Below are positions 1 to 64,000 of a stretch of DNA of 64,000 bases, piece after piece. The translations under genes were made by a program, and so were the position numbers. Positions within the stretch are counted from its first letter, which is position 1. Each line of letters starts with the position of its first letter. Where the stretch lies: positions 866 to 64,865 of the forward strand of contig CAMYIG010000001.1 of the NCBI GenBank assembly GCA_947258425.1, read 5' to 3'. Origin of the DNA: an uncultured Gammaproteobacteria bacterium (lineage in GTDB: Bacteria; Pseudomonadota; Gammaproteobacteria; SZUA-140). The notes beneath the pieces are model-generated. The model did no database searches, was not told the origin of the DNA, and saw nothing but the letters and a program-made list of their open reading frames with translations.

Positions 1-1283
1 CATAACGCCGCAGGCGCAGTGGATAATGCATCTCAAGGCTTTCGATCGGGGTGTTACGGGTATTGGTCATATGTGTCTGCGCCGCGCTAAGACCATCCAC
101 CTCAGCACCTGCCCCCATACCGCCACCGATGGTTTCGTAGTAATCCCACGCCTGTACAGTGCCATTTCGCGTCACTACCCCGCCCATCGCGACATTATTC
201 ATACTGCCGTGGCTCGCGGCCGGTACCTTATGCGGGATCGCCTGCGCCAATGCGCCCATCACGACATCAACAATGCGCGTGCTGGTTTCAACATTGCCAG
301 CCGCCACGGCCGCTGGACGGCGTGCATTTATGAGTGTCCCAGCGGGAATCGACAGGGTGACCGGGCGAAAGCTTCCCGCACACGCGGGCGTCTGCGCTGG
401 CATCAGGCAGCGGAAGACATAAAACGCAGCGGCGGCAGCCACCGACAGTGGACAGTTAATATTCCCCATGACCTGTGGCGCAGTGCCCGCGAAATCGAGG
501 TGCATCCGCCCTTGTTTCGCATGCAGCGCGACCTCAATGCGGATATCTTGCTGCCCCATGCCGTCATCGTCCATCACGTCATCAAAATGGTAACGGCCAT
601 CTGGAATCTCGCGAAGACTGCTTAATGCCAACCGTTCGGCGTAATCGTTGAGCGCAACCAACGCCTCACGAAACGATGCAATCCCCATCAGCTCGATCAG
701 CGCTTCAAGTCGCGCCACACCACAGCGGTTGGCGCTCAGCTGTGCCGAGTAGTCACCGTGAGACTGAAAGCTGTTACGGCTCTGCCCGGTAATCTCGGAT
801 AACACTGCCGCATCGAGCACGCCGCCGCGCACGATGAAAGTCGGCGGGATAATCACCCCTTCTTCTACAAGCGTTTGCGAGATCGGCATCGACCCCGGCG
901 TGGTCGCACCAATGTCTGCGTGGTGCGCGCGATTTGCCACAAAGCCCACCAGCACATCGCCGATAAAAAGCGGCGCGATTAGCGTGACATCGGGCAGATG
1001 TGTGCCACCAAGGTAGGGATCGTTCACCACCACCATATCACCCGCCTGCCATTCAAGCGCCGTGACAATCCCGGACATGGCAAAGGCCATACTGCCAAGG
1101 TGCACCGGAATATGCGCCGCCTGCGCGCACAGCTCGCCCGCAGGATCAAACACTGCACAGGAGAAATCGAGCCGATCTTTGATGTTGGGCGAGAGCGCCG
1201 TAGATTGCAGTACCGCCCCCATTTCCTCACAAATGGCATTAATACGGCTGGCAAAGATACTCAGTGAGATAGAATCCATCATG
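1..1283 (-). CDS. Hydantoinase B / 5-oxoprolinase family protein (HyuB-like). N-terminal ~427 aa only; the gene continues past the window start.
   Basis: Reverse-strand translation from ATG at 1283..1281 reads MMDSISLSIFASRINAICEEMG ... WQAGDMVVVNDPYLGGTHLPDVTLIAPLFIGD. NDPY.GGTHLPD is the hallmark motif of the hydantoinase B/oxoprolinase family. No stop occurs before position 1. The plus-strand ORFs listed here (26..625 etc.) are antisense artefacts. Confidence 0.7.
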
Positions 1284-1388
1284 CCGCTTATCTTAACAGA
1301 GCAGACAGGCACTGCGAATCACATTGATTTATGCACGATTTAGCGTTAGTTTATGCGCCATCCAGTGATTACAATAAAGGAAACTGAC

Positions 1389-1970
1389 ATGGAACATAAA
1401 CTCCCCGAGCTACCTTATGCAATGAATGCCCTAGAACCTCACATCTCTGCGGAGACACTTGAGTTTCACTACGGCAAACATCATCAGACTTACGTCACCA
1501 ATTTGAATAACCTGATTAAAGGTACTGAATTTGAATCGATGACACTGGAAGAGATCATTCAAAAATCAAGTGGCGGCATGTTTAACAATGCGGCACAGAT
1601 CTGGAATCATTCATTCTACTGGAACTGCCTGAGCCCTAACGGCGGCGGCGAACCTACCGGCGCACTGCTGGATGCGATCAACAGCAGCTTCGGTTCATTC
1701 GACGAATTCAAAACCAAGTTCAGCCAGACCTCCATCACCACCTTCGGTTCTGGTTGGGGTTGGCTGGTCAAAAATAGTGATGGCTCACTGGCACTGGCGA
1801 GTACCAGCAATGCTGGCACCCCAATGACCTCAGATCAAACTGCACTGCTCACCTGCGATGTGTGGGAACACGCCTACTATGTTGATTACCGCAATGCACG
1901 CCCCAAGTATGTCGAGGCGTTCTGGAACCTGGTTAACTGGGAATTTGTAGCGAAGAATTTCGCGGCATAA
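1389..1970 (+). CDS. sodB: Fe superoxide dismutase
   Basis: [45 protein letters not shown] ... [37 protein letters not shown] is near-colinear with E. coli SodB. An AAGGAA RBS sits 6 nt upstream of ATG 1389. The ORF-track start at 1353 is probably too early. Confidence 0.95.
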
Positions 1971-1983
1971 GCAACACTAAAAA

Positions 1984-2010
1984 ACAGGGGAGGCAGTACG
2001 CCTTCCCTGT
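1984..2010 (+). terminator. Weak hairpin after sodB
   Basis: caggggaggc-agtac-gccttccctg is a 10-bp stem with one G-T wobble, but no clear U-tract follows, so it is at best a weak or partial terminator. Confidence 0.25.
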
Positions 2011-2037
2011 CCTCAATGCTCATTCGTTTACATCGTT

Positions 2038-2583
2038 ATGAATCAAGCCCTACACCTCAGACAAATCGCAGCAGTCACGCCACTTGATGACACCGAGGCA
2101 TCCCACCAACAGGCCATGCTTTCGTTTGTGGAGCGTCATCATGATTTCTACAAAAGAACGCTGACGACAGGCCATGTTACTGGCTCTGCATGGATCATCA
2201 ATCCAGCATGTAGCCATGCGCTGATGCTTCACCACAAGAAACTTGATCGATGGTTACAGCCCGGCGGCCATATTGAAGAGGAGCTTGATATACTCAATAG
2301 CGCCCTGCGTGAGGCGCAGGAAGAGACTGGCATCTCAGATCTTAAGATCGTCAGTGATGCCATTTTTGATCTTGATATTCACGTCATTCCAGCCAATAAG
2401 AAAGAAGCAGAACATCAACATTATGACATTCGTTATCTGTTTGAAGCGGAACTCGATGCAACACCTGCGGTATCCGATGAATCAAACGACGTCAGGTGGT
2501 TTACCCTTGATGAGATCTCAAAAATCAATAGTGACGCATCCATTCAACGGATGATTTTAAAGACGATTACCCTTAAAATATAG
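2038..2583 (+). CDS. Nudix hydrolase
   Basis: Nudix box GGHIEEELDILNSALREAQEETGI (GX5EX7REUXEEXGU). 181 aa. Confidence 0.8.
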   Translation: MNQALHLRQIAAVTPLDDTEASHQQAMLSFVERHHDFYKRTLTTGHVTGSAWIINPACSHALMLHHKKLDRWLQPGGHIEEELDILNSALREAQEETGISDLKIVSDAIFDLDIHVIPANKKEAEHQHYDIRYLFEAELDATPAVSDESNDVRWFTLDEISKINSDASIQRMILKTITLKI

Positions 2584-2649
2584 CGTTCAGACCATCAATA
2601 TACTGCTAATTAAGCACTAGAGTCTTGCGTATATCCCTGCCACTCGTAA

Positions 2650-3849
2650 TTAAAAATCGGGTTCGTTTTCTTTCACCAGCTCACGTTGCAATTCGTTTTC
2701 AGCATCTGCATCATCCAGACATTTTGAGATAACACTCAAGCCATCATCCTGCTCTTGCAGATTTTGCAATCCTCCCTCAAGAATGCGGGCATTGAGCCCT
2801 TGCTGTGCCATTAAAAACGCCGCTATCGTGCTGCGCTTGCCAATATCACAACAGACTACATACTCTTTACTCTTATCAAGAATGGATGCCGCCTTCCACA
2901 ACGTCGCCAGCGGCAAGTTGATACTGCCTCGCAGGCTCATTTTTTCAAATGCCGAATGGATTCGAACATCCAGTAACACCGCGCCCTCATCCTGCATCAT
3001 CAACATCTGCTCATATGACACCCGTTTGATGTAAGGGGTTACCAGCAGTGTCATAAACTCACTCTTGGGAATACGCACCAGTGCGCCATCTTCCAGCATT
3101 GTCACGGTGCTACTGTGCGGGGTATCGCCAATCAACGCACTCTCGCCAAATCCGCGCCCAATACCCAGTTCCGCCAGGCGGCTCTTTTTATCGGTTCCCT
3201 TAATAGAGCGGGTCACCACGCAGCTACCCTTTGTAATCACATAATAAAAATCACCCTCATCGCCTTCTTTCACCACGGCTTCACCCGCTTTTACGCAGAT
3301 CTCTTCTAAACGACGGGTCAACACCTGCACATGCGGACTTGGCAGGCGGAAAAAAAGTGGGGAATTTAACACCCACTCAATGCGTGCCGATCTTGAACGA
3401 TTATCTTTACTGCTCTCCATCCGATCTGTTTTATTAACAGCGACCATCGGTGTCGTTTTATTCAGCTTATAGAGCAGCTCAGTCGCCACGGAAAGCAGTG
3501 TCACACTACTCCTGGCCAATGCCGTCACCTCTCGGGGCTTGCTATCTGCGACTGCCTCCAACGCCTCATTACTGCCCGCCTTGATAGTAATCGCGGGATG
3601 CCCTTCCGCAATCAATGCAATTTGACCGGAGAGTAAAAAGACACTCTTACCATCCATATCCCCTTGATTGAAAATACGTCGCCCCGGTGGCAAGCGCTCA
3701 ACCGTGGCTTCATTCGCGATCGATTCCAGCATTTCAGCCGTAAAAGCAGTAAAAGGCTCAAATACGCTGAGATCAACGGTTTCAGGGATTTGATTTTTAT
3801 CTGGAGTTTTCAGGGGCTGCACAACTGCCTCACCGCTCATATTGACCAT
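2650..3849 (-). CDS. Two cyclic-nucleotide-binding (CAP-family) domains fused to a C-terminal rhodanese domain
   Basis: Two cNMP-binding-like segments (FNQGDMDGKSVFLLSGQIALI.. and VVKEGDEGDFYYVITKGSCVV..). A C-terminal rhodanese-type active-site loop YVVCCDIGKRSTIAAFLMAQQG carries the Cys. Confidence 0.65.
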   Translation of the reverse strand: MVNMSGEAVVQPLKTPDKNQIPETVDLSVFEPFTAFTAEMLESIANEATVERLPPGRRIFNQGDMDGKSVFLLSGQIALIAEGHPAITIKAGSNEALEAVADSKPREVTALARSSVTLLSVATELLYKLNKTTPMVAVNKTDRMESSKDNRSRSARIEWVLNSPLFFRLPSPHVQVLTRRLEEICVKAGEAVVKEGDEGDFYYVITKGSCVVTRSIKGTDKKSRLAELGIGRGFGESALIGDTPHSSTVTMLEDGALVRIPKSEFMTLLVTPYIKRVSYEQMLMMQDEGAVLLDVRIHSAFEKMSLRGSINLPLATLWKAASILDKSKEYVVCCDIGKRSTIAAFLMAQQGLNARILEGGLQNLQEQDDGLSVISKCLDDADAENELQRELVKENEPDF

Positions 3850-4226
3850 CCTTCATTAAGAAGTTTTTTATATCGAATTGATACCTAAAAAACACCCGAT
3901 TACGGAATAATTAATAAATATCATTAAGTTAAACTTGTTATTTCGCTATTATTGAGGCAATAAACTGTTCTCTGATGAGAAAACGGTGCGCATGTCACCC
4001 ATGATCTCAACCTGACCCGTAAATGATATATCGGCTATTTACCTATAAAAATGAAATATTTGATTCAGCCGCAACTACCCCACCATCGAAAAAACAGGGG
4101 TATTTATCGTAGGTACATACTTTCCGAAACAGTAAAATCCGCTATACTTTCTCGTTTGCTACGAAAGTGGCGGCCGGCATAATCACTGGCTGCCTTTTTG
4201 CTTTATGGAATATGAAGAATTTAACC

Positions 4227-5414
4227 ATGCCTGATTCAATTATGCCGACCTACGCACGTCTGCCAGTCACCTTTAAAAAAGGTGAAGGCGCCTGGCTGTG
4301 GGATACCCATGACCAGCGTTACCTCGATGCACTGAGCGGCATCGGCGTCTGTGGGCTGGGGCACGCCCACCCGGCCGTTGCCGCGACACTCGCTCAACAG
4401 GGCAGCACACTGATCCACACCAGCAACCTTTACCACATCCCACAGCAACAGCAGCTGGCCGATCAACTGATGCGCCTTTCTGGCATGGAGCAGGCCTTCT
4501 TTACCAATTCTGGTGCCGAGTCCTGCGAGGCTGCGATCAAGATTGCCCGGCTTTATGGGCACAATAAGGACATCACCACCCCCACCGTGGTGGTCACCGA
4601 AGGGAGCTTTCACGGGCGCACCCTCGCCACCCTCTCGGCCAGCGGTAGCCGTAAGGTGCAGGCCGGCTTTGAGCCACTAGTTCAGGGCTTTGTGCGCGCT
4701 AAATTTAACGACATCGATGAGCTCCGCGAGATCGCTAAAAACAGCGGTGATACTGTGGCGATTCTAGTCGAACCCATTCAGGGCGAAGGCGGCATCAATG
4801 TGCCCGATGACCACTACCTCACGGCAGTACGTGAACTCTGCGATGAGTATGGCTGGTTGATGATGCTAGATGAGGTTCAGACCGGCATCTGTCGCACCGG
4901 CAAATGGTTTGCATGGCAACACAGTGATATTCGGCCAGATGTCGTCACGCTTGCCAAAGGGCTCGGCAACGGCTTCCCGATTGGCGCATGCCTGGTTTCA
5001 GGCCCGGCGACCAATGTATTGCAGGCGGGTAACCACGGCTCTACCTTTGGGGGGAATCCGCTGGCCTGTAGCGTCGCGCTGACCGTGCTTCAGACAATGG
5101 AAAAAGAACAGCTTGCTGCACGTGCCGAGCAACTCGGCGAGCGCCTCCGCACAAACCTGACACAGGCGTTTGCCGAGGAAACGGGCGTAGCCGCCATTCG
5201 AGGTAAAGGGCTCATGATCGGCGTTGAACTTGATCGCCCATGTGGTGTGCTGCTCAAGGATGCCCTTGAAGCAGGTCTGCTGATCAGCATTCAGGCCGAC
5301 AACGTGATTCGTCTTCTACCACCCCTGATCATCAGCGATGAAGAGGCGGATGAGATCGTGGCGCGTCTGAAGACAATCGTGACAACATTCCTCAAAAAAG
5401 AAGCCCCATTATGA
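4227..5414 (+). CDS. argD: Acetylornithine/succinylornithine aminotransferase
   Basis: [21 protein letters not shown] ... class-III PLP aminotransferase, colinear with E. coli ArgD (LPIYAPAEFIPVKGQG ...). The start is ambiguous: in-frame ATGs at 4212, 4227 and 4242, or GTG at 4167. Confidence 0.85.
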
Positions 5415-6319
5415 TTCGCCATTTCCTCACCCTGAATGACCTGACGCCGGCCGAACTGGAGACGTTAATACAGCGCGCCATCGAATTAAAACGGATGCGG
5501 GCTAATGGCGAAAGCTATGAGCCATTCCGCGGCAAAGTGCTCGGCATGCTGTTTGAAAAGTCGTCCACCCGTACCCGCGTCTCGTTCGAAGCGGGCATGG
5601 CTCACTTCGGCGGCAGTGCGATCTTCCTCTCGCCACGTGATACGCAGTTTGGCCGCGGCGAGCCGGTTGAAGATACCGCCCGCGTGCTATCGCGCATGGT
5701 CGATCTTATTATGATTCGCACCTATGCCCACGAGACCCTGGTTACCTTCGCCGCCCATTCTCAGGTCCCGGTGATCAACGCCCTGTCTGATATGTATCAC
5801 CCCTGCCAGCTCCTCGCGGATATGCAGACCTGGTACGAACAGCGCGGCAGTATTCGCGGCAAACAGGTGGCATGGATCGGCGACGGCAACAATATGTGCC
5901 ACTCTTATATTAATGCCGCGCGTCAATTTGGCTTTCAGTTACGTATCGCATCGCCGCCGGGCTACACCCCCGATGCCACACTGCTTGCGTCACATCAGGA
6001 CTGCGTCACACTCACTCATGACCCGCTCGAAGCGGCCAGCGGAGCGGATCTCATCGTTACCGACGTATGGGCCAGCATGGGCCAGGAAGAAGAAAGCAGC
6101 AAACGCATCCTCGACTTCAAGGCGTACCAGGTCAACAGCCACCTCATGGCTGCCGCTGACAAGGACGCCCTATTTATGCACTGTCTGCCGGCACATCGCG
6201 GCGAAGAGGTCAGCGCGGAGGTCATTGACGGACGCCAGAGCGTGGTATGGGATGAGGCGGAAAATCGCCTGCATGCGCAGAAGGCGCTGATCGAGTTTCT
6301 ACTTAAATTAAGTGCTTAA
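5411..6319 (+). CDS. argF: Ornithine carbamoyltransferase
   Basis: STRTRVSFE carbamoyl-phosphate-binding motif, [10 protein letters not shown] ornithine-binding motif, 302 aa. The ATGA overlap with the argD stop indicates translational coupling. Confidence 0.9.
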
Positions 6320-7373
6320 ACATCAGATGAGCGCCCTACTCGACATTAAAAACATTGAGTGCCACTACCAGGGCCAGGCGATCATTCGTGAGCTCTCATT
6401 TCATGTTAATCAAGGAGATATCTCCTGCCTGCTCGGCCCCAGTGGTTGCGGAAAAACAACCGCACTACGGGCGATCGCCGGCCTTGAACCTATCCATCAC
6501 GGCAGTATCACACTGCGCGATAGGCAGGTCTCCACTCCCAGCAATATGCTCGCGCCAGAGAAACGCAAACTGGGGATGGTATTTCAGGATTACGCCCTGT
6601 TTCCACATCTCAATGTGTACAACAACATCACCTTTGGCCTGCGCGATATGAATAAAGCTGAGAAGCAGCAACGCGCCGATGAACTCCTGGCACTGGTCAA
6701 TCTTGAGGGTTTCGGCAGACGCTACCCACACGAGCTCTCAGGAGGACAACAGCAACGTATTGCGCTGGCACGAGCCATCGCATCAAAACCCGACCTGTTA
6801 CTGCTCGACGAGCCGTTCTCCAATCTCGATATCGATCTACGAGAAAAACTGGGGCTTGAGATCCGTAATATTCTAAAAAGTCAGGGCATTACCGCTTTGT
6901 TGGTCACTCACGATCAACACGAGGCCTTTGCGCTAGGTGACATGGTTGGCGTCATGAATGAAGGGCATATCCTCCAGTGGGATACCCCGTTCAATCTCTA
7001 CCACGAACCCACCAGTCGCTTCGTCGCCAATTTTATCGGGCAGGGCATTTTCATCAAGGGGACGCTGCTCGCACCCAATTTGGTCAAAACTGATATCGGT
7101 GAAATTCAGGGCGACCGTGCCTACCCATGGCCCCTCCATTCAGATGTCGAGGTGCTGATTCGACCCGACGATATCCTCCCCGAGAGCGATAGTGGCCTAC
7201 GCGCTGAAGTTGTCGATAAGGCCTTCAAAGGGGCCGAAATTATGTACACATTGAAGCTACCCAACGGCAGCCGGGTGCTTTCACTATTTCCAAGTCACCA
7301 CCACCACGCGGTGGGTGAACAAGTTGGGATTCGCATCGCTGCAGACCACCTGGTCGCATTTCCAGCATCGTAA
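6312..7373 (+). CDS. ABC transporter ATP-binding protein (PotA/FbpC/CysA-like importer ATPase with a C-terminal TOBE-like domain)
   Basis: Walker [13 protein letters not shown] signature [14 protein letters not shown], Walker B LLLLDEP, H-loop VTHDQ. It overlaps the argF stop. No permease or substrate-binding-protein gene is adjacent. Confidence 0.8.
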
Positions 7374-7447
7374 ACAGGCAAGCCTGACACCGCAGGAAAA
7401 CTGCCCCCTGGCGGCTACGTAACACCCAACCTTTCAAACAAAAAAAA

Positions 7448-7475
7448 CGGTAGGCTGCAGCAGCCTACCGTTTTT
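7448..7475. terminator. Bidirectional rho-independent terminator
   Basis: Perfect 10-bp stem cggtaggctg/cagcctaccg with a 3-nt loop. It is flanked by an A7 run upstream and a T5 run downstream. It sits between the convergent ABC-ATPase gene and the cytochrome c4 gene. Confidence 0.75.
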
Positions 7476-7527
7476 CTTTGCTTCCACTGCTCACCTGACC
7501 GAAATCAGGCACTACCACCTAAATAAA

Positions 7528-8178
7528 TTAAGGTAATTGAGCCGAAAGGTAATTAGCAGCGGCGTTCACCTCTCTATCCGAGAGCTTTTTCGCAATATCA
7601 CCCATCATTCCAGCGGGATCATTTGCGCGTGCACCGCTCTTAAAATCCTTCAGCTGCTTGATGATGTAGTCACGATGCTGGCCACCAATTCTTGGAAATA
7701 CCGCGATGTTTGGCGCTTTCCCTTTACCACGATCGCCATGGCAATTCACACAACCATATACACCGGTCTTTGGGTTTCCTTCATAAAACAATTTCTTACC
7801 TTCAGCGGCTAGCTTCTTATCCACAGGTACGAGCGGTTTTTTCGCCATTTTCTGTGCAGCAAAATAAGAACCAATATCCTTGGCATCCTGTAAAGAGGCT
7901 ACCATGGCCGCCATACCCGCCATGGTGTCATTATTGGCGCGATGGCCTTTCTGAAAGTCTCTGATTTGCTTAACGATATACATTTCATACTGCCCAGCAA
8001 GACGAGGAAATGTAGCGTCAGGACTGTTGCCATCACCACCGTGGCAACCGCCACATAATCCAGCCTGCATTTCACCGGCGACTGGGTCACCTACCTTAGC
8101 AGCATGCGCCCCACTAACTAGCACCAGTGACGCCAGCCCCCCCAAAAGTGCTATCAATATGCGTGATTTCTTGATCAT
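7528..8178 (-). CDS. Dihaem cytochrome c4
   Basis: Signal peptide plus two CxxCH haem-binding motifs (CGGCHG, CVNCHG), each in a ~100-aa cytochrome-c domain. 216 aa. Confidence 0.85.
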   Translation of the reverse strand: MIKKSRILIALLGGLASLVLVSGAHAAKVGDPVAGEMQAGLCGGCHGGDGNSPDATFPRLAGQYEMYIVKQIRDFQKGHRANNDTMAGMAAMVASLQDAKDIGSYFAAQKMAKKPLVPVDKKLAAEGKKLFYEGNPKTGVYGCVNCHGDRGKGKAPNIAVFPRIGGQHRDYIIKQLKDFKSGARANDPAGMMGDIAKKLSDREVNAAANYLSAQLP

Positions 8179-8333
8179 AAAATGGACCCTTTTATTTTTA
8201 TATTGTGCTCCCCAAACACCATATCACGCACACGAACTCGTTTACACTATCAATCTCTCTGCCTTACGTCAATCCGAAGCTGATCGAAATTACCACAATT
8301 AACGCAATTCCACACCAGGCGATCACCCCATGC

Positions 8334-9332
8334 TCATTTTGATTGCCATAATCCAGTCAATTTGGATTGATGCGACTTCAATCCCCCCTCAAGCACTTCG
8401 ACCTTTTCTTCTAATGTGCACAGTCTTTGCTCCACATCAATCATCTTCTGGTTCACCTTATTATCTGCGCGATTATCCGCCCGACCATCCACATGGCTAG
8501 CCGAGTTCTCTGGCGCATAAGTAACCTCCCCCCGCAACTCAGCGGTCACCGCTTTAACGACTTCACTATCTATTTTATGTAGCTCCTCGAGATACCCAAA
8601 GAGCATCAGTCGATCACATAATGTATTGATTTTTCTTGGTGTACCCAAGGTATAGGCAAAAATTTCATCGTAGGCTGACGCATCAAACTCGGGGTCATTT
8701 TTCCATCCCGCAGCCTCCAGTCGATGAGTGATATACCCTTGAACCTCATCGCGCTCAAGCGCCTTCAGATAATAGGAAGCAATCACACGTTGGCGCAGCT
8801 GCTCCAGCCCTTCAGCCTGCAAGGTCTTAACAAACTCCCGCTGCCCGAGGAGAAAGATCTGCAAAAGCGCAGCGCCACCGGCCTGAAAGTTAGACAGCAT
8901 ACGTAGCTCTTCCAGAGATTTAAGCGGGATATTCTGCACCTCATCAATCACTAGCAAAACCCGTTTACCGAGGCGCGCCTGTTCCACAAAAAAGGTTTCA
9001 AGCGCCTTTAACAGTGATGCCTTGTCGAGCCCTTCATGGGATAGATCAAAAGCAGAGGCGACCATCCGTAACATGTCATCGGCCTCTAACTGCGTCGTCA
9101 CAATTTTGGCGGCAACGAGATTATCCTCGGTCAGATGATCGAACATATTCTGTACCAGCGTCGTCTTGCCGGTGCCAATATCCCCCATGATGACAATAAA
9201 ACCTTCACCCTGCGTAATCCCGTAACGCAAGTAAGACATGCCACGCTTATGGCCACGGCTATTGTAAAAAAAGCGCGCATTTGGGCTCAGCTGAAACGGC
9301 TTGGCATGCAGGTTATAAAATGACTCGTACAT
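8334..9332 (-). CDS. ExeA/GspA-like AAA ATPase (the putative secretion ATPase type found in PEP-CTERM loci)
   Basis: P-loop GDIGTGKTTLVQ; ExeA-like N-terminal AAA domain; coiled-coil C-terminus with RADNRADNK repeats. It sits at the left edge of the XrtA locus. Confidence 0.6.
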   Translation of the reverse strand: MYESFYNLHAKPFQLSPNARFFYNSRGHKRGMSYLRYGITQGEGFIVIMGDIGTGKTTLVQNMFDHLTEDNLVAAKIVTTQLEADDMLRMVASAFDLSHEGLDKASLLKALETFFVEQARLGKRVLLVIDEVQNIPLKSLEELRMLSNFQAGGAALLQIFLLGQREFVKTLQAEGLEQLRQRVIASYYLKALERDEVQGYITHRLEAAGWKNDPEFDASAYDEIFAYTLGTPRKINTLCDRLMLFGYLEELHKIDSEVVKAVTAELRGEVTYAPENSASHVDGRADNRADNKVNQKMIDVEQRLCTLEEKVEVLEGGLKSHQSKLTGLWQSK

Positions 9333-9636
9333 AGTATTGTATTAATGGGTTTTAACAAATATCACTTATTCAGTAAAAAAGACAAACAAACGCACTCTGC
9401 TCAACCACATCTCATATTGTTCAAAGAGCAACATAATACAACTAACAGCGTCGTAACGCTCTCTATCATTAATCGCCAGTAGCAAACTATTTAATAGCAA
9501 TTTGGATTACTCAACCGATTTTCAATACACAAAAACCAGCAGACAATGATACCATTTTCGGGGTAATGCCTGAATATGCGCTAGAAATGAGAAGGCGTCG
9601 TCACTCAATCACCAAACGACTGGATATCATACGACC

Positions 9637-10866
9637 ATGCAACACAGACCACAGACAACACCCTCGGCAATACTGCTCATTTTAACGCTACTGGTCACCC
9701 CCGCGTTAGCGTACGCCACAGCGCCCTGTGACGAAAACCATGAAGATATCCCCGCCATTGCGCTTGAAGAAGTTGTCAGCGGCCTGTCACTGCCAGTACA
9801 TATCACCCATGCAAACGATGCAAGTGGGCGATTGTATGTGGTTGAACAGCGAGGAGTGATCAAGATCATTAGTCAGGGGCGCCAAACGCTAAGCGACCCA
9901 TTTCTGGACATCAGAAATCGCGTTGCCAGCGGCGGTGAAAAAGGGTTATTAAGCTTGGCATTCCACCCAGATTATCGTAAAAATGGCTTTTTCTTCGTCA
10001 ACTACACACAAAAAATCGCTGGCAAACTCAACACCGTCATTTCGCGTTTCAGTCGTAATACGAAAGATCGTGCAGACATCAACAGCGAAGTTATCTTGCT
10101 GCGCATTTCACAACCTTACGATAATCACAATGGTGGCCAGCTTGTATTTGGCCAGGATGGCTATCTTTACATCGGTATGGGCGATGGCGGCTCACAAAAT
10201 GACCCGCATAATAACGCACAGAATCCAGCCACACTATTGGGCAGCTTACTCAGAATTGATGTAAACACGAGCGATGATCAAACATCAGTGCCTTATACCA
10301 TCCCACAGAATAATCCATTCGTCGGCAAAAAAGGCTTCCGCGGTGAGACGTGGGGTTATGGCCTGCGCAACCCATGGCGCTTCTCTTTTGATGCGCTCAC
10401 CGGCCAATTATATCTGGCCGATGTTGGGCAAAATGATATGGAAGAGATCAACCTCATTCAACGCGGTGGAAATTATGGCTGGAATATCATGGAGGGAGAT
10501 ATCTGCACACCCGCTGTAAAAGCCCCGTGCCAGCGAGACGGCATGATCCCCCCATTACATACCTATTACCACTCAAAAGGCTACTCCATTACGGGCGGCT
10601 TTGTTTACCGAGGTAAAGAGATCCCTTCACTCTGCGGCACTTATCTTTATGCCGACTATGTCACTCAACGGATATGGGGCATGAGGCACCACGACGGAAA
10701 ACTACTGGCCGAGGCTGAAATCTATCGCCCCTCGCTTACAGACAAAATCGCCCGCAAACTGGGAAAGTACAACCTCAACATCAGTAGCTTTGGCGAGGAT
10801 GAAAACTTCGAACTCTACATCGCGGAACATACATCGGGGAAAGTTTTCAAGATTGTCGCCCAGTAG
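9637..10866 (+). CDS. PQQ-dependent soluble sugar (glucose/sorbosone) dehydrogenase family beta-propeller, secreted
   Basis: Signal peptide; GLLSLAFHPDY..NGFFFVNYT and NHNGGQLVFGQDGYLYIGMGDGG motifs typical of the GSDH/YliI family. Confidence 0.7.
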   Translation: MQHRPQTTPSAILLILTLLVTPALAYATAPCDENHEDIPAIALEEVVSGLSLPVHITHANDASGRLYVVEQRGVIKIISQGRQTLSDPFLDIRNRVASGGEKGLLSLAFHPDYRKNGFFFVNYTQKIAGKLNTVISRFSRNTKDRADINSEVILLRISQPYDNHNGGQLVFGQDGYLYIGMGDGGSQNDPHNNAQNPATLLGSLLRIDVNTSDDQTSVPYTIPQNNPFVGKKGFRGETWGYGLRNPWRFSFDALTGQLYLADVGQNDMEEINLIQRGGNYGWNIMEGDICTPAVKAPCQRDGMIPPLHTYYHSKGYSITGGFVYRGKEIPSLCGTYLYADYVTQRIWGMRHHDGKLLAEAEIYRPSLTDKIARKLGKYNLNISSFGEDENFELYIAEHTSGKVFKIVAQ

Positions 10867-10886
10867 ATACCCCATATCCGCCACCG

Positions 10887-11537
10887 ATGATTAAGGCGCT
10901 TTTTCCCTCACAAGTTGTCACCGTCACGGCAACGCCTGCCATGTGGGATGGCAAACTCTACCCCGAAGAGGCCGCTTTCATCCAGAAAGCGGTCATTAAA
11001 CGGAGACGCGAATTCACTGCTGGTAGACTATGTGCAAAAGCGGCGTTAAAAGCATTGGGGGTCACCGGCTTTCCAGTGCTGTCAGGGGGAGAGCGTGAAC
11101 CACTCTGGCCACCCGGCATCACCGGTAGCATCTCCCATTGCGATGACTATTGCGGAGTCGCACTGGCGCGTCAAGCAACGCTCACAAGCATTGGGCTAGA
11201 CATTGAAACCATTAGACCGTTAGACGACGACCTCGAAGCGATGATCTGCACACCGCAGGAAATAACACGCGCTAACCTATCTCCACCACCCTCAGGCAGC
11301 AATTGGCAAAAATTTATATTCAGTGCCAAAGAGTCTGTCTATAAATCACTGTTTCCAGTCACGCGAATTTACCTGGATTTTCAAGACCTCGACATAACCT
11401 TCGACAGTGACAGGTTGCAATTTTCAGCCACTCTGCTCACCCAGCTTCCAACAGAATATAACCTGCCAGACACCCTGACTGGCCACTTCAGGTACAACGA
11501 AAGTCACATCTTTACCGGAATTTCACTATCCCAATAA
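10887..11537 (+). CDS. 4'-phosphopantetheinyl transferase (Sfp/EntD type)
   Basis: EFTAGRLCAKAA, GSISHCDDY, GLDIETI and FSAKESVYK motifs of EntD/Sfp PPTases. It is adjacent to the NRPS genes. Confidence 0.85.
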   Translation: MIKALFPSQVVTVTATPAMWDGKLYPEEAAFIQKAVIKRRREFTAGRLCAKAALKALGVTGFPVLSGGEREPLWPPGITGSISHCDDYCGVALARQATLTSIGLDIETIRPLDDDLEAMICTPQEITRANLSPPPSGSNWQKFIFSAKESVYKSLFPVTRIYLDFQDLDITFDSDRLQFSATLLTQLPTEYNLPDTLTGHFRYNESHIFTGISLSQ

Positions 11538-11539
11538 AC

Positions 11540-12142
11540 CTAATATTTACCCAGAATAAGCCGCGCCTCACCCAGTAACATTGAGGGGTCATCCGCTGAT
11601 ACCGCTTTATAGACAGCCATTACATCCACATAATAAGTATTCCCAATCCCCCCTGAGCATGGCGGCAAATAACCGCCTACATCACCGCGATCGCTTCGGT
11701 GAAGTGCCTCAACATAAACGCCTTCCGGCAGGGCAGTGGTCTCAGCCGGAACAGAAGGGAACACAATGGAAGTCGTATCATTCGCCAGCGACATTCCTAT
11801 AACGCCATGGCCACCATTCAGCATCGGCTCGTAAGTTAAATCCCCAAATGCGAGCAGCACAGCATTTGCCTGTAATGGAATGTCAGAAATTAAGAGTGAA
11901 GGACTAGCCCCGCTGCCACCAAAATTGCGGCACTGCTGACCGTCTGGCACCGAGACCCCATCCCATTCTGAATCTGTGAAAGCGACCGCCAGTTGTGCGA
12001 CCTGTTCAGCTGGCGGGTAGGCACTCAATGGCAACTCAGGTTTGGCATCACGTTTAACGTAGAAAATAATGCCGACAAGCAGCCCTATAAAAATGATCGT
12101 GGACAGCAGGTATATCAGTTTATATGACTTATTAATATGCAT
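11540..12142 (-). CDS. Hypothetical membrane-anchored protein (N-terminal TM, periplasmic domain)
   Basis: 200-aa ORF with an N-terminal hydrophobic helix. I found no recognisable motif. It converges on the PPTase gene with a 2-nt gap. Confidence 0.4.
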   Translation of the reverse strand: MHINKSYKLIYLLSTIIFIGLLVGIIFYVKRDAKPELPLSAYPPAEQVAQLAVAFTDSEWDGVSVPDGQQCRNFGGSGASPSLLISDIPLQANAVLLAFGDLTYEPMLNGGHGVIGMSLANDTTSIVFPSVPAETTALPEGVYVEALHRSDRGDVGGYLPPCSGGIGNTYYVDVMAVYKAVSADDPSMLLGEARLILGKY

Positions 12143-12169
12143 TTAACCAACCCGGGGAGCTCTCAAACC

Positions 12170-13009
12170 TTAGTCTCTATTTAATTCGCGCGCATAAGCT
12201 TGCGCCATCCAGCCACTAATAGTCTCAATTAACTTTTCTTTATCTTTTCTCAGGATATAGGTGTGGTCTGATTCCGGAAAATAATTAACCTGTAGCTGGT
12301 CATTAAAATTCACGGCGCTGAACATATCCTTAAATTGTCCGGCATAATTATAGTCCTCATGGCCGCCACTGTAGACATACAACAGGTTTACTTTGCGCTC
12401 AACCAACTCGCGCAACTCTGCCTCGGTCTGTTGCTTTGGGGGTAATACCCAGAAGTAATCATCCTGACCTGGTCCATCGTCGACACCATCCCCTGAGGGT
12501 GAAATTAGACGTTTAATTCGGTTAAACCATCCACTCAACGAAAACAGACGGGCGCCATAGCGGCGCATCAGAAATGCAGGGGTACGATATGCGTAGCCGT
12601 CAAGAAAAATGGCACCGACCACTCGAGGGTCAATCACAGCCCCCTTATGCGCATTGGCAGCGCCGGTACATAACCCAAACAGGATGAACTTTTTGACGCC
12701 GTATTTACTCGTAAAGAAATCCATTGCAGCCTGAATATCACCAATGATCTGTTCTTCATAAGCACGCGTATCTTTATGCTTCTGGCTATCACCAATCCCA
12801 GATAGATCGAACCGAAAGGATCGCACACCCTGCACTGCTAAACGACGGGCTAATTCAACATGTAACCTAAAGGGGCCGACTCGATGGAGTAAGCCTGCAT
12901 TGAGCATAATAACGGCAGGCAACGTATCGTTAGCGACGGCCTCATCCACTTCGGTCGCAATGCCAACGAGGTCTTTATCCTGCCCAAAAGTAAATACGCG
13001 CTCCATCAC
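12170..13009 (-). CDS. Alpha/beta hydrolase-fold protein with a Cys nucleophile (candidate XrtA-associated hydrolase 1/2 type; possible acyl/peptidyl transferase)
   Basis: FRFDLSGIGDS loop; nucleophile elbow FILFGLCTGA (GxCxG, Cys where Ser is usual); C-terminal ESDHTY His. Its 4-nt overlap with the upstream gene indicates coupling. Confidence 0.7.
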   Translation of the reverse strand: MMERVFTFGQDKDLVGIATEVDEAVANDTLPAVIMLNAGLLHRVGPFRLHVELARRLAVQGVRSFRFDLSGIGDSQKHKDTRAYEEQIIGDIQAAMDFFTSKYGVKKFILFGLCTGAANAHKGAVIDPRVVGAIFLDGYAYRTPAFLMRRYGARLFSLSGWFNRIKRLISPSGDGVDDGPGQDDYFWVLPPKQQTEAELRELVERKVNLLYVYSGGHEDYNYAGQFKDMFSAVNFNDQLQVNYFPESDHTYILRKDKEKLIETISGWMAQAYARELNRD

Positions 13010-13788
13010 TTAGCACCCTCCGAAAGCATCATCACAATATCCTGCAATAATGTACTGAGTAGTAGTGCTGATTCGAGTTCTGATAACGCATCCCAATTGC
13101 CAGCGTCATCAATCACGCGGTATTCGACATCGGCACTCTGTAAACAATCGTAAAGCGCTTGATACTCGTCTTTAGCATCAGAACCTACTATAAATACCCG
13201 CTTTGCTTTCGCTAAAAAATCTTTTTTCAGATCTAATGCTTCAATCTCAGAACACATTTCCTCAGAAAATGAAAAACCCAACAGTTCATTTTCGCCTTCG
13301 CCCTGCCGAGGTACGCTAAAACGATCAGGGTCAGCCAACATCTGCTGATGCATAGACTTTTGTGACGCGATGTAGTCTCGTCCACTGACCACGGGATCCC
13401 AGAGCACGAGCTCTTCAATATTCAAAGACTCTATTGAGGACGCAATCACAGCCCCCAGGCGCAACCCCACTAATGACACTCGCGTATTGCCCGACAGGCT
13501 CTTTAACTCTTCCACCGCCATCGAGACATCTTCGCAGCTTTGTGTCAGACGCCACTCTTCTGACGAGCCAGATGAATCACCCGTTCCATAGTAATCAAAT
13601 CGAAGCACATGAAAACCGGCCTTCGCCAGCAGGTCGGCCAGGCGATTAAACATTTTAAATGACCGCATGTATTCCTGGCCGAATGGATAGCAAAGCACAA
13701 CACTCGTATCTCGTAAGTCACGAGATCTTGGCGGGTGATAGATGCCAAACAGCTGCTTATTGGAAGCGCCAAAAAAGAATGGATTCAT
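13006..13788 (-). CDS. Alpha/beta hydrolase-fold protein, apparently nucleophile-less (pseudo-hydrolase?)
   Basis: LRFDYYGTGDSSG loop; the expected nucleophile elbow reads SLVGLRLGAV, with Arg in the Ser position; no obvious C-terminal catalytic His. ATGA overlap with the downstream hydrolase gene. Confidence 0.65.
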   Translation of the reverse strand: MNPFFFGASNKQLFGIYHPPRSRDLRDTSVVLCYPFGQEYMRSFKMFNRLADLLAKAGFHVLRFDYYGTGDSSGSSEEWRLTQSCEDVSMAVEELKSLSGNTRVSLVGLRLGAVIASSIESLNIEELVLWDPVVSGRDYIASQKSMHQQMLADPDRFSVPRQGEGENELLGFSFSEEMCSEIEALDLKKDFLAKAKRVFIVGSDAKDEYQALYDCLQSADVEYRVIDDAGNWDALSELESALLLSTLLQDIVMMLSEGAK

Positions 13789-13929
13789 TTTTAAATCTCA
13801 AACGCCAAAAAGAAAGTGAGGTGCCACTTATAAAAACCTAAAATAGCACTCATCATAAAAAACCATTATAAGCATAAATACTGTTATCCCGAAACTGACC
13901 TATCATCAAGCATTCAAAAACAAGCACAT

Positions 13930-16900
13930 CTATTTATTGAGCAACCTATTTTTAATTTTATTAAAAAAACCGGGAGATGCCGCAGCTTTTCGCTCAACGT
14001 TCGCTGACGAATCGACCGATCGTTGTTGTTGCCCCCCTGTGTCCTGTATATCAGGCTTACTGTCCACATCAGGAAGCGAATGCGTTGCCGCAATGGCTCC
14101 CAGCGACTCCATCAATAAAACCCTTGGTGAAATCACAACCGCGGTCTCTTTCCGAATGCGTTCAATCACCTTCATCGACAACAATGAGTGCCCACCCAGA
14201 TCAAAAAAATTATCGTGCACACTCACTCGTTCAATACCCAGTGCTTCACACCACACGGTAGCAAGGTATTTTTCTGTCCCTGTTTCAGGGGAGACATACT
14301 CATCATTTTCATAACTATCACCAAAGGGCGCTGGTAAACGTTTCCGATCTAATTTACCGTTCGGTGTCACCGGAAAACCGTCCATTTCAACGATGTGCTG
14401 AGGCACCATATATTCGGGTAACAGGGCACGCAAGTGCGTCCTTATTTCTGTCACTGTGGCGCCTTCGCCTCGCTTATAAATAAGATAGGCCACCAGGCGA
14501 TGATCACCAGGACGATTTTCCCAGACGTTCACTACAGCTCGCTCAATGGCATCATGTTCGCTGAGCGCAGACTCAATCTCACCCAGCTCTATTCTAAAGC
14601 CTCGCACCTTTACCTGATTATCAATACGTCGCATGTACTCAACATTACCATCATCGTGATAGAACGCGAGGTCACCTGTGCGATAGAGTCGACTATTTTC
14701 ATCAAATGGATTTGGAACAAAACGCTCTGCCGTCAATTCTGGGCGATTCAGATAATCGCGCGCAAGGCCAGCGCCACCAATATAAATCTCACCCGGGACA
14801 CCAACAGGCACAGGAAGGAGATGCTCATCAAGCAGATAAATCTGCGTGTTTTCGATCGGTCGACCGATCAATACTGTTGCCTCATCCGCATCACGTTTCA
14901 CTTGATAACGCATCGACCATACTGTCGTTTCTGTCGGGCCATAGAGATTCCATAACTCATCGCATTTTTCAACAAGTTGGCTTGCCAGTTCACGCGGCAT
15001 TGCTTCACCACCGCATAATACCTTCAGGCCTGATGTGCCCTGCCAATCTGATTCCAGTAGTAAACGCCAGGTAATCGGGGTTGCCTGCATAACAGTGATA
15101 TTTTCACTGGCGATAAGCGCCAGTAGACGGGTGCCATCAGAAGCCGCATCACGACTTGCGATGACCGTTGTAGCACCGGTCGTCAGTGGCAAATAGAGTT
15201 CAAGTACTGCAATATCAAAAGAGATAGTGGTCACAGCAAGCAGACGATCAACTTCTGTCAAACCTGGCGCACGCCGCATCGCACAAAGAAAGTTGACCAC
15301 GGCACGGTGCGGCAGCGTCACTCCCTTGGGCTTTCCGGTTGAACCGGATGTATAAATCACGTAAGCAAGATCATCAGATTGACCTTGCTTTAGCGGGTTT
15401 CGATCATCTTCTGCAGCAATCTTCGACCAGTCACTATCGATAAAGACGGTGCGCCCCGCATAACCCGTCAGACGTTCTTTTAACGCCGCCTGAATCACCA
15501 CTAACGGGGCCTGACTATCGCTCAACATATATGCCAGACGTTCTGTTGGATACGCAGGATCAAGCGGCACGTAAGCGCCCCCTGCTTTCAAAATGCCCAA
15601 CAACCCCACCATCATATCCAGTGAGCGCTCAACACATATGCCGATTAGTTGGCCGGGCTCGACACCTGCTTTAATTAAATAATGCGCTAGCTGGTTTGCT
15701 CGCTTATTTAGTTCGGCATAACTTAAATGCTTATCCTCAAAAACGCATGCGGATTTATCGGGAAAACGTTCAACTTGCGCCTCGAAGAGCTCATGCAGCT
15801 TGCTTTCAGCAGGAAACACTACGTTTGTGTTGTTCCACTCATTAATAATAAGTGACCTCTGCTCATCATCAAGTAACGACAGTGTTGCCAATTTTGCATC
15901 AGGTTGCTCAACAACCCGCATGAGCAGCACCTCAAACAGTTTAACCAAACGTTCAATGGTGTGTGCCTCGAATATATCAGCATTATATGCTAGTGCACCT
16001 GAAATTCCATCCGCGCTATCAGACAACATTAAATCAAGGTCAAAATGAGCAGTACCTCTTTCAAATTGATATTCACTCACTTCCACGCCAGACAAAGGAA
16101 AGTTATCGCACAAGGTTTCATTATGAAGCATAAACATCACCTGAAACATTGAGGTATGATTCAATGCTCGATGATGAGGAATCTTCTCCAGAATACTTTC
16201 GAACGGAAGATCCTGATGCGAAAAACAATCGACAGTAGACTCAGCAACATGCTCGACAATATCTCTAAACGTTGAGTCTGATGAAAACTCTGTACGCATC
16301 ACCAGATTATTAGAAAAATCCCCGAACATACTATCTAACTCTGGTCGGCTGCGGACCGTCGGTGACATACCCGTTAAAATATCTTCCTGGTTAGTATAGC
16401 GATACAGCAGACACTGGAATGCAGATAACAGCGACATAAATAAAGTCGAACCTAACGTTCCGCTTAATATTTTAAGTTGCTGGGAAAGCGTCTTCGGCAA
16501 TAAAAACCGATGGGTCCTACCCTTAAATGACATCACTCTTGGCCGCGGATGATCAGTCGGTAGATCAAGCACCGTGTTCGCATCCTGTAGATAGGCTTTC
16601 CAGTACTCCAGCTGGTTATTCACCTCATTAGACGCCAGCCAGTACTTTTCCCATAATGCAAAGTCACGGTACTGCGCAATGAAATTATCACCAGCCCCAT
16701 CGCCTACAGGGTTAGAGCCATCCGTTTTATGCGCGTTATAAGTAGTACTTATCTCGTTAACAAGTAACCGTACAGAAAGACCATCCATTGCGAAATGATT
16801 CGTTGTCATGATGAACACATGCTCATCTTCCGCCAACTGAATAACCAACACCCGTAAGTTAATATCATTGGTAAGATCAAACGGCGTACTAATTTCAGCA

Positions 16901-17325
16901 TTCACCGTTTCGAGCAGTTGACGTTCTTGCGCCTCAGAGGAGATAGCCTTCAAATCATCAACGACCATGCTAAACAGCGTCGATGGCAACAACTTCTGAT
17001 AAAGTTCATCCTCGCCCTCTAAACAGGCAGTTCGTAACACTTCATGACGTTGTACTACCTGCTGAAGACTTTTCTCGAGAATTGTAAGATCTAACTCACC
17101 CTTGAGTCGCACTATAAAAGATTCATTATAAGCAGAGCTTGCAGGATCCATCTGATAGATAAACCAGAAACGTCGTTGCGCTGATGACAAAGGCACCATT
17201 ACATCTTCAGCAACACGTGGCAGCGGTAATTGTTTCAATCCAATCTCGATGTCATCCAGCATTACGTCAAATAATTCGAGCTGATCTGAAGAGAGCGCAT
17301 CCAGCGCTTGATATACATCCTTCAT
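13930..17325 (-). CDS. NRPS module C-A-T with predicted Gly specificity; no TE domain
   Basis: C-domain core TNHFAMDGLS (HHxxxDG variant). A-domain cores LSYAELN.., YVIYTSGSTGKPKGV, NLYGPTETT, YRTGDL, GRIDNQVKVRGFRIELGEIE, NGKLDRK. Stachelhaus positions read by eye against GrsA give D-I-L-Q-L-G-L-V-W-K, close to the Gly code DILQLGLIWK. PCP FFDLGGHSL. A ~60-aa Ser/Gln-rich tail follows, with no thioesterase. ATGA overlap with the upstream NRPS gene. Confidence 0.9.
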   Translation of the reverse strand: MKDVYQALDALSSDQLELFDVMLDDIEIGLKQLPLPRVAEDVMVPLSSAQRRFWFIYQMDPASSAYNESFIVRLKGELDLTILEKSLQQVVQRHEVLRTACLEGEDELYQKLLPSTLFSMVVDDLKAISSEAQERQLLETVNAEISTPFDLTNDINLRVLVIQLAEDEHVFIMTTNHFAMDGLSVRLLVNEISTTYNAHKTDGSNPVGDGAGDNFIAQYRDFALWEKYWLASNEVNNQLEYWKAYLQDANTVLDLPTDHPRPRVMSFKGRTHRFLLPKTLSQQLKILSGTLGSTLFMSLLSAFQCLLYRYTNQEDILTGMSPTVRSRPELDSMFGDFSNNLVMRTEFSSDSTFRDIVEHVAESTVDCFSHQDLPFESILEKIPHHRALNHTSMFQVMFMLHNETLCDNFPLSGVEVSEYQFERGTAHFDLDLMLSDSADGISGALAYNADIFEAHTIERLVKLFEVLLMRVVEQPDAKLATLSLLDDEQRSLIINEWNNTNVVFPAESKLHELFEAQVERFPDKSACVFEDKHLSYAELNKRANQLAHYLIKAGVEPGQLIGICVERSLDMMVGLLGILKAGGAYVPLDPAYPTERLAYMLSDSQAPLVVIQAALKERLTGYAGRTVFIDSDWSKIAAEDDRNPLKQGQSDDLAYVIYTSGSTGKPKGVTLPHRAVVNFLCAMRRAPGLTEVDRLLAVTTISFDIAVLELYLPLTTGATTVIASRDAASDGTRLLALIASENITVMQATPITWRLLLESDWQGTSGLKVLCGGEAMPRELASQLVEKCDELWNLYGPTETTVWSMRYQVKRDADEATVLIGRPIENTQIYLLDEHLLPVPVGVPGEIYIGGAGLARDYLNRPELTAERFVPNPFDENSRLYRTGDLAFYHDDGNVEYMRRIDNQVKVRGFRIELGEIESALSEHDAIERAVVNVWENRPGDHRLVAYLIYKRGEGATVTEIRTHLRALLPEYMVPQHIVEMDGFPVTPNGKLDRKRLPAPFGDSYENDEYVSPETGTEKYLATVWCEALGIERVSVHDNFFDLGGHSLLSMKVIERIRKETAVVISPRVLLMESLGAIAATHSLPDVDSKPDIQDTGGQQQRSVDSSANVERKAAASPGFFNKIKNRLLNK

Positions 17326-20300
17326 TTCACGACTCCTTTTTGCTCAACTAAACTGCGCGCGCTCAGTTGGTCACTCACTTCCCCTTTCGACAACTGTTTA
17401 ATCCGTTCAATCAGCCCTATCACACGCGAGTTAACATCCTCTTTAATCGCTACATTATTTTCACCATTCCGATATATTGCGCCACCCAATAGTGAGTGCA
17501 CAAAATAATGCCGCTCTTCAACATCAAACAACGCTCTAACCTTGTCAAAGTTTGCACCACCAATCTGACAAACAGCCAAATCGTGCTCACGCGCAGATTC
17601 ATCAATAAGGTGTGCGATGATCCCTGTTTCGAGTTTAGCCAGATAAGTAGAATACTTACCATAAGATGGCGCAACGGCACCAAGATCAGTGACAAAAAAT
17701 AGTGAAAATGCAGCTTCATCATAGATAGGAGTATTAACATACGGGACATGAATCGCGCGACTGATCTGCGCATCCTTTGTTAACGTGACCAAACGATGTT
17801 CAATGGGATGATAATAATATGTGCCCGCAGGAATGCCTTCGATTCTTCCTGGTTTAACATGCAGATAAACCTGCGTAGCGTAAAGCCCACCAGGGGAGGA
17901 ATAAAGATACTTTGGTTTACCATCCACCTCTATCTGATAAAAACATGACAGAAAATCACTAAACTGATCAAAAGGGATACACTCCAGTGAAAAACGTCGA
18001 TGACTAAAACGGTTCGCATATTTTTTCCTGAACGCTTCATCATCCACTGGTTTTTTGAGTTGTAAAAACTCTTTGCCTTCATCATTTTTTCGTATACCGG
18101 GCTGCGAATTCTTAAATGCCTCTCGCTCCGCGGGGTCGCGTAACTGCTGATATGAGGCAATCAGTGCTTTGACGCCCGAAAGTTCGCCTTCATCCTCGAC
18201 CGTTTTTTCCTTGTTGTCCTGCGCGCTATTGCTACGACAATAATCAGCAATGGCATTGACACTCTGAAGACGAAATATCTCATCCATACGCGGCCGAAAA
18301 CCAAACATCTTCTCCAGTTGATTACCAATCTTCACCATATCAAGCGAATTGGCACCCATTGATATCAGGTTCGCTTCATTCGACAGGTTATCCATTGATA
18401 ACAGCTCACAGATCATCGCATTCAACTGCGTAACAATCTCAGAATTATTAGCGGAGAGTGCGCTCTCTGAAGGACTGTCCTGCGGCTCCGGAAGTGATTT
18501 TCGATCCACTTTTCCGTTACGTGTCAGTGGCAGCTCATCCAGCGTTATAAACATGGCAGGCACCATGTAGTCTGGAAGTCTGCTAGCGAGATGTTCACGC
18601 AATTTATTTTCATCGATGGCATATCCCGGCGCCTTAACGAGATAAGCCAGCAGTCGCTGTTTTCCCGTCTGCGCAACCGTTACAACAGCGCTTATCACTG
18701 ACTCATGCTGTTGCAGTGCAGCCTCTACTTCACCACACTCAATCCGCTGCCCCTGAATCTTTATCTGAAAATCGGTACGGCCGACAAATTGAATATTGCC
18801 ATCGGGGAGGTAACGTCCAAGATCGCCAGTACGGTAAATCCGTTCACCAGTCTCCGGATGTTTTACAAATTTTTCAGCGGTTTTCTGTTCGTCCTGCCAG
18901 TACCCCATCGCAACGCCGATGCCGGCGACACACATCTCACCAGCCACCCAGTCAGGACACGGCGCAAGCGCCTCATCAAGAATATAATAGCGAGTATTCG
19001 CGATCGGCTTTCCGTATGGGATGCTTTTCCACGTGGGGTCAATCTGCTCAACGGGATACCAGATATTCCAGAGTGTCGTCTCCGTCGGCCCACCCACACT
19101 CACCAGTTGCGCACCTGTTTCTTTTTTAAGCCGCGCTGGCAACCCCAGTGGAATCCAGTCCCCCCCCAGAAATGCAGTCCGTAGACTATCGGGCGCGGTA
19201 CCGGGGTGACTCTCTACGTAGCACAGCAGCATATCCATCATTGCCGGTACAGAATTCCAGATGGTGGGCCTAAACTTCTGCATCATATCCACCCAATGAG
19301 CCGGGTCTCGACGCTCTTCTGGATCGGGCATCACGATTGAGCCGCCAGCACCCAGCATGCCAAACATGTCATAAATCGACATGTCATGATGCAGTGCAGT
19401 GACCGCTAATACACGGTCATCCGAACCCACATTAAAACAGCGGTTGGTTTCAACGATGGCATTCACCACGCCTCGATGGTTTAACATCACCCCTTTCGGT
19501 GTTCCGGTCGAACCAGAGGTATAGATGACATAAGCAAGATCATCTGGGGTCTGCAAATGAGCTAATGGCCCATCATCATATTCAGCGATATCATCGCTAT
19601 CCACACATAGCAGGGTTAAACCTTCAGGCCAGTTAATTTTATCAACCAACCACGACTGCGTTAATACTAGTTCAACGCCACTATTTGCTAACAACTTGCA
19701 TAAGCGCTCGCTCGGCTGCAAGGCATCCATTGGCGCATAGGCAGCACCCGACTGCAGCACACCATAGGCCGCAACCGCTTGCTCCCATCCTTTATCCATT
19801 ACAATCGCGACCAGCTTATTCGGCATGGCGTTCAGTTCACGTAAGCGTCTTCCCCAGCGGTTTGCTAACCCCAATAACTCTCTATAATTTAATGTTCGTT
19901 GAGTGGTAATCACGGCATCACTATCACCGGCTGTTTCAGCATGCGCAATAAACAGGTCTTGCAGCAGCCCTTGTGGCACATCGCGCTGATTATCATTGAC
20001 CTGTGCTCGACGTATTTTCTGCGACTCAGGCAGTAATCTCGTCGTAATCTCAAGCCAGCTCGCCTGCCATGCAGATTGATCAGCGGCTAGCCACTCCAGT
20101 AGCTGAATATAGGCATGTCCCATATCCTCCTGCAGCCCATCCGGGAAAAGCTCGCTGACATAGTCCCAGTCAACACCTAAGACACCCTTATATTCATAAA
20201 TATGATTATCAAGCCAGACCTGCGGCGTCTGATTAACGGCAAAAGTGACATTACCAATCAATCTTGCCGCATTAACGGTATACGCACTCGTGCCATCGGG

Positions 20301-21503
20301 GGCCTGTGGTGCACCGGTAAACACCACCGGTTTCAGACTCTCAGAACCACTCTTACCCTGCGTTGAAAGCTCTCTCAAAATATCTACGCCAGTAAAATAG
20401 TTATGATCCAGGTCATTCCATAACTGCTGCTGCACCACTTTCGCCTCATCGAGAAAATGGGCCTTGTCACCAATATCGATATCCAGCAGGCTAAATGAAG
20501 CGGCCTCACCGACAATGTTGTTGACCTGAGGGTCGAGTGGAAAACGATTAAACTGAGGGATATTCAGACAGAAATTTCGACTTTGACTCCACATCGCAAT
20601 CACATAAGCGTATGCCGTTAGCAAAACCACAATGGGGGTGACACCACTTTGATTGCAGTGCTGTTTAATACTGTTCCAGCTAGTTGCGCCCAGTTTAAGG
20701 CCTAGCCGGGTAAAGCGTCCCTCGTCAACTTCCTGAGGTGTTTTGGCAAGCGGCAGATCTGGTGCTGCAGACATGCGATCAATGCGTTGCTTCCAGTAAT
20801 CGGCATCTGCTTTAAATTTACTTGATTTTTTTAACGCGCGCTCAGCAAATACATAATCTCTAAATGTCAGATTAAGCGGGGGCAATGGCTCATCAGGACG
20901 ATGATAAAGCTGCGCCCATTCGGTGAAAATCACCGTCAAACTCCAGCCATCTACAATCAGCGCATCGAAACCGATATGCAGCCGTAACAGTCCATCTCTC
21001 AATTGTGCCGCAGTAATGGTAAACAGTGGCCACTGGTCTGAAGGTAGCACCTGATGTGAAATATTGTATCGCAGCTCCGCCAACTTCTTCTCGCGCGCAC
21101 CTTCATCGTGCTGCGTAAGGTCGACATAATCTATTTTATAGTCGGGTGTCTCCTCTAAAATCCGCTGATCACCATCGCGACTGATCACAACCCGCATCAT
21201 TTCATGCCGCACTATAAGCTTACAAAACGCCTCATTTAAACGCGCATAGTCAAGTTCATCTTCAATTTCATGATAAGCATAGCCCGCGACTTTACCCATC
21301 TCAAATGCGCCACTGCGTCCAATCCAGTACGCCTGCTGAAGTTCAGTCAACGGAAAAGGATCATAACGCTGGGCAGGGTTCGCCGTGATTTTATCAGATG
21401 CGATGTCAATCTTTTCAGCCGCCTGCTTCTGCGCAAGCTTCTTGATTAATAAAGCTCGCTTTTCAGGAGTAAGCCCTTCTAGCCGTTTTTTAAGGTCTGT
21501 CAT
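17322..21503 (-). CDS. NRPS module Cy-A-T-Ox (heterocyclisation, Cys-like adenylation, PCP, C-terminal FMN oxidase; thiazole-forming)
   Basis: Cy1 FPLTELQQAYWIGR; Cy2 RHEMMRVV..DGDQ; the Cy signature DALIVDGWS (DxxxxD) replaces HHxxxDG. A-domain cores YVIYTSGSTGTPKGV, GGPTETT, YRTGDL, GRTDFQIKIQGQRIECGEVE, NGKVDRK. Specificity residues ~D-M-Y-N-F-G-V-L-W-K resemble the Cys code DLYNLSLIWK. PCP LISMGANSL. The C-terminal ~285 aa carry YLYSSPGGLYATQVY, a McbC/SagB-like nitroreductase-fold oxidase signature, arranged as in BlmIII. The basic N-terminal helix KKRLEGLTPEKRALLIKKLAQK is a possible docking element. Confidence 0.9.
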   Translation of the reverse strand: MTDLKKRLEGLTPEKRALLIKKLAQKQAAEKIDIASDKITANPAQRYDPFPLTELQQAYWIGRSGAFEMGKVAGYAYHEIEDELDYARLNEAFCKLIVRHEMMRVVISRDGDQRILEETPDYKIDYVDLTQHDEGAREKKLAELRYNISHQVLPSDQWPLFTITAAQLRDGLLRLHIGFDALIVDGWSLTVIFTEWAQLYHRPDEPLPPLNLTFRDYVFAERALKKSSKFKADADYWKQRIDRMSAAPDLPLAKTPQEVDEGRFTRLGLKLGATSWNSIKQHCNQSGVTPIVVLLTAYAYVIAMWSQSRNFCLNIPQFNRFPLDPQVNNIVGEAASFSLLDIDIGDKAHFLDEAKVVQQQLWNDLDHNYFTGVDILRELSTQGKSGSESLKPVVFTGAPQAPDGTSAYTVNAARLIGNVTFAVNQTPQVWLDNHIYEYKGVLGVDWDYVSELFPDGLQEDMGHAYIQLLEWLAADQSAWQASWLEITTRLLPESQKIRRAQVNDNQRDVPQGLLQDLFIAHAETAGDSDAVITTQRTLNYRELLGLANRWGRRLRELNAMPNKLVAIVMDKGWEQAVAAYGVLQSGAAYAPMDALQPSERLCKLLANSGVELVLTQSWLVDKINWPEGLTLLCVDSDDIAEYDDGPLAHLQTPDDLAYVIYTSGSTGTPKGVMLNHRGVVNAIVETNRCFNVGSDDRVLAVTALHHDMSIYDMFGMLGAGGSIVMPDPEERRDPAHWVDMMQKFRPTIWNSVPAMMDMLLCYVESHPGTAPDSLRTAFLGGDWIPLGLPARLKKETGAQLVSVGGPTETTLWNIWYPVEQIDPTWKSIPYGKPIANTRYYILDEALAPCPDWVAGEMCVAGIGVAMGYWQDEQKTAEKFVKHPETGERIYRTGDLGRYLPDGNIQFVGRTDFQIKIQGQRIECGEVEAALQQHESVISAVVTVAQTGKQRLLAYLVKAPGYAIDENKLREHLASRLPDYMVPAMFITLDELPLTRNGKVDRKSLPEPQDSPSESALSANNSEIVTQLNAMICELLSMDNLSNEANLISMGANSLDMVKIGNQLEKMFGFRPRMDEIFRLQSVNAIADYCRSNSAQDNKEKTVEDEGELSGVKALIASYQQLRDPAEREAFKNSQPGIRKNDEGKEFLQLKKPVDDEAFRKKYANRFSHRRFSLECIPFDQFSDFLSCFYQIEVDGKPKYLYSSPGGLYATQVYLHVKPGRIEGIPAGTYYYHPIEHRLVTLTKDAQISRAIHVPYVNTPIYDEAAFSLFFVTDLGAVAPSYGKYSTYLAKLETGIIAHLIDESAREHDLAVCQIGGANFDKVRALFDVEERHYFVHSLLGGAIYRNGENNVAIKEDVNSRVIGLIERIKQLSKGEVSDQLSARSLVEQKGVVK

Positions 21504-21641
21504 ATGCTATTAATTTTTTTATTGAATACTTTTTTAGCTTAATACCATCATCATAATCATCAGTTAAATACAGGATTTAAACCGAATACAACGACAGCGA
21601 TTATCACAATCAACATGCAAAAGTGAGGATAATATTCTTTA

Positions 21642-24600
21642 TCATTCGTCTTCAAGCTCACCCAATAGCGCAAGCAACTCATCTTCGTTTACATTCTCCA
21701 GCATCATCTGTTCAATCTTGCTGGAAAAATCGACCAATCGAGGCGAAAGAAAGATCGCTTGAAGTGGAATATCAATCGCAAAGTCCTGTCGGATGCGTGT
21801 AATCAACTGCACCGCGATCAACGAATGCCCGCCAATCTCGAAGAAATTATCGTACAACCCCACCTGCTTGAGCCCCAGTAACGCCTGTAAAATAGTAGCG
21901 ACCTGAATCTCAACTTCGCTAGCAGGTGCGACATATTCTGCCTGAGTATCAATATTCCCTTGCTCCGGCACTGGGAGTTTTTTACGATTAATTTTTCCAT
22001 TCGGTAATAATGGCAATCCCGCTAGCACGACGTAATTTACGGGCACCATAAATTCAGGTAAATGTTGTCCCAGATAGTTGCGTAGCGCATTGATATTGAT
22101 GTCAGTGCCTGTGTCTGGCACCACATACGCAACAAGCTTTTTATTCCCGGGCTCATCTTCTCGCAGTAGCACAAGCGCGTCATTCACTTCGGTATTCTCT
22201 AACAGAAGCTTCTCGATCTCACCCAGCTCAATCCGATAGCCATGTAGCTTGACCTGATGGTCGATGCGCCCCATGAACTCCAGCCGCCCATCACGACCCA
22301 TGCAGACCAGGTCGCCCGTTCGATACATACGGTCATTTAAATCACCACTCACACTGTTTTTTACAAACTTTTCAGCAGTGAGCTCGGGGCGATTCAGATA
22401 ACCCCGTACCACGCCGTCACCGGCAATTACCAGTTCACCCGGCACACCCAGCGGCTGAAGTTGCATATTGTTATCCAGCACATAGGTCTGTGTATTCGCA
22501 ATCGGGGAGCCCAATGGAATATCTGCGTCTGCCTCATGTAAATGATACGTGGTTGACCAGATCGTCGTCTCAGTCGGCCCGTACATATTCGTCACTTGAC
22601 CTTTCACCAATGAACGCAGCTTTACTGCCAACTGACTCGAAAAGGCTTCACCGCCCACCATCATATGAGACAAGCATCCCAGTGCGTGATGCATCTGCTG
22701 GTCTGATGCCAGCATATTGGCCATCGTTGGCGTACATTGAAAATGCGTGACGTTGTGTCGCTCGATAAGTGCAGCGATGGAATAATCCTTATCCGCCCCA
22801 TCAGACTGCGGCGGGTTAGCCGCCTCCTTCACCTGGCTTAGATAATGGAGGTGGGCCAGTACTTTTTCGGTCTCGATGCCAAAATCGATCAGACAACCGA
22901 TCTCATCCACCCCTATTTCCTTGAGTTGATCTGCACGTTCAACGCATCGTTCAACATTCCCAAAGAGCCCGCTGTGGTTATAATAGCGATCAAACGCGAA
23001 GGCCAGCAGGCTATCTCTATCCTCATCAGAAATATTATTAAAAAACTCATCCATGGTCTGCTCTGTACCCTCGGATACCTGCTTCCACGCCGGGCTATGC
23101 CACGCGGCCGCTTTCACCAGAGAAACTGCACTTTCCAGATAGTCCATCATCGGCTGCTGTGCAACATCACGCACCTGCGCCTCATCATCGCCGATGAAGG
23201 TGTGTAGCATTAATGTGACTTGCCCATCACCTGCATGACCGGCCTCTTTCCAGGCGCTACGATAGAGCCGAATATTCTCTGCCACCTTTTCAATATCCTG
23301 TCCGAGCAGGTGCGTCAGCACATGTGCACCAATTGATCCAGCCTGTCGGAAGGTGTCAGGATTCACCGCAACCGTTACCCAAATTGGTAACTTTTCCTGA
23401 ATAGGTCTAGGGTAGGTGCGGACTTCAACATCGCCTTTCGGCCCCGCAAACGTGACAGCCTCACCTTTCCATAATTGCTGGATAGTCTCAACGGAATCAA
23501 ACATGATCTCTTTTGCGCGCGCATGATTCTCAGGCTTGATCACAAAATCATTCGGCTGCCAGCCGGGCGCAATCGAAAGCCCCGCACGGCCATTGGAAAG
23601 GTTATCCACCACCGACCACTCTTCTGCGATGCGAATAGGGCTATGCAGTGGCACCACACAACTGCCCGCACGAATACCGATGTTTTGCGTAGTGGCCGCC
23701 AGTGCGGCACCGATGACTGAGGGGTTAGGGTACAGTCCGCCAAAGGCACCGAAATGTCGCTCAGGTGTCCATAGCGCTTCGAAGCCATTTTTGTCGGCGT
23801 ATTTAGCGCTTTCGAGCAGTAACTTATACTTATCTGCCTCGCGAGATGCCTCGTCTTTTACAAAATTCCAGTAAAAAAGACTAAAGGCAATCGGCTGAGC
23901 GGGGTATCGTGTCGCCACTTCCCCAGCCTTCAGGTCATCACCGGCGTAGAGCACCAGTTTAAACCCTCGACAGAGACTCCAGAAAATCTCAAGCACGGAG
24001 ATATCAAACGATATACTGGTCACAGCCAACCACACACCCGGGGAATCATGCGCAATGCGCTCATCCATGCCTGCGAAGAAATTCACCACATTACGGTGTT
24101 CGACCATCACCCCTTTGGGACGCCCGGTCGAGCCCGAAGTATATATCACATAAGCCAGACTCGATGACGCGCACGGGATTTCAAGATTATTATCGCTCTC
24201 GACATCGATTCGACTTCGCTCAAGATCAACCTGCAACAACTTTTCACCGGGCAGATAATTTGCGTAATCAGACTGGGTAACTACCAACGCCAGCTCTGCG
24301 TCATCGGCCATATAAACCAAACGATCTTTGGGATAAGTGGGATCCAGTGGCACATAGGCCGCGCCTGTTTTCCACGTTGCCAATAGCGCGATCACCATAT
24401 CAAAGGAACGATCCAACATCACACCGACCAGATCATCTACACCCACGCCATGTTTTACCAGATAGTGCGCCAGCTGATTTGCGCGAGCATTCAACTCATG
24501 ATAACTGAGGCTGTCATTGTGAAATGCCAGCGCGGATGTATCCGGTGTAGACACTACTTGTTGTTCAAACAGCTGAAATACACATCGATTTTCAGGGTAT

Positions 24601-27600
24601 GCAGTGGCAGTACCCGTGGCTATTTTTAATATGGCCTGTTGCTCTTCTCTCGGTAAAATCGGCACACTCGCTACCGGCGTATTGAGATCTTCAACCATGA
24701 CCTCCAGCACTTTTAGATAGTGCGCCAGCATACTTTCCATACGCGCTTGCGAGAAAAGGTCGGTGCAATATTCAAGTACCGCCTCCAGTCCAGAGGGACG
24801 CTCCCACATATAAAGGGTCATGTCATATTTTGAAGTACCACTATGAGTGTCCAGCTGTATCGTCCGCATGCCGGGAAGATTCATCACCGATTCATGCTCA
24901 AGCGCATCAAAAATAAACATCACCTGAAAAACCGGTGCATAACGTAAATCACGCTCTGGATTGAGCGCCTCAACCAATTTATCGAATGGCAATCCCTGAT
25001 GCGCAAAATCTGCAATGGTCGTCTTACGCACGCGGGCGATCAACTCTCTCAGTGAAACATCGCCTGATAGATCACAACATAAAGGGAGTGAGTTCATAAA
25101 CAGTCCGAGCATCGCTTCGGTCTCGAGCGGCTCGCGGTTCGCGACCGCAGTACCGACCACAAAATTCTCCTGTGATGAGTAGCGGTGGAGCAGTAATTGA
25201 TAGGCCGCCAACAGCAGCATAAATAGACTGGAACGCTCCTGTTGCGCAATGATATTAAGTCGCTGATGTAGCGCAGACGGTATCTTCAGGGTCACAGAAC
25301 TGCCATTAAATTGCTGCACGGACGAGCGTGGGAAATCAGTTGGTAACTCCAGTACCGGCGGCATCTGCTTTAACCGAGGCAGCCAGTAATCAATCTCCGC
25401 CTGAAGACGATCATCGGCCATATAAGTACTTTGCCAGGCAGTATAGTCAGCGTAATCGGCTGAGAGCTGAGGTAATTGCGGTTCAACGCCACTCACCATC
25501 GCACCATATACCTGCTCGAGCTCGCTTGCCAGCAGACGCACTGACCAGCCGTCAAACACGATGTGATGGATCACAAACGTCATCACATATTTTGATGGTG
25601 CCAGTTTGATAATATTGCAGCGCCACAACGGTCCCTGTTCGATATCGAACAGAGTGTGCGCCTCATTTGTGATCAACTTATCTATTTCCGCCTGCGGATC
25701 TGACGCCTGACTCAAGTCATGCATGAATACCGGCAAGTCGACCTGACCCGCTATCACCTGTGTCGGCGCGCCCCCTTTCACTGAAAACGTGGTACGCATT
25801 GAAGCGTGGCGCTTAACGATTACCGCCATCGCTTGTTTAAAGAGCTCGGGATCAAAATCACCATCGATCTTAAATGCATAAGGGATGTTATAGAGTGCGC
25901 CCACCTGCTCCATTTGCTCAAAAAACCAGATGCGACTCTGCATAAATGAAAGCGGGATATCGCCAGCATGTTCTTTTTTGTGTAGCACTGGTTGTGTCAC
26001 GGCCACATCCGTTACTGCCGATGACGAGATATATTTCGCAAGTTCAGCAATGGTGGGGGAGTTAAAGAGTGCAGTAATAGAAAGCTGCACACCGAACTCA
26101 CGCCGCAACCGGGCGACCATCTGCGCGGCCAGCAGGGAGTGGCCACCGGCATGAAAAAAATTAGCGTTCACACCTACTCTCTCTACACCCAAAAGGGCCT
26201 GCCATATCGCTGCGATCCTGGTTTCTGTATCGCCTGTCGGTGCAACATAATCACGATCTTCGAACAGGTCCGCGTACCGAGGATGGGGTAGCGCCTTTTT
26301 ATCCACCTTGCCATTCGCCGTTAAAGGAATCTCCGCAACAAAGACAAAATGCTGTGGAACCATATGGACAGGCAGACCATTGGCGACATAATCACGTAGT
26401 GCATCGACCTGTAGGCTGTCAGACTTTTTAACCACATACGCCACCAGGCGCTGGTCACCCACACCCAATTCAATGACATTCAATGCAACCTGCTTAACCT
26501 CGGGGTACGCAATGAGAAGCGATTCGATCTCACCAAGTTCTATTCTAAAGCCGCGCAATTGCACCTGGTCGTCAATTCGCCCTAGGTATTCCAGTTCATT
26601 ATTGGAGAGGCGGCGCGCTAAATCGCCAGTACGATACAGTCGGATGACAGTGCCGTTTTCTAACGTGTGGTTAATAAAACGTTCTGCGGTCAAGTCAGGC
26701 CGATTCAAATAGCCCTTCGATAGACCATCGCCGGCAACATACAGCTCCCCTTTCTGCCCATCGATAACAGGCTTCATCGCGTCATCAAAAAGATAGAGTT
26801 TCAGGTCTGGAATGGCCCGGCCAATCAGACTCCCCTTCGGGTGATCCACATCATCACGAGAAATGGGACGATACGTCACGTGCACGGTTGTTTCGGTGAT
26901 ACCGTACATATTAATCAATTGCGGGGCGTTGTCTCCGTGACGGGAAATCCACGGTTTTAAAGCGGCCAGGTTGAGCGCTTCACCGCCGAAGATCACATAA
27001 CGTAACGCCAGTGTATCTGCTGTGTGTCGCTCTTCATCCACCAGCTGTAGCTGCTGGAATGCTGAGGGGGTTTGATTCAGGACGGTGACCCCTTGCGATA
27101 TCAGCAGGGTATAAAACAATTCCGGGGTGCGTGCTGTTTCCGCTGACACAATCACCAGGCTGCCACCGTAGCTCAGCGCGCCCCAAATCTCCCACACAGA
27201 AAAATCAAAGGCATATGAGTGAAACAGGGTCCAGACATCATCCACACCAAAATCAAACCAGTGGTTAGTGGAATCAAAAAGCCGGGATACATTTTTATGA
27301 GTTACCTGCACTCCTTTGGGTGCCCCGGTAGAGCCCGAGGTATAGATGACATAGGCAAGGTGCTCGTCAGTCACCGCTACAGCAGGATTTTCTACTGTCG
27401 ATGAACCCTTCTCCATCGCATCAATCAATAAAATTTTAGCCGAACAGGCGGGTAAATTTTCGACCAGCGTCTGCTGCGTTACCAGTACAGCAGGTTTGGC
27501 ATCATTCAGGGTGTAGGCAATACGGGAAGCGGGGTAATTCGGGTCAACCGGCACATAGGCAGCGCCTGCCTTTAAAATACCCAAAATACCGATCACTGTA

Positions 27601-27815
27601 TCAAATGAGCGCGAAACACATAACCCAACCAGTGAACCCGGCGTGACCTCCTGTGTGATAAGCGCATTGGCGAGCTGGTTTGCCTGAGCATTAAGCTCAC
27701 CATAGGTAAGCTGGCGATCCTCCCAGATCAAGGCCGTCTTATCAGGATTACGTTGCGCATTGAGTTCAAAGCGCTGGTAACAGGTCGAAAGAGTAGTCAC
27801 ACAATCACCATTCAC
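21642..27815 (-). CDS. NRPS A(Thr)-T-C-A(Gly)[MOx]-T: loading module plus an elongation module whose A domain is interrupted by a luciferase-like monooxygenase
   Basis: A1 cores YVIYTSGSTGAPKGV, FDFS, NMYGITETT, YRTGDL, GRIDDQVQLRGFRIELGEIE, NGKVDKK; its Stachelhaus residues D-F-W-N-I-G-M-V-H-K match the Thr code exactly. T1 FFHAGGHSL. C-domain HHIVFDGWS. A2 cores YVIYTSGSTGRPKGV and FDIS, then a ~375-aa insert starting IAFSLFYWNF (bacterial luciferase-like monooxygenase), then NMYGPTETT, YRTGDL, GRIDHQVKLHGYRIELGEIE, NGKINRK. The A2 code D-I-L-Q-M-G-M-I-W-K is near the Gly code. T2 FFEIGGHSL. The acidic C-terminal tail EDELLALLGELEDE is a possible docking partner. Confidence 0.9.
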   Translation of the reverse strand: MNGDCVTTLSTCYQRFELNAQRNPDKTALIWEDRQLTYGELNAQANQLANALITQEVTPGSLVGLCVSRSFDTVIGILGILKAGAAYVPVDPNYPASRIAYTLNDAKPAVLVTQQTLVENLPACSAKILLIDAMEKGSSTVENPAVAVTDEHLAYVIYTSGSTGAPKGVQVTHKNVSRLFDSTNHWFDFGVDDVWTLFHSYAFDFSVWEIWGALSYGGSLVIVSAETARTPELFYTLLISQGVTVLNQTPSAFQQLQLVDEERHTADTLALRYVIFGGEALNLAALKPWISRHGDNAPQLINMYGITETTVHVTYRPISRDDVDHPKGSLIGRAIPDLKLYLFDDAMKPVIDGQKGELYVAGDGLSKGYLNRPDLTAERFINHTLENGTVIRLYRTGDLARRLSNNELEYLGRIDDQVQLRGFRIELGEIESLLIAYPEVKQVALNVIELGVGDQRLVAYVVKKSDSLQVDALRDYVANGLPVHMVPQHFVFVAEIPLTANGKVDKKALPHPRYADLFEDRDYVAPTGDTETRIAAIWQALLGVERVGVNANFFHAGGHSLLAAQMVARLRREFGVQLSITALFNSPTIAELAKYISSSAVTDVAVTQPVLHKKEHAGDIPLSFMQSRIWFFEQMEQVGALYNIPYAFKIDGDFDPELFKQAMAVIVKRHASMRTTFSVKGGAPTQVIAGQVDLPVFMHDLSQASDPQAEIDKLITNEAHTLFDIEQGPLWRCNIIKLAPSKYVMTFVIHHIVFDGWSVRLLASELEQVYGAMVSGVEPQLPQLSADYADYTAWQSTYMADDRLQAEIDYWLPRLKQMPPVLELPTDFPRSSVQQFNGSSVTLKIPSALHQRLNIIAQQERSSLFMLLLAAYQLLLHRYSSQENFVVGTAVANREPLETEAMLGLFMNSLPLCCDLSGDVSLRELIARVRKTTIADFAHQGLPFDKLVEALNPERDLRYAPVFQVMFIFDALEHESVMNLPGMRTIQLDTHSGTSKYDMTLYMWERPSGLEAVLEYCTDLFSQARMESMLAHYLKVLEVMVEDLNTPVASVPILPREEQQAILKIATGTATAYPENRCVFQLFEQQVVSTPDTSALAFHNDSLSYHELNARANQLAHYLVKHGVGVDDLVGVMLDRSFDMVIALLATWKTGAAYVPLDPTYPKDRLVYMADDAELALVVTQSDYANYLPGEKLLQVDLERSRIDVESDNNLEIPCASSSLAYVIYTSGSTGRPKGVMVEHRNVVNFFAGMDERIAHDSPGVWLAVTSISFDISVLEIFWSLCRGFKLVLYAGDDLKAGEVATRYPAQPIAFSLFYWNFVKDEASREADKYKLLLESAKYADKNGFEALWTPERHFGAFGGLYPNPSVIGAALAATTQNIGIRAGSCVVPLHSPIRIAEEWSVVDNLSNGRAGLSIAPGWQPNDFVIKPENHARAKEIMFDSVETIQQLWKGEAVTFAGPKGDVEVRTYPRPIQEKLPIWVTVAVNPDTFRQAGSIGAHVLTHLLGQDIEKVAENIRLYRSAWKEAGHAGDGQVTLMLHTFIGDDEAQVRDVAQQPMMDYLESAVSLVKAAAWHSPAWKQVSEGTEQTMDEFFNNISDEDRDSLLAFAFDRYYNHSGLFGNVERCVERADQLKEIGVDEIGCLIDFGIETEKVLAHLHYLSQVKEAANPPQSDGADKDYSIAALIERHNVTHFQCTPTMANMLASDQQMHHALGCLSHMMVGGEAFSSQLAVKLRSLVKGQVTNMYGPTETTIWSTTYHLHEADADIPLGSPIANTQTYVLDNNMQLQPLGVPGELVIAGDGVVRGYLNRPELTAEKFVKNSVSGDLNDRMYRTGDLVCMGRDGRLEFMGRIDHQVKLHGYRIELGEIEKLLLENTEVNDALVLLREDEPGNKKLVAYVVPDTGTDININALRNYLGQHLPEFMVPVNYVVLAGLPLLPNGKINRKKLPVPEQGNIDTQAEYVAPASEVEIQVATILQALLGLKQVGLYDNFFEIGGHSLIAVQLITRIRQDFAIDIPLQAIFLSPRLVDFSSKIEQMMLENVNEDELLALLGELEDE

Positions 27816-27882
27816 ATTTTTATATTAGCATTGATTTCAGCCTGTTTAAGTTCAGACCCTGTTGGACAACAAATAACATTAA

Positions 27883-28617
27883 TTAGTGCGGTGAGTTACT
27901 AGACCGCCAGAATGTCACGGCCTGTGACATCCCCTCAAATACATGAAATCCCGGATATTGTTCAACATTCCATGTATCATATTTTTCTAGCCAACCGACC
28001 GATGCAAGTACTTTATCGTGCACTGGTGTGACATACACCAGTCGAAAAGCACGAGGATTCTTATCCAGCGAGCAGCGAATCGCCGCAAGTACTTCTAACA
28101 CTGTAATTTCCCCAAAGGGGTTGAACATAAACACGACGGTTACATCGTCAAAATCATACGCCTGAGCCAACCCTTCACGAAGCTCGATGTCAGCCTTCCG
28201 CCCGCGCAATTTCTGAGCATTTAAACGCGCAATGGGTAAAAAACTGCTGTTATATTCAAGCCCAATCACGCGCCCAACGTCTGTTCGCGCAGCGACGCTG
28301 AGTGTTCGCCCTTTACCACATCCCAGATCGACAAAGACATCTCGAGCATCTAAAGCGAGATGTTTCATGATGTCATGCAACAACAGGTACGGCGTTGCTT
28401 CATAACGAAAGCCGTCCTGTGGCATACCGATATCAACGATTGCCTCGGTATTGATCCCTAAATAGCGCTCCCAAAACTTGTCATGGAGTCTTATTTCATA
28501 GGGTGCAGCCCCAATTGCCTCACCCTTTCTAAAAATATAACGCGCCAGAAGAACATCTTTGTTTTTGATAATGAATCTGGGTAACTTCACAAAAAGAAGT
28601 TTCAGCTGGTTTAACAA
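27883..28617 (-). CDS. Class I SAM-dependent methyltransferase
   Basis: Motif I VDLGCGKGRTL and a Rossmann-type fold order. 244 aa. Immediately upstream of the NRPS operon. Confidence 0.7.
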   Translation of the reverse strand: MLNQLKLLFVKLPRFIIKNKDVLLARYIFRKGEAIGAAPYEIRLHDKFWERYLGINTEAIVDIGMPQDGFRYEATPYLLLHDIMKHLALDARDVFVDLGCGKGRTLSVAARTDVGRVIGLEYNSSFLPIARLNAQKLRGRKADIELREGLAQAYDFDDVTVVFMFNPFGEITVLEVLAAIRCSLDKNPRAFRLVYVTPVHDKVLASVGWLEKYDTWNVEQYPGFHVFEGMSQAVTFWRSSNSPH

Positions 28618-29254
28618 TGCTTCCGCCTTATTTTTTCTGTTTTATAATTAACATGGTCGCATGATCACAGCCAGAAGTGGACATCACAATACCCATCTTT
28701 AAATAACTAAAATGACTCAAAATTGATTTCACCTCGGATAAACATTACTTTATGACACAGCAACGTGGCCCCAAAACTGGATAAAGTCACAAACATTCCC
28801 CATCATTCTATCGTCGACTCACTCATAAAGCTTTAAATATAGTGGGACAACAATTAAACTCACTACCCTTTATCTACAGTCAACGACAGTGAGGAGATAT
28901 CCCTGCCTCTGAACAATCGTAACCCATTATTCTCATGATGAATATAGGGGAATTACCTCTGGTGATTAAACTTAATTAAATCTACTGCAAACCAGTTAAA
29001 ACTGATTATTCGGATTCACAATATGATATGTACTGCCACGCTTCGCAACACATGAACAAACGATCATAAGATACCTGCCCATTTAAATAACTACTGCAAT
29101 ATATAATCTCACCAAATCCGGGGCAACGACCCCTAATTGATTATACCGCGATATCCCACTTTTTAATCAATACGATGCCCGATGAGTTAAGTAATTACCA
29201 TCTCAAGACATGCTATTATTGGCCGCTGACTAAACTGGTCTTAACCTTACAATA

Positions 29255-30481
29255 ATGATAAACACTCAGGCACCAATGGCACATATCCCAACACACGAAT
29301 TCACTGTAGAGATATTGCGTTCAACAAAAGAGATCGAACAAATCACACCAGAATGGCAGGATTTTATTGCGACGCAGATCCGAGAAAAAAATATCCATCA
29401 AGACCCTTACGTAATACAGTCAAGATTAGCGACAGTTGAAGGCGTCACTGTATATAAACCACTGATTATAACCCTTCGAAATAATCATCAGATTATCGCT
29501 ATAGCACCTTTCTATAGCAATAAATCTAAATTTGACCTTAAGCTGGGTATCGTCAAGCTATTCTCTCTCCCAATCAATAAATTGCAGTTATTCGGTGATA
29601 GCGTGCTCATTCACAAAGATTATCAGCCAGCTGAGTGCCTCGATAAGATATTTGATACGCTAAGGGCGTTTAACAATGATTTTGATATTATTTCTATCAA
29701 TAGCACTCACGTGCCAGGAACCCTCTGGGACTATTTTGAAAGTGAGCAATGTTGCAAACAGAATATAAAGTTAGTGCCTGCCAGCAAAAAAATGGAGGTC
29801 AACAGGCAAATAAAAATGGCTGATAGCCTGGATGATTACCTGGGCGCGATGAAGAAAAAGACCCGCTACAATCTCAAACGCACTGCAAAAAAGCTTTCTG
29901 AACTCGATGACGGGACAATTAAGACCATTGAAGTCAGACAGCCAGATGACGTAAAGCAGTTTCTCCAGGACCTCGACACTATCTATAATTGCACATGGCA
30001 ATCAGGTACATTTGGTAAAAAAATAAGAAACACTGCTGCTGGCATCGCTTTCTTTGAAAATATAGCGGCTAAAGGATGGCTGAGATCTTATATACTCAAA
30101 AGTGACAAGACGCCTATTGCCTTCATCCTTGGCTATCAATACAACGGTATTTATTACTATGATGAGATCGGGCATGACCTCAGCTGGCGTAAAGAGAACC
30201 CGGGGAATGCACTTAATCTACACATGATGGAATTTCTTCATGCAAGCGATACCCCTGATATCGTCGATTTTGGGTATGGAGAAAATGACTATAAACGCAT
30301 CTTCGGTAACCTGGAGTTTGATGCTCGAAAAATATACCTTATAAAAACCTCACCCAATTACGGTGCCTGCTTGCTCCGCGCCCACCAACTGCTCGATTCA
30401 ATATACCTTACGCTACATACTATGGCCGTTAAGTATAAACTTGACGACTATTTGAGAAAGCTCACCAAAAAAAGAGCCTGA
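29255..30481 (+). CDS. FemAB/CelD-like GNAT-fold acyl(aminoacyl)transferase (candidate PEP-CTERM-associated FemAB-family protein)
   Basis: The C-terminal half (..WLRSYILKSDKTPIAFILGYQYNGIYYYDEIGHDLSWRKENPGNALNLHMMEFLH..) resembles BioF2/CelD/FemAB-type Acetyltransf_6 domains. 408 aa. This is recognition by eye, not a computed score. Confidence 0.5.
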   Translation: MINTQAPMAHIPTHEFTVEILRSTKEIEQITPEWQDFIATQIREKNIHQDPYVIQSRLATVEGVTVYKPLIITLRNNHQIIAIAPFYSNKSKFDLKLGIVKLFSLPINKLQLFGDSVLIHKDYQPAECLDKIFDTLRAFNNDFDIISINSTHVPGTLWDYFESEQCCKQNIKLVPASKKMEVNRQIKMADSLDDYLGAMKKKTRYNLKRTAKKLSELDDGTIKTIEVRQPDDVKQFLQDLDTIYNCTWQSGTFGKKIRNTAAGIAFFENIAAKGWLRSYILKSDKTPIAFILGYQYNGIYYYDEIGHDLSWRKENPGNALNLHMMEFLHASDTPDIVDFGYGENDYKRIFGNLEFDARKIYLIKTSPNYGACLLRAHQLLDSIYLTLHTMAVKYKLDDYLRKLTKKRA

Positions 30482-30821
30482 CCAAGGCCTCAGAGAGCAG
30501 TAACGCTGCGAATTCCTCTCGGCGTCGGTTAAATTCAAGGCATACCTTAGACATCCCAAGTATGGGCCTCCTGTCGCCCGCTAAAAACTATCAATTCAAT
30601 ACTACAAAAGCTAAAAATCGACAAAGGTTACCTCCGTCTCATCCGGGTTGTGATGGACCTAACAAAATCCAACTCCCAGTCTAAGAATACGTTCCGTAAG
30701 CCGAATTATAGTGACATGGTAGCCAACGTTTTCACGCTACCCCTGAATAAGCGCAAGGAAAGAAAAACAGCATCTGTTTTTACTTCAGGTCACCAGAGTC
30801 GTATAGCGGAGTTTACTTTCC

Positions 30822-32942
30822 ATGAGCACACAGCAACAAGCCACCAATAGCACATGCTCTAAAACCCCCTTAAGCAAGCTCTCAGGGCTTTTTTCACTAG
30901 GTCTTTGCATATTAATCGCGGGTTGTGGCGGCGGCGGCTCATCATCTGAGAATGATTCTGCAGCCAGCACCACCACTAGCAGTATCTCTACAACCACAGT
31001 AGTCCTGCCGGTTATTAGTGCGCTGATTAATAACACTTCGGATGATGCTGAAGAATCTGTTGCTAACGGAGAAATGGACCTCATGAGCAGTGATATTGAA
31101 CTGATTAATGAGACTAATGGTGTGGGCGACCAGCTGGTTGGCTTACGTTACGCACTTCTGGTGCCAGACAACAGCACCATTACAAATGCATATATACAGT
31201 TTACTACAGATGAAGTGTCAACAGGCACCAGCAATTTAGTAATTAAAGGTGAAAATGCTATCGATGCTGCTGGCTTCACAACGACTAACTACAACATCTC
31301 TTCAAGGCAGACAACGAATACATCCGTGAACTGGACACCCCCAGACTGGAACGAAGTCGGTGAAAGTAATAATGCACAACGCACACCCGATCTGAGCACG
31401 ATCATTCAGGAAATCATTGAATTACCTAACTGGCAGATCAACAACCATATTGCCTTTATTATCAGCGGCAGTGGCACACGTACTTCTGTGTCACATAATG
31501 GCTCCCCAGTATTTGCACCAAAACTTCATGTGGAATACACAACATCACTAGCACCAGTACTCAACGATAGTATTCCAGTCGCATATCCAGACACATTGAC
31601 CACACCAGCGAATACCCCTGCAACGATTAATATCCTAACCAACGACCAGGGCATTGCTGATACACCTGTTTCTATCAGCATCAGCAGTGCGCCTTCAAAT
31701 GGCAATGTAGTGATTGGACAAAACGGTGCCATTACATACACACCTAATGGCGGTTATTCAGGTGCCGATTTGATCACTTACCAAATAACTGATGCAGATG
31801 GTGATACTGACACCGCTACTATTACGATTAATGTAACACCCACTGCCGTTGATTATATTCCAGTCGCCAATAGCGACAGCATTAGCCTCGATATCAACAC
31901 CGCTGCTTCTATAAATGTACTCACTAATGATACCGGGCTTGAAAATGGCGGCATCGTTGTGAGCATCAATAGCACTGCCTCAAACGGCACCATATCCATT
32001 GGTCAAAATGGCAACCTGACATATACCCCCAATAACAACTACATCGGGAATGATGGCTTTAGTTACAGAATCACCGATATTGATGGTGATACTAGCAGCG
32101 CCAGTGTCAATGTCACCGTGAGTGACATCGATCACTTTCCAGTCGCTAACGACGATAGCATCATGACTAACACCAACATTGCTGGCGCTATAAACATACT
32201 CACAAATGACACCGGCCTGGAAGATGGCAGCATTACCGTTAGCATTAATAGCGCACCAGCCAATGGTAATGTCTCAATCGGACAAAATGGACTGCTATCA
32301 TATACCCCAAATAATAATTACACAGGTAACGATGCATTTAGCTATGTGATTACAGATGCTGATGGCGACAGTGATAACGCAACCGTCAACATCACCGTTA
32401 CTTCAAATGATATCGATTACACGCCTGTTGCCAACACAGATAATGCCACCACACAAACCGTCACTCCCGTTACCATCGCGGTACTGAGTAATGACACGGG
32501 CATAGAAGATGGGCCAATCACAGTGTCGATTACAAGTGCGCCCTCTTATGGCAGTGTTGTCATCGAATCAGACAACACCGTTACTTACACCCCAAATGCA
32601 GGTCACTTCGGCCCTGATAGCTTTATCTATACCATTACTGATACTGACAGTGATAATGCAGCAGCCAACGTTGCGATCACGGTGGTATGCACATCCGGAA
32701 TCTGCACTAAAACCATTCGAGTTTCATGGAACGCTAACCCCGAGTCTGATCTCTCCGGTTATTACATCCATCATGGGACTCAATCAGGTGTTTATACCGA
32801 TAAAATATGGGTAGGTAACGTCACTTCGTATGACTATGAAACATCTGACTTAACCGGCCATTTCTTTGCCATATCTGCCGCAAATACGGCAAGTGATGAA
32901 TCCGGCCTGTCCAGTGAAGTCTCCATATCATTAGCGCTTTAA
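30822..32942 (+). CDS. Surface lipoprotein with four tandem ~94-aa Ig/cadherin-like repeats and a C-terminal FN3-like domain
   Basis: Lipobox LIAGC(35); S/T-rich linker. Four repeats share the pattern PVAN.D..........INILTND.G.EDG.I.VSI.SAP.NG.V.IGQNG...YTPN..Y.G.D.F.Y.ITD.DGD.D.A.V.I.V. Confidence 0.7.
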   Translation: MSTQQQATNSTCSKTPLSKLSGLFSLGLCILIAGCGGGGSSSENDSAASTTTSSISTTTVVLPVISALINNTSDDAEESVANGEMDLMSSDIELINETNGVGDQLVGLRYALLVPDNSTITNAYIQFTTDEVSTGTSNLVIKGENAIDAAGFTTTNYNISSRQTTNTSVNWTPPDWNEVGESNNAQRTPDLSTIIQEIIELPNWQINNHIAFIISGSGTRTSVSHNGSPVFAPKLHVEYTTSLAPVLNDSIPVAYPDTLTTPANTPATINILTNDQGIADTPVSISISSAPSNGNVVIGQNGAITYTPNGGYSGADLITYQITDADGDTDTATITINVTPTAVDYIPVANSDSISLDINTAASINVLTNDTGLENGGIVVSINSTASNGTISIGQNGNLTYTPNNNYIGNDGFSYRITDIDGDTSSASVNVTVSDIDHFPVANDDSIMTNTNIAGAINILTNDTGLEDGSITVSINSAPANGNVSIGQNGLLSYTPNNNYTGNDAFSYVITDADGDSDNATVNITVTSNDIDYTPVANTDNATTQTVTPVTIAVLSNDTGIEDGPITVSITSAPSYGSVVIESDNTVTYTPNAGHFGPDSFIYTITDTDSDNAAANVAITVVCTSGICTKTIRVSWNANPESDLSGYYIHHGTQSGVYTDKIWVGNVTSYDYETSDLTGHFFAISAANTASDESGLSSEVSISLAL
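31575..32687 (+). repeat. Four in-frame tandem DNA repeats (period ~282-285 bp) encoding the Ig/cadherin-like domains
   Basis: Repeat units start at ~31575, 31860, 32139 and 32424, each beginning ccagtcgc(c/t)aa.. (PVAN..). They are clearly similar at the nucleotide level. Confidence 0.8.
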
Positions 32943-33018
32943 ACAAAGCATAAATAGCTATCCATATCGCACCAGTGATTTAGTACTAAAAAGCACCAAC
33001 TACGTCAGGAAGATTACA

Positions 33019-34614
33019 ATGAAAGTTACATCAAAATTCAGATTACTACTACCCACAGCACTGCTTATAATGCTTGGAAGTAACAACTGTCTTGCTGCCG
33101 ATTATTATGTTGCCATAACCGGAAGTGATACTGCCGGTCAGGGCACTACTGGCTCACCGTGGGGTACGATTGGCTACGGTATCAATCAATTAGCATCGGG
33201 TGACACACTGATCGTCAAAGCTGGCACTTATCTCGGAAGAGAAAACTTCATCAATTCTCGACTATCCGCTCTACCTAGCGGAACACCCGGCAACTACACT
33301 ACGATTAAAGCAGAGTCGCCATTAACCGCAGTCATTAGAAACAGTGGTTCCATTAATTACTATGACAATTTACTGCGCCTCGAAGGGAACTATATTCACG
33401 TTGATGGCTTCGTAATTGATATGATCAATCAACGCGAACCAGAATACAATGCAGAAGTCACAGGTAATTATAACAAGATCACGCAGAGCCTGTTTCGCAG
33501 AGAAGGCGATGTGAATGAATTTGGTGGCTGGGTATCAATACTAGGGGACTATAATCTTGTTGAAGACAGCGCCGGAGTAGGTGCAGCACGATACGGTTTT
33601 TATACCGGCGGGCCGACTTCATCTGCCAGCCAAAATATTTTTCGCCGCATCGTCGCACGCGTTGATTACTCCAACTCACTACAACCCAAATCAGCGTTTG
33701 CCGCCTACGGAAATAATGATGGCCACAACATGCATGATGTCTTATTCCAGAACTGCATTGCTATCGACGGACGCCGTGGCCCTACAGGCTCAGAAGAGAC
33801 TTACGGGGGCTTTTATTTCCCTAAAAACGCCGCCAATGTCACAGTTCAAGGCAGCATCGTGCTCAATAATGAAGCTGCACATGCGGGCTATTTTGCAAAA
33901 GAATTACACGGCGAAAATATTCGCCTGGAACACTCGATTGCCTGGGATGTGTATGGCACCTCCTATATTGCAGGAGTACGTATTAACGGCGCGGGCGGGC
34001 CCTACTTTGGCATGGATCATATGACCATTGGTGAGTCACCTGTCGCCTATTATAATCAGGACAGCGCGCAACAACGTGTCATGACTAATTCCTTATTACA
34101 CAATAACGGCGCACGCTCTAATGGATCAGATTATGGTTGGACGAGCGCAACACACAATGCATTTTCCCCCGCTCCGCAGGCCACTGGTAGTAACTCAGTA
34201 ACAGGGAATGTAGACCTGAAATATATTCTGCGCGCAGAATCAGACAGTGCACTTGTGGGGGCCGCCAGCGATAGCGGTAACATTGGTGCAGATGTTACAC
34301 AACAATATGGCGTATCAGGGACTTTATGGGGGGAACCCGGTTATGATCAACGTACTACTAATAACCTCTGGCCCTGGAATCATGAAGACACCATTAAACA
34401 GTGGTTCAGCGTTACCAATAATCCGCCAGCAGGCAATGTGCCTAGCACTAACAACACCATCCGTGGGTTTACTGTTGCAAACGATCAGTTTGGTAAAAGC
34501 ATGACCTTAACCCGCTATATCTGGCAATACCTGGGGAATGAAATCCCAGCTGGCATCTATACGATATCATCAATTTCTACACCAACGGGAGCCTCTGCCA
34601 CCAAACTCCCATAG
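33019..34614 (+). CDS. Secreted right-handed parallel beta-helix protein (pectate-lyase-fold; candidate polysaccharide lyase/depolymerase)
   Basis: Signal peptide, then DYYVAITGSDTAGQGTTGSPWGTIGYGINQLASGDTLIVKAGTY, typical of the N-terminus of beta-helix (DUF1565/pectate-lyase-like) proteins. Gly/Asn-rich periodicity throughout. Confidence 0.55.
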   Translation: MKVTSKFRLLLPTALLIMLGSNNCLAADYYVAITGSDTAGQGTTGSPWGTIGYGINQLASGDTLIVKAGTYLGRENFINSRLSALPSGTPGNYTTIKAESPLTAVIRNSGSINYYDNLLRLEGNYIHVDGFVIDMINQREPEYNAEVTGNYNKITQSLFRREGDVNEFGGWVSILGDYNLVEDSAGVGAARYGFYTGGPTSSASQNIFRRIVARVDYSNSLQPKSAFAAYGNNDGHNMHDVLFQNCIAIDGRRGPTGSEETYGGFYFPKNAANVTVQGSIVLNNEAAHAGYFAKELHGENIRLEHSIAWDVYGTSYIAGVRINGAGGPYFGMDHMTIGESPVAYYNQDSAQQRVMTNSLLHNNGARSNGSDYGWTSATHNAFSPAPQATGSNSVTGNVDLKYILRAESDSALVGAASDSGNIGADVTQQYGVSGTLWGEPGYDQRTTNNLWPWNHEDTIKQWFSVTNNPPAGNVPSTNNTIRGFTVANDQFGKSMTLTRYIWQYLGNEIPAGIYTISSISTPTGASATKLP

Positions 34615-34903
34615 GTATGGATTTTAGTTTTCACTAGTTAATTAAAACTATTATCTGCGTTACTCTACGCTCTGGTCATACGTTTGTCGTAACTTAGGGT
34701 GTTTACGGCCAGGGCAATCATACCAAGACTCACACTGAAACTCAGTCCTGAAACGCTCTCCAGTATAATGTTATTCACTTGTAGTAGTGGCGAGGTGACC
34801 CGAAAGCGCAAATCATCATCAATGATTCAAACCACATCATGGATTTCAGCAGCCCACAGAAAGGGCTTATTATCTGTGACAACCAGGTCTTATTTGGAAC
34901 TTC

Positions 34904-36070
34904 TTAACTGGATACCGGAAATGGCCTTGGGATCACATAGTCACGGTAATCGCTCGGCTCACCTGTCTCGCCTGCCTCAGCGGCTTTAACGATGTTATAC
35001 GCCTCTCTTGCAGTCACATAATGCAGCGCATAGTCAGTGCCATCGTTATATCTATTTTCTAAATGCTGACACATTCGCTCCAGTGCCCCGCCAAATAAAA
35101 AGTCCGCATTAAGTTCTGTTGCGCCGTGCGTATGAACCTTAACGAAGACCCACTCTGGTCGCCCCTTGACATGAATATCCTGTTCCACCCATTGATCTAT
35201 TCTTCTCTCAAAAGGCAGCTCGGTCGGAGTGACATCGCCATTTTCTACCTTCGGCCAGATACCCAGTTTTCGATGTTTCCAGTCGAGTGTTAATGGCCCC
35301 TGAAATATCATCAGGTCACCACATTCAGGCTTGCCAACCTCAACCCGAACGCCGATATCATGTGATTTCGGCTTATCAGGATCATCCGTCGCATAATAGA
35401 TCTCATTCATTGCCTGAGTCTGAGTGTCACTGGGTGCTGAGGGCAGCGTGTAGTCCACATAGCAACCTAACTCTTTTAGGATCGTTATTTCGTTATTCAG
35501 CCCGCACCATTTTCCGTCTGCTCGCGCATTATCCAGCGCCCAGTTTCCATGGATAAATGCGAATCTGGGCTTTCCATCCACCATAGGCACTAAGCCATGT
35601 CGTTCAGATAGCATGTCAAGAAAGCCGTTTATTTTATCTTTAAATTCCTGTTCCGTATCACCATCGTGGTGAATGTGAATATCCACTTCGCCATAGCCAT
35701 CACGGCATAGCTGTTCGATCAAATTCATATGACCAATGCGATACTCTTCCTCGGGACAGAAGAAAGAATGCGTGGGCGGCTTGCCATCGGCATCACTGAA
35801 CTTTGATGCGATCTTTGGATACTCCTCATACCATCGATCCACACGATTTTGCGCATGCGTTTCATCGACACCACCGGCCAGCGGCTCATAATGATCGACA
35901 AAACAGAACATCACATGCTTCTTGCCAGTGTAGGTAGACTTCTTCCGCTCAAACACACCTCTAACATAACTCACTATCCATATATCTATTTGGCGCTGTT
36001 GTAAACCGACATAAAACACCACTAGTGCAGCTAGCATCCCTAATAAAATAGTGATAAAGATCGTCATCAT
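34904..36070 (-). CDS. Hypothetical membrane-anchored protein with a His-rich putative metal site (HIHHDGD, HGNW), last gene of the EPS operon
   Basis: N-terminal TM helix. I do not recognise a family; it is possibly a divergent carbohydrate esterase or deacetylase. Confidence 0.4.
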   Translation of the reverse strand: MMTIFITILLGMLAALVVFYVGLQQRQIDIWIVSYVRGVFERKKSTYTGKKHVMFCFVDHYEPLAGGVDETHAQNRVDRWYEEYPKIASKFSDADGKPPTHSFFCPEEEYRIGHMNLIEQLCRDGYGEVDIHIHHDGDTEQEFKDKINGFLDMLSERHGLVPMVDGKPRFAFIHGNWALDNARADGKWCGLNNEITILKELGCYVDYTLPSAPSDTQTQAMNEIYYATDDPDKPKSHDIGVRVEVGKPECGDLMIFQGPLTLDWKHRKLGIWPKVENGDVTPTELPFERRIDQWVEQDIHVKGRPEWVFVKVHTHGATELNADFLFGGALERMCQHLENRYNDGTDYALHYVTAREAYNIVKAAEAGETGEPSDYRDYVIPRPFPVSS

Positions 36071-36073
36071 GGG

Positions 36074-37243
36074 TTATCGTCTCTCCGCCTGTTCAACAAG
36101 CTCAAGAAACTGTTCGCCAATTTTCTCCCATGTATATTTTTCCATCGTCACCTGATAGCCTTTCATTGCCTTCCCATGCGCCTCTTCTTTATGCTCAACG
36201 ACGTGCTCAATCACATCAATCAATTCCTTTGCGGTATCTGCATAATAAAGGAAGTCTTCGTCAATATGTTTTAATTCATGTAGCCGCGTACTGATCACCG
36301 GTTTTTTTTGACTAAGGTATTCAAATAACTTGATCGGACAGGCTCGGTGTGAGACTGGGATCGGTGTGAAAATATTCAGGCAGACATCCATCTTATGAAT
36401 ATACTTAAAGACATCAATATGCGGTACACCCCCCGTTAGCTCCACATTCATTAACCCGCGAGTTTCGACCTTCTGCTTCACCGTCTGCCAGTCCCGGCCC
36501 GTCCCTACCAGTAAAAAATGGATATTCGGTAGCGCCTTCGCAGCCTCCAGAATAACGTCAAAATCGATAAAGTATTCAAAGGCGCCAATAAACCCGACGA
36601 CAGGTACCCCTTCCGCTGCGTTAATAGCGACAGGCTTATCGCCACCTGACTCATCAACAATCGATTTTCTAGCGCCCACACCATTAGGCAGCACATGCAC
36701 ATTTCCACTCGCGAGCGTTGCCAGTTCATGCGAGACAGATAGCGTTAACGAAGCGTTTTTCATCATTTTATCGAGCATCTTACCCGCCAGACCCAGCGCC
36801 AGTGGATTGCTAAACTTACCCAGTTCAACGCCCAGCATATCGACATAATCGTCGGCAAAATCGAAGACCTGAACAACATTTCCGCGCAGTGAGCTGAACT
36901 GAAATTGCGGAATGTTATAGAGCAAAACTACATCGATTTTATTTGTCTTCAGATATTGTTTTGCATAACGGTAGGCGCAATAAGAAAAAATTGCTTTTTT
37001 TGCCAGTTTCTCGAAAGGTAGCTTTAGCTTCCAGAGCTTTTGGTTAATCGGCACATCGCGTACTATGACATTAGCCTGATCAACCACCTCTATTTCCTGG
37101 TAATTAGTCTCAGCCGACTCTAATGAAGGCGGTTGTAACACATGGACCTCATGCCCCATCTCGGCCAGTGCAGAGAGCAGTGAATGGTATCGGGTCCAGT
37201 TAACCGCATGCCAGCGGGCCATGTACGGAAATAATATTTTCAC
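36074..37243 (-). CDS. Glycosyltransferase, GT4 family (GT-B fold)
   Basis: C-terminal half GFIGAFEYFIDFDVILEAAK..HFLLVGTG..CPIKLFEYLSQKKPVIST is typical of the Glycos_transf_1 family. Confidence 0.75.
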   Translation of the reverse strand: MKILFPYMARWHAVNWTRYHSLLSALAEMGHEVHVLQPPSLESAETNYQEIEVVDQANVIVRDVPINQKLWKLKLPFEKLAKKAIFSYCAYRYAKQYLKTNKIDVVLLYNIPQFQFSSLRGNVVQVFDFADDYVDMLGVELGKFSNPLALGLAGKMLDKMMKNASLTLSVSHELATLASGNVHVLPNGVGARKSIVDESGGDKPVAINAAEGVPVVGFIGAFEYFIDFDVILEAAKALPNIHFLLVGTGRDWQTVKQKVETRGLMNVELTGGVPHIDVFKYIHKMDVCLNIFTPIPVSHRACPIKLFEYLSQKKPVISTRLHELKHIDEDFLYYADTAKELIDVIEHVVEHKEEAHGKAMKGYQVTMEKYTWEKIGEQFLELVEQAERR

Positions 37244-37244
37244 C

Positions 37245-38381
37245 TTATACTCCCAGACGTGCTGCTAATACATCGATTATTTTTGTCGCCGCATTCCCAT
37301 CACCATAGGGATTTTCATTAGCGACCATCTGTTCATAATACTGTTTATCATTCAGCAGGCGCGTAATTTCATCAATAATTTTATGCTGATCTGTGCCTAC
37401 AAGCTTAGCAGTCCCAGCCTCAATGCCCTCGGGTCGTTCTGTAGTTTCACGAAGGACAAGAATCGGTTTCTTCAATGAAGGCCCCTCTTCCTGAACGCCA
37501 CCAGAGTCGGTCACAAGGATTTCAGCCTTACTCATTAAATGAGAAAAGTTTACATAATCCATCGGTTCAATCAGGTAAATATTATCCTGAGACGAAAGCA
37601 TACCCTCAGCCTGTTTTCTCACATTAGGATTAGGATGAACGGGGAAGATGATGGAAACATCCGGAAATTTCTCGGCGATCTCAATAATAGCGCTAAACGT
37701 TCTCATCATGGGTTCACCAAAACTCTCTCTTCGGTGGCTTGTCAGTAGAATAAAACGACCATTGATCGCTTCACATACCGTATCAGACAGAATACTGCTG
37801 AAGTCCGGTTGCCGATTCTGCAACACCCACTGGATCGCATCAATGGATGTATTTCCTGTGACAATCACATCATCTGCAGGCACGTTCTCCGCCAGTAAAT
37901 TTTGAGCTGATTGGTCTGTCGGGGCAAAGTGAAGATTCGCAATAGCACCGCTCAATTTGCGGTTCACCTCTTCCGGAAATGGAGAATATTTCTGATGTGT
38001 TCTAAGCCCTGCCTCGACATGGGCTACGGGAATACGCCGATAAAAAGCCGCCAGCGCACCGATAAATGTAGAGGTTGTATCACCCTGCACGATCACATAA
38101 TCTGGTTCATACGAATCTAGCACGGGCTTGATACCACTTAATGCGTCAATTGTGACATCAAACAAGTCCTGATTATCACGCATAATATTCAAATCATAAT
38201 CTGGAGTCATAGAGAATATCTTCAGCGACTGATCCAGCATATCGCGATGCTGCGCTGTAACCAGTACCTTCACTTCAAACGTATCTGCGCGCCTCTTTAG
38301 CTCATGAAAGATCGGGGCTAATTTGATAACCTCCGGGCGTGTCCCAAATATCAACAGTATTTTTTTCAGCGCCATTACCAT
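37245..38381 (-). CDS. wecB: UDP-N-acetylglucosamine 2-epimerase (non-hydrolysing)
   Basis: KKILLIFGTRPEVIKLAPI, DYVIVQGDTTSTF, HVEAGLRT and PFPEEVNR are motifs colinear with WecB/MnaA. Confidence 0.9.
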   Translation of the reverse strand: MVMALKKILLIFGTRPEVIKLAPIFHELKRRADTFEVKVLVTAQHRDMLDQSLKIFSMTPDYDLNIMRDNQDLFDVTIDALSGIKPVLDSYEPDYVIVQGDTTSTFIGALAAFYRRIPVAHVEAGLRTHQKYSPFPEEVNRKLSGAIANLHFAPTDQSAQNLLAENVPADDVIVTGNTSIDAIQWVLQNRQPDFSSILSDTVCEAINGRFILLTSHRRESFGEPMMRTFSAIIEIAEKFPDVSIIFPVHPNPNVRKQAEGMLSSQDNIYLIEPMDYVNFSHLMSKAEILVTDSGGVQEEGPSLKKPILVLRETTERPEGIEAGTAKLVGTDQHKIIDEITRLLNDKQYYEQMVANENPYGDGNAATKIIDVLAARLGV

Positions 38382-39331
38382 TAATCCTCAATATGCATGC
38401 CACGCTCGATGTATTCTTGATACGTCACGACCTCAAGCTCATCATCCACTAACAGATCCAGCATCTCTTCAAAACCAGGAATCTTTTTAATATCCATCGG
38501 GTCCATATAAATATTGATGTACGAACCGGTCTGTTTTCCCATCTCGATCAGATCTTTAAAAAGCCCCAGATAATCCTCTGGCCCGCGATGGATTAATCGA
38601 TGAGATAATCTTTGTGCATTTAATGAATGCCAGGTATCGAAAACGGTAAATGGATGTTTGGGACAGGTGCTGAGTGGAATTTCAATAATCCCGTCACTCG
38701 CCATATATGGCAGCCCTGATGTGGTTGTATTTGTCAGCCAGGTCGATGAAGAGTAGGTATAATTCAGCTCTTTAAGAATTGAATAGATCTCGTCAGTAAA
38801 CAGGTTTTTAAAGTGCGGAATGCGTAGTCCAGTCGGCTCAACACCTAACACTCGCTGACATATCTCATGACACCGCGCGACCTCTTCCACCTTTTCATCA
38901 CGCGAGATATCTTTAAACTTTCGTCCTGGATTTAATAACTCGTTATCAGGGTGGGAATAGGTGTGGTTCATCAACTCATGCCCACCCAATAATACCGATT
39001 CATGCTCTTTGGGGTAGTCTTCTATCCAATGTCCCACTGCTGCAAAGGTTGCCTTAAAAGGATAAGGCTCCATCATCTTGACGATATCGGGTAACGCCTC
39101 AACATCCTCTGGATAATCACAATCAAAAGATAATGTGAAACAAGCCTTCTTCCCGTTCCACAATGACCTGCCTTTATTAACATTATAAATGGATCTGACA
39201 AACGCCTTAGGAAAGGTAAATGTAATCAGTCCAATCAGTGGAAGATTGTGATTTTGTGTTGAAATCCATCGATAAAGTCCACTTGGAATTTTCACAGTAG
39301 CGCCCCTGTATTTATTGCTTATCAAGCGCAA
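38381..39331 (-). CDS. Polysaccharide deacetylase (NodB/CE4 family)
   Basis: TLSFDCDY (motif-1 variant of TFDDG); HELMNHTYSHP (H-x-x-x-H motif 2). Confidence 0.7.
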   Translation of the reverse strand: MRLISNKYRGATVKIPSGLYRWISTQNHNLPLIGLITFTFPKAFVRSIYNVNKGRSLWNGKKACFTLSFDCDYPEDVEALPDIVKMMEPYPFKATFAAVGHWIEDYPKEHESVLLGGHELMNHTYSHPDNELLNPGRKFKDISRDEKVEEVARCHEICQRVLGVEPTGLRIPHFKNLFTDEIYSILKELNYTYSSSTWLTNTTTSGLPYMASDGIIEIPLSTCPKHPFTVFDTWHSLNAQRLSHRLIHRGPEDYLGLFKDLIEMGKQTGSYINIYMDPMDIKKIPGFEEMLDLLVDDELEVVTYQEYIERGMHIED

Positions 39332-40493
39332 AGTTCAACGAAACCTTTGCATTATTAAACCAGTTATGGGTTTCAACCACATGTTGTCTTGCAGCAACAC
39401 CCATCTGATGAGTTAGTTCATCACTCGACAGGAGTTTACTTAAACATTTCTCCAGTGAAGCGACATCTTTTTTATTGAAAATCAGCCCTTGTTTGCCATC
39501 TTCAATGGCATCCAGTAGTGGCCCGTAATCCGGCCCAACCACAGGCTTGCACATGGACATGTATTCAAAAATCTTCATCGGTGAGCCATAGTCATTTGAA
39601 TCCGGCATCACGCCAATCGTGAACGCAGACATATAGTGGGGAAGTTCAGCATGGTTCACCTTGCCAGCAAAAATGACATTCGCTAACAAACCTAATCGCT
39701 CCACCTGCACCTCAATTTTCTCACGTTCAGGACCATCGCCAATCAGCAACAACATAGTCTCTGGATTATTTTCCACAACCTTAGCAAAGGCGTTAACGAG
39801 TAAATCCAGACCATGCCAGGGATAAAATCCGCCGACAAAACCAACCACTTTTTTCCCGGCTAAAGAGGTACCCTTTACCTCCGCAATAGCGGGAATATCT
39901 GGAGAGAATTTATCCGGATAGGCCGCATTTGGTACCACCAGAATTTTCTCCTCGCTCATTCCGTAATCATTTATCAGGTGCGCTTTTAAATGGCTAGAGA
40001 CAGCAATTAAGGTCGTCGCCTGACAAAATATTAGCTTATCGACCCATTTCGCCAGCGGCATTAGTAATGCACTCCTTTTACGTACTAAAGCAGTTTTCGC
40101 GGTATAATTCACCTCGATAATCAACGGTACTTTCCATATCCGGGAATAGAGCGCCCCCGCTACCGCGAATATAGCGTAACGCTCATAAATTGCGCCATAA
40201 CTTTTGCCTCTCGACGCGCTTCTCACATTAGCGATCGCAATAGCATTGTAGGCAATCTCAGCCAACTCAAAAACAGCAGAAGGTGAGTACTGGCTAATTA
40301 CTTTAAACAATCGGCTTTTAAACGATGGTCGCTGTTCACTTGCGACTGCTGGCTGATCAGATTGCCTGTCACCACCCACCGGAGAGACAACATTAACTTC
40401 ATGCCCAAGTGCCGTCAGGCCATCGATAATGCCCCAGATATGCACACCTTCGACACCGCCCCCCTGGGTTCTATGCAGATAAAGTATATTCAT
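39312..40493 (-). CDS. Glycosyltransferase, GT4 family
   Basis: LLLIGDGPEREKIE..; MKIFEYMSMCKPVVGPDYGP.. C-terminal Glycos_transf_1 pattern. Confidence 0.75.
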   Translation of the reverse strand: MNILYLHRTQGGGVEGVHIWGIIDGLTALGHEVNVVSPVGGDRQSDQPAVASEQRPSFKSRLFKVISQYSPSAVFELAEIAYNAIAIANVRSASRGKSYGAIYERYAIFAVAGALYSRIWKVPLIIEVNYTAKTALVRKRSALLMPLAKWVDKLIFCQATTLIAVSSHLKAHLINDYGMSEEKILVVPNAAYPDKFSPDIPAIAEVKGTSLAGKKVVGFVGGFYPWHGLDLLVNAFAKVVENNPETMLLLIGDGPEREKIEVQVERLGLLANVIFAGKVNHAELPHYMSAFTIGVMPDSNDYGSPMKIFEYMSMCKPVVGPDYGPLLDAIEDGKQGLIFNKKDVASLEKCLSKLLSSDELTHQMGVAARQHVVETHNWFNNAKVSLNFALDKQ

Positions 40494-40535
40494 AAAATTT
40501 CAGACTTAATGCACCATCGCTCACTGTTCATCCCT

Positions 40536-41177
40536 TCACCCTTTCAATAATTCCGAGACTGTCACTGACTGCAGCCCACTCGCCGCGAGCTGATCTAATA
40601 ATGATTTGAGTGCCAATGGGGTATATGGTGTCTTATCGTGCAAAAGAGCAATATCACCAGCGATTAGTGGATGTTGCTCAAAAAAATCCGTAATCTCATC
40701 AGCAGAGGTTACTTTATAGTCCTCTGGATCCACATTCCATAATATGGCTTTCTGCCTTTTAGCTAAAATATACCGAAGTAATCCCAATGTAATCACCCCT
40801 TTAGGCGGCCGAAAAAGTGACCGGCTCTCAGGCGCCTGGTCGTCAGACCTAAGTAGCTCCCACACATCATCAAGTTCATCGCTTATCGCATGGTAGCCCA
40901 ATAAGCTGAACTCGGGGTGCGTCATAGAATGGTTACCTAATTCATGGCCTCGTGCTTCAATCATTTTCGTTATTTCAGGATATTTCTTAACCTGCTCTCC
41001 CACTACGAAAAATGTTGCCTTCATACCCGCCTCATCCAGCACATCCAGCACCTGTTCTGTATAGGGGTGGAATGGACCGTCATCAAAGGTCAGCGCGACC
41101 TTTTCAGCACCTGTTGTTGAACGGCAAACAAGAAAATGAGACAAGATAACTTCTTTTACCCATTTCTTAAGGTTCAT
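40536..41177 (-). CDS. Polysaccharide deacetylase (NodB/CE4 family)
   Basis: VALTFDDGPF (motif 1), HELGNHSMTHP (motif 2). Probable start MNLKKW at 41177; the longer ORF reaching 41249 would overlap the upstream GT by 83 nt. Confidence 0.85.
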   Translation of the reverse strand: MNLKKWVKEVILSHFLVCRSTTGAEKVALTFDDGPFHPYTEQVLDVLDEAGMKATFFVVGEQVKKYPEITKMIEARGHELGNHSMTHPEFSLLGYHAISDELDDVWELLRSDDQAPESRSLFRPPKGVITLGLLRYILAKRQKAILWNVDPEDYKVTSADEITDFFEQHPLIAGDIALLHDKTPYTPLALKSLLDQLAASGLQSVTVSELLKG

Positions 41178-42387
41178 AACCGTTATCCTGTAATTGATCA
41201 AAAACCTTGATATACGCTTGCGCAGTACTATCCCAGTTCGCCCAGGCAACGGTCTCGGTGATCGCTAGCGGGTCCCACTGTTTATGGATAACATCAAATA
41301 ACCCCTGAGCAAGCTCATTGGCATCTTCTTTCTGCACCAACAGACCGTTACTACGATTAACCAATTCAGGAATCCCGCCAACATTTGATGCTATCGCCGG
41401 TAACCCACATGCAAACGCTTCAATCAAAACACTTGGGCGTCCCTCCATGCGGCTGGGCAGGCACAGGGCATCAGACACCTTCATCCAACGATGAATCTCA
41501 TCGTGCTGCATCGTGCCTAAAAAACTAACACTCTCAGAAAGATTATTATCTCGCACATAATTCTCTAGTAATTGACGCTGTGGGCCATCGCCAATCAAAT
41601 GGGTATAAAAATTGAGCATACCCTTATTTTTCAACAACAATAAAGATTCCAGTAAAACATCAAGCCCCTTTACCTCATGGAGCCTGCCTACGAATAGCAG
41701 AAATTTTTTATCATGATCCAGGTTCAACATTGACCGAAGACGCAATTTTTCTTCTGCAATAAAATTGAATCGATTGGAATCCACACCATCTGATATAAAA
41801 ATACCTTTTTCTTTCGGCAAGCCTATTTCAATCACTCGATCCAATAACGCCTGACTCTTCGTTGTTACCATTCTGGATTTCGTAAACGCCCACCGTAACT
41901 GCGGCTTACTCCACCAGATATTGCTATAGACATTGATGTCAGAACCCAGCGTCGTCTGCACAACAGGAATTTTTAGTAAGATGCCTAGCAACGTCGCAGC
42001 GATTCCCGCAGGATAAATAAAATGCGCGTTGATTACATCAAGCCCTTTTTCATCGCGGATACGCTTCAGCACACGATAGCTTCCTAATACCATCCACAAT
42101 GCCTGAATAGCACGAAATACAACTGGCACATATAAATACTTCGGATAGTAAATCGTTATACCGTCACGTTCATCACACTCGGGGAGTCCAATAAATTCGG
42201 ACCACGCACGATTATTACGTAGAAATGTCAGATTGGGGCACCACGGGACTGGGCACACGACGGTTACATCTGAATATTTCTGTAGCGCCTTAACAAGCTC
42301 CACATTAAAAGTGCCACCCGCGATATCATTCCGGGTCGGAAACTCCCGGGTGAAAATAACAATTTTTTTATTATTCTGAGATTCCAT
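41167..42387 (-). CDS. Glycosyltransferase, GT4 family
   Basis: LIGDGPQRQLLENYV..; PSRMEGRPSVLIEAFACGLPAIASNVGGIPELV is the EX7E-type motif region of GT4. Confidence 0.8.
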   Translation of the reverse strand: MESQNNKKIVIFTREFPTRNDIAGGTFNVELVKALQKYSDVTVVCPVPWCPNLTFLRNNRAWSEFIGLPECDERDGITIYYPKYLYVPVVFRAIQALWMVLGSYRVLKRIRDEKGLDVINAHFIYPAGIAATLLGILLKIPVVQTTLGSDINVYSNIWWSKPQLRWAFTKSRMVTTKSQALLDRVIEIGLPKEKGIFISDGVDSNRFNFIAEEKLRLRSMLNLDHDKKFLLFVGRLHEVKGLDVLLESLLLLKNKGMLNFYTHLIGDGPQRQLLENYVRDNNLSESVSFLGTMQHDEIHRWMKVSDALCLPSRMEGRPSVLIEAFACGLPAIASNVGGIPELVNRSNGLLVQKEDANELAQGLFDVIHKQWDPLAITETVAWANWDSTAQAYIKVFDQLQDNGYEP

Positions 42388-42390
42388 ACA

Positions 42391-43533
42391 TCAAGCACCG
42401 GAACGATAAGCTTTTTCATAAAGCGAACTATAACGAGTAATCATAGCACTTTTACTAAAATGACTTTCGACGACGGCCCGACCCTCATTTCCCATCGCCT
42501 CTCTTTTTTTCTCATCTTCCACTAATTCAAGCACTTTCAGAGACATCGTATCAGCATCGCCAACCGGCGTAAGTAGCCCACTAACATGATTCTTTACCAA
42601 CTGAGGATTTCCACCCACATCTGTGGCTATTACTGGTAATGCACTACTCATTGCTTCGAGAATACTTAGGCTCATCCCTTCGCTTATTGAGGAGACCATA
42701 TAGATATCCATCGCGCAATAATAGGGGCTCACATCTTCCTGCTCACCTGCAAAAATAACATTATTTTCTACCTTGGCACTCCTTACAAACTGCTCCAGTT
42801 CTTCACGCAGAATGCCATCTCCTACAATGATGAGCTTTATATCACTTCTGAGGTTTGTAATTAATGCTAACGCGGCAATCATTGTCTTATGATCTTTGAC
42901 TGGCACCAGCCGACCAATCGTACCTAATACAATGTCACTGTTATTAATTCCCAGACTTTCACGAACTTGACCGCCAACAACCGCATCCTTTGCAAATCGT
43001 TTAGTATCTACGCCATTCGGTACTACCTGAATATTGTTACTGTCGATACCAGAATCTTCAATCATCACTTTTCTGACCTGATCTGATACAGTCACCACGC
43101 TATCTGTAAAGTAGGTCAAACATCTCTCCAATATAAAGCGATGTTTCTTTTTTGCTGTTTCATTGGAGTGCGCCGTATACACTACCCGTGTACCACGACA
43201 AAGTAGAGCGGCAACTACAGAATACAGCCACGCGGAATAGTTATTGCTATGAACAACGTGAATTTTCTGTTCTTTTATAAATCGAATTAATTTGAAAAAT
43301 AAAAAAAGATCTATCCCTTCTTTTTTATCAAACACATGCACAGGCACTTTTGCCCTCTGTAGGTCTTGCTCTAAAACACCACCACCCTCGAATACCGCAA
43401 CCTGCACTGAATATTTATCATTTTCAAGGCCCGAAACCATTTCAACGATCATCCGCTCGATACCACCCATGCCCATTGAGTGATTAACAAACAGCAAATT
43501 AATTTTCTGTGAGGAAACCACCGATTTGCTCAT
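42391..43533 (-). CDS. Glycosyltransferase, GT4 family
   Basis: IIVGDGILREELE..; SISEGMSLSILEAMSSALPVIATDVGGNPQLV. Confidence 0.8.
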   Translation of the reverse strand: MSKSVVSSQKINLLFVNHSMGMGGIERMIVEMVSGLENDKYSVQVAVFEGGGVLEQDLQRAKVPVHVFDKKEGIDLFLFFKLIRFIKEQKIHVVHSNNYSAWLYSVVAALLCRGTRVVYTAHSNETAKKKHRFILERCLTYFTDSVVTVSDQVRKVMIEDSGIDSNNIQVVPNGVDTKRFAKDAVVGGQVRESLGINNSDIVLGTIGRLVPVKDHKTMIAALALITNLRSDIKLIIVGDGILREELEQFVRSAKVENNVIFAGEQEDVSPYYCAMDIYMVSSISEGMSLSILEAMSSALPVIATDVGGNPQLVKNHVSGLLTPVGDADTMSLKVLELVEDEKKREAMGNEGRAVVESHFSKSAMITRYSSLYEKAYRSGA

Positions 43534-44792
43534 ATAATTTCCTTAACCGCTGCCAACCAAATCATAAATATCAAGCCAAACATGCCCGATATAATTATCA
43601 ATAAATCCTTTTTTGATAATGAAACCACTGGAACTTGATCCGATTCTTTACGTGCAACCAGATATGCAGCCGCAGACAAACCCAGCACAAAATAGAGCAG
43701 GTCAAGTTCCATTACGACAAAAAACGTAGTGGCCAGGTAACCTATTAGCGCCGCTGTTAGCATTCCATTTGCAGCCACTATTCGCCCATCAAGTCCCTCT
43801 ACCTGCTTGCTTACATAGTAATTACCTTTAAAGCTAAACCACAAAATTGCAGTAAAACAGAAAAACCCAAGCAATCCTAACTCTGCAAAATTCTGCACAT
43901 AATTATTATGAGCGATCAGCTTCAATTCAGAGGCCGCAGCAAACTGCCCTCGTCCAATACCTAATAATGGGTTATCGACCAACATTTCGAGCCCTTGCTC
44001 CCATAGCCATACCCGCTCACCGGCAGATGACTCCGAAGAACTCACTTCGCTCATTCTAGAAGGTCCGACAAGTACGATCGCAGAAATGACAGCAACACCT
44101 AACAGTACCGCCTTCCAGAGCTTAAAATAACTTTTAAAATAAAAAATAAGTGCGCAAATCACGGCAAGTACTGCGCCTCTTGAATTTGTGAAATATATCG
44201 CGTACATAAACAGCCCAAAAAGTCCCATACCAAACAACTTTACACCCAGCGAATTAGTCTTTCTTGCGAATAGATCGATAGACATTGCTGCCGAGATAAC
44301 AAATAGCAGCCCATACACATTTGGGCCGTCCCAATCGCCATACCAACGCACTCGTATTTCGGTATAGCCAGGATAAGAAGTAAGTCCACCCCAGCTTTCA
44401 CCGGTAAGCGCTTGCAAAATCGCCTGATACGCAAGGAATATCGACATCAAAAATACCATGTAAACAACTGATATTAATTTTTCTTTGGTATTTACTAGCC
44501 ATACGACCATAATAAAAACTAATACGCGTTTAAGAAAAATAATAAACTGCTCTATCGCGGTCCCTGCATCCACAGAAATAAATGTAGACAGAAAAATAAC
44601 CACTAAATAGAAAACAAGTAATTTAATTTGTGGGATCTGGAATTCTGAAGGGTTTTGTGAATAATTCATAAACCCAATCACTAACCCCAGTGGGATCAGA
44701 ATATCATTCGTGGGCATCCCCATGAGTGACGGCACCCAATCCTGAGGCCTCACATATAGCGAGACCAGATATAAAAATATAATTATGCGCAC
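43530..44792 (-). CDS. O-antigen ligase / Wzy-like polymerase family membrane protein (of the type annotated 'O-glycosylation ligase, exosortase A-associated')
   Basis: ~12 predicted TM helices with a large periplasmic loop. AT-rich and hydrophobic. Position in the EPS operon. Confidence 0.6.
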   Translation of the reverse strand: MRIIIFLYLVSLYVRPQDWVPSLMGMPTNDILIPLGLVIGFMNYSQNPSEFQIPQIKLLVFYLVVIFLSTFISVDAGTAIEQFIIFLKRVLVFIMVVWLVNTKEKLISVVYMVFLMSIFLAYQAILQALTGESWGGLTSYPGYTEIRVRWYGDWDGPNVYGLLFVISAAMSIDLFARKTNSLGVKLFGMGLFGLFMYAIYFTNSRGAVLAVICALIFYFKSYFKLWKAVLLGVAVISAIVLVGPSRMSEVSSSESSAGERVWLWEQGLEMLVDNPLLGIGRGQFAAASELKLIAHNNYVQNFAELGLLGFFCFTAILWFSFKGNYYVSKQVEGLDGRIVAANGMLTAALIGYLATTFFVVMELDLLYFVLGLSAAAYLVARKESDQVPVVSLSKKDLLIIISGMFGLIFMIWLAAVKEII

Positions 44793-44829
44793 TGAATAGT
44801 ACCCCGCGCATCCATTCCAACCATCACCA

Positions 44830-46293
44830 TCACAAAAACTTTTCCTTCAATGATGAGGCTCGAACAGCTAACTCTTTAAACATCCCCCTTACCTTGCTAT
44901 CAATCAGGTACAACACCAGCACAAATCCGAGAATCAGACCCGTTTTCACAACAATACCCCAAATTATTTCTGCCGGAACAAGAAACAGGCTAAGCACATA
45001 GAAAGTTATTGCGACTAACGTGACAATGAGCGACCTTACATGCAGGTATGACACAGGGTAAATTTTCTGCGACACGTAGAACGTAAGAAAAGAGAAAATG
45101 ACACCAGAAATAATAAACATGGTTGCCGCGCCGTACACTCCCATCAACTGGATGAGGATAAAATTTCCGGCCACATCAATCACGAAAACAACCATACTGA
45201 TATACAATATATATTTGGTCTTTTTCTGATATAAAAGACCGGTTTGATAGCAATATGACATTTCTCGAGCGGCCACACCCACTAACAAAAGTGGGACAAC
45301 TGAACTTGCAGTCCAAAACGCCTCGCTCGAAGCTATCACTAAAACATCTGATGCAAATAAAGATATGCCTAGCGCAACAAAAGAAACCGCTACGACAAAA
45401 TAATGGGTGACGACTATCTGAATATCCTTAGCATCATCCTGATTCATTATTGAAAATCTAAATGGACCGTAGACCCTCTGAAATGGTTCTACCAGCATAA
45501 ATCTCAATAACAGACCAAACTTCATTGCAAGCCCGTAAACACCAACGGCTTCTAATGATGCATAGGTACGCAACATCACTTGCCCAACATTAATCATCAG
45601 CACCATCACAATAGCGCTACCCGCAAATGGTACGCTGTACTTTATGACTGGAATGGCCTTGGCAAGATCAAAACTGAAGCCACAGTGTCTAATCACGTAG
45701 AAAATTAATATTGTACCAACCAGCCCAGCACATATTAAATTAGCTTTTAATACACCAACAATTCCTTCTTCCCAATAGGCCACAAACAACACACTAAAGA
45801 CCAACTGTGTTATCAACTTTGCAATGGATAATAAAACATAAAAAATAGAGAGTTCTTTTGCTCTGAGGTATGCATAACCGATTTCTGAACTTAACTCGAT
45901 CACTATAATAACTAAAACAAGCTGTAATGCTTTCTCATACCCACTATCACCGAGCAAAAGCACTGTCATTTCTGGCACCCAGCTAGCCAGCAATAGAACC
46001 CCAGCAATGGACAACCCTAATGATGTAAATAGATTTGTGGTAATAACAGCATTACGATCTTTTTTACTTTCGTAATCAAAATAGAATCTTAATGTTGCAT
46101 GTGATAACCCAGCGCCAAGCAGTACCGATAGCGTTGCACTACTCGCGTAGAGTAGCTCTAGTGCGCCATACTCTGATAGTGAAAGATAATGCGTATATAA
46201 AGGAAGTAAGACGAAAGCCCCAAGCCTGTTAATTGCATTGCCAATCCAGTATATCGCACCGTGATGAAGCAGACGCTGTATGTCCTTCTTCAT
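44830..46293 (-). CDS. Wzx-type polysaccharide flippase (MOP superfamily)
   Basis: 487 aa, ~12-14 TM helices, with the conserved N-terminal basic/aromatic pattern of Wzx/RfbX proteins. Adjacent to the polymerase-like gene. Confidence 0.7.
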   Translation of the reverse strand: MKKDIQRLLHHGAIYWIGNAINRLGAFVLLPLYTHYLSLSEYGALELLYASSATLSVLLGAGLSHATLRFYFDYESKKDRNAVITTNLFTSLGLSIAGVLLLASWVPEMTVLLLGDSGYEKALQLVLVIIVIELSSEIGYAYLRAKELSIFYVLLSIAKLITQLVFSVLFVAYWEEGIVGVLKANLICAGLVGTILIFYVIRHCGFSFDLAKAIPVIKYSVPFAGSAIVMVLMINVGQVMLRTYASLEAVGVYGLAMKFGLLLRFMLVEPFQRVYGPFRFSIMNQDDAKDIQIVVTHYFVVAVSFVALGISLFASDVLVIASSEAFWTASSVVPLLLVGVAAREMSYCYQTGLLYQKKTKYILYISMVVFVIDVAGNFILIQLMGVYGAATMFIISGVIFSFLTFYVSQKIYPVSYLHVRSLIVTLVAITFYVLSLFLVPAEIIWGIVVKTGLILGFVLVLYLIDSKVRGMFKELAVRASSLKEKFL

Positions 46294-46294
46294 A

Positions 46295-48130
46295 TCAGTA
46301 CGGTTTATTATTAGAATTGTTATTTTCTTGGATATCTATTGCTTCGATCATTCGAATAAGTACTTCTTTAATGTTCTCGCGCGCAAAATCAGGATGGGAC
46401 TTTAATCCTGATGAAACTCTATCGCGTAGATGAGTTAACCAAAACAAACACTTAAGCGGAAATAAAAGTTCTGTGGGCAGCGCATACTTAGCGCATGCCA
46501 TTTCAATAAGATCTTTATAAAAAACGTCTGTTTTTCCAGGAAGCAGAATATTTTTATATACATCAGCCAACGACTGCCCTGTTTCAGATGAAATCCTGTA
46601 CAGAATCAGCGTATAGATATCCAGTAGTGGCATGCCATTCTTTTCAGACATATCCCAGTCGATAATTCCGCCAAGCTGGCCATCATCTAAAAAGAGAATA
46701 TTACCTAGCTTATAATCACCGTGAGACCTGACAAATGGAATATTTTTATCCTTAAAGGCCCCAAACAAAAACTCACCTATTATAGACAGCAGGGGCTTCA
46801 CATCATCATCACATAAGGCTGCCAATGGTGATATTGCGCCAACAATAAATTGATTAATTAATATTTCATCGAACGCTCTATTTTTTACTCCATTCATTTG
46901 CATATCAATAAAAAGCTCGCAAGATTGCATTATCATCAACTCTGCTTTCTCACCAAAGCCGTCTAACTCCTTCCCTCGTATTTTCTCTTCAATGATATAA
47001 CCCTTAGACTCTTGAACTTTATCTACGTAAAGTCTTGGAACAAAGCCTGAAAATATTTCATTTGATAATGCCTTAAGTGCATCAGCATTTCGCTGTACTG
47101 CCATTAAACCTTCAGACGTCCTTGGATGGCGCACGACAATATCTCGATCATTTTCATCCTCAGGGCCGACTATCAGAATGGTAACGCCAGAGTTCCCAGC
47201 AACAATTTTCTTTACAACTACGCGGCCTACCCCCCAATTAAGCATTACACCTATCCGCTCAGACTCAATAACTTCATCAATGACTCGCTTATGAGATACC
47301 CGAGAAGCAATCAGCATAAAGGATGGCCAAAGATTTGATGGTAAAAAGCGATGTTTTATATACTGCTTAATTTTATAGAATGCGCTCATGCAGTACACAC
47401 TCAAATCGCCTAAACTACCATTTTTCACAAACACGGGAAGCGGCATAAAACTAGATGTGTAATAAAAATCGCCAATATACTTATCTATAATACTATATTG
47501 CTGGCAGGATAAAATCCGCTTTAAACGCTTAACGGGGACTCCATTCAATTCTTTATCACGTGAAACCCCATGCAAATTGTGCAACCAATCTCGATAGTTT
47601 TGAGCATTATTATCGATAATAACGAGTGAACCATTCAGAGATAACAAAGCCTTACTGTTAGCTACAAATATGCGGTAGCGGTCACATACGCTCATCTCAC
47701 TTTGAAATGAACGGCTATTACTTACATGCAACAATATAACAAGTGAAACAGCTTCAGCGGCTATAGGTAGTGGCTTAGACAAATCAGCCTGCACTGGAAT
47801 CACATTATCCACTGATTTTTTCAGTGCCTCACGCTTTACCTTCATCAACGCATTCACATCACTATGAATGGCAATTACAGTTAAAAAATGCGGTGCAAGT
47901 TTACATGAGATATTTCCATCCGTATCATCGATCACTAACGCAACACTCTGGTTCTTCACATAATGTGGTAACAGCGGCAACCAGAAGGCGTGATCCGCGT
48001 TCGACTTCCCTAATAAATCTTTATACTGCGAAAAGCTCTCCGATTGATCCAGCATTGAACGTAGTGAATCCTGACAATCAGTTATGTCACCACTAGAATC
48101 GCAATAATTTTCTGGATAACTCTCTTTCAC
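46295..48130 (-). CDS. Two-domain protein with a C-terminal APH/choline-kinase-like phosphotransferase domain
   Basis: HGDYKLGNILFLDDGQLGGIIDWDMS is the Brenner motif (HGD.K.GN) plus the D-W-D metal-binding motif of the APH/ChoK/CotH kinase fold. The N-terminal ~300 aa are unassigned. Confidence 0.5.
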   Translation of the reverse strand: MKESYPENYCDSSGDITDCQDSLRSMLDQSESFSQYKDLLGKSNADHAFWLPLLPHYVKNQSVALVIDDTDGNISCKLAPHFLTVIAIHSDVNALMKVKREALKKSVDNVIPVQADLSKPLPIAAEAVSLVILLHVSNSRSFQSEMSVCDRYRIFVANSKALLSLNGSLVIIDNNAQNYRDWLHNLHGVSRDKELNGVPVKRLKRILSCQQYSIIDKYIGDFYYTSSFMPLPVFVKNGSLGDLSVYCMSAFYKIKQYIKHRFLPSNLWPSFMLIASRVSHKRVIDEVIESERIGVMLNWGVGRVVVKKIVAGNSGVTILIVGPEDENDRDIVVRHPRTSEGLMAVQRNADALKALSNEIFSGFVPRLYVDKVQESKGYIIEEKIRGKELDGFGEKAELMIMQSCELFIDMQMNGVKNRAFDEILINQFIVGAISPLAALCDDDVKPLLSIIGEFLFGAFKDKNIPFVRSHGDYKLGNILFLDDGQLGGIIDWDMSEKNGMPLLDIYTLILYRISSETGQSLADVYKNILLPGKTDVFYKDLIEMACAKYALPTELLFPLKCLFWLTHLRDRVSSGLKSHPDFARENIKEVLIRMIEAIDIQENNNSNNKPY

Positions 48131-48176
48131 ACCCTATCCTATAAACAATTATTTACCAGAAAGCATTAGCTTTAAA

Positions 48177-49205
48177 TTACATAAAAATTGATGGCAAGGA
48201 GAGCATCGCGGCAAACTCTTCCCTTGACTGATATCTTTCTACATGAAGCCGCTTGAGTGCATATTTTTCATAACATACGAACGAGTTAGTACCATTTACA
48301 TAACTAGTAGAAAACTCATACCCACACTGCTCTGCCATCTTCAACGCTCTTTTATCAAAAGCATTTTTGCCGCCCACAGGATATGCAAGTACCTGGCAAG
48401 GTTTGGCTAGCTGATCTTCAAGTACATTTTTTGAGTGTTCTATCTCGTAATATAATTCATCATCATCTAAATTAGAAAAAATTGGATGCGTGACTGAATG
48501 AGAGCCAAATTCGATATTACTTGCGGACATCTCTTTTACTTGCTCCCAGGTTAATGGAGCACTCTGGGAAAACTTTTCTTTGTTTTTTACAAACCCCGTT
48601 TGATGCTCAAGAATTTCTATAGTAGTAATCCTGGAGCTATTAGGTATTTCTTTCAGGCGTTGTAACAAAGTTTTCAGTAGTAATTTACGTTGATTACGGT
48701 CACTGTTTAGCTCAAGCACTAAATCTGCACTGTGAAGATCAATCATCATATTATCCGCGCAAAGAATCATATACGCGACCCAATCAAACCAGAATGGTTT
48801 AGTGCCACCGATATAATCCGTTGAGATAAAAATGGTTGCCGGCACATTACATTTTTTTAATATAGGAAACGCCACTGTATAGTTATCATCAAAGCCGTCG
48901 TCAAACGTAACAATGAGTGGCCGCGGCGGCATCTGCATCCTTCCTGCGGTTATTTCCACGAGATCGAAAAAAGTTATAGGATTGTAGTGTTTTTTAACAA
49001 AAGTCATTTGCCATTCGAAATCATCACTGGATGCACTAATCAGATCTAAATCAAACTTGTATTCTGTATCATCAGCAAGGTCTACTATTCTATGGTAGGC
49101 TAAAATCATTAACTCGCTTACATATCTCGATCGCAGTCCTGCAATAACTGGCAAAAGCCCTAAAGCGCTTAATGCCCGCCCTGCGAATGCTTTTTTACTA
49201 CCCAC
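48177..49205 (-). CDS. Polysaccharide deacetylase (NodB/CE4 family)
   Basis: LIVTFDDGFDDN (motif 1); FGSHSVTHP (motif 2). 342 aa. Confidence 0.75.
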   Translation of the reverse strand: MGSKKAFAGRALSALGLLPVIAGLRSRYVSELMILAYHRIVDLADDTEYKFDLDLISASSDDFEWQMTFVKKHYNPITFFDLVEITAGRMQMPPRPLIVTFDDGFDDNYTVAFPILKKCNVPATIFISTDYIGGTKPFWFDWVAYMILCADNMMIDLHSADLVLELNSDRNQRKLLLKTLLQRLKEIPNSSRITTIEILEHQTGFVKNKEKFSQSAPLTWEQVKEMSASNIEFGSHSVTHPIFSNLDDDELYYEIEHSKNVLEDQLAKPCQVLAYPVGGKNAFDKRALKMAEQCGYEFSTSYVNGTNSFVCYEKYALKRLHVERYQSREEFAAMLSLPSIFM

Positions 49206-49294
49206 TTATTTATTAATCCAGTTTGTCATTCTAGCTTTCCTATCAACTAGCCCATTAAAATATTTACAACCAACAGCACCACTAATTCTTAAAC

Positions 49295-50842
49295 TCACAG
49301 AATCAGAACTAACTGCATGCGAATAACATTTTCTTTATAGTCATTTATAACAAAATTAGAATCTCGCTCTGTATATCTATATTCAATAGTGCCTGTCAGG
49401 CGCTGCGTTATTTCATTAGCCATCTCAATTGACGCAGTTCGTGCCCAGTCAATTCTAATTCCATCCCTAAACTTCTCTTTCATCCACTCATGGTTAAAAC
49501 CTAATGTCGTACGAATACCTACGCGTAACGAGATATCAATGTCTGCACTCAGCCTATTTTCTTTATCCTGCACGATTTGATACTCAAGCTTCCTTTCGTC
49601 AACATTAAACTCCCAAACGAGTTTACGCCCGGTATATTTATAACCTATAGATGATGTTTTACGAACAAATGCCTCAGCATTCAATTCGGCATTCAATCCC
49701 AGTCGAGAAACAGAAAGCCCTTCGTCCGATTCAAAAACTTGCTGTCCAATTTGAGACTTCGATGTTGTACTAACGTCTTCGTTATACCGCGCTCGCCATC
49801 TTGTCCGATCTATTTCTCTGTCATATATAAGCAGGTATGTGTCACCAAAAAACCGCTCGCCAGCCCGCGCTTCTACTCTTGTATACCTGTCTAACTGCCA
49901 TCCAAACCCGACATTCCAGAACTCACCATCTAAATCAATCTCCGACTCAGGCATAACCATTCCGAAATCAACTTCTTCATAGCCCCCACCCGTCAATAGC
50001 TCAAGACGTCGCGTAGCCTGCCACCGTAAATCGTAGATCAGTACTTTGAATCTGGAATCTACAGCTGATTTATGATCTATTTTTTCATCGCTATAACCCA
50101 GCGCCCAAAAAAAACGATCCCGCTTAACACGGTTATTTACATCTATGCTAAATTTACTTGTATCTACATCAGCGATATCATTCTCAGTCCTTACTACATC
50201 TGCATCGTAACGTGTTTCAACAACAATACCGGCGCCATATACATAGCGCCAACTGGGGCTAGCGCCAAGCGTAAAAACATTTCTCCGATCTTCTGTAGAA
50301 GAAAGGTTTTCTCTAAGTATCGGCTCCTCATCTCCCAAAACTTGCTGAAAATAACTACCCCTCATATCAACCAAAAATTGATCGGGGATGACTTCATAAG
50401 CTGCATTGGTTCTAAACTGATGAAACGTTGCGTTACGACTACGCTCTTTTGAAAAATACAGGTTTTGCATATTATAGTTAAGAAAGAAATTAGACCTTCC
50501 CCACTCATTCTCTATAGCAACACCAGGCATCACTTCAGTAATATACTCTTCGGTAACGCTGTCTCCCTGTGCAAGACTTACATTATCGGTATAGATCTCA
50601 CTTAATGAGACCTGAGGTGTAATCATCCAGTTTGCAGCAAGAGTATTAGAAAAAAACAATAGCGGAAGTACAAAAACAAAAGACGTGGATAGCCTTTTCT
50701 TCGCCGAGGAAAAATAACTTGAAGCCTTGCTTGCACTCGATATTTTTAACGGCATGATTGATAATATTCTCAGTATCATTTGCTTAATATATATAGCGGC
50801 TACCCGCAAAAGAAACGTATAAACAGACCTCCTATTATTCAC
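49295..50842 (-). CDS. Predicted outer-membrane beta-barrel protein (PEP-CTERM-system-associated OMP type). Start uncertain.
   Basis: Internal signal-like segment STSFVFVLPLLFFSNTLAANW; amphipathic beta-strand-like composition rich in Y/R/D/N/T with alternating hydrophobics. Position between the BY-kinase and deacetylase genes. The C-terminus (..MQLVLIL) lacks the usual terminal aromatic. Confidence 0.45.
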   Translation of the reverse strand: MNNRRSVYTFLLRVAAIYIKQMILRILSIMPLKISSASKASSYFSSAKKRLSTSFVFVLPLLFFSNTLAANWMITPQVSLSEIYTDNVSLAQGDSVTEEYITEVMPGVAIENEWGRSNFFLNYNMQNLYFSKERSRNATFHQFRTNAAYEVIPDQFLVDMRGSYFQQVLGDEEPILRENLSSTEDRRNVFTLGASPSWRYVYGAGIVVETRYDADVVRTENDIADVDTSKFSIDVNNRVKRDRFFWALGYSDEKIDHKSAVDSRFKVLIYDLRWQATRRLELLTGGGYEEVDFGMVMPESEIDLDGEFWNVGFGWQLDRYTRVEARAGERFFGDTYLLIYDREIDRTRWRARYNEDVSTTSKSQIGQQVFESDEGLSVSRLGLNAELNAEAFVRKTSSIGYKYTGRKLVWEFNVDERKLEYQIVQDKENRLSADIDISLRVGIRTTLGFNHEWMKEKFRDGIRIDWARTASIEMANEITQRLTGTIEYRYTERDSNFVINDYKENVIRMQLVLIL

Positions 50843-50845
50843 TTC

Positions 50846-51718
50846 TTAGCGACGGCGGTTATCTACCCCATAACCATAATGGTCAGAGCTTTTTACGTGG
50901 TCACATTTATTCAATAACAACCCAACAGCTTTATCTTTTCCTAAAAGCTTCAGTGCATTTTTCACATCTGACTGCTTACTTTCCTCTGCCGCTACAACCA
51001 TGACAACCTGCCCAACCATCTCAGACAACACTACCGCTTCATTGGTTACAAGCAGCGGTGGAGCATCAAATATCACAATTCTATCGTTATAGCGCGATGC
51101 AAATTCAGCCATCAATTTCTTCATATTATTACTTGAAAGCAGCTCAACTGAATGAGGGTGGTGGCGGCCAGAAATCATCACTTTTAGATTAGGAATATCT
51201 GTTTCACAAATCAGGCCATCTAGCACAGAAGCCTCATCAAGCAAATAATCTACAAGCCCCGCCCCACCATCAGCATTCAATAACCGACTAATTGAAGGCC
51301 TCCCAAGATCAACATCCACCAGTAGTACTTTTTTGTCACGCTCCATCGCAATGCTTTTTGCAAGATTAATCGCGGTGAATGTTTTTCCTTCACCAGAAAG
51401 CGCACTCGTCACCATAATTAGATTGCCATTCTTAACAGGGGCAGTTTCAAACCCTGACGCATTATTGATTAATGGTCTTTTAATCCGTCTAAACTGCTCA
51501 GTAATGATGACGCCATCTTCACCATGTCCCATCACTTTATCAGACTTACTCCATATCAATACTTTATTACCGGACGATTGCGCCTGACTTGTTTTAACCC
51601 CGCCATCTACTTGTTGCTTGTCATGGTCAGGCATAGAGGAGGCACTTTCATCACTACGTTTTTTTCTAGCTTTATTATCAGTAATTTTATCAATTGCTTT
51701 CTCGATAATGCTCATCAC
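50846..51718 (-). CDS. BY-kinase catalytic protein (exopolysaccharide/PEP-CTERM-locus tyrosine autokinase)
   Basis: MinD/ParA-type Walker A SALSGEGKTFT; Walker A' VLLVDVDLGRPS; Walker B IVIFDAPP; Tyr-rich tail SSDHYGYGV. Confidence 0.8.
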   Translation of the reverse strand: MMSIIEKAIDKITDNKARKKRSDESASSMPDHDKQQVDGGVKTSQAQSSGNKVLIWSKSDKVMGHGEDGVIITEQFRRIKRPLINNASGFETAPVKNGNLIMVTSALSGEGKTFTAINLAKSIAMERDKKVLLVDVDLGRPSISRLLNADGGAGLVDYLLDEASVLDGLICETDIPNLKVMISGRHHPHSVELLSSNNMKKLMAEFASRYNDRIVIFDAPPLLVTNEAVVLSEMVGQVVMVVAAEESKQSDVKNALKLLGKDKAVGLLLNKCDHVKSSDHYGYGVDNRRR

Positions 51719-53292
51719 TAACCACCTATTCCTGTAGATACAATTGACATTAGAGCGTCAACATCAAATAAGGCAATAGCCAATACGATTAGGTATGAAG
51801 CAAACAAGCCAATGCACGCAACAATAAATACTGACAATGATAATTTTTGCGCCCTTTTTTCAGAGCCAGGAACTATCTTTGTCACTGATCCTAATGCCGT
51901 AGCACCTTCTATCTGAGACAGATCATCTTCCGTAATAAAGGTCGCCTTTAACATTCCAAATAATATCGCCAGTCCAACACCGCCGCCAATGCCCAGGAAC
52001 AAAACCATAGTGATGAACAGTCCTCGATGAGGCCAAACGGGCACCAGTGGAACTGCGGGAGGATCGATGATACGAAATTGCACGTCATCAACGCTTTGAG
52101 ACGCTTCTCTTGAAATTTTAGCCGACTCACGTCTAACTACTAACGCCTCATAATTTTGCTTATTAATAGTATAGTCTCGATTAAGTTTTGCGAGCTCAGC
52201 CTCTACCCGAGGCACAACATCGACCAGTTTTCTCAACCCCGCCACTCGGCGTTCATGCTCTACGACACGCACTTTCAACACTGAAACATCCGCTTCTGCA
52301 CGACCTAACGAGATTTTTAATTCCTGAAAAATCGGGTTATCTGCGTCACCGTCCGCCCATTGTGTCAGTTTCCGCGACTCAAGCTTGCCATCTCTTTGTG
52401 CTTTTAACTGCTCTATTGTCCGCTTCGCAGCAATCACATCAGGATGCTTGTCAGTAAACTGCAATAACAAACCATCCAGCGTCACTTCAAGCCCACTAAT
52501 CCGGCTATCAATGTCATTGACCCCTTGCACCATCCTGTCTTGCGTCAGCGGGATATCTCCATCAATTTGGCGCTGAAGCTCATCTCTTCTTCTTTCAGCT
52601 TCTCGTAAATCAAGCTTTGCTCGTTCCAGACCTTCCATGCCAATTCTTAAACGATCAAAATAGCCACCCGCTTCTGTCGGCATAAAACCAACATTTTTCC
52701 TTTTAAATACTTTTAGCCGTTCTTCTGCTTCTTCTAATTTCGCCTCATATTCGTCAATTTGCTGATCTAAAAACACTTCCGTTCTGCTTGTGTCTTTACG
52801 CGCTGTCATCAGGGTCGTTTCGACAAAAAGAGCCAGCAACTTTTCGACTACATTTTTTGCTAGAAGCGGGTTTTTATCCTGATATGAAATTACATATATT
52901 CCATCACCAGACGAGCCCTTCACATTTATTTTCTCACTCAGCCTGTTTATCACTCTCTCCAGATCTTCCGGGGTTTTTACCTCCAGATCTAACGCAGATT
53001 CCTTAACAATTTTTTCAAGATTTGGACGACTTAATAAGGTCCTACGGGTTGTCAGCGCCACTGCTGAACGCACATCACTATCAACTGCAATACCTCGCAA
53101 CACTGGCTGCAACATCGATTGAGTGTCGAGATAAACTCTCGTCATCGCCTCATACCGATCTGGCAAGACATAAACAACGCCCCAGCCTACCGCACAGATG
53201 ACCGCTGCTGTGACAATCGCAAGCCAGCGTCGTATCCAGGCAAGATGTGCCATTCGCGTATACTTCTTAAACTCCTCAAATGCGCCACTCAT
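51718..53292 (-). CDS. Polysaccharide chain-length determinant (Wzz/PCP family; the partner of the BY-kinase)
   Basis: N- and C-terminal TM helices flank a long coiled-coil periplasmic region. It shares 1 nt with the BY-kinase gene start, which indicates coupling. Confidence 0.75.
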   Translation of the reverse strand: MSGAFEEFKKYTRMAHLAWIRRWLAIVTAAVICAVGWGVVYVLPDRYEAMTRVYLDTQSMLQPVLRGIAVDSDVRSAVALTTRRTLLSRPNLEKIVKESALDLEVKTPEDLERVINRLSEKINVKGSSGDGIYVISYQDKNPLLAKNVVEKLLALFVETTLMTARKDTSRTEVFLDQQIDEYEAKLEEAEERLKVFKRKNVGFMPTEAGGYFDRLRIGMEGLERAKLDLREAERRRDELQRQIDGDIPLTQDRMVQGVNDIDSRISGLEVTLDGLLLQFTDKHPDVIAAKRTIEQLKAQRDGKLESRKLTQWADGDADNPIFQELKISLGRAEADVSVLKVRVVEHERRVAGLRKLVDVVPRVEAELAKLNRDYTINKQNYEALVVRRESAKISREASQSVDDVQFRIIDPPAVPLVPVWPHRGLFITMVLFLGIGGGVGLAILFGMLKATFITEDDLSQIEGATALGSVTKIVPGSEKRAQKLSLSVFIVACIGLFASYLIVLAIALFDVDALMSIVSTGIGG

Positions 53293-53341
53293 CTTAACTT
53301 GCCTTTAGTATTAATATTAATGTACAGCCGTAAAATAGGCA

Positions 53342-53983
53342 TTAAAACCATGATTCCGGAATAATTAATATGTCACCAGGTCTCATTTCAACATTGGCAG
53401 AAATTTCCCCACCTGACATCAAGTCTTCAATCTTGACACGAAACTCTCTTCGTTCGCCGTCAATTTCACGAACAATATGAGCCTTATTGCCGGCGGCAAA
53501 CTCGGTTAATCCACCCACTGCAATCATCACATCTAGTAGTGTCATTGCCTCACGATATGGAAGCGCCTGAGGCTGTGCCGCAGCCCCTACCACTCTGATT
53601 TGCTGGTTATAAGGGCCGCCAAAGCCACTCACAATCACAGTAACAACAGGCTCTTTTATATATTTCGATAGCACACCCTCGATGTCTCGAGCCAACTGGG
53701 TGGGGGTTTTACCAATGGCGACCATATCCTCAACAAGTGGACTGGACACTGTCCCATTTGGACGTACCGGCACCGTGATAGAAACATCGGGATTACGCCA
53801 AACAAAAATATTTATCGTGTCACCCGGACCGATCAGGTATTCAGAGTGAGTCCTATCAGAACTCACACCGTCTAATGCCGGTGTTGGGAGCGACGTAGTC
53901 GATGCACAACCCACCAGTAAAACGGGTACAAAAAGAAACCCGGTAATGGCCCTTGCGCAAGATTTAAGTGAAAACATTTTCAC
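53342..53983 (-). CDS. Polysaccharide export outer-membrane lipoprotein (Wza/EpsE-like, Poly_export domain)
   Basis: Lipobox LLVGCAS; YLIGPGDTINIFVW..P Poly_export motif; SLBB-like C-terminal portion. Confidence 0.8.
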   Translation of the reverse strand: MKMFSLKSCARAITGFLFVPVLLVGCASTTSLPTPALDGVSSDRTHSEYLIGPGDTINIFVWRNPDVSITVPVRPNGTVSSPLVEDMVAIGKTPTQLARDIEGVLSKYIKEPVVTVIVSGFGGPYNQQIRVVGAAAQPQALPYREAMTLLDVMIAVGGLTEFAAGNKAHIVREIDGERREFRVKIEDLMSGGEISANVEMRPGDILIIPESWF

Positions 53984-54351
53984 GTAATAGCCCTTCCTTA
54001 GTTCAAATTTGGTTAACCCGTTATTATAAATGAAATATCGTCATAATATACGAGCACTTTAACTACTCGCTCATTAAATCAGTCTAGCGTCGCACCTAAT
54101 TTAGCCAATTGACCCCTTCAATAATTATCGATAATAATATGTTTTATCGGGTACCAATATGCTGCAGCACTTTCAATCTATCGGCACAAGCTGGGGATCA
54201 AGCAAAAAATATAAATCAACACGCCAATTTCCATTCTTTGTTCATGGTCATTAGGTTTTTTAGTATACTTAATGTCGGATTATTTTACAGGCCATTAAAG
54301 ATAATTATCACAATAAATTTTATTTTGATAGATATCAACTAGTTATATTTA

Positions 54352-54367
54352 TGGCACGGTTAGTGCT
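54352..54367 (+). promoter_or_regulatory. Sigma-54 (RpoN) -24/-12 promoter of the PEP-CTERM gene
   Basis: aTGGCACGgttaGTGCTt versus consensus yTGGCACGrnnnTTGCw. GG at 54353-54 and GC at 54365-66 have the canonical 10-nt spacing. It lies 40 nt upstream of ATG 54407, with a GAGGA RBS at ~54394. An IHF-like TATCAACTAGTTA (WATCAANNNNTTR) sits at 54333-45. Confidence 0.6.
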
Positions 54368-54406
54368 TAGAGTAAAGTAGATGTAAAATAATCGAGGATT
54401 TATCAA

Positions 54407-54970
54407 ATGAACAAAGTTTTTGCAGCAGCCCTGATACTACTATTAATAGTTGCAGGAAATGCACACGCAACATTATCAAACCCATACAGCTATACTCCAG
54501 AGGATCTGCAGACATTTTCACTGCAGCAGGATGCCCCTGGCGGTAGCGCACAAGCTTTTTATGGCATTTTCCCAGATGGCACCTTCACCACAATATGGGA
54601 TCGTTCAAATACAGGTGGAACGGCATATATTGGTGCGAGCGGCACCAAAGACCTGAGCGCTTTTGACGGCATAAGCTTGAATATTACCAATAGCTCATTT
54701 GCACCGATCTCAGCAGCACTCTATGTAGTCGAAGACGCCATGATCTATATAGGTAGCATCATTGAGCTGGATGACAATGAGACAGGCATCATGAAACTCG
54801 CTTTTGGTGGTCCAAGCCAGTCAACGACGATGGATGACCAGTACGGCTTCTTTACCGCACAGACTACAGGCTATATGACCCATGCAAAAGTGCCTGAGCC
54901 AGCAACCATCGCGATGATGGGACTTGGCCTGATCGGCCTGGGATTCATGGCAAGACGTAGAAACAGCTAA
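54407..54970 (+). CDS. PEP-CTERM domain protein (exosortase substrate)
   Basis: N-terminal signal peptide MNKVFAAALILLLIVAGNAHA. C-terminal VPEPATIAMMGLGLIGLGFMARRRNS, i.e. PEP motif plus TM helix plus Arg cluster at the extreme C-terminus. Confidence 0.85.
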   Translation: MNKVFAAALILLLIVAGNAHATLSNPYSYTPEDLQTFSLQQDAPGGSAQAFYGIFPDGTFTTIWDRSNTGGTAYIGASGTKDLSAFDGISLNITNSSFAPISAALYVVEDAMIYIGSIIELDDNETGIMKLAFGGPSQSTTMDDQYGFFTAQTTGYMTHAKVPEPATIAMMGLGLIGLGFMARRRNS

Positions 54971-54997
54971 CAACAAAAAGGTGCCTAAGCACCATTG

Positions 54998-55033
54998 GCC
55001 CTCAGATAGCGAACCTATCTGAGGGCTTTTTTT
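54998..55033. terminator. Bidirectional rho-independent terminator
   Basis: gccctcagata-gcgaacc-tatctgagggc is an 11-bp perfect stem followed by T7. It is flanked by A-rich sequence on the other side. It sits between the convergent PEP-CTERM gene and prsT. Confidence 0.75.
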
Positions 55034-55042
55034 ATTCTCCAT

Positions 55043-57322
55043 TCACAAGCTATCACGTAACGCTTTAGCTAGCGCGTAGCTTGAGAACGAACCCGGTTTT
55101 GCAACTAGCAACTCATCCAGCAGATCTCTTGCTTTGTCAGCATCACCTGTTTTCGCATAACCTGCTGCCAGATGATACTGTATATCAGGCATCTTTGGTG
55201 CCCGCTCATGCGCATCCTCAAGTAAAGACAGACCTCGCTTCAATCGCCCTTCTTGAACCAGGATCCAGCCAAGCGTATCCAGAACCGAAGCATTCTCTTT
55301 ATTTAGCGCATAAGCACGCTCAGCAAATGACAATGCACGCTTATCACCAGCTTGTGAAAAAAACCAGGCAAGATCATTCAGGGCGATCAAATTTTCCGGA
55401 TCATTTTCGAGCAGTATTAAATAATGCCTGATTGCAGAGTCACTATCATTCAACTGGTTATAGCCCCCCACCAGCACTAACCGAGCTCTGGCGTCATCTG
55501 TAAACTCATCAAGCCACTGCTCAAGAAATGCCTGTGCCTGTGCAAGCTGATTAGCCTGTGCATAGGTCCGATGCACTTTGATCGCGATCGTACTCCGCCG
55601 TTCTTTTTGTAGTCCCATTTTATACTCAGCAAGGGCATCACTGTATCTCTTCTCCGACATCATCAAGTCGCCTGCCAGCTCAAATCCAACCGCGACATCA
55701 GGCGCCGCGTTCTTTACACCTTCAGCGACTTTTAATGCACTATCCACCTTGCCTTCACTAAGTTCAAGACGTACCAGATTGATCGCAGCAGGAAAATAAT
55801 CACCTTTAAGCTCCAATGCACGTTTCAGATATTGACGCGCATCATTATTATTACCCTTATTTAAATAAACTGTACCAAGCAAATGGTTAAAAACCGGTTG
55901 ATCTGGTGAACTGGAAACCATTTTCTTAGCAACTACAAGCGCTTGATCAAGGCGTTTCTCGCGCAGATAAAGCATCACCAGCAATACGCCTGCACGATCT
56001 GTGCGTTTCTCTAGCCCCTTCGCGTTTTCTAGCTCATTAATTGCAGCTTCAACGTGACCCTGCTTTAAATAGGACACCGCCAGCTCAGTTCTTGCAAAAT
56101 GATTATCCGGATCGTTATCAATCGCGGATCTGAGATAACGAACACCATTTTCAACATCGCCACTATAATTAGAAGCCGCCCCTATCAGTGCAAGTAACTG
56201 AGCATCAGTAGACGCATTCTTAAGTGCAGGGGAAAGCAGGTCAACCACCCCCTCGTGGTGTTGCTGCTGAAGCCGCAACGATGCCAGCATCTTACGTGCA
56301 GTAGTATTGTCAGGTTGTAAAATGACATAACGACTCAATAACTGGTCAGCTTGTTCCAAATTACCCATCGCATAATTGACCGCACCTAACATCAACATGG
56401 TCGGTTCATGCTCAGGCGCGAGTTGCTGAACAATTATCAGATATTTGCGTGCCGTATCGAGGTCACCACTTTCATATGCTATTTTTGCACGCATAAAATT
56501 GGGTAGTGGATGTTGAGGCAGAAGCGCTATAAGCTCATCGACTACCGCGAGTGCCTCTTCGTTCTTTTGCTGTGCATTCAATACGCCTACCAGGCCTAAG
56601 CGTGCCTGCACTGAATACTGACTAGACACTTGCTTAGGTTCATTTAACAAAACAAATTTATAGCTATTCTCAGCCACAGAAAAATTCGCGTTGATAGTGG
56701 CTACTTTTCCTTTTAGAAGCAAGGCCTCCGCATTTTTATCATCGATAGCCAATAAATTATCAATATATTGCGATGCCTGACCAATCTTATCCTCTAATAA
56801 ACTTAACCTCGCCAAACCAATATTTGCAAAAGCTGATTGACTGTTAATCTTTAATGCGGCGCTAAAATCAGCTCGTGCCTCATTAAATTTCTGAGAACCC
56901 AGTAGCGCTTCACCCCTTAGTGCGAGTAAATCAGACTTTGACTTTTTCGACAGGTCCTGATCGATGCTAATTTCATCCAATAATTGAGTGTATTTTTTCT
57001 GTATTAATAATGACCGCGAAAGTAATATTACAACATCGTCATTACCTGACGTCTGCATACCCAGCACTCGTCGAAGTTCTCGTTCACCACTTTCACCGTC
57101 ACCGGTATCAACATAGATAGCACCTAACAGATATCGCGCACGCACACTTGACTCATCTTGCTGGAGAACATTCTTTAGCTCAATCACTGCTGAACGATAG
57201 TTTTTCTCCTGAAAAAATACTTCGGCTCGCTGCATATGCTCAGCCGGATCCAGACTTGCTTTCTCACAGGCCGCGACCAAAAAAATCAAAAAGACAAGAC
57301 ACCAGAAACGTTTTTTCTTCAT
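55043..57322 (-). CDS. prsT: PEP-CTERM-system TPR-repeat lipoprotein
   Basis: Lipobox LVAAC; ~20 TPR units throughout. 759 aa. Immediately downstream of xrtA. Confidence 0.8.
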   Translation of the reverse strand: MKKKRFWCLVFLIFLVAACEKASLDPAEHMQRAEVFFQEKNYRSAVIELKNVLQQDESSVRARYLLGAIYVDTGDGESGERELRRVLGMQTSGNDDVVILLSRSLLIQKKYTQLLDEISIDQDLSKKSKSDLLALRGEALLGSQKFNEARADFSAALKINSQSAFANIGLARLSLLEDKIGQASQYIDNLLAIDDKNAEALLLKGKVATINANFSVAENSYKFVLLNEPKQVSSQYSVQARLGLVGVLNAQQKNEEALAVVDELIALLPQHPLPNFMRAKIAYESGDLDTARKYLIIVQQLAPEHEPTMLMLGAVNYAMGNLEQADQLLSRYVILQPDNTTARKMLASLRLQQQHHEGVVDLLSPALKNASTDAQLLALIGAASNYSGDVENGVRYLRSAIDNDPDNHFARTELAVSYLKQGHVEAAINELENAKGLEKRTDRAGVLLVMLYLREKRLDQALVVAKKMVSSSPDQPVFNHLLGTVYLNKGNNNDARQYLKRALELKGDYFPAAINLVRLELSEGKVDSALKVAEGVKNAAPDVAVGFELAGDLMMSEKRYSDALAEYKMGLQKERRSTIAIKVHRTYAQANQLAQAQAFLEQWLDEFTDDARARLVLVGGYNQLNDSDSAIRHYLILLENDPENLIALNDLAWFFSQAGDKRALSFAERAYALNKENASVLDTLGWILVQEGRLKRGLSLLEDAHERAPKMPDIQYHLAAGYAKTGDADKARDLLDELLVAKPGSFSSYALAKALRDSL

Positions 57323-57339
57323 CCTATTCCCCTTGAATA

Positions 57340-58929
57340 CTAGTTATCACGTCGCGTATATTCTGCATTTAACTGTCCATTCAGCTCATCAAGCCGCACA
57401 CTTATATGCGGCATCATCTGCCTATAAAACAGCGCCAACTCCCTCCGAGCAGAATCAGCACCCTGATCGCTATCTATAGATATTGAAACCACCATTGCAC
57501 TTCTATTTGAAATGATCGCGCCCCAGATATCCAGTAGCTTGGCGGTGATTTGACTGGTCGTAGATATCCCCGCGACATTGTACCAATACCAGATTACTTT
57601 TTCTTTCGATGAGCGAAACTCAACTTCAACCACCTGTTGACTTTCAAAATCGCTGACTAAAATATGTCGCACACCACCTGGTACAACAACCTCATTGGCG
57701 CCCGTAAAAAAACCATTTTCTGAATTGATTAACTCCGCCCCCTGTCGTTGATGCGCATAGTATGCAACATACAACATGACTGACTCATCGCCCTTGTGAT
57801 ATTTTGCGGCGAGTACTTTGTCCGCGCCATGAAATAAGGGGCGCCAGCCATCATCAATATACTCAGGACCAATCCATTTTTCAGCCCCTTTAGGAAACAC
57901 TAAATCGACAGAAGAAAATGTATTAGGCAACGACAGGGCTTGTGACTCTACATTCTTTATCACTACAAAAAAAATAATTAACCCCGTTAGCACGCCGCCA
58001 TATAAATATTGCTTACGCAGGGGTAATACTTCATCTCTAACATTTCTCGGCTTAAATTTAGTTTCACTAATAATGCCTGTCTTTTGTTTTTCTTTAGGCA
58101 TCAGTATCCATAATAAAGGATACATCAACCCTGCGTATAACGCCCACCCAAGGCCTTCATGATCCTCGACCATCCAGTGTTGCATATCGGTCAGGTGTCC
58201 AATCCAGATGATGATCAACACCCGCAACCAGTTTAATGCAATCGACCAAAAAACGATGATCGAAAACACCATCAAACGTTTACGATTACCCTCGAAAAAA
58301 ACATATACGTAAAGAGAACCTAATGCCATAGATGCGAGTAAGAACCTAAGCCCGCCACATACCTCTTCGATTAAAAATCGTCCTTCAGGTATTGTCAGAT
58401 AGTACCCCTCCATTAGCGTTGGAATACCCTGAAACTGCAGTACTTTATATGCAACCACTGCCGTCATATCCTGCAGTATAGACGCGACTGGGTCCCATAT
58501 AGGTGTTGCGAAAATAAGATAGCTCAGCGGAAAGAAAAGCACGCGGCCAGTTTGATTTCCAAAAACAGCCCATATCAGCGCAGGAAACATCATGATAAAA
58601 CTTACATATTCTACCGTCATCACGCCAACAAGCCTTGAAACCAACCAGAGTAGCGATAACGCTATTAACACACTCAAGCCAAGCTTCGATGGTACAGGCA
58701 CGATATCACCAAGCAGCATCCTACGCTGCCAAATCAAATACGCGCTTACTATGACCACAAGAAAACCGTAGCTGTATTGGCTGGACTCCCACCAAAAAGT
58801 AACGACCGAAGCAGCAGTATCGGAAAATAATGTCGCTAATACTAATATTAAAACAACACTGGAAACTAGCGGGACAGTCCATAGTGAGTGGCCAGACTCA
58901 ACTCCCCCTCTAGCCCCCGTTTTATCCAT
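57340..58929 (-). CDS. xrtA: Exosortase A with a fused C-terminal EpsI-like periplasmic domain
   Basis: Eight-TM N-terminal domain with a YSYG motif and the putative catalytic-Cys region EEVCGGLRFLLAS; conserved Arg/His positions follow. After a further TM helix comes a ~200-aa soluble domain (EpsI-like). 529 aa. Confidence 0.85.
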   Translation of the reverse strand: MDKTGARGGVESGHSLWTVPLVSSVVLILVLATLFSDTAASVVTFWWESSQYSYGFLVVIVSAYLIWQRRMLLGDIVPVPSKLGLSVLIALSLLWLVSRLVGVMTVEYVSFIMMFPALIWAVFGNQTGRVLFFPLSYLIFATPIWDPVASILQDMTAVVAYKVLQFQGIPTLMEGYYLTIPEGRFLIEEVCGGLRFLLASMALGSLYVYVFFEGNRKRLMVFSIIVFWSIALNWLRVLIIIWIGHLTDMQHWMVEDHEGLGWALYAGLMYPLLWILMPKEKQKTGIISETKFKPRNVRDEVLPLRKQYLYGGVLTGLIIFFVVIKNVESQALSLPNTFSSVDLVFPKGAEKWIGPEYIDDGWRPLFHGADKVLAAKYHKGDESVMLYVAYYAHQRQGAELINSENGFFTGANEVVVPGGVRHILVSDFESQQVVEVEFRSSKEKVIWYWYNVAGISTTSQITAKLLDIWGAIISNRSAMVVSISIDSDQGADSARRELALFYRQMMPHISVRLDELNGQLNAEYTRRDN

Positions 58930-58938
58930 AAAAACTGC

Positions 58939-60312
58939 TCACTTTAATCCGTGTCTTTCTAATAAGGTGTACAGCGTCGGACGACTCACACCAAGCAACT
59001 CCGCCATCTGAGAGATATTATTACCACACACCCCCATCGCTCTACGAAGTGCCTGTAGTTCTGCTGCATGTTTAATCTCACGTAAGTTAAGCTGGATATC
59101 AGCATCAGCCGTTATCGATTCTAAATCAAGATCTTCGGCAGTAATGTGACTTTCATCTGCCATGATCACCGCCCGCTTAACACGATTTTCTACTTCTCTA
59201 ACATTACCCGGCCATAGGTGAGCTTCTATCTCAACCAGCGCATCTCTGGAAAACCCTTTTATATTCTTATTGTTCTCTCGATTAAAACGCTCCAGAAAGG
59301 TTCTAGCGAGCAATAGCGCATCATCTGATCGCTCACAAAGCGGTGGGATTTTGATTGTCATTTCGCTAATCCGATAATATAAATCTTCTCTAAACCGTCC
59401 ATCACTCACCTGGCCTTCCAGATTCTGGTGTGTTGCACAGACAACTCGCACATCGACAGGAATTTCATCTCGTCCCCCAATGCGCTCAATCACTCTTTCT
59501 TGTAAAAAACGTAATAATTTTGCTTGCAGCGGCTGACCAAGATCACCTATCTCATCAAGAAAAAGCGTACCGCCGTGTGCACACTCAATCTTGCCCAGCG
59601 TCTGCTTAGCCGCCCCGGTAAAAGCACCTTTCTCATAACCAAAAAGCTCACTTTCTAAAAGATTCTCTGGAATCGCAGCACAATTTATTGCAACAAAACG
59701 CTTGCTGGCGCGATCACTCATATCGTGTAATGCACGCGCAAGCAACTCCTTTCCTGTGCCGCTATCACCAAGTAGTAATGTAGTGATATCTGTCGGCGCA
59801 ACCTTTTCGATCGTCTTACAGATTTTCTGCATAACATCACTTGCGAAAACGATCCCGCCAAATGTAGTTTCAAAACCCTGCTTTAATAACATCTTATTTT
59901 GCAGTTCAAGCGCCCTAAGGTAAGCTGCGCGATCAACGACAAACTTCAATGTATCCGGTTTCACCGGTTTCTGATAAAAATCATACGCACCGAGACCAAT
60001 GGCTCTCATTGCATTTTTATCATCATCATTACCTGTCACAACAATTACTTTTGCACTCGCATCATGCTCAATGATCTCAGTCAGCGCAGCAAGCCCTTCA
60101 CTTGCATTTTCTGGGTCAGGCGGTAAACCCAAATCAAGCGTGATCACATCTGGACAATGTTCAGTTAACTGTTTGATGCCTTCCGCACGATCAGCGGCAA
60201 CGATCACTTCATAGCCATCAAAACACCAACGCATCTGACTCTGCAAACCAGGGTCGTCTTCAATCACTAACACCTTTTTCAAAGCCTGCTTCGATACTGC
60301 CACAGTAGTCAC
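58939..60312 (-). CDS. prsR: Sigma-54-dependent response regulator (PEP-CTERM-box type)
   Basis: REC domain (DD..D..K); AAA+ sigma-54 activator domain with GDSGTGKELLARALH, the GAFTGA motif (EKGAFTGAAKQ) and ESELFGYEKGAFTG; C-terminal HTH. Confidence 0.9.
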   Translation of the reverse strand: MTTVAVSKQALKKVLVIEDDPGLQSQMRWCFDGYEVIVAADRAEGIKQLTEHCPDVITLDLGLPPDPENASEGLAALTEIIEHDASAKVIVVTGNDDDKNAMRAIGLGAYDFYQKPVKPDTLKFVVDRAAYLRALELQNKMLLKQGFETTFGGIVFASDVMQKICKTIEKVAPTDITTLLLGDSGTGKELLARALHDMSDRASKRFVAINCAAIPENLLESELFGYEKGAFTGAAKQTLGKIECAHGGTLFLDEIGDLGQPLQAKLLRFLQERVIERIGGRDEIPVDVRVVCATHQNLEGQVSDGRFREDLYYRISEMTIKIPPLCERSDDALLLARTFLERFNRENNKNIKGFSRDALVEIEAHLWPGNVREVENRVKRAVIMADESHITAEDLDLESITADADIQLNLREIKHAAELQALRRAMGVCGNNISQMAELLGVSRPTLYTLLERHGLK

Positions 60313-60315
60313 CTT

Positions 60316-62400
60316 TTATTTAGTTTGCTCATTATAACGAGGTATCTTGATAAAAAACCTCGTCCCACGCTGAAGTTGACTATCGACGGCTATGGTTCCA
60401 TCCAGACCACTAATAAACTCTCGGGCCTCATAAACACCTATTCCCATTCCAGCATTTCCCTTAGTTGTGTCAAACGGACGAAAGAGGCGTTCACGTATAA
60501 ACACTTCATCCATACCACTGCCACTATCTTCTATCGTAATATTAGCCCAATCGTTACTTGACGCTAATCGAATTTCTACACTACCGTTTTCGTCTGTGGC
60601 TTCTTGCGCATTTTGTACCAGATGTTCAATCACAGACAGCATTCTGTCATATTCAGCTAAAATTAAAATCTCATCGTCGCATCCAACCACCCTCGGAACA
60701 GGCTGAGTGACTGACCTGTTCTCAACCGCACTTTTTAATAATGAACCCAACCTCACTACAGCTTTACCACTTGAAAAGGTACTTTCGCCCTTTAACTGCG
60801 ATAGCATTCGATTCATTTTTCCTACCGAATTATTAACAGTCCCAAGTGCGTCATCAATAAATTCTGGCTTATTCTTGAACTTTTTTGCGTTCTCGACCAC
60901 CAATGACAGCTGACCAACCACATTTTTAAGGTCATGCACAACATAAGCGGACAAACGATTAAAGGCCTCAAACTGACGTGCGTCTAATAACGCCTGATTT
61001 GCTTCGAGTAATGCTAGGTAACTGGCAAGTTCGCGCCCCGCGATCCTTAACAGATCGATATCTTCCCAGTTGAAATGGTCTCCACCACGTGATTTAGCCA
61101 ACACAACAAAACCGAAAATCTCTGTTTTTTTCATTAGTGGAACAATAAGCCAGACATCCTGTAGTTCACTTAGCCATGCGGGTAACTTAAGACCGCGATA
61201 TAAACTTGTGTCAATCTTATACTCATTCAAGTTCACTACCCATTGCCATTTTTCCATAAACATCACCAGTGAGCTATTTCTATCCTCTATTGCATGCTCA
61301 GGGAGCCCCATATCCCAGCCACTTACGGGCTTATACCCTTTATCATGTTCACTATATAACCATAGTCCCCCACCCGAACTTTCCACGATATCTGCAATCG
61401 CTTTAATTGCGCGCACACGCAACTGTTCGTCTGTCCCCCCCATAGAAAGCGCTCGAATAAATGTTATCCACTGTTCACGGTAATCGTATTTATATGCAAA
61501 GAAATTCTTCGCCAAGTAGACCTTTAGGTATGCACGTATTTGCCCAGAAAACATTAATACAAGCAATAAAATCAGAGCGCCCATAACAAAAACGACCTGA
61601 ATAACCCCGCCCCAGTCACCCCCAAAAAACTGTATGTAATAGCCAGCTACCGCCATTATCAGCAAGTATATACCGGCACTTATTATCGACACTGTATGAA
61701 AAACAACTCGATGTGATACCGCCTCATTGATCGCCCAATTACGATTTCGCTGCATTGAGATTGCAATCAAAGGCATAGCAAGTGCGCTTACAACTCCTCG
61801 CGCATTCCAGAAATCAGGATTAATAGACCCAAAGAGCAATGCCTCTGAATAGAGAAACAGGTCGTATACAAACATACTGCCGACCCCCAAACATAGAAAC
61901 TTATATACCCATCGTTCATCTGCCCAAATATTTCGAGCCAGCTGTTCTACCAGGACCAGCCCCGCTACCGCTAAAATGACATGTCCAAATAAAGCGGAAT
62001 ACCCCCCCATAAAACTTAAAGGCATAGCACCTACGACCGCGAGATATAAATACCTAAAGAAAAGAGCAAGCGCACAAACACCACATATCAGGGCAAGTAC
62101 AATTAGTTTCAGATTGAAACCCTTACCTCGCTCATCAGAGTTCCGTACCAACTGCACCAACCAGAAGAAGAGCGTTAGCCATGCCACATTTTTGGCAATC
62201 TCGAGCAAAGGGAAAACTGAGGATATAGCTGCGAATGCAGCCTGATATGCGCCAGCCGCCGACCACAAAGTAGTGACGCCTAGTGTTATCGCAAGAATAA
62301 TGCCGCCTGAGCGTTGACGCCAGCCGAACAACGAAATAATTGTTAACAGCAGGAATAACGCCGCCGAAATAGAGTAACTTGCTGCGCCTACATTCAACAT
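60316..62400 (-). CDS. prsK: PEP-CTERM-system sensor histidine kinase
   Basis: ~8-10 N-terminal TM helices; GAF-like middle domain; HisKA H-box SAYVVHDLKNVV; HATPase_c (GSGMDEVFIRERLFRPFDTTKG..GMGIGVYEAREF). 3-nt gap to prsR. Confidence 0.85.
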   Translation of the reverse strand: MLNVGAASYSISAALFLLLTIISLFGWRQRSGGIILAITLGVTTLWSAAGAYQAAFAAISSVFPLLEIAKNVAWLTLFFWLVQLVRNSDERGKGFNLKLIVLALICGVCALALFFRYLYLAVVGAMPLSFMGGYSALFGHVILAVAGLVLVEQLARNIWADERWVYKFLCLGVGSMFVYDLFLYSEALLFGSINPDFWNARGVVSALAMPLIAISMQRNRNWAINEAVSHRVVFHTVSIISAGIYLLIMAVAGYYIQFFGGDWGGVIQVVFVMGALILLLVLMFSGQIRAYLKVYLAKNFFAYKYDYREQWITFIRALSMGGTDEQLRVRAIKAIADIVESSGGGLWLYSEHDKGYKPVSGWDMGLPEHAIEDRNSSLVMFMEKWQWVVNLNEYKIDTSLYRGLKLPAWLSELQDVWLIVPLMKKTEIFGFVVLAKSRGGDHFNWEDIDLLRIAGRELASYLALLEANQALLDARQFEAFNRLSAYVVHDLKNVVGQLSLVVENAKKFKNKPEFIDDALGTVNNSVGKMNRMLSQLKGESTFSSGKAVVRLGSLLKSAVENRSVTQPVPRVVGCDDEILILAEYDRMLSVIEHLVQNAQEATDENGSVEIRLASSNDWANITIEDSGSGMDEVFIRERLFRPFDTTKGNAGMGIGVYEAREFISGLDGTIAVDSQLQRGTRFFIKIPRYNEQTK

Positions 62401-62535
62401 TCAATTATCATCGGCGATGAGAAAACCCTAAAATGGCAAAATATTATAAATTATGAACATCAAAATATAGCGCACTTACACGCAGTCCGTGACATTCCAG
62501 ACAGGACTCGCCTCATCAGTGAAACCAGTTAACGA

Positions 62536-63927
62536 CTACCTGCCACCTTTACCCCACAAAACTGCACCTGCCGTTTGAAACAGAATGACAAGATCGAGAA
62601 AGACGCTGTAATTTTTCACATAATAAAGATCAAACTGTAATTTTTCACGTGAATCTTTTTCAGAGTCGCCATAGGGATAACATATCTGCGCCCACCCCGT
62701 AATACCCGGTTTCAAACGATGGCGTTCTGAGTAATATGGAATATTTTCAGATAACTTCTCAACAAACTCTGGTCGCTCTGGGCGCGGCCCGACAAAACTC
62801 ATATCGCCCTTCAATACATTTACTATCTGCGGAAGCTCATCGATGCGAAGCTTTCTTATCAGGGTACCCACTCGCGTCACTCGACTATCATTCTTTGTTG
62901 CCCACTGAGCCTTACCATCGCCTTCTGCATCTACTCGCATGCTGCGAAATTTTAACACCTGAAAAAGTTTCCAGTTTTCACCAACCCGTACCTGCTTATA
63001 GAGAACAGGCCCACGGTCTTCCAGATAAATAGCAATCACTGTAATAACAATAGCAGGGGACGAGATCAGCAATAAAAGCAGACTGGCCCCAACATCAAAA
63101 ATTCGCTTTATATAGACCCTTAAAATGCCATATTTGAAGCCATCAGAGAAAATAAGCCAACTCGGATTCAAGATGTCCAACATAATCTTACCCGTTTGCC
63201 GCTCAAAAAAACTGAGGAGATCCAGCACCTCCACGCCACTCATACGACAATCGACAATCTCGTGCATCGGGAAATTTTTCCGCCGGTCATCAATCGCCAC
63301 AATGATTTCATCAACCTGATATTGCTGTGCAAGCTCCAACAAGGTCATATCATGCGGCACTATCTTCTCATCCACAACGCTACGTTCCCCAGGAAACCTA
63401 ACGTAGCCTACGATCGTAAACCCACGCTGATCTGTTTTACGACGAAGTAAACTGTTGATTGCGGTCGCACGCTTACCTGTGCCCAGCACCAGTATCCGCT
63501 TATTCATTGCCTCCTTATCAACCAGCTTATAAAACACCAGCCGAACGATAACCACGCCAACTAAAGCGACCAGAAATGAAATGGCAAACTCACCTCGCCC
63601 TAAAATTAACGTGGGAAAAATATAGAAAAAGATACTAATTAATACAAAGCCGAAGAGCAGACCACCCATCACTCTCATCAACATACCGCCAAAACCATCT
63701 CTGAGATTACGCTGATAAAGCCCCATGACGGTCATGGAGCTCAGCATCACAAAGGTATATTGTGCTGCCTTAAGAAAAAAGACCCCGCCACCAACACTAA
63801 CGTGTTCTTCATCGATAAAACGTATCGTGGCACCAATATAGACTGATGCCAGCAGAATACAGGCCTCAAGCAACCCCAACATCAAAAATGAAACAGGAAT
63901 ATAGTGCCGAAAAATTCTTACCATCAT
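62536..63927 (-). CDS. Initiating polyprenyl-phosphate sugar phosphotransferase (WbaP/EpsB-type 'sugar transferase, PEP-CTERM system associated')
   Basis: Four N-terminal TM helices, a central Rossmann-like domain, and a C-terminal Bac_transf domain (KRIFDVGASLLLLLISSPAIVITVIAIYLEDRGPVLYKQVRVGENWKLFQVLKFRSM..DELPQ). Confidence 0.85.
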   Translation of the reverse strand: MMVRIFRHYIPVSFLMLGLLEACILLASVYIGATIRFIDEEHVSVGGGVFFLKAAQYTFVMLSSMTVMGLYQRNLRDGFGGMLMRVMGGLLFGFVLISIFFYIFPTLILGRGEFAISFLVALVGVVIVRLVFYKLVDKEAMNKRILVLGTGKRATAINSLLRRKTDQRGFTIVGYVRFPGERSVVDEKIVPHDMTLLELAQQYQVDEIIVAIDDRRKNFPMHEIVDCRMSGVEVLDLLSFFERQTGKIMLDILNPSWLIFSDGFKYGILRVYIKRIFDVGASLLLLLISSPAIVITVIAIYLEDRGPVLYKQVRVGENWKLFQVLKFRSMRVDAEGDGKAQWATKNDSRVTRVGTLIRKLRIDELPQIVNVLKGDMSFVGPRPERPEFVEKLSENIPYYSERHRLKPGITGWAQICYPYGDSEKDSREKLQFDLYYVKNYSVFLDLVILFQTAGAVLWGKGGR

Positions 63928-64000
63928 ATTTTTATTACCTTAATCGGATTAATCACATATCGGACATTTACGTAAAATGCTTTACGATTAAATCATCACG

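Follow-up and report, generated by a model that had tools for sequence, protein, structure and literature searches.

A predicted azole-forming Cy-A-PCP-Ox module of a four-module NRPS within an XrtA/PEP-CTERM exopolysaccharide locus

Nonribosomal peptide synthetase (NRPS) modules with the domain order Cy-A-PCP-Ox (cyclisation, adenylation, carrier, oxidase), in which the oxidase follows the carrier, are of the type of BlmIII and MtaC. FmoA3 is a module forming methyloxazoline from alpha-methyl-Ser. VibF, BasA and PmsG have Thr-assigned A domains that are linked to Cy domains. BmdB and BmdC belong to bacillamide biosynthesis (PDB 7ly4-7ly7), and in BmdC the FMN contacts and the catalytic Tyr have been assigned to R145, S147, R149, N236, Y260 and G294 (PMC8795117). 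For MtaG and MelG, alpha-hydroxylation of Gly was proposed to lead to a terminal amide and a carrier-bound alpha-keto acid (PMC11411415). As regards exosortase systems, PMC7293339 cites Craig et al. 2011 for a reported link between N-acyl amino acid synthase and PEP-CTERM. Here, we analysed a DNA stretch of 64,000 nucleotides (the window), in which a single open reading frame carries the following module.

17322..21503, minus strand: complete gene (1393 aa) for the third NRPS module in line, Cy-A-PCP-Ox (ORF list, translation, Pfam, orthologues)
20064..21365, minus strand: Cy domain, residues ~47-480 (Pfam Condensation, PDB matches, alignment to FmoA3 and BmdB)
18489..19946, minus strand: adenylation domain, residues ~520-1005, with A5 motif GGPTE (Pfam, alignment, LeuA code precedent)
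18240..18425, minus strand: PCP, residues 1027-1088, with the phosphopantetheine Ser1053 in GANSL (Pfam PP-binding, 38.4 bits)
17478..18017, minus strand: Ox domain, predicted FMN-dependent azoline oxidase, residues ~1163-1342 (TIGR03605, BmdC match, AF2 model and Foldseek)

Pfam placed Condensation at residues 51-477 (121 bits), AMP-binding at 520-869 (3e-87), AMP-binding_C at 925-998, PP-binding at 1027-1088 and Nitroreductase at 1163-1332 of the 1393-aa protein. The reading frame is intact and the domains come in the order given by the initial annotation, whose quoted sequence motifs were all found; likewise, the oxidase was rightly placed C-terminal of the PCP and not as an insertion in the A domain, the latter being uninterrupted and the Nitroreductase match lying after PP-binding. 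One orthologue (P0001) is 94% identical, and further orthologues of the same length show 50-56% identity. Judged from its sequence, the product is an intact Cy-A-PCP-Ox module predicted to form and oxidise a five-membered ring; as such, it is another member of an already known kind of module.

The Condensation match of the Cy domain reached only 121 bits, compared with 313-356 bits in the neighbouring ordinary C domains, as expected for a domain of the Cy subtype. The solved relatives of the whole protein were, best first, FmoA3 (2e-221), BmdB (6e-208), PchE (7e-162), EpoB-Cy (8e-90) and HMWP2-Cy, all of them Cy-containing modules with scores far beyond chance. The active-site motif is DxxxxD (D180/D185), where ordinary C domains have HHxxxDG, and T396 (in VVFTG), D432 (in QVWLDN) and N314 match BmdB column for column in the alignment. 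We take T396 and D432 to be the equivalents of the catalytic T1196 and D1226 of BmdB, numbered as in the BmdB-Cy2 study, and N314 to be the Asn that is conserved in the NxPxFNR motif; the roles of these residues are those reported in the BmdB-Cy2 and EpoB-Cy studies. The BmdB numbering agrees with the 30-residue spacing seen in the BmdB alignment. With these catalytic residues kept, the Cy domain is predicted to be competent, and the Cy signatures, including a non-degenerate catalytic Asp, are borne out (D180/D185, T396, D432, N314). The carrier domain has the Ser of its GxxS motif at Ser1053 in GANSL, and the window encodes a phosphopantetheinyl transferase. That the motif reads GANSL instead of GGHSL, as remarked in the initial annotation, carries no meaning: members of the clade have LGANSI as their consensus, and the Ser that takes up phosphopantetheine is in place.

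10887..11537, plus strand: Sfp-type 4'-phosphopantetheinyl transferase (Pfam 4PPT_N and ACPS; NCBIfam PptT/Npt-like)

When the C-terminal 299 aa were searched alone, TIGR03605 (SagB family dehydrogenase) scored 90.8 bits, above its curated cutoff of 78.4 bits, and BmdC was matched at E=3e-30, compared with 4e-6 for the best generic nitroreductase. The conserved set of the domain comprises R1165, S1167, R1169, the SSPGG loop, the Asn of YVNTP, the catalytic Tyr of APSYG and the Gly of CQIGG; the equivalents of R145, S147, R149, N236, Y260 and G294 of BmdC are thus all kept, and they are invariant or nearly so among 25 clade members. The AF2 model of the Ox domain (pLDDT 86.4) was ranked by Foldseek closest to BmdC (1e-22), followed by ThcOx (9e-12) and McbC (1e-11); a few FMN nitroreductases came near 1e-11 (3hoi, 1e-11), while most generic nitroreductases lay further off, between 1e-10 and 1e-5. 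The claim of an McbC/SagB-type FMN oxidase was therefore upheld by the profile search, by the match to BmdC with its FMN contacts and Tyr, and by the modelled fold, and neither a generic nitroreductase at this end of the protein nor a degenerate Asp in the Cy domain was found. Two positions deserve attention, namely those of the phosphate-binding Arg R146 of BmdC, which is Phe here, and of S292, which is Gln. As FMN is lost from BmdC when R146E and S292F are combined (PMC8795117), one could suppose that the module or its oxidase no longer works or has degenerated, for example by failing to hold FMN owing to the Phe, so that the azoline would be kept or the module skipped. We regard this as highly improbable, given that the R146 position is free to vary across the clade (R/Y/F/K/S), that Gln is usual in the clade where BmdC has S292 (23 of 25 members), that the catalytic Tyr and all remaining FMN contacts vary little or not at all, that the reading frame is intact, with same-length orthologues at 50-94% identity, and that the model is confident. 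On sequence and model, the Ox domain is predicted to be a genuine NRPS-type FMN azoline oxidase.

Where the initial annotation did not hold up was in the substrate, which it took to be cysteine, with a thiazole as the product. The pocket code of the A domain reads DMYNFGVLWK (D707, M708, Y711, N750, F778, G780, V803, L811, W812 and K998), according to a mapping that recovers the canonical Cys codes in BmdB and in 64 of 120 homologues and that we consider sound for this reason. This code, which falls outside the Cys pattern DLYN[LM]S[LM]IWK, is identical to the Cys code DLYNLSLIWK at 5 of 10 positions (D235, Y239, N278, W331 and K517), with conservative changes at four further positions; and whereas the classical Cys type combines DLYN[LM]SLIWK with GGATE, the window A domain combines G301 with GGPTE. 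The pairing of G301 with GGPTE held in 27 of 27 cases, and that of S301 with GGATE in 88 of 92. The FG class of A domains, to which the window A domain belongs, proved monophyletic (22 tips), with no Cys-coded member inside.

With respect to described codes, that of LeuA from leupyrrin biosynthesis (DMFNFGVLWK), annotated as Thr/beta-OH-Thr in PMC12283262 (Table S16), differs from the window code at a single one of 10 positions; among the codes compared, no other near-identical one has a literature annotation. VibF, BasA and PmsG, whose A domains are assigned to Thr, share the pattern D-M-F-x-x-G-x-I-W-K, and the window code fits the corresponding Thr/Ser Cy-linked pattern D-M-[FY]-x-x-G-x-[IL]-W-K. 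The A core also scored higher on FmoA3 (378 bits; alpha-methyl-Ser) than on BmdB (341) and PchE (275), both of which are Cys-type. Activation of L-cysteine, with a thiazole formed as in BlmIII/MtaC/EpoB-type modules, would be compatible with the five shared and four conservatively changed code positions, with the Cys codes carried by the majority of the Cy-A-PCP-Ox homologues found, and with the fact that BmdC, the nearest solved relative of the Ox domain, works on thiazoline (PMC8795117). We nevertheless consider it rather unlikely, in view of the separate monophyletic G301/GGPTE subfamily, distinct from S301/GGATE, of the 9/10 match to the Thr-annotated LeuA code against 5/10 for Cys, and of the higher score of the A core on the Ser-type FmoA3. 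Threonine, or else a hydroxy amino acid close to it, is most likely what the A domain loads. Because of the separate subfamily and the LeuA match, a (methyl)oxazole (5-methyloxazole or oxazole) appears more likely as the product than a thiazole. Two observations concern the markers themselves: FmoA3 takes a Ser-type substrate yet carries S301, so that G301 is no proven discriminator, and the threonine call leans mainly on a single literature table entry, that of LeuA.

The genes on either side of the module make up the rest of the assembly line and a small set of accessory functions, as follows.

27883..28617, minus strand: class I SAM methyltransferase, heading the same-strand block (Pfam Methyltransf_25/11)
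21642..27815, minus strand: upstream NRPS, modules 1-2 (Pfam, NCBIfam, codes)
22827..23885, minus strand: MOx, MupA/Atu3671-type luciferase-like monooxygenase domain in the Gly A domain (TIGR04020)
13930..17325, minus strand: downstream NRPS, module 4, C-A(Gly code DILQLGLVWK)-PCP (Pfam, code)
13006..13788, minus strand: hyd2, alpha/beta-hydrolase-fold protein (best match exosortase-A-associated hydrolase 2, below cutoff)
12170..13009, minus strand: hyd1, alpha/beta hydrolase whose nucleophile is the Cys of G-L-C-T-G, with Asp-His towards the C-terminus; a candidate for off-loading
29255..30481, plus strand: FemAB-like GNAT (Acetyltransf_6; Pfam), with a homologue beside the cassette in L087 (tblastn, 39% identity)

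The upstream NRPS has the order A(Thr code DFWNIGMVHK)-PCP-C-A(Gly code DILQMGMIWK, MOx-split)-PCP, with the MOx domain (TIGR04020, 484 bits vs a cutoff of 244) inserted directly after the A4 motif of the Gly A domain. An MtaG-like Gly-A(MOx)-PCP module lies directly upstream of Cy-A-PCP-Ox in 10 of 10 contexts, its N-cap being variable (Thr here, formyl or acyl in orthologues). The downstream NRPS and the Cy-A-PCP-Ox gene share a 4-bp overlap, and Pfam found no TE/R domain in the former. At its nucleophile elbow, hyd2 carries an Arg (G-L-R-L-G) and no nucleophile; it scored 103.9 bits against TIGR03101, under the cutoff of 202.75, with a weak LuxD-like Acyl_transf_2 match. Similarly, hyd1 reached 81.4 bits against TIGR03100 (cutoff 168.45), and seven hyd1 homologues reached 65-94 bits. 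The Cys elbow of hyd1 fits the strict pattern in 97 of 120 homologues, and Cys was also present in 7 of the 8 non-matching examples listed. The hydrolase pair occurs with the same Cys and Arg elbows in L080, L087 and L168, and an orthologous phosphopantetheinyl transferase adjoins it in L080 and L168. By sequence, hyd1 and hyd2 look like relatives of the exosortase-A-associated hydrolases 1/2, forming a sister family and not members of these families. The Cy-A-PCP-Ox module belongs to a conserved, uncharacterised gene set.

Further exosortase functions were found around this block.

34904..63927, minus strand: XrtA/PEP-CTERM exopolysaccharide locus (profile matches, those of the XrtA system above curated cutoffs)
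54407..54970, plus strand: PEP-CTERM protein (PF07589), inside the XrtA locus
8334..9332, minus strand: XrtA/PEP-CTERM system-associated ATPase (TIGR03015, 363 bits vs a cutoff of 324.5)

The region 34904..63927 holds glycosyltransferases, deacetylases, WecB, a flippase, an outer-membrane protein and a Tyr kinase, together with a chain-length determinant, an export protein, PrsT, XrtA-EpsI, PrsR, PrsK and a priming sugar transferase. TIGR03109, 02916, 02915, 02917, 03027, 03007, 03018, 03016 and 03015 all scored above their NCBIfam cutoffs, XrtA, PrsK, PrsR, PrsT and the export, chain-length, Tyr kinase, outer-membrane and ATPase proteins each passing their own. The ATPase and the rest of the XrtA locus flank the NRPS on opposite sides. 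The NRPS sits inside a complete XrtA/PEP-CTERM locus, and the unusual glycan/exosortase setting reported previously is real. It is quite possible, all the same, that the block is an ordinary secondary-metabolite island inserted by chance, making a free small molecule with no link to exopolysaccharide or PEP-CTERM. Some clade members do lie away from polysaccharide genes, namely L084 (surrounded by mobile and toxin-antitoxin genes), L081 and L088 (adjoining cobalt transport and EPSP synthase), and these release by C-PCP-TE instead; moreover, the window hydrolases fall under the cutoffs of the exosortase-associated families. Against such an insertion, polysaccharide genes adjoin 8 of 11 contexts, including all 4 hydrolase-pair variants; on the P0004 contig the NRPS comes directly after four genes resembling, by Pfam families and sizes, the chain-length/Tyr kinase/outer-membrane/ATPase order; in the window the XrtA ATPase lies beyond the NRPS, on its other side; the FemAB-like GNAT and orf531 are common to the window and L087; and in GC content the block does not stand out from the neighbouring DNA. 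The cassette and its association with polysaccharide loci appear to be undescribed.

Overall, the protein probably works as an NRPS elongation module, one of four that are spread over three co-directional genes and the third in line, with a Thr-derived azole as its likely product. Its A domain would charge the PCP, at Ser1053, with an amino acid that has a beta-nucleophile, whereupon the Cy domain would condense the upstream glycine-derived acyl chain onto the loaded residue and close the azoline ring by cyclodehydration; the FMN oxidase at the C-terminus, related to BmdC but acting in cis, would then dehydrogenate the PCP-bound azoline to the azole, to be handed to the Gly-specific C-A-PCP module. 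The Cys-nucleophile hyd1 and the nucleophile-less hyd2 may stand in for a thioesterase domain; off-loading by this pair is suggested solely by the missing TE domain and by synteny. Whereas domain order, catalytic and cofactor residues, A-domain subfamily, synteny and the location in an XrtA locus are seen directly, the substrate, this off-loading role and any functional tie to the exopolysaccharide system are inferred. A bolder and, at present, distinctly speculative proposal is that the NRPS and hyd1/hyd2 are the counterpart of the unexplained exosortase-A set of acyl-ligase, carrier protein and hydrolases 1/2, putting an oxazole unit on a glycan or protein. In that case, the Gly(MOx) module might shed its variable N-cap as an amide, leaving a glyoxylyl thioester, which Cy-A-PCP-Ox could turn into a 2-acyl/formyl-(methyl)oxazole unit; after extension with Gly, hyd1 might move this unit from the carrier protein to the exopolysaccharide, for example to amines freed by the deacetylases of the locus, or to a PEP-CTERM protein. 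If true, this would amount to non-ribosomal peptide decoration of a glycan or sorted protein, and not to a free metabolite.

Compared with the BlmIII/MtaC type, the module is alike in its domain order, Cy motifs and SagB/McbC-type FMN oxidase C-terminal of the carrier, but differs in having a non-Cys-type A domain and an upstream Gly-A(MOx) always coupled to it, and in lying here with a hydrolase pair in an exopolysaccharide locus. BmdC is the nearest solved Ox relative both by sequence (3e-30) and by fold (1e-22, TM 0.90 on the Ox core), and module 2 of BmdB is among the best Cy-A-PCP matches; however, BmdC is a separate trans-acting protein with an RRE-like N-terminal domain, whereas the window oxidase is fused after the PCP, and BmdB has the canonical Cys code DLYNLSLIWK. 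LeuA (Sorangium cellulosum) agrees in its code at 9 of 10 positions, but leupyrrin retains its oxazoline, with no oxidation implied, and LeuA is part of a PKS-NRPS hybrid. FmoA3 (JBIR-34/35; PDB 6lta), the best whole-protein match, shares GGPTE, Y239 and N278, while being a Cy-A-PCP module without Ox, with the code DAYNVSSCWK and S301. MtaG/MelG (myxothiazol, melithiazol) resemble the window's upstream module in the C-A-MOx-A-T layout (PMC11411415) and Gly code; in the window, Gly-A(MOx) is internal, lacks a TE and feeds a Cy domain, and its N-cap varies among orthologues. Finally, the exosortase-A accessory enzymes (TIGR03100, TIGR03101 and the acyl-CoA ligase TIGR03098) likewise place paired unrelated hydrolases beside carrier-protein chemistry in an XrtA locus, the differences being that the window hydrolases score below the cutoffs and that a four-module NRPS would fill the ligase/ACP role.

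The Cy-A-PCP-Ox (heterocyclisation-adenylation-carrier-oxidase) gene lies in an NRPS block, which is made up as follows.

27883..28617, minus strand: SAM methyltransferase
21642..27815, minus strand: A(Thr, code DFWNIGMVHK)-PCP-C-A(Gly, code DILQMGMIWK, split by MOx)-PCP
17322..21503, minus strand: Cy-A-PCP-Ox
13930..17325, minus strand: C-A(Gly, code DILQLGLVWK)-PCP, without TE
13006..13788, minus strand: hyd2, an alpha/beta hydrolase
12170..13009, minus strand: hyd1, its paired alpha/beta hydrolase
11540..12142, minus strand: membrane-anchored ORF of 200 aa with an N-terminal hydrophobic segment, directly after hyd1
10887..11537, plus strand: Sfp-type PPTase, adjoining the NRPS block

The insert that splits the upstream Gly A domain right after A4 is a MupA/Atu3671-type luciferase-like monooxygenase (MOx; 22827..23885, minus strand) and, since it divides the pocket, the code was read separately from the two halves. 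Overlaps of 4 bp are found between Cy-A-PCP-Ox and the C-A-PCP gene, and between hyd2 and hyd1. No family match was found for the 200-aa ORF, which recurs in L167, a second assembly from this organism, and is absent from L080, L087 and L168, three loci with relatives of the cassette.

The interval 17322..21503, which the initial annotation had described as a Cy-A-T-Ox module, is exactly one ORF of 1393 codons plus stop, and every string quoted in its support is present in the translation. Pfam placed Condensation at residues 51-477, AMP-binding at 520-869, AMP-binding_C at 925-998, PP-binding at 1027-1088 and Nitroreductase at 1163-1332, positions which imply an unsplit A domain and an oxidase C-terminal to the carrier domain, in the order first proposed. 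The Condensation match scored 121 bits and the two ordinary C domains of the neighbouring genes 313 and 356 bits, a difference expected of the Cy subtype. When the whole protein was compared with solved structures, the best matches all came from heterocyclisation modules: FmoA3 (2e-221), BmdB (6e-208), PchE (7e-162), EpoB-Cy and HMWP2-Cy. Residue-level alignment to BmdB and FmoA3 showed that the DxxxxD motif (D180/D185), N314 (the Asn of LNIPQFNR), T396 (VVFTG) and D432 (QVWLDN) are kept, so that the Cy motifs are not degenerate at the catalytic Asp. T357 and D387 of the BmdB chain are 30 residues apart as counted in the alignment, which we take to be the spacing of BmdB T1196/D1226, a pair presumably needed for cyclodehydration; the roles of the Cy residues are those reportedly established in studies of BmdB-Cy2 and EpoB-Cy. 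The GANSL sequence of the PCP, thought at first to be unusual, is the consensus of the clade of close Cy-A-PCP-Ox relatives.

The oxidase assignment was upheld by both sequence and fold. The C-terminal 299 residues alone scored 90.8 bits against the SagB family model TIGR03605 (cutoff 78.4), and the sole strong sequence match among solved structures was BmdC (E=3e-30), the thiazoline oxidase of the bacillamide NRPS, the next being a putative nitroreductase (4e-6). An AlphaFold2 model of the domain (pLDDT 86.4, pTM 0.81) likewise had BmdC as its best match (E=1e-22; TM 0.90, normalised to the 7ly5_B Ox core), followed by ThcOx and McbC at about 1e-11, level with a few FMN nitroreductases, while most generic nitroreductases matched at 1e-10 to 1e-5. 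On the TIGR03605 score, the BmdC sequence match and the fold ranking, the reading as a generic nitroreductase was rejected. In BmdC, FMN is contacted by R145, R146, S147, R149, N236, G294 and backbone 182-186, and Tyr260 is catalytic (PMC8795117). The equivalents in the window are R1165, F1166, S1167 and R1169 for the first four, the Asn of YVNTP for N236, the Gly of CQIGG for G294, the SSPGG loop (within the YLYSSPGGLY motif noted earlier) for the backbone stretch, and the Tyr of APSYG for Tyr260. These contacts and the catalytic Tyr are invariant or nearly so in 25 clade members, except at the R146 position, where R, Y, F, K and S all occur; at the S292 position, 23 of the 25 have Gln. Taken alone, the module is a standard azole-forming unit, another member of a familiar class.

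The substrate of its A domain is another matter. We mapped the ten pocket positions via GrsA numbering around A4, A5 and the adjacent motifs and an LgrA alignment, followed by pairwise alignment to 120 homologues. The mapping is sound, in that it returned canonical codes (DLYNLSLIWK or DLYNMSLIWK) for 64 of the 120 homologues, as well as for BmdB. The codes compared were the following.

Pocket codes of the A domain and of reference domains
Window Cy-A-PCP-Ox: DMYNFGVLWK (pocket mapping)
LeuA (leupyrrin): DMFNFGVLWK, beta-OH-Thr/Thr (single literature annotation, in PMC12283262)
VibF, BasA and PmsG: DMF[SVC]AGLIWK, Thr (literature table)
FbsF: DMFCNGIIWK, Ser/Thr (literature table)
BmdB: DLYNLSLIWK, Cys (read directly from the alignment)
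FmoA3: DAYNVSSCWK, alpha-methyl-Ser (code from the alignment)

The initial annotation had seen in this pocket a resemblance to the Cys code and had predicted a thiazole. The usual shortcut, by which Cy plus Ox means cysteine and a thiazole, gives the same answer. Against this call stand (i) the code itself, whose class (D[ML][YF]NFG[VT]LWK) comprises 23 of the 120 homologues, every close orthologue included; (ii) the monophyly of this class in a neighbour-joining tree of A domains (22 tips), with zero Cys-coded members inside; (iii) the A5 motif, since all 27 domains with Gly at position 301 have GGPTE and 88 of the 92 with Ser301 have GGATE; and (iv) the A core bit score, higher with FmoA3 (378) than with the Cys-activating BmdB (341) and PchE (275). 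The leupyrrin papers do not give the amino-acid origin of the oxazoline, so that the LeuA assignment rests on the annotation in PMC12283262. On these grounds a Thr-like substrate, giving a (methyl)oxazole, is rated above cysteine and is somewhat favoured as the outright answer by the sequence comparisons, while activation of cysteine with a thiazole product is rather unlikely; the cysteine/thiazole assignment is probably wrong. The shortcut would then probably fail for every member of the G301/GGPTE group, a monophyletic subfamily among Cy-linked A domains, to which genome-mining pipelines would assign the wrong substrate.

Close orthologues of Cy-A-PCP-Ox have 50-56% identity and the same length, and in 10 of 10 contexts (the window counted) Gly-A(MOx)-PCP lies directly upstream. 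Exact-sequence look-ups of the window's own Cy-A-PCP-Ox protein and of the protein P0130 gave no match. The di-module, in which Cy-A-PCP-Ox comes after a capped Gly-A(MOx)-PCP, is conserved and uncharacterised; it was found in an uncultivated gammaproteobacterium, a cyanobacterium (Xenococcus) and several unclassified metagenomic contigs, and its product is possibly an alpha-ketoacyl-azole. The parts at either end vary.

N-terminal cap, A(Thr)-PCP-C: window
N-terminal cap, formyltransferase domain: L080, L081, L085, L087
N-terminal cap, C-F: L084
N-terminal cap, C alone: P0004 contig, L083, L086, L088
Release, hyd2/hyd1 pair: window, L080, L087
Release, C-PCP-TE: L081, L086, L088 (with DUF362 in L081 and L086)
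Release, DUF362 and a stand-alone C domain: L085
Release, C-A-PCP-TE: L083

Possibly the variable cap serves as a leaving group that is sacrificed. Among the TE-type di-modules (L081, L085 and L086), the Cy-A-PCP-Ox gene is repeatedly accompanied by a DUF362 protein and by a C-PCP-TE (or C) protein that stands alone. L168 (1..10816) has the F-A(MOx)-PCP start and a tail of C-A-PCP, hyd2, hyd1, PPTase and beta-helix protein, with a PKS module (KS-AT-KR...) in place of Cy-A-PCP-Ox, which makes the cassette's middle module interchangeable. Neither the hydrolase pair nor XrtA (exosortase A) genes were found at 79 GTDB-representative loci, all of which are generic Cy-A-PCP(-Ox) with 35-50% identity, and from a metagenome scan came just two more members of the clade, L088 and L089.

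The hydrolase pair occupies 12170..13788 (minus strand) in the window, 17606..19280 in L080, 14229..15877 in L087 and 9243..10816 in L168. Hyd1 has a G-x-C-x-G elbow (G-L-C-T-G in the window) with a Cys nucleophile and a C-terminal Asp-His, and hyd2 a G-[LI]-R-x-G elbow (G-L-R-L-G), in which Arg leaves it without a nucleophile; both elbows are kept in the other three loci. The strict Cys pattern holds in 97 of the best 120 of 1416 hyd1 homologues, and 7 of 8 example misses have Cys at the same site. The exosortase-A-associated hydrolase families are the best match of both proteins at scores below the cutoffs, which makes the pair a sister family of those hydrolases. Seven hyd1 homologues sampled from the 120 all fall well below the cutoff of TIGR03100 (exosortase-A-associated hydrolase 1), and the large hyd1 family (1416 matches), which scores below that model, lacks a dedicated NCBIfam model. 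Two further genes travel with the hydrolase-pair cassette and have counterparts in L087 (18365..22144): orf531 (33019..34614, plus strand), for which no Pfam match of its own was found and which shows 62% identity to a Pel9A-like beta-helix protein there, and a FemAB-like GNAT (Acetyltransf_6; 29255..30481, plus strand), whose identity is 39%. Beta-helix proteins also flank the cassette in L168.

The glycan/exosortase setting proposed for the NRPS was borne out by a complete XrtA/PEP-CTERM system in the window, each component of which (PrsK, PrsR, XrtA-EpsI, PrsT, export protein, chain-length determinant, Tyr kinase and outer-membrane protein) scores above its curated cutoff, together with glycosyltransferases, deacetylases, WecB, a flippase, a priming sugar transferase and a PEP-CTERM protein. 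The NRPS separates these genes from the XrtA-associated ATPase (8334..9332) and is therefore embedded in the XrtA locus. The exosortase (57340..58929, minus strand) is XrtA (TIGR03109) fused to a C-terminal EpsI domain (TIGR02914), and has a good score, below cutoff, against XrtW. The small PEP-CTERM protein (54407..54970, plus strand; 187 aa; tail VPEPATIAMMGLGLIGLGFMARRRNS) is flanked by the export gene and PrsT, and no second PEP-CTERM signal was found elsewhere in the window; none was detected on a 706-aa protein with Big_9/cadherin-like repeats (30822..32942, plus strand) between the NRPS and glycosyltransferase blocks. In the exopolysaccharide block are three genes of the polysaccharide deacetylase family and one for a 611-aa protein that carries an APH-type kinase domain (46295..48130, 38381..41249 and 48177..49205, all minus strand); they point to an amino-sugar polymer that is partly de-N-acetylated and possibly phosphorylated. 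A protein with two cNMP-binding domains and a rhodanese domain (2650..3849, minus strand) gave a weak partial match, far below cutoff, to the family 2B encapsulin shell model. Rfam returned no RNA families in the window. The OTC of the window and its hyd1 are 100% identical to proteins on one NCBI contig, and among named organisms the OTC is closest to Chromatiales and Thiotrichales MAGs, at 85% identity.

Polysaccharide genes also adjoin the cassette in L080, L083, L085, L086, L087 and L168, and are lacking beside it in L081, L084 and L088. On the P0004 contig, four genes come immediately before the NRPS, and their Pfam families and sizes fit the order chain-length determinant, Tyr kinase, outer-membrane protein, ATPase. 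Overall, such neighbours are present in 8 of 11 contexts and in 4 of 4 of the hydrolase-pair type, in a small and uncontrolled sample.

Our literature search found no report of an NRPS inside an exosortase locus and nothing relevant on MOx with thiazole, and Haft 2006 does not mention ligase/hydrolase accessory genes. N-acyl amino acid synthases have been linked to PEP-CTERM systems (Craig et al. 2011, cited by PMC7293339). The presence of carrier-protein chemistry and a Cys-hydrolase pair inside a complete XrtA locus offers a tractable model for the role of the widespread exosortase-A-associated hydrolases, to which the pair is related; any function past the module level is what we infer. The cassette, with its capped Gly-A(MOx), Cy-A(non-Cys)-PCP-Ox, Cys-hydrolase pair and exopolysaccharide/exosortase association, looks like an undescribed variant. 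In MtaG and MelG, which have the same Gly-A(MOx) layout, alpha-hydroxylation of glycine is proposed to yield an amide at the terminus and an alpha-keto acid bound to the carrier (PMC11411415); the MOx module of the window is internal, has no TE and feeds the Cy domain.

What the first reader, a model, noticed from the sequence alone, without database searches (positions are those of the whole stretch)
21642..27815. Loading Thr module plus a Gly module whose A domain is split between A4 and A5 by a luciferase-like monooxygenase (MtaG/MelG-like architecture)
The first A domain gives a Stachelhaus code of D-F-W-N-I-G-M-V-H-K, a 10/10 match to the Thr code, read against GrsA numbering. The second A domain reads D-I-L-Q-M-G-M-I-W-K, i.e. 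Gly, and carries a ~375-aa luciferase-like monooxygenase insert (IAFSLFYWNF..) between FDIS (A4) and NMYGPTETT (A5). In myxothiazol MtaG and melithiazol MelG, exactly this Gly-A(MOx) arrangement alpha-hydroxylates PCP-bound glycine, and the hemiaminal collapses to a terminal amide. Here the MOx module is not terminal: two further modules follow on separate proteins. The chemistry may therefore differ: a mid-chain alpha-hydroxyglycine, an oxidative chain scission giving a glyoxylyl-peptide, or hydroxylation of another position. The acidic C-tail EDELLALLGELEDE against the basic N-terminus of the next NRPS (KKRLEGLTPEKRALLIKK) supports colinear hand-off to the Cy module.
Basis: partly seen in the sequence, partly recalled or inferred. 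Interest (0 to 1): 0.75.

Follow-up and report, generated by a model that had tools for sequence, protein, structure and literature searches.

The report
Mid-line glycine-hydroxylating NRPS module
This gene encodes a peptide-assembly enzyme whose glycine-loading domain is split by a built-in flavin oxygenase; unlike the textbook cases this module sits in the middle of the assembly line, and the cluster lies inside an exosortase/exopolysaccharide locus, so its product is probably a short peptide that keeps a hydroxylated glycine rather than a peptide ending in an amide.

Summary
ORF 21642-27815(-) encodes a 2057-aa NRPS with the domain order A-T-C-A(LLM)-T. Alignment to GrsA/1AMU gives the codes DFWNIGMVHK (Thr) and DILQMGMIWK, which is 9/10 to the MtaG/MelG/CtaG/FtaE code. 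A 382-aa TIGR04020 luciferase-like monooxygenase is inserted between motifs A4 and A5.

The module feeds Cy-A-T-Ox and C-A(Gly)-T proteins. There is no TE. Two alpha/beta-hydrolase-fold proteins follow instead.

Non-terminal placement is not rare. In 79 genome loci the closest relatives are mostly formyltransferase-like-A(MOx)-T loading modules that feed a PKS. Two other lineages repeat A(MOx)-T then Cy-A-T-Ox. Solanimycin SolF is a published mid-chain Gly-monooxygenase module whose alpha-hydroxyglycine is retained.

Best reading: the LLM alpha-hydroxylates T-bound Thr-Gly, and the carbinolamide is carried on into a Thr-Gly(OH)-(methyl)oxazole-Gly-type product. MtaG-like scission is the main rival. 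The LLM is well conserved but is the outlier at five near-invariant positions.

Verdict: a new variant of a known kind, of moderate interest.

The parts
21642..27815 (-). NRPS1, 2057 aa: A(Thr)-T-C-A(Gly, split by LLM)-T
   Evidence: ORF list and translation; Pfam and NCBIfam domain hits
26286..27770 (-). A1 loading adenylation domain (aa ~16-510), code DFWNIGMVHK (Thr)
   Evidence: PF00501/PF13193 hits; alignment to 1AMU numbering; this code is listed among Thr-type codes in PMC12283262
26028..26219 (-). T1 carrier domain (aa 533-596), GGHSL motif
   Evidence: PF00550 hit; motif read
24627..25964 (-). Condensation domain (aa 618-1063), HHIVFDG motif
   Evidence: PF00668, 356 bits; motif read
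23940..24563 (-). A2 N-terminal part (aa ~1085-1292) through motif A4 (SISFDISVLE). Supplies code positions 235/236/239 = D, I, L
22794..23939 (-). Inserted luciferase-like monooxygenase (aa 1293-1674; HMM match aa 1311-1663)
   Evidence: TIGR04020 484 bits and PF00296 171 bits; 6KET PuwE E 1e-105; 105 of 111 family-conserved positions kept
21951..22793 (-). A2 C-terminal part (aa ~1675-1955). Supplies code positions 278-517 = Q, M, G, M, I, W, K, giving the full code DILQMGMIWK (Gly/MOx type)
21696..21923 (-). T2 carrier domain (aa ~1965-2040), GGHSL motif: the presumed carrier of the hydroxylation substrate
   Evidence: second PF00550 stretch; phmmer map
21645..21695 (-). Acidic C-terminal tail (NVNEDELLALLGELEDE), docking-like
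   Evidence: similar acidic tails in L003 and L081
17322..21503 (-). [not shown]
   Evidence: code is 9/10 to LeuA DMFNFGVLWK, listed as Thr/beta-OH-Thr
13930..17325 (-). NRPS3, 1131 aa: C-A(Gly, DILQLGLVWK)-T with no TE. Its start overlaps the NRPS2 stop by 4 bp
13006..13788 (-). Hyd2: alpha/beta-hydrolase-fold protein with Arg110 at the nucleophile position (GLRLG)
   Evidence: Pfam; best NCBIfam hit TIGR03101, 104 bits, below cut-off 203; GxRxG conserved in 12/12 homologues
12170..13009 (-). Hyd1: alpha/beta-hydrolase-fold protein with Cys114 at the nucleophile position (GLCTGA). Candidate off-loading enzyme. Its start overlaps the Hyd2 stop by 4 bp
   Evidence: Pfam; best NCBIfam hit TIGR03100, 81 bits, below cut-off 168; GLCxGA, His249 and Asp68 conserved in 6/6 homologues
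11540..12142 (-). 200-aa protein with an N-terminal hydrophobic stretch read as a membrane anchor; no family match. Last gene of the same-strand run
10887..11537 (+). Sfp/PptT-type 4'-phosphopantetheinyl transferase (convergent)
   Evidence: PF17837 + PF01648; NF050105, 136 bits
27883..28617 (-). Class I SAM methyltransferase, 67 bp upstream of NRPS1 on the same strand; target unknown
   Evidence: same neighbour in the MAG contig L001

Best explanation
The gene is the first protein of a four-module, TE-less NRPS line: A(Thr)-T, then C-A(Gly)[LLM]-T, then Cy-A(Thr/Ser-type)-T-Ox, then C-A(Gly)-T.

Shown directly: the domain order, the codes, the insertion site and the intact core motifs.

Inferred by homology: the inserted FMN-dependent luciferase-like monooxygenase uses reduced flavin and O2 to hydroxylate the alpha-carbon of the glycyl thioester on T2. 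This most likely happens after the C domain has made Thr-Gly-S-T2, because every A(MOx) in the family is preceded by an N-capping domain.

Inferred from context: the resulting N-acyl carbinolamide is kept rather than collapsing. The Cy domain of the next protein takes it over, using the conserved acidic-tail/basic-head pair. Cy cyclises its own Thr/Ser residue onto the Gly(OH) carbonyl and Ox aromatises the ring to a (methyl)oxazole. The last module adds Gly. The chain is then removed from the last T domain by the Hyd2/Hyd1 pair, with Hyd1 Cys114 as nucleophile, either by hydrolysis or by transfer to an acceptor.

Predicted scaffold: Thr-(alpha-hydroxy)Gly-(methyl)oxazole-4-carbonyl-Gly, possibly methylated by the adjacent methyltransferase.

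My probabilities: alpha-hydroxylation of Gly by the LLM about 0.75; retention given hydroxylation about 0.65; the whole statement about 0.5.
For: - Architecture and codes.
- LLM family and integrity: TIGR04020 at 484 bits and a full-length match to the PuwE LLM. The window keeps 105 of 111 positions conserved at >=95% across 80 A(MOx) domains, including the TPERHF segment with His1354.
- Role of this LLM family: alpha-hydroxylation next to carrier-bound thioesters.
- Retention has precedent: SolF, a mid-chain Gly-A with embedded FMO, gives solanimycin B in which the alpha-hydroxyglycine is retained and the chain is extended further. Stand-alone LLMs Sky39 and NyuM are linked to the retained alpha-hydroxyglycine of skyllamycin and nyuzenamide: Sky39 is reported as shown to be responsible, NyuM is only proposed.
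- Comparative argument for passing the T-bound part on: 68 of 82 related A(MOx) domains are loading modules behind a formyltransferase-like domain and feed a PKS. 9 of 12 A(MOx) found in giant NRPSs are followed by a C domain. Ignavibacteria loci carry two A(MOx) modules in tandem.
- The same hand-off, A(MOx)-T then Cy-A-T-Ox, recurs in L003 and L081 with conserved tail and head motifs.
- Cy-module code is 9/10 to LeuA (Thr/beta-OH-Thr); L081 and L082 are identical to LeuA.
- Relatives L002/5/7/23/57/61/76 likewise carry a last C-A(Gly)-T module; Hyd2 follows it in L002, L005, L007, L061 and L076 (with Hyd1 in L007, L061 and L076), lies upstream in L057, and was not seen in L023.
Against: - No product, no biochemistry and no cultured host. 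Every chemical step is inferred.
- The characterised enzymes with the same a4-a5 insertion (MtaG, MelG, CtaG, FtaE; FshJ proposed) are all read as scission enzymes. The retention precedent SolF has its oxygenase at a8-a9.
- The window LLM is the sole or near-sole deviant among 80 sequences at G1484V, R1553Q, K1557M, F1574S and F1577W. Its activity or substrate handling may therefore be altered.
- No flavin reductase gene is evident in the cluster.
- The Cy-module substrate rests on a 10-residue code only; L003 has the intermediate code DLYNFGTLWK.
- Hyd1 and Hyd2 score below the NCBIfam cut-offs, and Hyd2 lacks a nucleophile.
Confidence: 0.5

Rival explanations
1. MtaG-like scission in mid-line. 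The LLM hydroxylates Thr-Gly-S-T2 and the carbinolamide collapses. Threoninamide leaves, and glyoxylyl-S-T2 becomes the de facto starter for the Cy module. The product would be a 2-formyl-(methyl)oxazole-4-carbonyl-Gly type. By the same logic the F-A(MOx)-T relatives would be generators of a glyoxylyl starter unit.
For: All characterised a4-a5 A(MOx) modules are interpreted as carbinolamide-cleaving, leaving T-bound glyoxylate. The window code is 9/10 to theirs. In the commonest relatives the N-cap is only a formyl-type group, which would be a cheap leaving group.
Against: A whole A-T-C module would be spent to make a discarded threoninamide. Free glycyl-S-T would lose NH3 spontaneously after hydroxylation, so a dedicated N-capping domain is unnecessary if glyoxylyl were the goal (inference). 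Tandem A(MOx) modules (L011, L016) and A(MOx) deep inside 5-6-module NRPSs make little sense under obligatory scission. Acyclic alpha-hydroxyglycine survives in solanimycin B and spergualin.
Confidence: 0.22
2. The LLM insert is catalytically impaired or skipped, and the line makes plain Thr-Gly-(methyl)oxazole-Gly. Solanimycin A is made in a comparable way, by skipping the FMO step.
For: The window is the only sequence of 80 with Q at 1553 (78 have R), M at 1557 (79 have K), S at 1574 (79 have F), W at 1577 (78 have F) and V at 1484 (77 have G). Skipping of an embedded FMO is documented for SolF. No reductase gene is seen in the cluster.
Against: 105 of 111 conserved positions are kept, the TIGR04020 match is full length at 484 bits, and the 382-aa insert has an intact reading frame in two assemblies that differ at 3 residues. 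This fits purifying selection. PuwE also lacks Lys at the position of 1557, so that residue is not essential to the fold family. MtaG-type clusters also lack a dedicated reductase (general knowledge).
Confidence: 0.15
3. The LLM performs a different oxidation: over-oxidation of the carbinolamide to an oxalyl/imide, Baeyer-Villiger-type chain cleavage as proposed for CalD/MndB, or hydroxylation of another residue.
For: TIGR04020 LLMs are credited with hydroxylation, epoxidation and chain-shortening reactions in different pathways. The unusual lid-region substitutions could reflect a changed reaction.
Against: All 80 A(MOx) domains keep a Gly-type code, which ties the oxygenase to a glycyl substrate. 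Every documented NRPS-embedded case is Gly C-alpha hydroxylation.
Confidence: 0.08

Closest known systems
MtaG / MelG / CtaG / FtaE (myxothiazol, melithiazol, cystothiazole and the FtaB/FtaE pathway of Myxococcus fulvus) and FshJ (fischerazole): C-A(MOx)-T-TE terminal-amide modules
   Same: A Gly-type A domain (DILQLGMIWK versus DILQMGMIWK here) interrupted between a4 and a5 by a luciferase-like monooxygenase. An N-acyl-glycyl thioester is the substrate.
   Different: Those modules end the line and carry a TE. The upstream chain leaves as a primary (or N-methyl) amide and the T-bound glyoxylate is waste. Here there is no TE, and a Cy-A-T-Ox protein and a C-A-T protein follow, so the T-bound part must be passed on.
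SolF module 4 of solanimycin (Dickeya solani)
   Same: A mid-chain Gly-activating A domain with an embedded flavin monooxygenase. The alpha-hydroxyglycine is retained and the chain is extended further.
   Different: The oxygenase is reported between a8 and a9, not a4-a5. The upstream partner is a polyene PKS and the downstream partner an iterative Ser module. It is not in an exosortase locus. I did not compare the sequences directly.
Stand-alone LLMs Sky39 (skyllamycin) and NyuM (nyuzenamide)
   Same: LLM-class flavoenzymes linked to a retained alpha-hydroxyglycine in an NRP. Sky39 is reported as shown to be responsible; NyuM is proposed on similarity.
   Different: They act in trans, are not embedded in the A domain, and their products are macrocycles.
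PuwE-type LLM domains of PKS/NRPS hybrids (puwainaphycin, microginin; PDB 6KET)
   Same: Same TIGR04020 LLM fold family. 6KET is the best solved-structure match (E 1e-105) and aligns over nearly the full length. The chemistry is alpha-hydroxylation next to a carrier-bound thioester.
   Different: They sit in a PKS/aminotransferase context, act on a fatty-acyl chain, and are not inside an A domain.
Uncharacterised formyltransferase-like-A(MOx)-T loading modules with KS-AT-KR-DH-T(-TE) or PKS + C-A(Gly)-T + Hyd2/Hyd1 (loci L002-L080)
   Same: These are the closest sequence relatives (48-57% over A-LLM-A; the LLM is up to 64% identical). 54 of 80 A(MOx) domains (the window included) have the identical code. 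L002/5/7/23/57/61/76 also carry a last C-A(Gly)-T module, 12 of 79 loci carry Hyd2 (most with Hyd1), and EPS/exosortase neighbours are frequent.
   Different: In the window the N-cap is a full A(Thr)-T-C unit instead of the formyltransferase-like domain. The extender is Cy-A-T-Ox instead of a PKS module (as also in L003 and L081). No product is known for any member.

Membership tests
A(MOx) interrupted adenylation domain, MtaG/MelG type | Gly-type specificity code (DILQLGMIWK in MtaG, MelG, CtaG, FtaE) | tested here: met
   DILQMGMIWK by alignment to 1AMU, which is 9/10 to the published code. 54 of 80 A(MOx) domains in the set (the window plus the genome loci) have exactly the window's code.
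A(MOx) interrupted adenylation domain, MtaG/MelG type | Luciferase-like monooxygenase inserted between core motifs a4 and a5 | tested here: met
   The insert (aa 1293-1674) maps to GrsA residue ~256-264, after FDxS and before residue 278/NxYGPTE. TIGR04020 484 bits.
A(MOx) interrupted adenylation domain, MtaG/MelG type | Chain-terminating module C-A(MOx)-T-TE | tested here: not met
   No thioesterase domain in NRPS1-3. Cy-A-T-Ox and C-A-T proteins follow.
A(MOx) interrupted adenylation domain, MtaG/MelG type | Carbinolamide collapse giving a terminal amide plus T-bound glyoxylate | not testable with these tools
   Needs an in vitro assay or product analysis.
A(MOx) interrupted adenylation domain, MtaG/MelG type | Direct sequence relationship to MtaG/MelG | not tested
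Only their published code and architecture were compared.
SolF-type mid-chain Gly-A(FMO) module (solanimycin) | Gly A domain with an embedded flavin monooxygenase, followed by further elongation modules | tested here: met
   description of SolF
SolF-type mid-chain Gly-A(FMO) module (solanimycin) | Oxygenase inserted between a8 and a9 | tested here: not met
   The insertion here is between a4 and a5. The SolF position is taken from the paper.
SolF-type mid-chain Gly-A(FMO) module (solanimycin) | alpha-Hydroxyglycine retained in the final product | not testable with these tools
   No product is known.
TIGR04020 natural-product LLM (MupA/Atu3671 family) | Full-length match above the curated cut-off | tested here: met
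   484 bits against cut-off 244.45, profile positions 1-341 of 341
TIGR04020 natural-product LLM (MupA/Atu3671 family) | Family-invariant residues of the A(MOx) clade retained | tested here: inconclusive
   105 of 111 positions kept. The window is the outlier at G1484V, K1514N, R1553Q, K1557M, F1574S and F1577W. The role of these residues is unknown.
XrtA-system hydrolase 1 / hydrolase 2 (TIGR03100 / TIGR03101) | Score above the NCBIfam cut-off | tested here: not met
   Hyd1 scores 81 bits (cut-off 168) and Hyd2 104 bits (cut-off 203). These are the best hits, but below threshold.
XrtA-system hydrolase 1 / hydrolase 2 (TIGR03100 / TIGR03101) | Located in an exosortase A / PEP-CTERM locus | tested here: met
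   XrtA, PrsK, PrsR, PrsT, chain-length determinant, Tyr kinase, export protein, EpsB_2 and the TIGR03015 ATPase all score above cut-off in the window.
Formyltransferase-like-A(MOx)-T loading-module clade (uncharacterised) | N-terminal formyltransferase-like region fused to A(MOx)-T | tested here: not met
   The window has A-T-C in that place. 68 of 82 A(MOx) domains have the F-like region.

The most novel reading that the evidence does not exclude
The NRPS is not a free-standing antibiotic pathway. Together with the wider family of (formyltransferase-like or C)-A(MOx)-T lines and the Hyd2/Hyd1 pair, it would be a dedicated accessory of exosortase/PEP-CTERM exopolysaccharide systems. In this reading it builds a small Gly-derived carbinolamide (or glyoxylyl) acyl unit, and the Cys-hydrolase Hyd1 transfers that unit from the last carrier domain onto the polysaccharide or onto an acceptor used in PEP-CTERM protein sorting. 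The NRPS would stand in for the acyl-CoA-ligase family (TIGR03098) that NCBIfam also names as exosortase A system-associated.
Probability: 0.15. Interest if true: 0.85.

Novelty: new variant of a known kind. Interest (0 to 1): 0.55.

Why it matters
The glycine adenylation domain split by a luciferase-like oxygenase is textbook only as a chain-ending device that makes terminal amides.

This locus and about 80 relatives show that the same a4-a5 device is mostly used at or near the start of assembly lines, or in mid-line. There its T-bound product must be carried forward. This makes a direct question testable: does the a4-a5 A(MOx) give a stable alpha-hydroxyglycine (as in SolF) or a glyoxylyl unit when a downstream module is present?

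The recurrent pairing deserves experimental attention for two reasons. First, the partner is an unusual hydrolase pair, one with Arg and one with Cys at the nucleophile position. Second, the family is enriched next to exosortase/EPS genes. The only small-molecule genes I found linked to PEP-CTERM systems in the literature searched are N-acyl amino acid synthases.

If the chemistry turns out to be ordinary retention, the finding is a useful but incremental extension of SolF/MtaG knowledge.

Tried and rejected
- Full-length homologue search and the exhaustive representative search with A(MOx) were swamped by giant multi-module NRPSs. Apart from the window's own species (P0001/P0390), they gave only the census of internal A(MOx) modules after my own domain mapping.
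- The LLM-only homologue search returned mainly short metagenomic fragments (at most 59% identity) and no named, characterised protein.
- Bosamycin concerns a P450 domain and is irrelevant. The review of interrupted A domains only mentions MOx in passing.
- Literature searches for a formyltransferase + A(MOx) loading module, and for any NRPS/PKS-exosortase link, found nothing pertinent. Haft 2006 does not discuss the ligase/hydrolase genes in its main text. Craig et al. 2011 is not held.
- No NCBIfam model is specific for the F-like-A(MOx)-T proteins.
- Promoter and terminator scans were at chance level (30 found against 28.4 expected; 17 against 17.4), so they say nothing about operon limits.
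- MAFFT without excising the insert misplaced the gap and gave a false code, GIEQMGMIWK. I rejected this in favour of the excised alignment.
- I first assumed the Cy module was Cys-specific (thiazole). I rejected this after comparing codes: 9/10 to LeuA and unlike the DLYNLSLIWK-type codes that dominate the control Cy modules.
- Structure prediction was not run. The tool returns no coordinates, so it could not place the deviant residues relative to the flavin site.

Full report
**1. The observation**

ORF 21642-27815(-) is intact and encodes 2057 aa. Pfam and NCBIfam give the following:
- AMP-binding in three stretches (596 bits; best stretch aa 16-370)
- two PP-binding domains
- a Condensation domain at aa 618-1063 (356 bits)
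- Bac_luciferase at aa 1314-1638 (171 bits)
- TIGR04020 'MupA/Atu3671 family FMN-dependent LLM' at aa 1311-1663, covering the whole 341-position profile (484 bits against a cut-off of 244)

To read the specificity codes formally, I verified a GrsA fragment against PDB 1AMU; it is identical over residues 185-526. I then aligned the four A domains of the cluster to it. With the insert left in, MAFFT misplaced the gap. After excising aa 1293-1674 the codes are:
- A1: DFWNIGMVHK
- A2: DILQMGMIWK
- A3: DMYNFGVLWK
- A4: DILQLGLVWK

The junction maps to GrsA residue ~256. That lies after FDxS (a4) and before pocket residue 278 and NxYGPTE (a5). The insert aligns end to end with the solved LLM of PuwE (6KET, E 1e-105).

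**2. The rest of the cluster**

On the same strand, in order:
- a SAM methyltransferase (27883-28617)
- NRPS1
- NRPS3 (13930-17325): C-A-T, with its start overlapping the NRPS2 stop
- two alpha/beta-hydrolase-fold proteins, Hyd2 (13006-13788) and Hyd1 (12170-13009), with overlapping stop and start
- a 200-aa protein with an N-terminal hydrophobic stretch, read as a membrane anchor, that matches no family

A convergent Sfp-type PPTase follows. No thioesterase domain exists anywhere in the three NRPS proteins. The carrier serines, the HHxxxDG/NHxxxDG motifs and the A10 lysines are present (read).

A4 is a Gly code. A3 is 9/10 to DMFNFGVLWK, the code of LeuA (leupyrrin), which is listed as Thr/beta-OH-Thr. 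A3 is unlike the DLYNLSLIWK-type Cys codes that dominate 74 other Cy-module A domains. The heterocycle is therefore more likely a (methyl)oxazole than a thiazole.

**3. Relatives**

A scan of one genome per species with the A-LLM-A region found 79 loci. All are full-length matches at 48-57% identity, spread across Gammaproteobacteria, Betaproteobacteria, Myxococcota, Ignavibacteria, Spirochaetota, Planctomycetota and others.

I mapped domains with phmmer, using the window's own domains as queries, and checked examples with Pfam. Findings:
- All 80 A(MOx) domains carry DILQxGxxWK, and 54 carry exactly the window's code.
- Of 82 A(MOx) domains, 68 follow a ~560-aa formyltransferase-like N-terminal region and so are loading modules. 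Five follow a C domain (the window and Ignavibacteria). Nine are cut by contig ends.
- The usual continuation is KS-AT-KR-DH-T-TE. A recurrent variant is PKS(...T), then C-A(Gly)-T, accompanied in most cases by Hyd2 and Hyd1.
- Two independent lineages repeat the window's hand-off. L003 (a Thiohalobacter MAG) has C...A(MOx)-T, Cy-A-T-Ox, Hyd2, Hyd1 and a FemAB-like GNAT. L081 (a metagenome contig) has C-A(MOx)-T and Cy-A-T-Ox, with a divergent C-T-TE.
- In all three lineages the A(MOx)-T protein ends in an acidic helix-like tail, and the Cy protein begins with an L(S/T)PE(K/R)(K/R)ALL motif (LSPEKRALLAKKL in L003, LTPEKRALLIKKL in the window, LSPERKALLAQLIREKK in L081).
- Among the top 150 representatives, 12 giant NRPSs contain an A(MOx). 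One is C-A(MOx)-T-TE, two end with A(MOx)-T, and nine continue with a C domain.

Non-terminal placement is therefore the rule in sequence space, although it is uncharacterised.

**4. Integrity of the LLM**

Across the 80 A(MOx) domains, 111 of 353 LLM columns are conserved at >=95%. The window keeps 105 of them, including the TPERHF segment. It is, however, the sole or near-sole deviant at:
- G1484V (77 have G)
- R1553Q (78 have R)
- K1557M (79 have K)
- F1574S (79 have F)
- F1577W (78 have F)

It also has K1514N. Four of these changes cluster in aa 1553-1577. PuwE keeps the Arg but has Cys at the 1557 position. The same residues occur in the second assembly of this species, which differs at only 3 of 2057 positions, so they are not sequencing errors. 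I cannot place them relative to the flavin site. They lower my confidence in canonical activity but do not look like decay.

**5. What is known**

- For MtaG/MelG (and CtaG, FtaE, and proposed for FshJ), the a4-a5 A(MOx) hydroxylates the alpha-carbon of the terminal glycine. The carbinolamide then collapses to a terminal amide, and the TE removes glyoxylate.
- For solanimycin, SolF module 4 is a mid-chain Gly module with an embedded flavin monooxygenase, reported between a8 and a9. The alpha-hydroxyglycine stays in solanimycin B and the chain is extended many more times. Skipping the step gives solanimycin A.
- The stand-alone LLM Sky39 is reported as responsible for the retained alpha-hydroxyglycine of skyllamycin; its homologue NyuM is proposed to do the same in nyuzenamide.
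- TIGR04020 LLMs in PKS contexts hydroxylate alpha to carrier-bound thioesters.

**6. Mechanism**

- Shown: the architecture, codes, insertion site and synteny.
- Inferred by homology: FMNH2/O2-dependent alpha-hydroxylation of the glycyl thioester on T2.
- Inferred from context: the substrate is N-acylated (Thr-Gly), because every A(MOx) has an N-capping domain upstream.

I favour retention of the carbinolamide and transfer to the Cy module, for four reasons:
1. In most relatives the T-bound part is what the line goes on to extend.
2. Tandem A(MOx) modules and A(MOx) deep inside long NRPSs are hard to reconcile with obligatory scission.
3. A glyoxylyl unit would not need an N-cap at all.
4. 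There are chemical precedents for stable acyclic alpha-hydroxyglycine.

The main rival is MtaG-like scission, giving threoninamide plus a glyoxylyl starter. That is what all characterised a4-a5 modules do. Smaller rivals are an impaired or skipped LLM and a different oxidation. Release is most simply assigned to Hyd1. Hyd1 has an invariant Cys114 at the nucleophile elbow together with conserved His249 and Asp68. Its partner Hyd2 has an invariant Arg110 at that position in 12/12 homologues.

**7.

The window holds a complete XrtA/PEP-CTERM system:
- PrsK (764 bits), PrsR (684), exosortase A with EpsI (234), PrsT (595)
- chain-length determinant (522), Tyr kinase (243), export protein (238)
- TIGR03016 outer-membrane protein, EpsB_2 priming transferase (577), TIGR03015 ATPase (363)
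- GT4 transferases and deacetylases
- a PEP-CTERM protein ending in VPEPATIAMMGLGLIGLGFMARRRNS

The NRPS genes lie between the ATPase and a FemAB-like GNAT. Hyd1 and Hyd2 best-hit the 'exosortase A system-associated' hydrolase 1/2 models, but below cut-off. NCBIfam also names an acyl-CoA-ligase family (TIGR03098) as exosortase A system-associated. Apart from the NRPS A domains, which hit it only below cut-off, no such ligase turned up among the window ORFs I scanned.

Using the window's EPS proteins as queries, 18 of 79 A(MOx) loci have chain-length, Tyr-kinase, export, exosortase, PrsT or ATPase-type neighbours within 10 kb. Agarilytica, for example, has ATPase, ChnLen, TyrKin, XrtA-like and PrsT-like genes immediately upstream. 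The control set of 79 NRPS loci, retrieved with the Cy protein, has only 2 (Fisher p = 1.7e-4). Relatedness among the loci inflates this figure, so it is a lead rather than proof.

The host is an uncultured gammaproteobacterium. Its OTC is ~85% identical to those of Chromatiales and Thiotrichales MAGs. The window matches a 92.8-kb NCBI contig, and the species is not among the GTDB representatives.

**8. Verdict**

The finding is real and was read correctly. It belongs to the known kind 'Gly A domain interrupted by an LLM'. It fails the MtaG/MelG membership test on the terminal C-A(MOx)-T-TE feature, and the SolF test on the insertion site. It is best filed as a new variant: an a4-a5 A(MOx) used in mid-line and feeding a Cy-Ox module, with a hydrolase pair in place of a TE, embedded in an exosortase locus. 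The chemistry is plausible but unproven. The exosortase link is the most novel lead.

Noticed in passing
window 8334-9332 and 34904-63927: The window is a complete XrtA/PEP-CTERM exopolysaccharide locus. PrsK, PrsR, XrtA+EpsI, PrsT, chain-length determinant, Tyr kinase, export protein, TIGR03016 OMP, EpsB_2 and the TIGR03015 ATPase all score above cut-off. The NRPS cluster is embedded in it, and none of the window ORFs I scanned is an exosortase-associated acyl-CoA ligase (TIGR03098).
   Followed up: partly
loci L002-L080 (e.g. L015 3-7234, L021 3-6191, L022 3581-6555): A(MOx) NRPS/PKS loci from many phyla often sit next to chain-length, Tyr-kinase, export, exosortase or PrsT-type genes. This holds for 18 of 79 loci against 2 of 79 control NRPS loci (Fisher p 1.7e-4, not corrected for relatedness).
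   Followed up: partly
loci L002-L080, e.g. L010 2726-14178, L002 8309-22687: There is a widespread, apparently undescribed architecture: a formyltransferase-like ~560-aa region fused to A(Gly, LLM-split)-T as a loading module (68 of 82 A(MOx) domains). It is followed by KS-AT-KR-DH-T-TE, or by a PKS, then C-A(Gly)-T, then in most cases Hyd2 and Hyd1. No NCBIfam family or paper was found for it.
   Followed up: partly
window 13006-13788 and 12170-13009: The hydrolase pair is unusual. Hyd2 has Arg110 at the nucleophile-elbow position (GxRxG, 12/12 homologues), so it is probably not a hydrolase. Hyd1 has Cys114 there (GLCxGA, 6/6 homologues) with conserved His249 and Asp68.
   Followed up: partly
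window 22794-23939 (LLM aa 1484, 1514, 1553, 1557, 1574, 1577): The window's LLM is the only one of 80 with V1484, Q1553, M1557, S1574 and W1577 at near-invariant G/R/K/F/F positions. Three basic residues are lost in the segment RxPMKxYLKS, which reads QQPMMDYLES here.
   Followed up: partly
window 17322-21503 (A domain of NRPS2); L081 11413-15654; L082: The Cy modules partnered with A(MOx) share a code of the DM[FY]NFGVLWK type, identical or 9/10 to LeuA of leupyrrin (Thr/beta-OH-Thr), rather than a Cys code. L003 has DLYNFGTLWK.
   Followed up: yes
L011 2-7979; L016 8201-17438: Ignavibacteria loci carry two A(MOx)-T modules in tandem, the second behind a C domain. This argues against obligatory carbinolamide scission in this family.
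   Followed up: no
L081 3249-6014 (minus strand): A C-T-TE protein with no A domain of its own is encoded divergently from C-A(MOx)-T / Cy-A-T-Ox. Its carrier would have to be loaded in trans.
   Followed up: no
window 54407-54970: A small secreted protein with a canonical PEP-CTERM sorting signal (VPEP, then a hydrophobic stretch, then RRR), similar to the flocculation protein PepA.
   Followed up: no
window 30822-32942: A 706-aa lipoprotein-like protein made of Big_9/cadherin-like tandem repeats lies between the FemAB-like GNAT and the glycosyltransferase block. It has no PEP-CTERM tail.
   Followed up: no
window 11540-12142: A 200-aa protein with an N-terminal hydrophobic stretch, read as a membrane anchor, ends the NRPS gene run. 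It matches no Pfam or NCBIfam family and has no homologue in the related loci.
   Followed up: no

Follow-up and report, generated by a model that had tools for sequence, protein, structure and literature searches.

What controls the PEP-CTERM gene that lies in an exosortase (XrtA) exopolysaccharide locus, and which sequence upstream of it would be recognized by PrsR, the response regulator encoded nearby? The question arises from a 64,000-nucleotide stretch of gammaproteobacterial DNA (the whole stretch that was analyzed, hereafter the window), whose host is known only from metagenome-assembled genomes (MAGs) and belongs to a poorly sampled lineage. The gene is preceded by a 423-bp intergenic region, for which a preliminary description had proposed a PrsR-regulated promoter composed of a sigma-54 element, an IHF-like site and two upstream palindromes, the latter as the candidate enhancer. 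Judged from sequence and from comparison with other genomes, the locus very probably holds a sigma-54 promoter of the canonical PEP-CTERM regulon type, under the control of PrsK and PrsR. Of the earlier proposal, the sigma-54 element, the IHF-like site and the link to PrsR are retained, but the palindromes lose their role. The predicted enhancer is instead an exact PEP-CTERM box, TGTCGGATTATTTTACA, which lies inside the interval described earlier yet was overlooked there. The features discussed below are collected in Table 1.

Table 1. Predicted regulatory elements and genes around the PEP-CTERM promoter (positions are those of the window; bit scores are followed by the model's cut-off where one applies)
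Feature	Position	Strand	Details
PEP-CTERM box, Haft motif 1, TGTCGGATTATTTTACA (predicted PrsR enhancer)	54273-54289	+	0 mismatches to TGTCGG-N5-TTTACA
Spacer, predicted DNA loop	54290-54351	+	62 nt, A+T-rich (19% G+C); separates the box from the -24 element
IHF-like core, TATCAACTAGTTA	54333-54345	+	0 mismatches to WATCAANNNNTTR; ends 6 nt before TGGCACG
Predicted sigma-54 -24/-12 promoter, TGGCACGgttaGTGCT	54352-54367	+	TGGCACG-N4-GTGCT, 1 mismatch to TGGCACG-N4-TTGCW
Predicted transcription start	54377-54379	+	Placed from C54366 = -12 by standard sigma-54 geometry
Inverted copy of box positions 6-17, TGTAAAATAATC	54382-54393	+	Perfect, 12 nt; falls within the predicted 5' UTR and ends 1 nt 5' of the Shine-Dalgarno sequence
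Shine-Dalgarno sequence, GAGGA	54394-54398	+	8 nt 5' of the ATG; read from the sequence
PEP-CTERM gene, 187 aa, single-gene operon	54407-54970	+	Predicted secreted; signal peptide, VPEP...RRRNS tail
Intrinsic terminator	54997-55035	+	13-bp stem and T-run; closes the single-gene operon
prsT, TPR lipoprotein	55043-57322	-	TIGR02917, 595.2 bits (312.2); convergent with the PEP-CTERM gene
Exosortase XrtA fused to EpsI domain	57340-58929	-	TIGR03109, 233.9 bits (208); TIGR02914, 99 bits
prsR, sigma-54 enhancer-binding response regulator	58939-60312	-	TIGR02915, 683.6 bits (502.6)
prsK, sensor histidine kinase	60316-62400	-	TIGR02916, 763.7 bits (300)
XrtA-system priming glycosyltransferase	62536-63927	-	Above curated cut-off
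XrtA export, chain-length, tyrosine-kinase, outer-membrane and glycosyltransferase genes	53983 down to ~34900	-	Divergent; above cut-offs

The regulated gene itself is readily classified. Its product ends in VPEPATIAMMGLGLIGLGFMARRRNS and scores 27 bits against TIGR02595 (cut-off 16), and its match to the floc_PepA family (NCBIfam NF033554) reaches 53.6 bits against a cut-off of 80 and covers only positions 139-261 of the 261-position profile. On sequence grounds, the protein is PepA-like in size, context and predicted regulation and is not a member of NF033554. Genomic neighborhood analysis bears out the proposed link to an adjacent PrsK/PrsR pair, as both proteins score well above their family cut-offs, and the GAFTGA motif previously ascribed to PrsR is present at residue 229.

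Several further features of the neighborhood were recorded. Between the convergent PEP-CTERM gene and prsT, the segment 54970-55035 holds a pair of intrinsic terminators placed back to back, with one on each strand. PrsT is unusually short, at 759 residues compared with about 920-930 in almost all of 67 other homologues, the nearest of which is 37% identical; because the short form is identical in a sister MAG, it is not an assembly artefact. A search of genome contigs with PrsT returned no match, and the PEP-CTERM protein falls into only one near-identical cluster. Elsewhere in the window, a non-ribosomal peptide synthetase (NRPS) cluster (10887-27815) with three genes of 1131, 1393 and 2057 residues is flanked by an XrtA-associated ATPase gene (8334-9332) on one side and by the XrtA exopolysaccharide locus on the other, and includes nitroreductase and luciferase-like monooxygenase domains as well as a phosphopantetheinyl transferase.

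The arrangement of proteobacterial PEP-CTERM promoters has been described before. These genes are mostly single-gene operons behind large intergenic regions (Haft 2006, PMC1569441), preceded by motif 1, a 17-nt element ending in TTTACA, and, after a spacer of 62.8 ± 10.6 nt, by motif 2, a 17-nt sigma-54 element located 71 ± 38.5 nt (minimum 23) from the start codon. It was the agreement between their phylogenetic profile and that of the DNA motif that led to the discovery of PrsR, PrsK and PrsT (PMC1569441). The earlier expectation that the locus may expose the PEP-CTERM box is thus moot, the box having been in print since 2006 (PMC1569441).

The window carries this box in exact form. TGTCGGATTATTTTACA (54273-54289) is 17 nt long, ends in TTTACA (54284-54289) and departs from motif 1 at none of the 12 specified positions; the window holds no second exact match, with ∼0.008 expected in the 128 kb of both strands. 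Relative to the predicted start, the box is centered at about -97 and spans about -105 to -89. Read as TGT-N11-ACA, it differs by one nucleotide in spacing from the TGT-N10-ACA by which a NifA-type upstream activating sequence (UAS) is recognized.

The sigma-54 element requires the box for its support. aTGGCACGgttaGTGCTt was found at 54351-54368, as in the preliminary description, and its GG (54353-54) and GC (54365-66) are offset by 12 nt, confirming the canonical -24/-12 spacing claimed there. The element at 54352-54367 is the only sequence in the 64-kb window with at most one mismatch to the consensus, and 0.89 such matches are expected by chance per window (at least one in 61 of 100 shuffles), so that the match alone is not significant. 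With up to two mismatches the window contains 7 matches, compared with 11.6 in shuffles. The other two-mismatch sigma-54 and box sites were considered and rejected, being at or below chance frequency and inside open reading frames (for example 19347-19362, in an NRPS gene). What makes the sigma-54 match significant is its combination with an exact box 62 nt upstream, a composite that remains unique in the window even when three to four mismatches are allowed. The claim of a sigma-54 promoter ahead of the PEP-CTERM gene is therefore supported as a composite. On the minus strand, toward the divergent export operon, no sigma-54 promoter was detected, with no GG-N10-GC candidate in the intergenic region. 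The 64-kb window contains neither rpoN nor IHF genes, and their presence in the genome is assumed.

From the predicted start, the 5' UTR would be only ∼29 nt long and unstructured, which replaces the 300-bp leader of the preliminary description. The sigma-54 element lies about 38-39 nt from the ATG (54407), a distance within the range given by Haft. The Shine-Dalgarno sequence recurs as GAGG at the same place when the promoters of homologous PEP-CTERM genes are aligned.

Motif 1 was re-derived from 240 public loci in two samples that did not use the window; the published logo is missing from the text of the paper. For the first sample, species-representative genomes were scanned for TTTACA-N45-75-TGGCACG-N4-TTGC, which yielded 120 loci. 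TGTCGG, with at most one mismatch, lies exactly 5 nt upstream of TTTACA in 42 of these 120 (∼0.6 expected), and a crude test found an open reading frame with a PEP-CTERM tail downstream in 23 of the 42. The resulting consensus is TGTCGG-A/x-A-W-W-Y-TTTACA. For the second sample, metagenomes were scanned for TGTCGG-N5-TTTACA-N48-78-TGGCACG with the -12 element left unspecified, again giving 120 loci, and GC appears at the exact -12 position in 105 of them (∼7.5 expected). The single consensus deviation of the window promoter, a G instead of T at the first position of the -12 element, can be placed in this sample: G is found at that position in 16 of the 105 metagenome loci, and GTGCT is the fourth commonest -12 pentamer (7 of the 120 box-selected promoters). 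This recurrence identifies the deviation as a normal variant. The window locus carries one box; 13 of 41 other loci carry a second, which in every case lies upstream.

The distance between box and promoter is similarly constrained. At 62 nt, the window spacer belongs to the commonest class in each of the two samples. Of the 41 genome loci with a box, 40 have spacers of 52-54, 61-66 or 73-75 nt (61-66 nt in 26 of 41), whereas the chance matches without a box have evenly spread spacers. In the metagenome sample (n = 120), 19 spacers are 50-55 nt long, 77 are 61-66 nt, 19 are 72-76 nt and 5 fall elsewhere. As a general observation on PrsR-type promoters, box-to-TGGCACG distances thus form classes of ∼53, 63-64 and 74 nt with almost nothing between. 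Adjacent classes differ by about one turn of the helix, which fits a face-of-the-helix requirement. The text of PMC1569441 mentions neither IHF nor phasing.

Within the spacer, the IHF-like core spans about -45 to -33. Taken alone, a perfect core in the intergenic region has P ∼ 0.064, and the case for the site comes from its recurrence in position. A perfect core is found in the spacers of 8 of 41 box-positive genome loci compared with 1 of 66 box-negative ones, and in 15 of 105 metagenome spacers compared with 0 of 89 control segments; with at most one mismatch, the metagenome figures are 60 of 105 and 6 of 89. The sites occupy fixed positions: in the majority (32 sites), the core is in minus orientation and ends 18-19 nt before TGGCACG, and in a minority (13 sites), to which the window belongs, it is in plus orientation and ends 6-7 nt before TGGCACG. 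In a profile anchored on TGGCACG, the corresponding columns at -31/-30 and from -24 to -19 are conserved.

Homologous PEP-CTERM genes provide a further view of the same region. A full HMMER search defines a family of 185-210 residues with 29-36% identity to the window protein. Ahead of all five homologues for which enough upstream DNA exists, a box and a sigma-54 site, each with ≤2 mismatches, stand 62-65 nt apart; a sixth, truncated upstream, keeps the sigma-54 site. The invariant columns of the family promoters are the box, the element A-CAA--AG-TA located 6-8 nt before TGGCA, and TGGCA-N7-TGC, with A-CAA--AG-TA invariant across six aligned promoters. The IHF-like site that had been noted just upstream of the promoter therefore gains support both from positional recurrence and from conservation in five homologous PEP-CTERM genes. 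In one homologous locus (L245, 1002-3571), a related PEP-CTERM gene again lies beside polysaccharide export and chain-length genes. This neighborhood suggests that the small PEP-CTERM family has a conserved tie to the start of the XrtA export operon.

These results bear on whether the sigma-54 match could be fortuitous and the gene transcribed from a sigma-70 promoter instead, such as TTGACC-18-AATAAT (54109-54138), with a leader of ∼260 nt. Such a promoter would draw on a 10-of-12 match on the + strand, on the chance expectation of 0.89 for the sigma-54 match alone, and on the 12-bp long-range helix into which the long transcript would fold. However, sigma-70-like matches occur at background frequency (4 found, 3.2 expected), and the composite of box, spacer, IHF-like site and sigma-54 element is beyond chance and conserved at five homologous genes. 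A weak sigma-70 promoter might operate alongside the sigma-54 one but would not take its place, and sole control from such a promoter is very unlikely.

The palindromes proposed as the PrsR enhancer are present. TTATCGATAA lies at 54125-54134 with a further TTATCG at 54144-54149, confirming these coordinates, and TTGATAGATATCAA at 54325-54338 is an imperfect palindrome with 6-nt arms and a 2-nt center. Enhancer-binding proteins often bind dyad-symmetric sites, and both palindromes are intergenic and upstream of the promoter, which would speak for TTATCGATAA and TTGATA-GA-TATCAA as PrsR binding sites. Their arm lengths are nevertheless at chance level: in a 423-bp spacer of 32% G+C, ATTATCGATAAT and TTGATA-GA-TATCAA (arms of 6) have P = 0.23 and 0.21, respectively. 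Neither palindrome recurs beyond control level in 142 box-type promoter regions. In the promoters of homologous genes, the TTGATA arm is unconserved, whereas TATCAA is conserved within the IHF-like element; the second palindrome is thus the TATCAA of the putative IHF core with an accidental partner. Only 14-27 nt separate it from the -24 element, a distance too short for an enhancer, and the first overlaps the sigma-70-like TTGACC-18-AATAAT. With an exact PEP-CTERM box already present at the canonical distance, a role of the palindromes as PrsR sites is most improbable, and they would be a false lead for EMSA or footprinting.

A related question is whether the activator acting at the box is the adjacent PrsR. 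In Aquincola, pepA is RpoN1-dependent, and primer extension places its start behind TGGCAC/CTGCTT (PMC9850573); for Zoogloea pepA, a requirement for both RpoN and PrsK-PrsR was shown (Gao et al. 2018, as relayed in PMC9012009). The assignment of PrsR to the box rests on phylogenetic co-occurrence (PMC1569441) and on the Zoogloea genetics as relayed there, and no published PrsR footprint was found in the literature searched, which leaves room for a sigma-54-dependent promoter served by another activator. This alternative is nonetheless highly improbable: the box exactly matches the motif whose phylogenetic profile fits PrsR, PrsK and PrsT (PMC1569441), prsR lies at a distance of 4.5 kb within this locus, and no other sigma-54 activator was seen in the 64-kb window. 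PrsR thus remains the favored activator, with RpoN dependence expected by analogy with the pepA promoters.

The region has one feature that sets it apart. The sigma-54 promoter is flanked by the two arms of a perfect 12-nt inverted repeat: the upstream arm, GATTATTTTACA (54278-54289), is the right part of the box, and the downstream arm, at about +5 to +16, lacks the TGTCGG half. When the intergenic region is shuffled, 1.4% of the shuffles contain a perfect inverted repeat of at least 12 nt (P ∼ 0.014), and a transcript begun upstream would fold with a 12-bp helix (z = -2.78). No comparable match was found in 140 other box-type promoters, in which the longest is 9 nt. A downstream half-box as a general feature of the regulon was accordingly rejected, being absent from the 140 promoters and from the five family promoters alike. 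The repeat may be chance, a half-site or an insulator against read-through. Under the last of these, read-through RNA containing both arms would form the 12-bp helix beside the ribosome-binding site, and sigma-54-initiated mRNA, lacking the 5' arm, would stay open. A functional role, either as a second, downstream PrsR contact (looping or autorepression) or as an RNA-level insulator, is considered unlikely.

Comparison with the closest relative is of limited use, as the sister MAG, the only one, is 99.6% identical and thus too similar for footprinting. Over the 423 bp, it differs at two places only: a 1-nt insertion (54373-54374) that follows the -12 element and precedes the predicted start, and a C-to-A change (54405) 2 nt 5' of the ATG. 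Neither touches the box, the IHF core or the -24/-12 element. Searches for a known RNA gave only sub-threshold Rfam matches, to psRNA6 and, on the terminator, to NsiR1; these were not reproduced with a shorter stretch, and a known RNA was rejected as an alternative. The match to psRNA6, a predicted Nitrosomonas sRNA, covers 54279-54332 with 17.6 bits (gathering score 60) and starts inside the box. The match may reflect an Rfam family that overlaps a Nitrosomonas PEP-CTERM upstream region, or it may be noise.

Set beside known systems, the promoter resembles the region described by Haft (PMC1569441) in its motifs, its ∼63-nt spacer, its closeness to the ATG, the non-coding stretch of more than 200 nt ahead of a PEP-CTERM operon of one gene, and the presence of PrsK, PrsR and PrsT, with no essential difference. 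In local detail, the window -12 element begins with G instead of T, and an additional inverted half-box lies downstream of the promoter. The pepA loci of Aquincola tertiaricarbonis RN12 and Zoogloea resiniphila MMB likewise combine a small PEP-CTERM gene with an adjacent prsT and a terminator between the two, and share the TGGCAC and xTGCT elements with the window; pepA lies upstream of prsT in the same direction, whereas the window gene is convergent with prsT.

A second comparison is with IHF-assisted sigma-54 promoters such as Klebsiella nifH, with its NifA UAS TGT-N10-ACA, and Pu of Pseudomonas putida. The window promoter resembles them in an activator site placed ∼100 bp upstream of the start, an IHF-like site lying between that site and the -24/-12 element, a GAFTGA activator and a TGT...ACA outline of the box. 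Unlike the NifA UAS, the window box is TGT-N11-ACA, with only the outer triplets symmetric, and the IHF-like core of the window promoter sits unusually near the -24 element, with 6 nt between its end and TGGCACG.

By analogy with these systems, activation would proceed as follows. PrsR, presumably phosphorylated by PrsK, would bind TGTCGGATTATTTTACA, and IHF would bend the 62-nt spacer at 54333-54345, so that the AAA+ ring and GAFTGA loop of PrsR meet the closed complex of RNA polymerase-sigma-54 at 54352-54367. ATP hydrolysis by PrsR would then open the promoter, with transcription starting near 54378. The monocistronic mRNA would extend from its ∼29-nt leader to the terminator at 54997-55035 and encode the secreted PEP-CTERM protein, which XrtA, encoded three genes away, would presumably process.

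The architecture has been known since 2006, and the locus is an ordinary instance of it in a poorly sampled lineage. Its worth lies in annotation and correction: for this locus, it fixes where the predicted PrsR site, IHF-like site and promoter lie and where transcription probably starts, and it removes the palindromes from consideration. The inverted half-box, if functional, would be a lineage-specific addition to PEP-CTERM promoter architecture. For the family at large, the spacer classes, together with the fixed positions of the IHF-like sites, could sharpen genome-wide prediction of the PrsR regulon.
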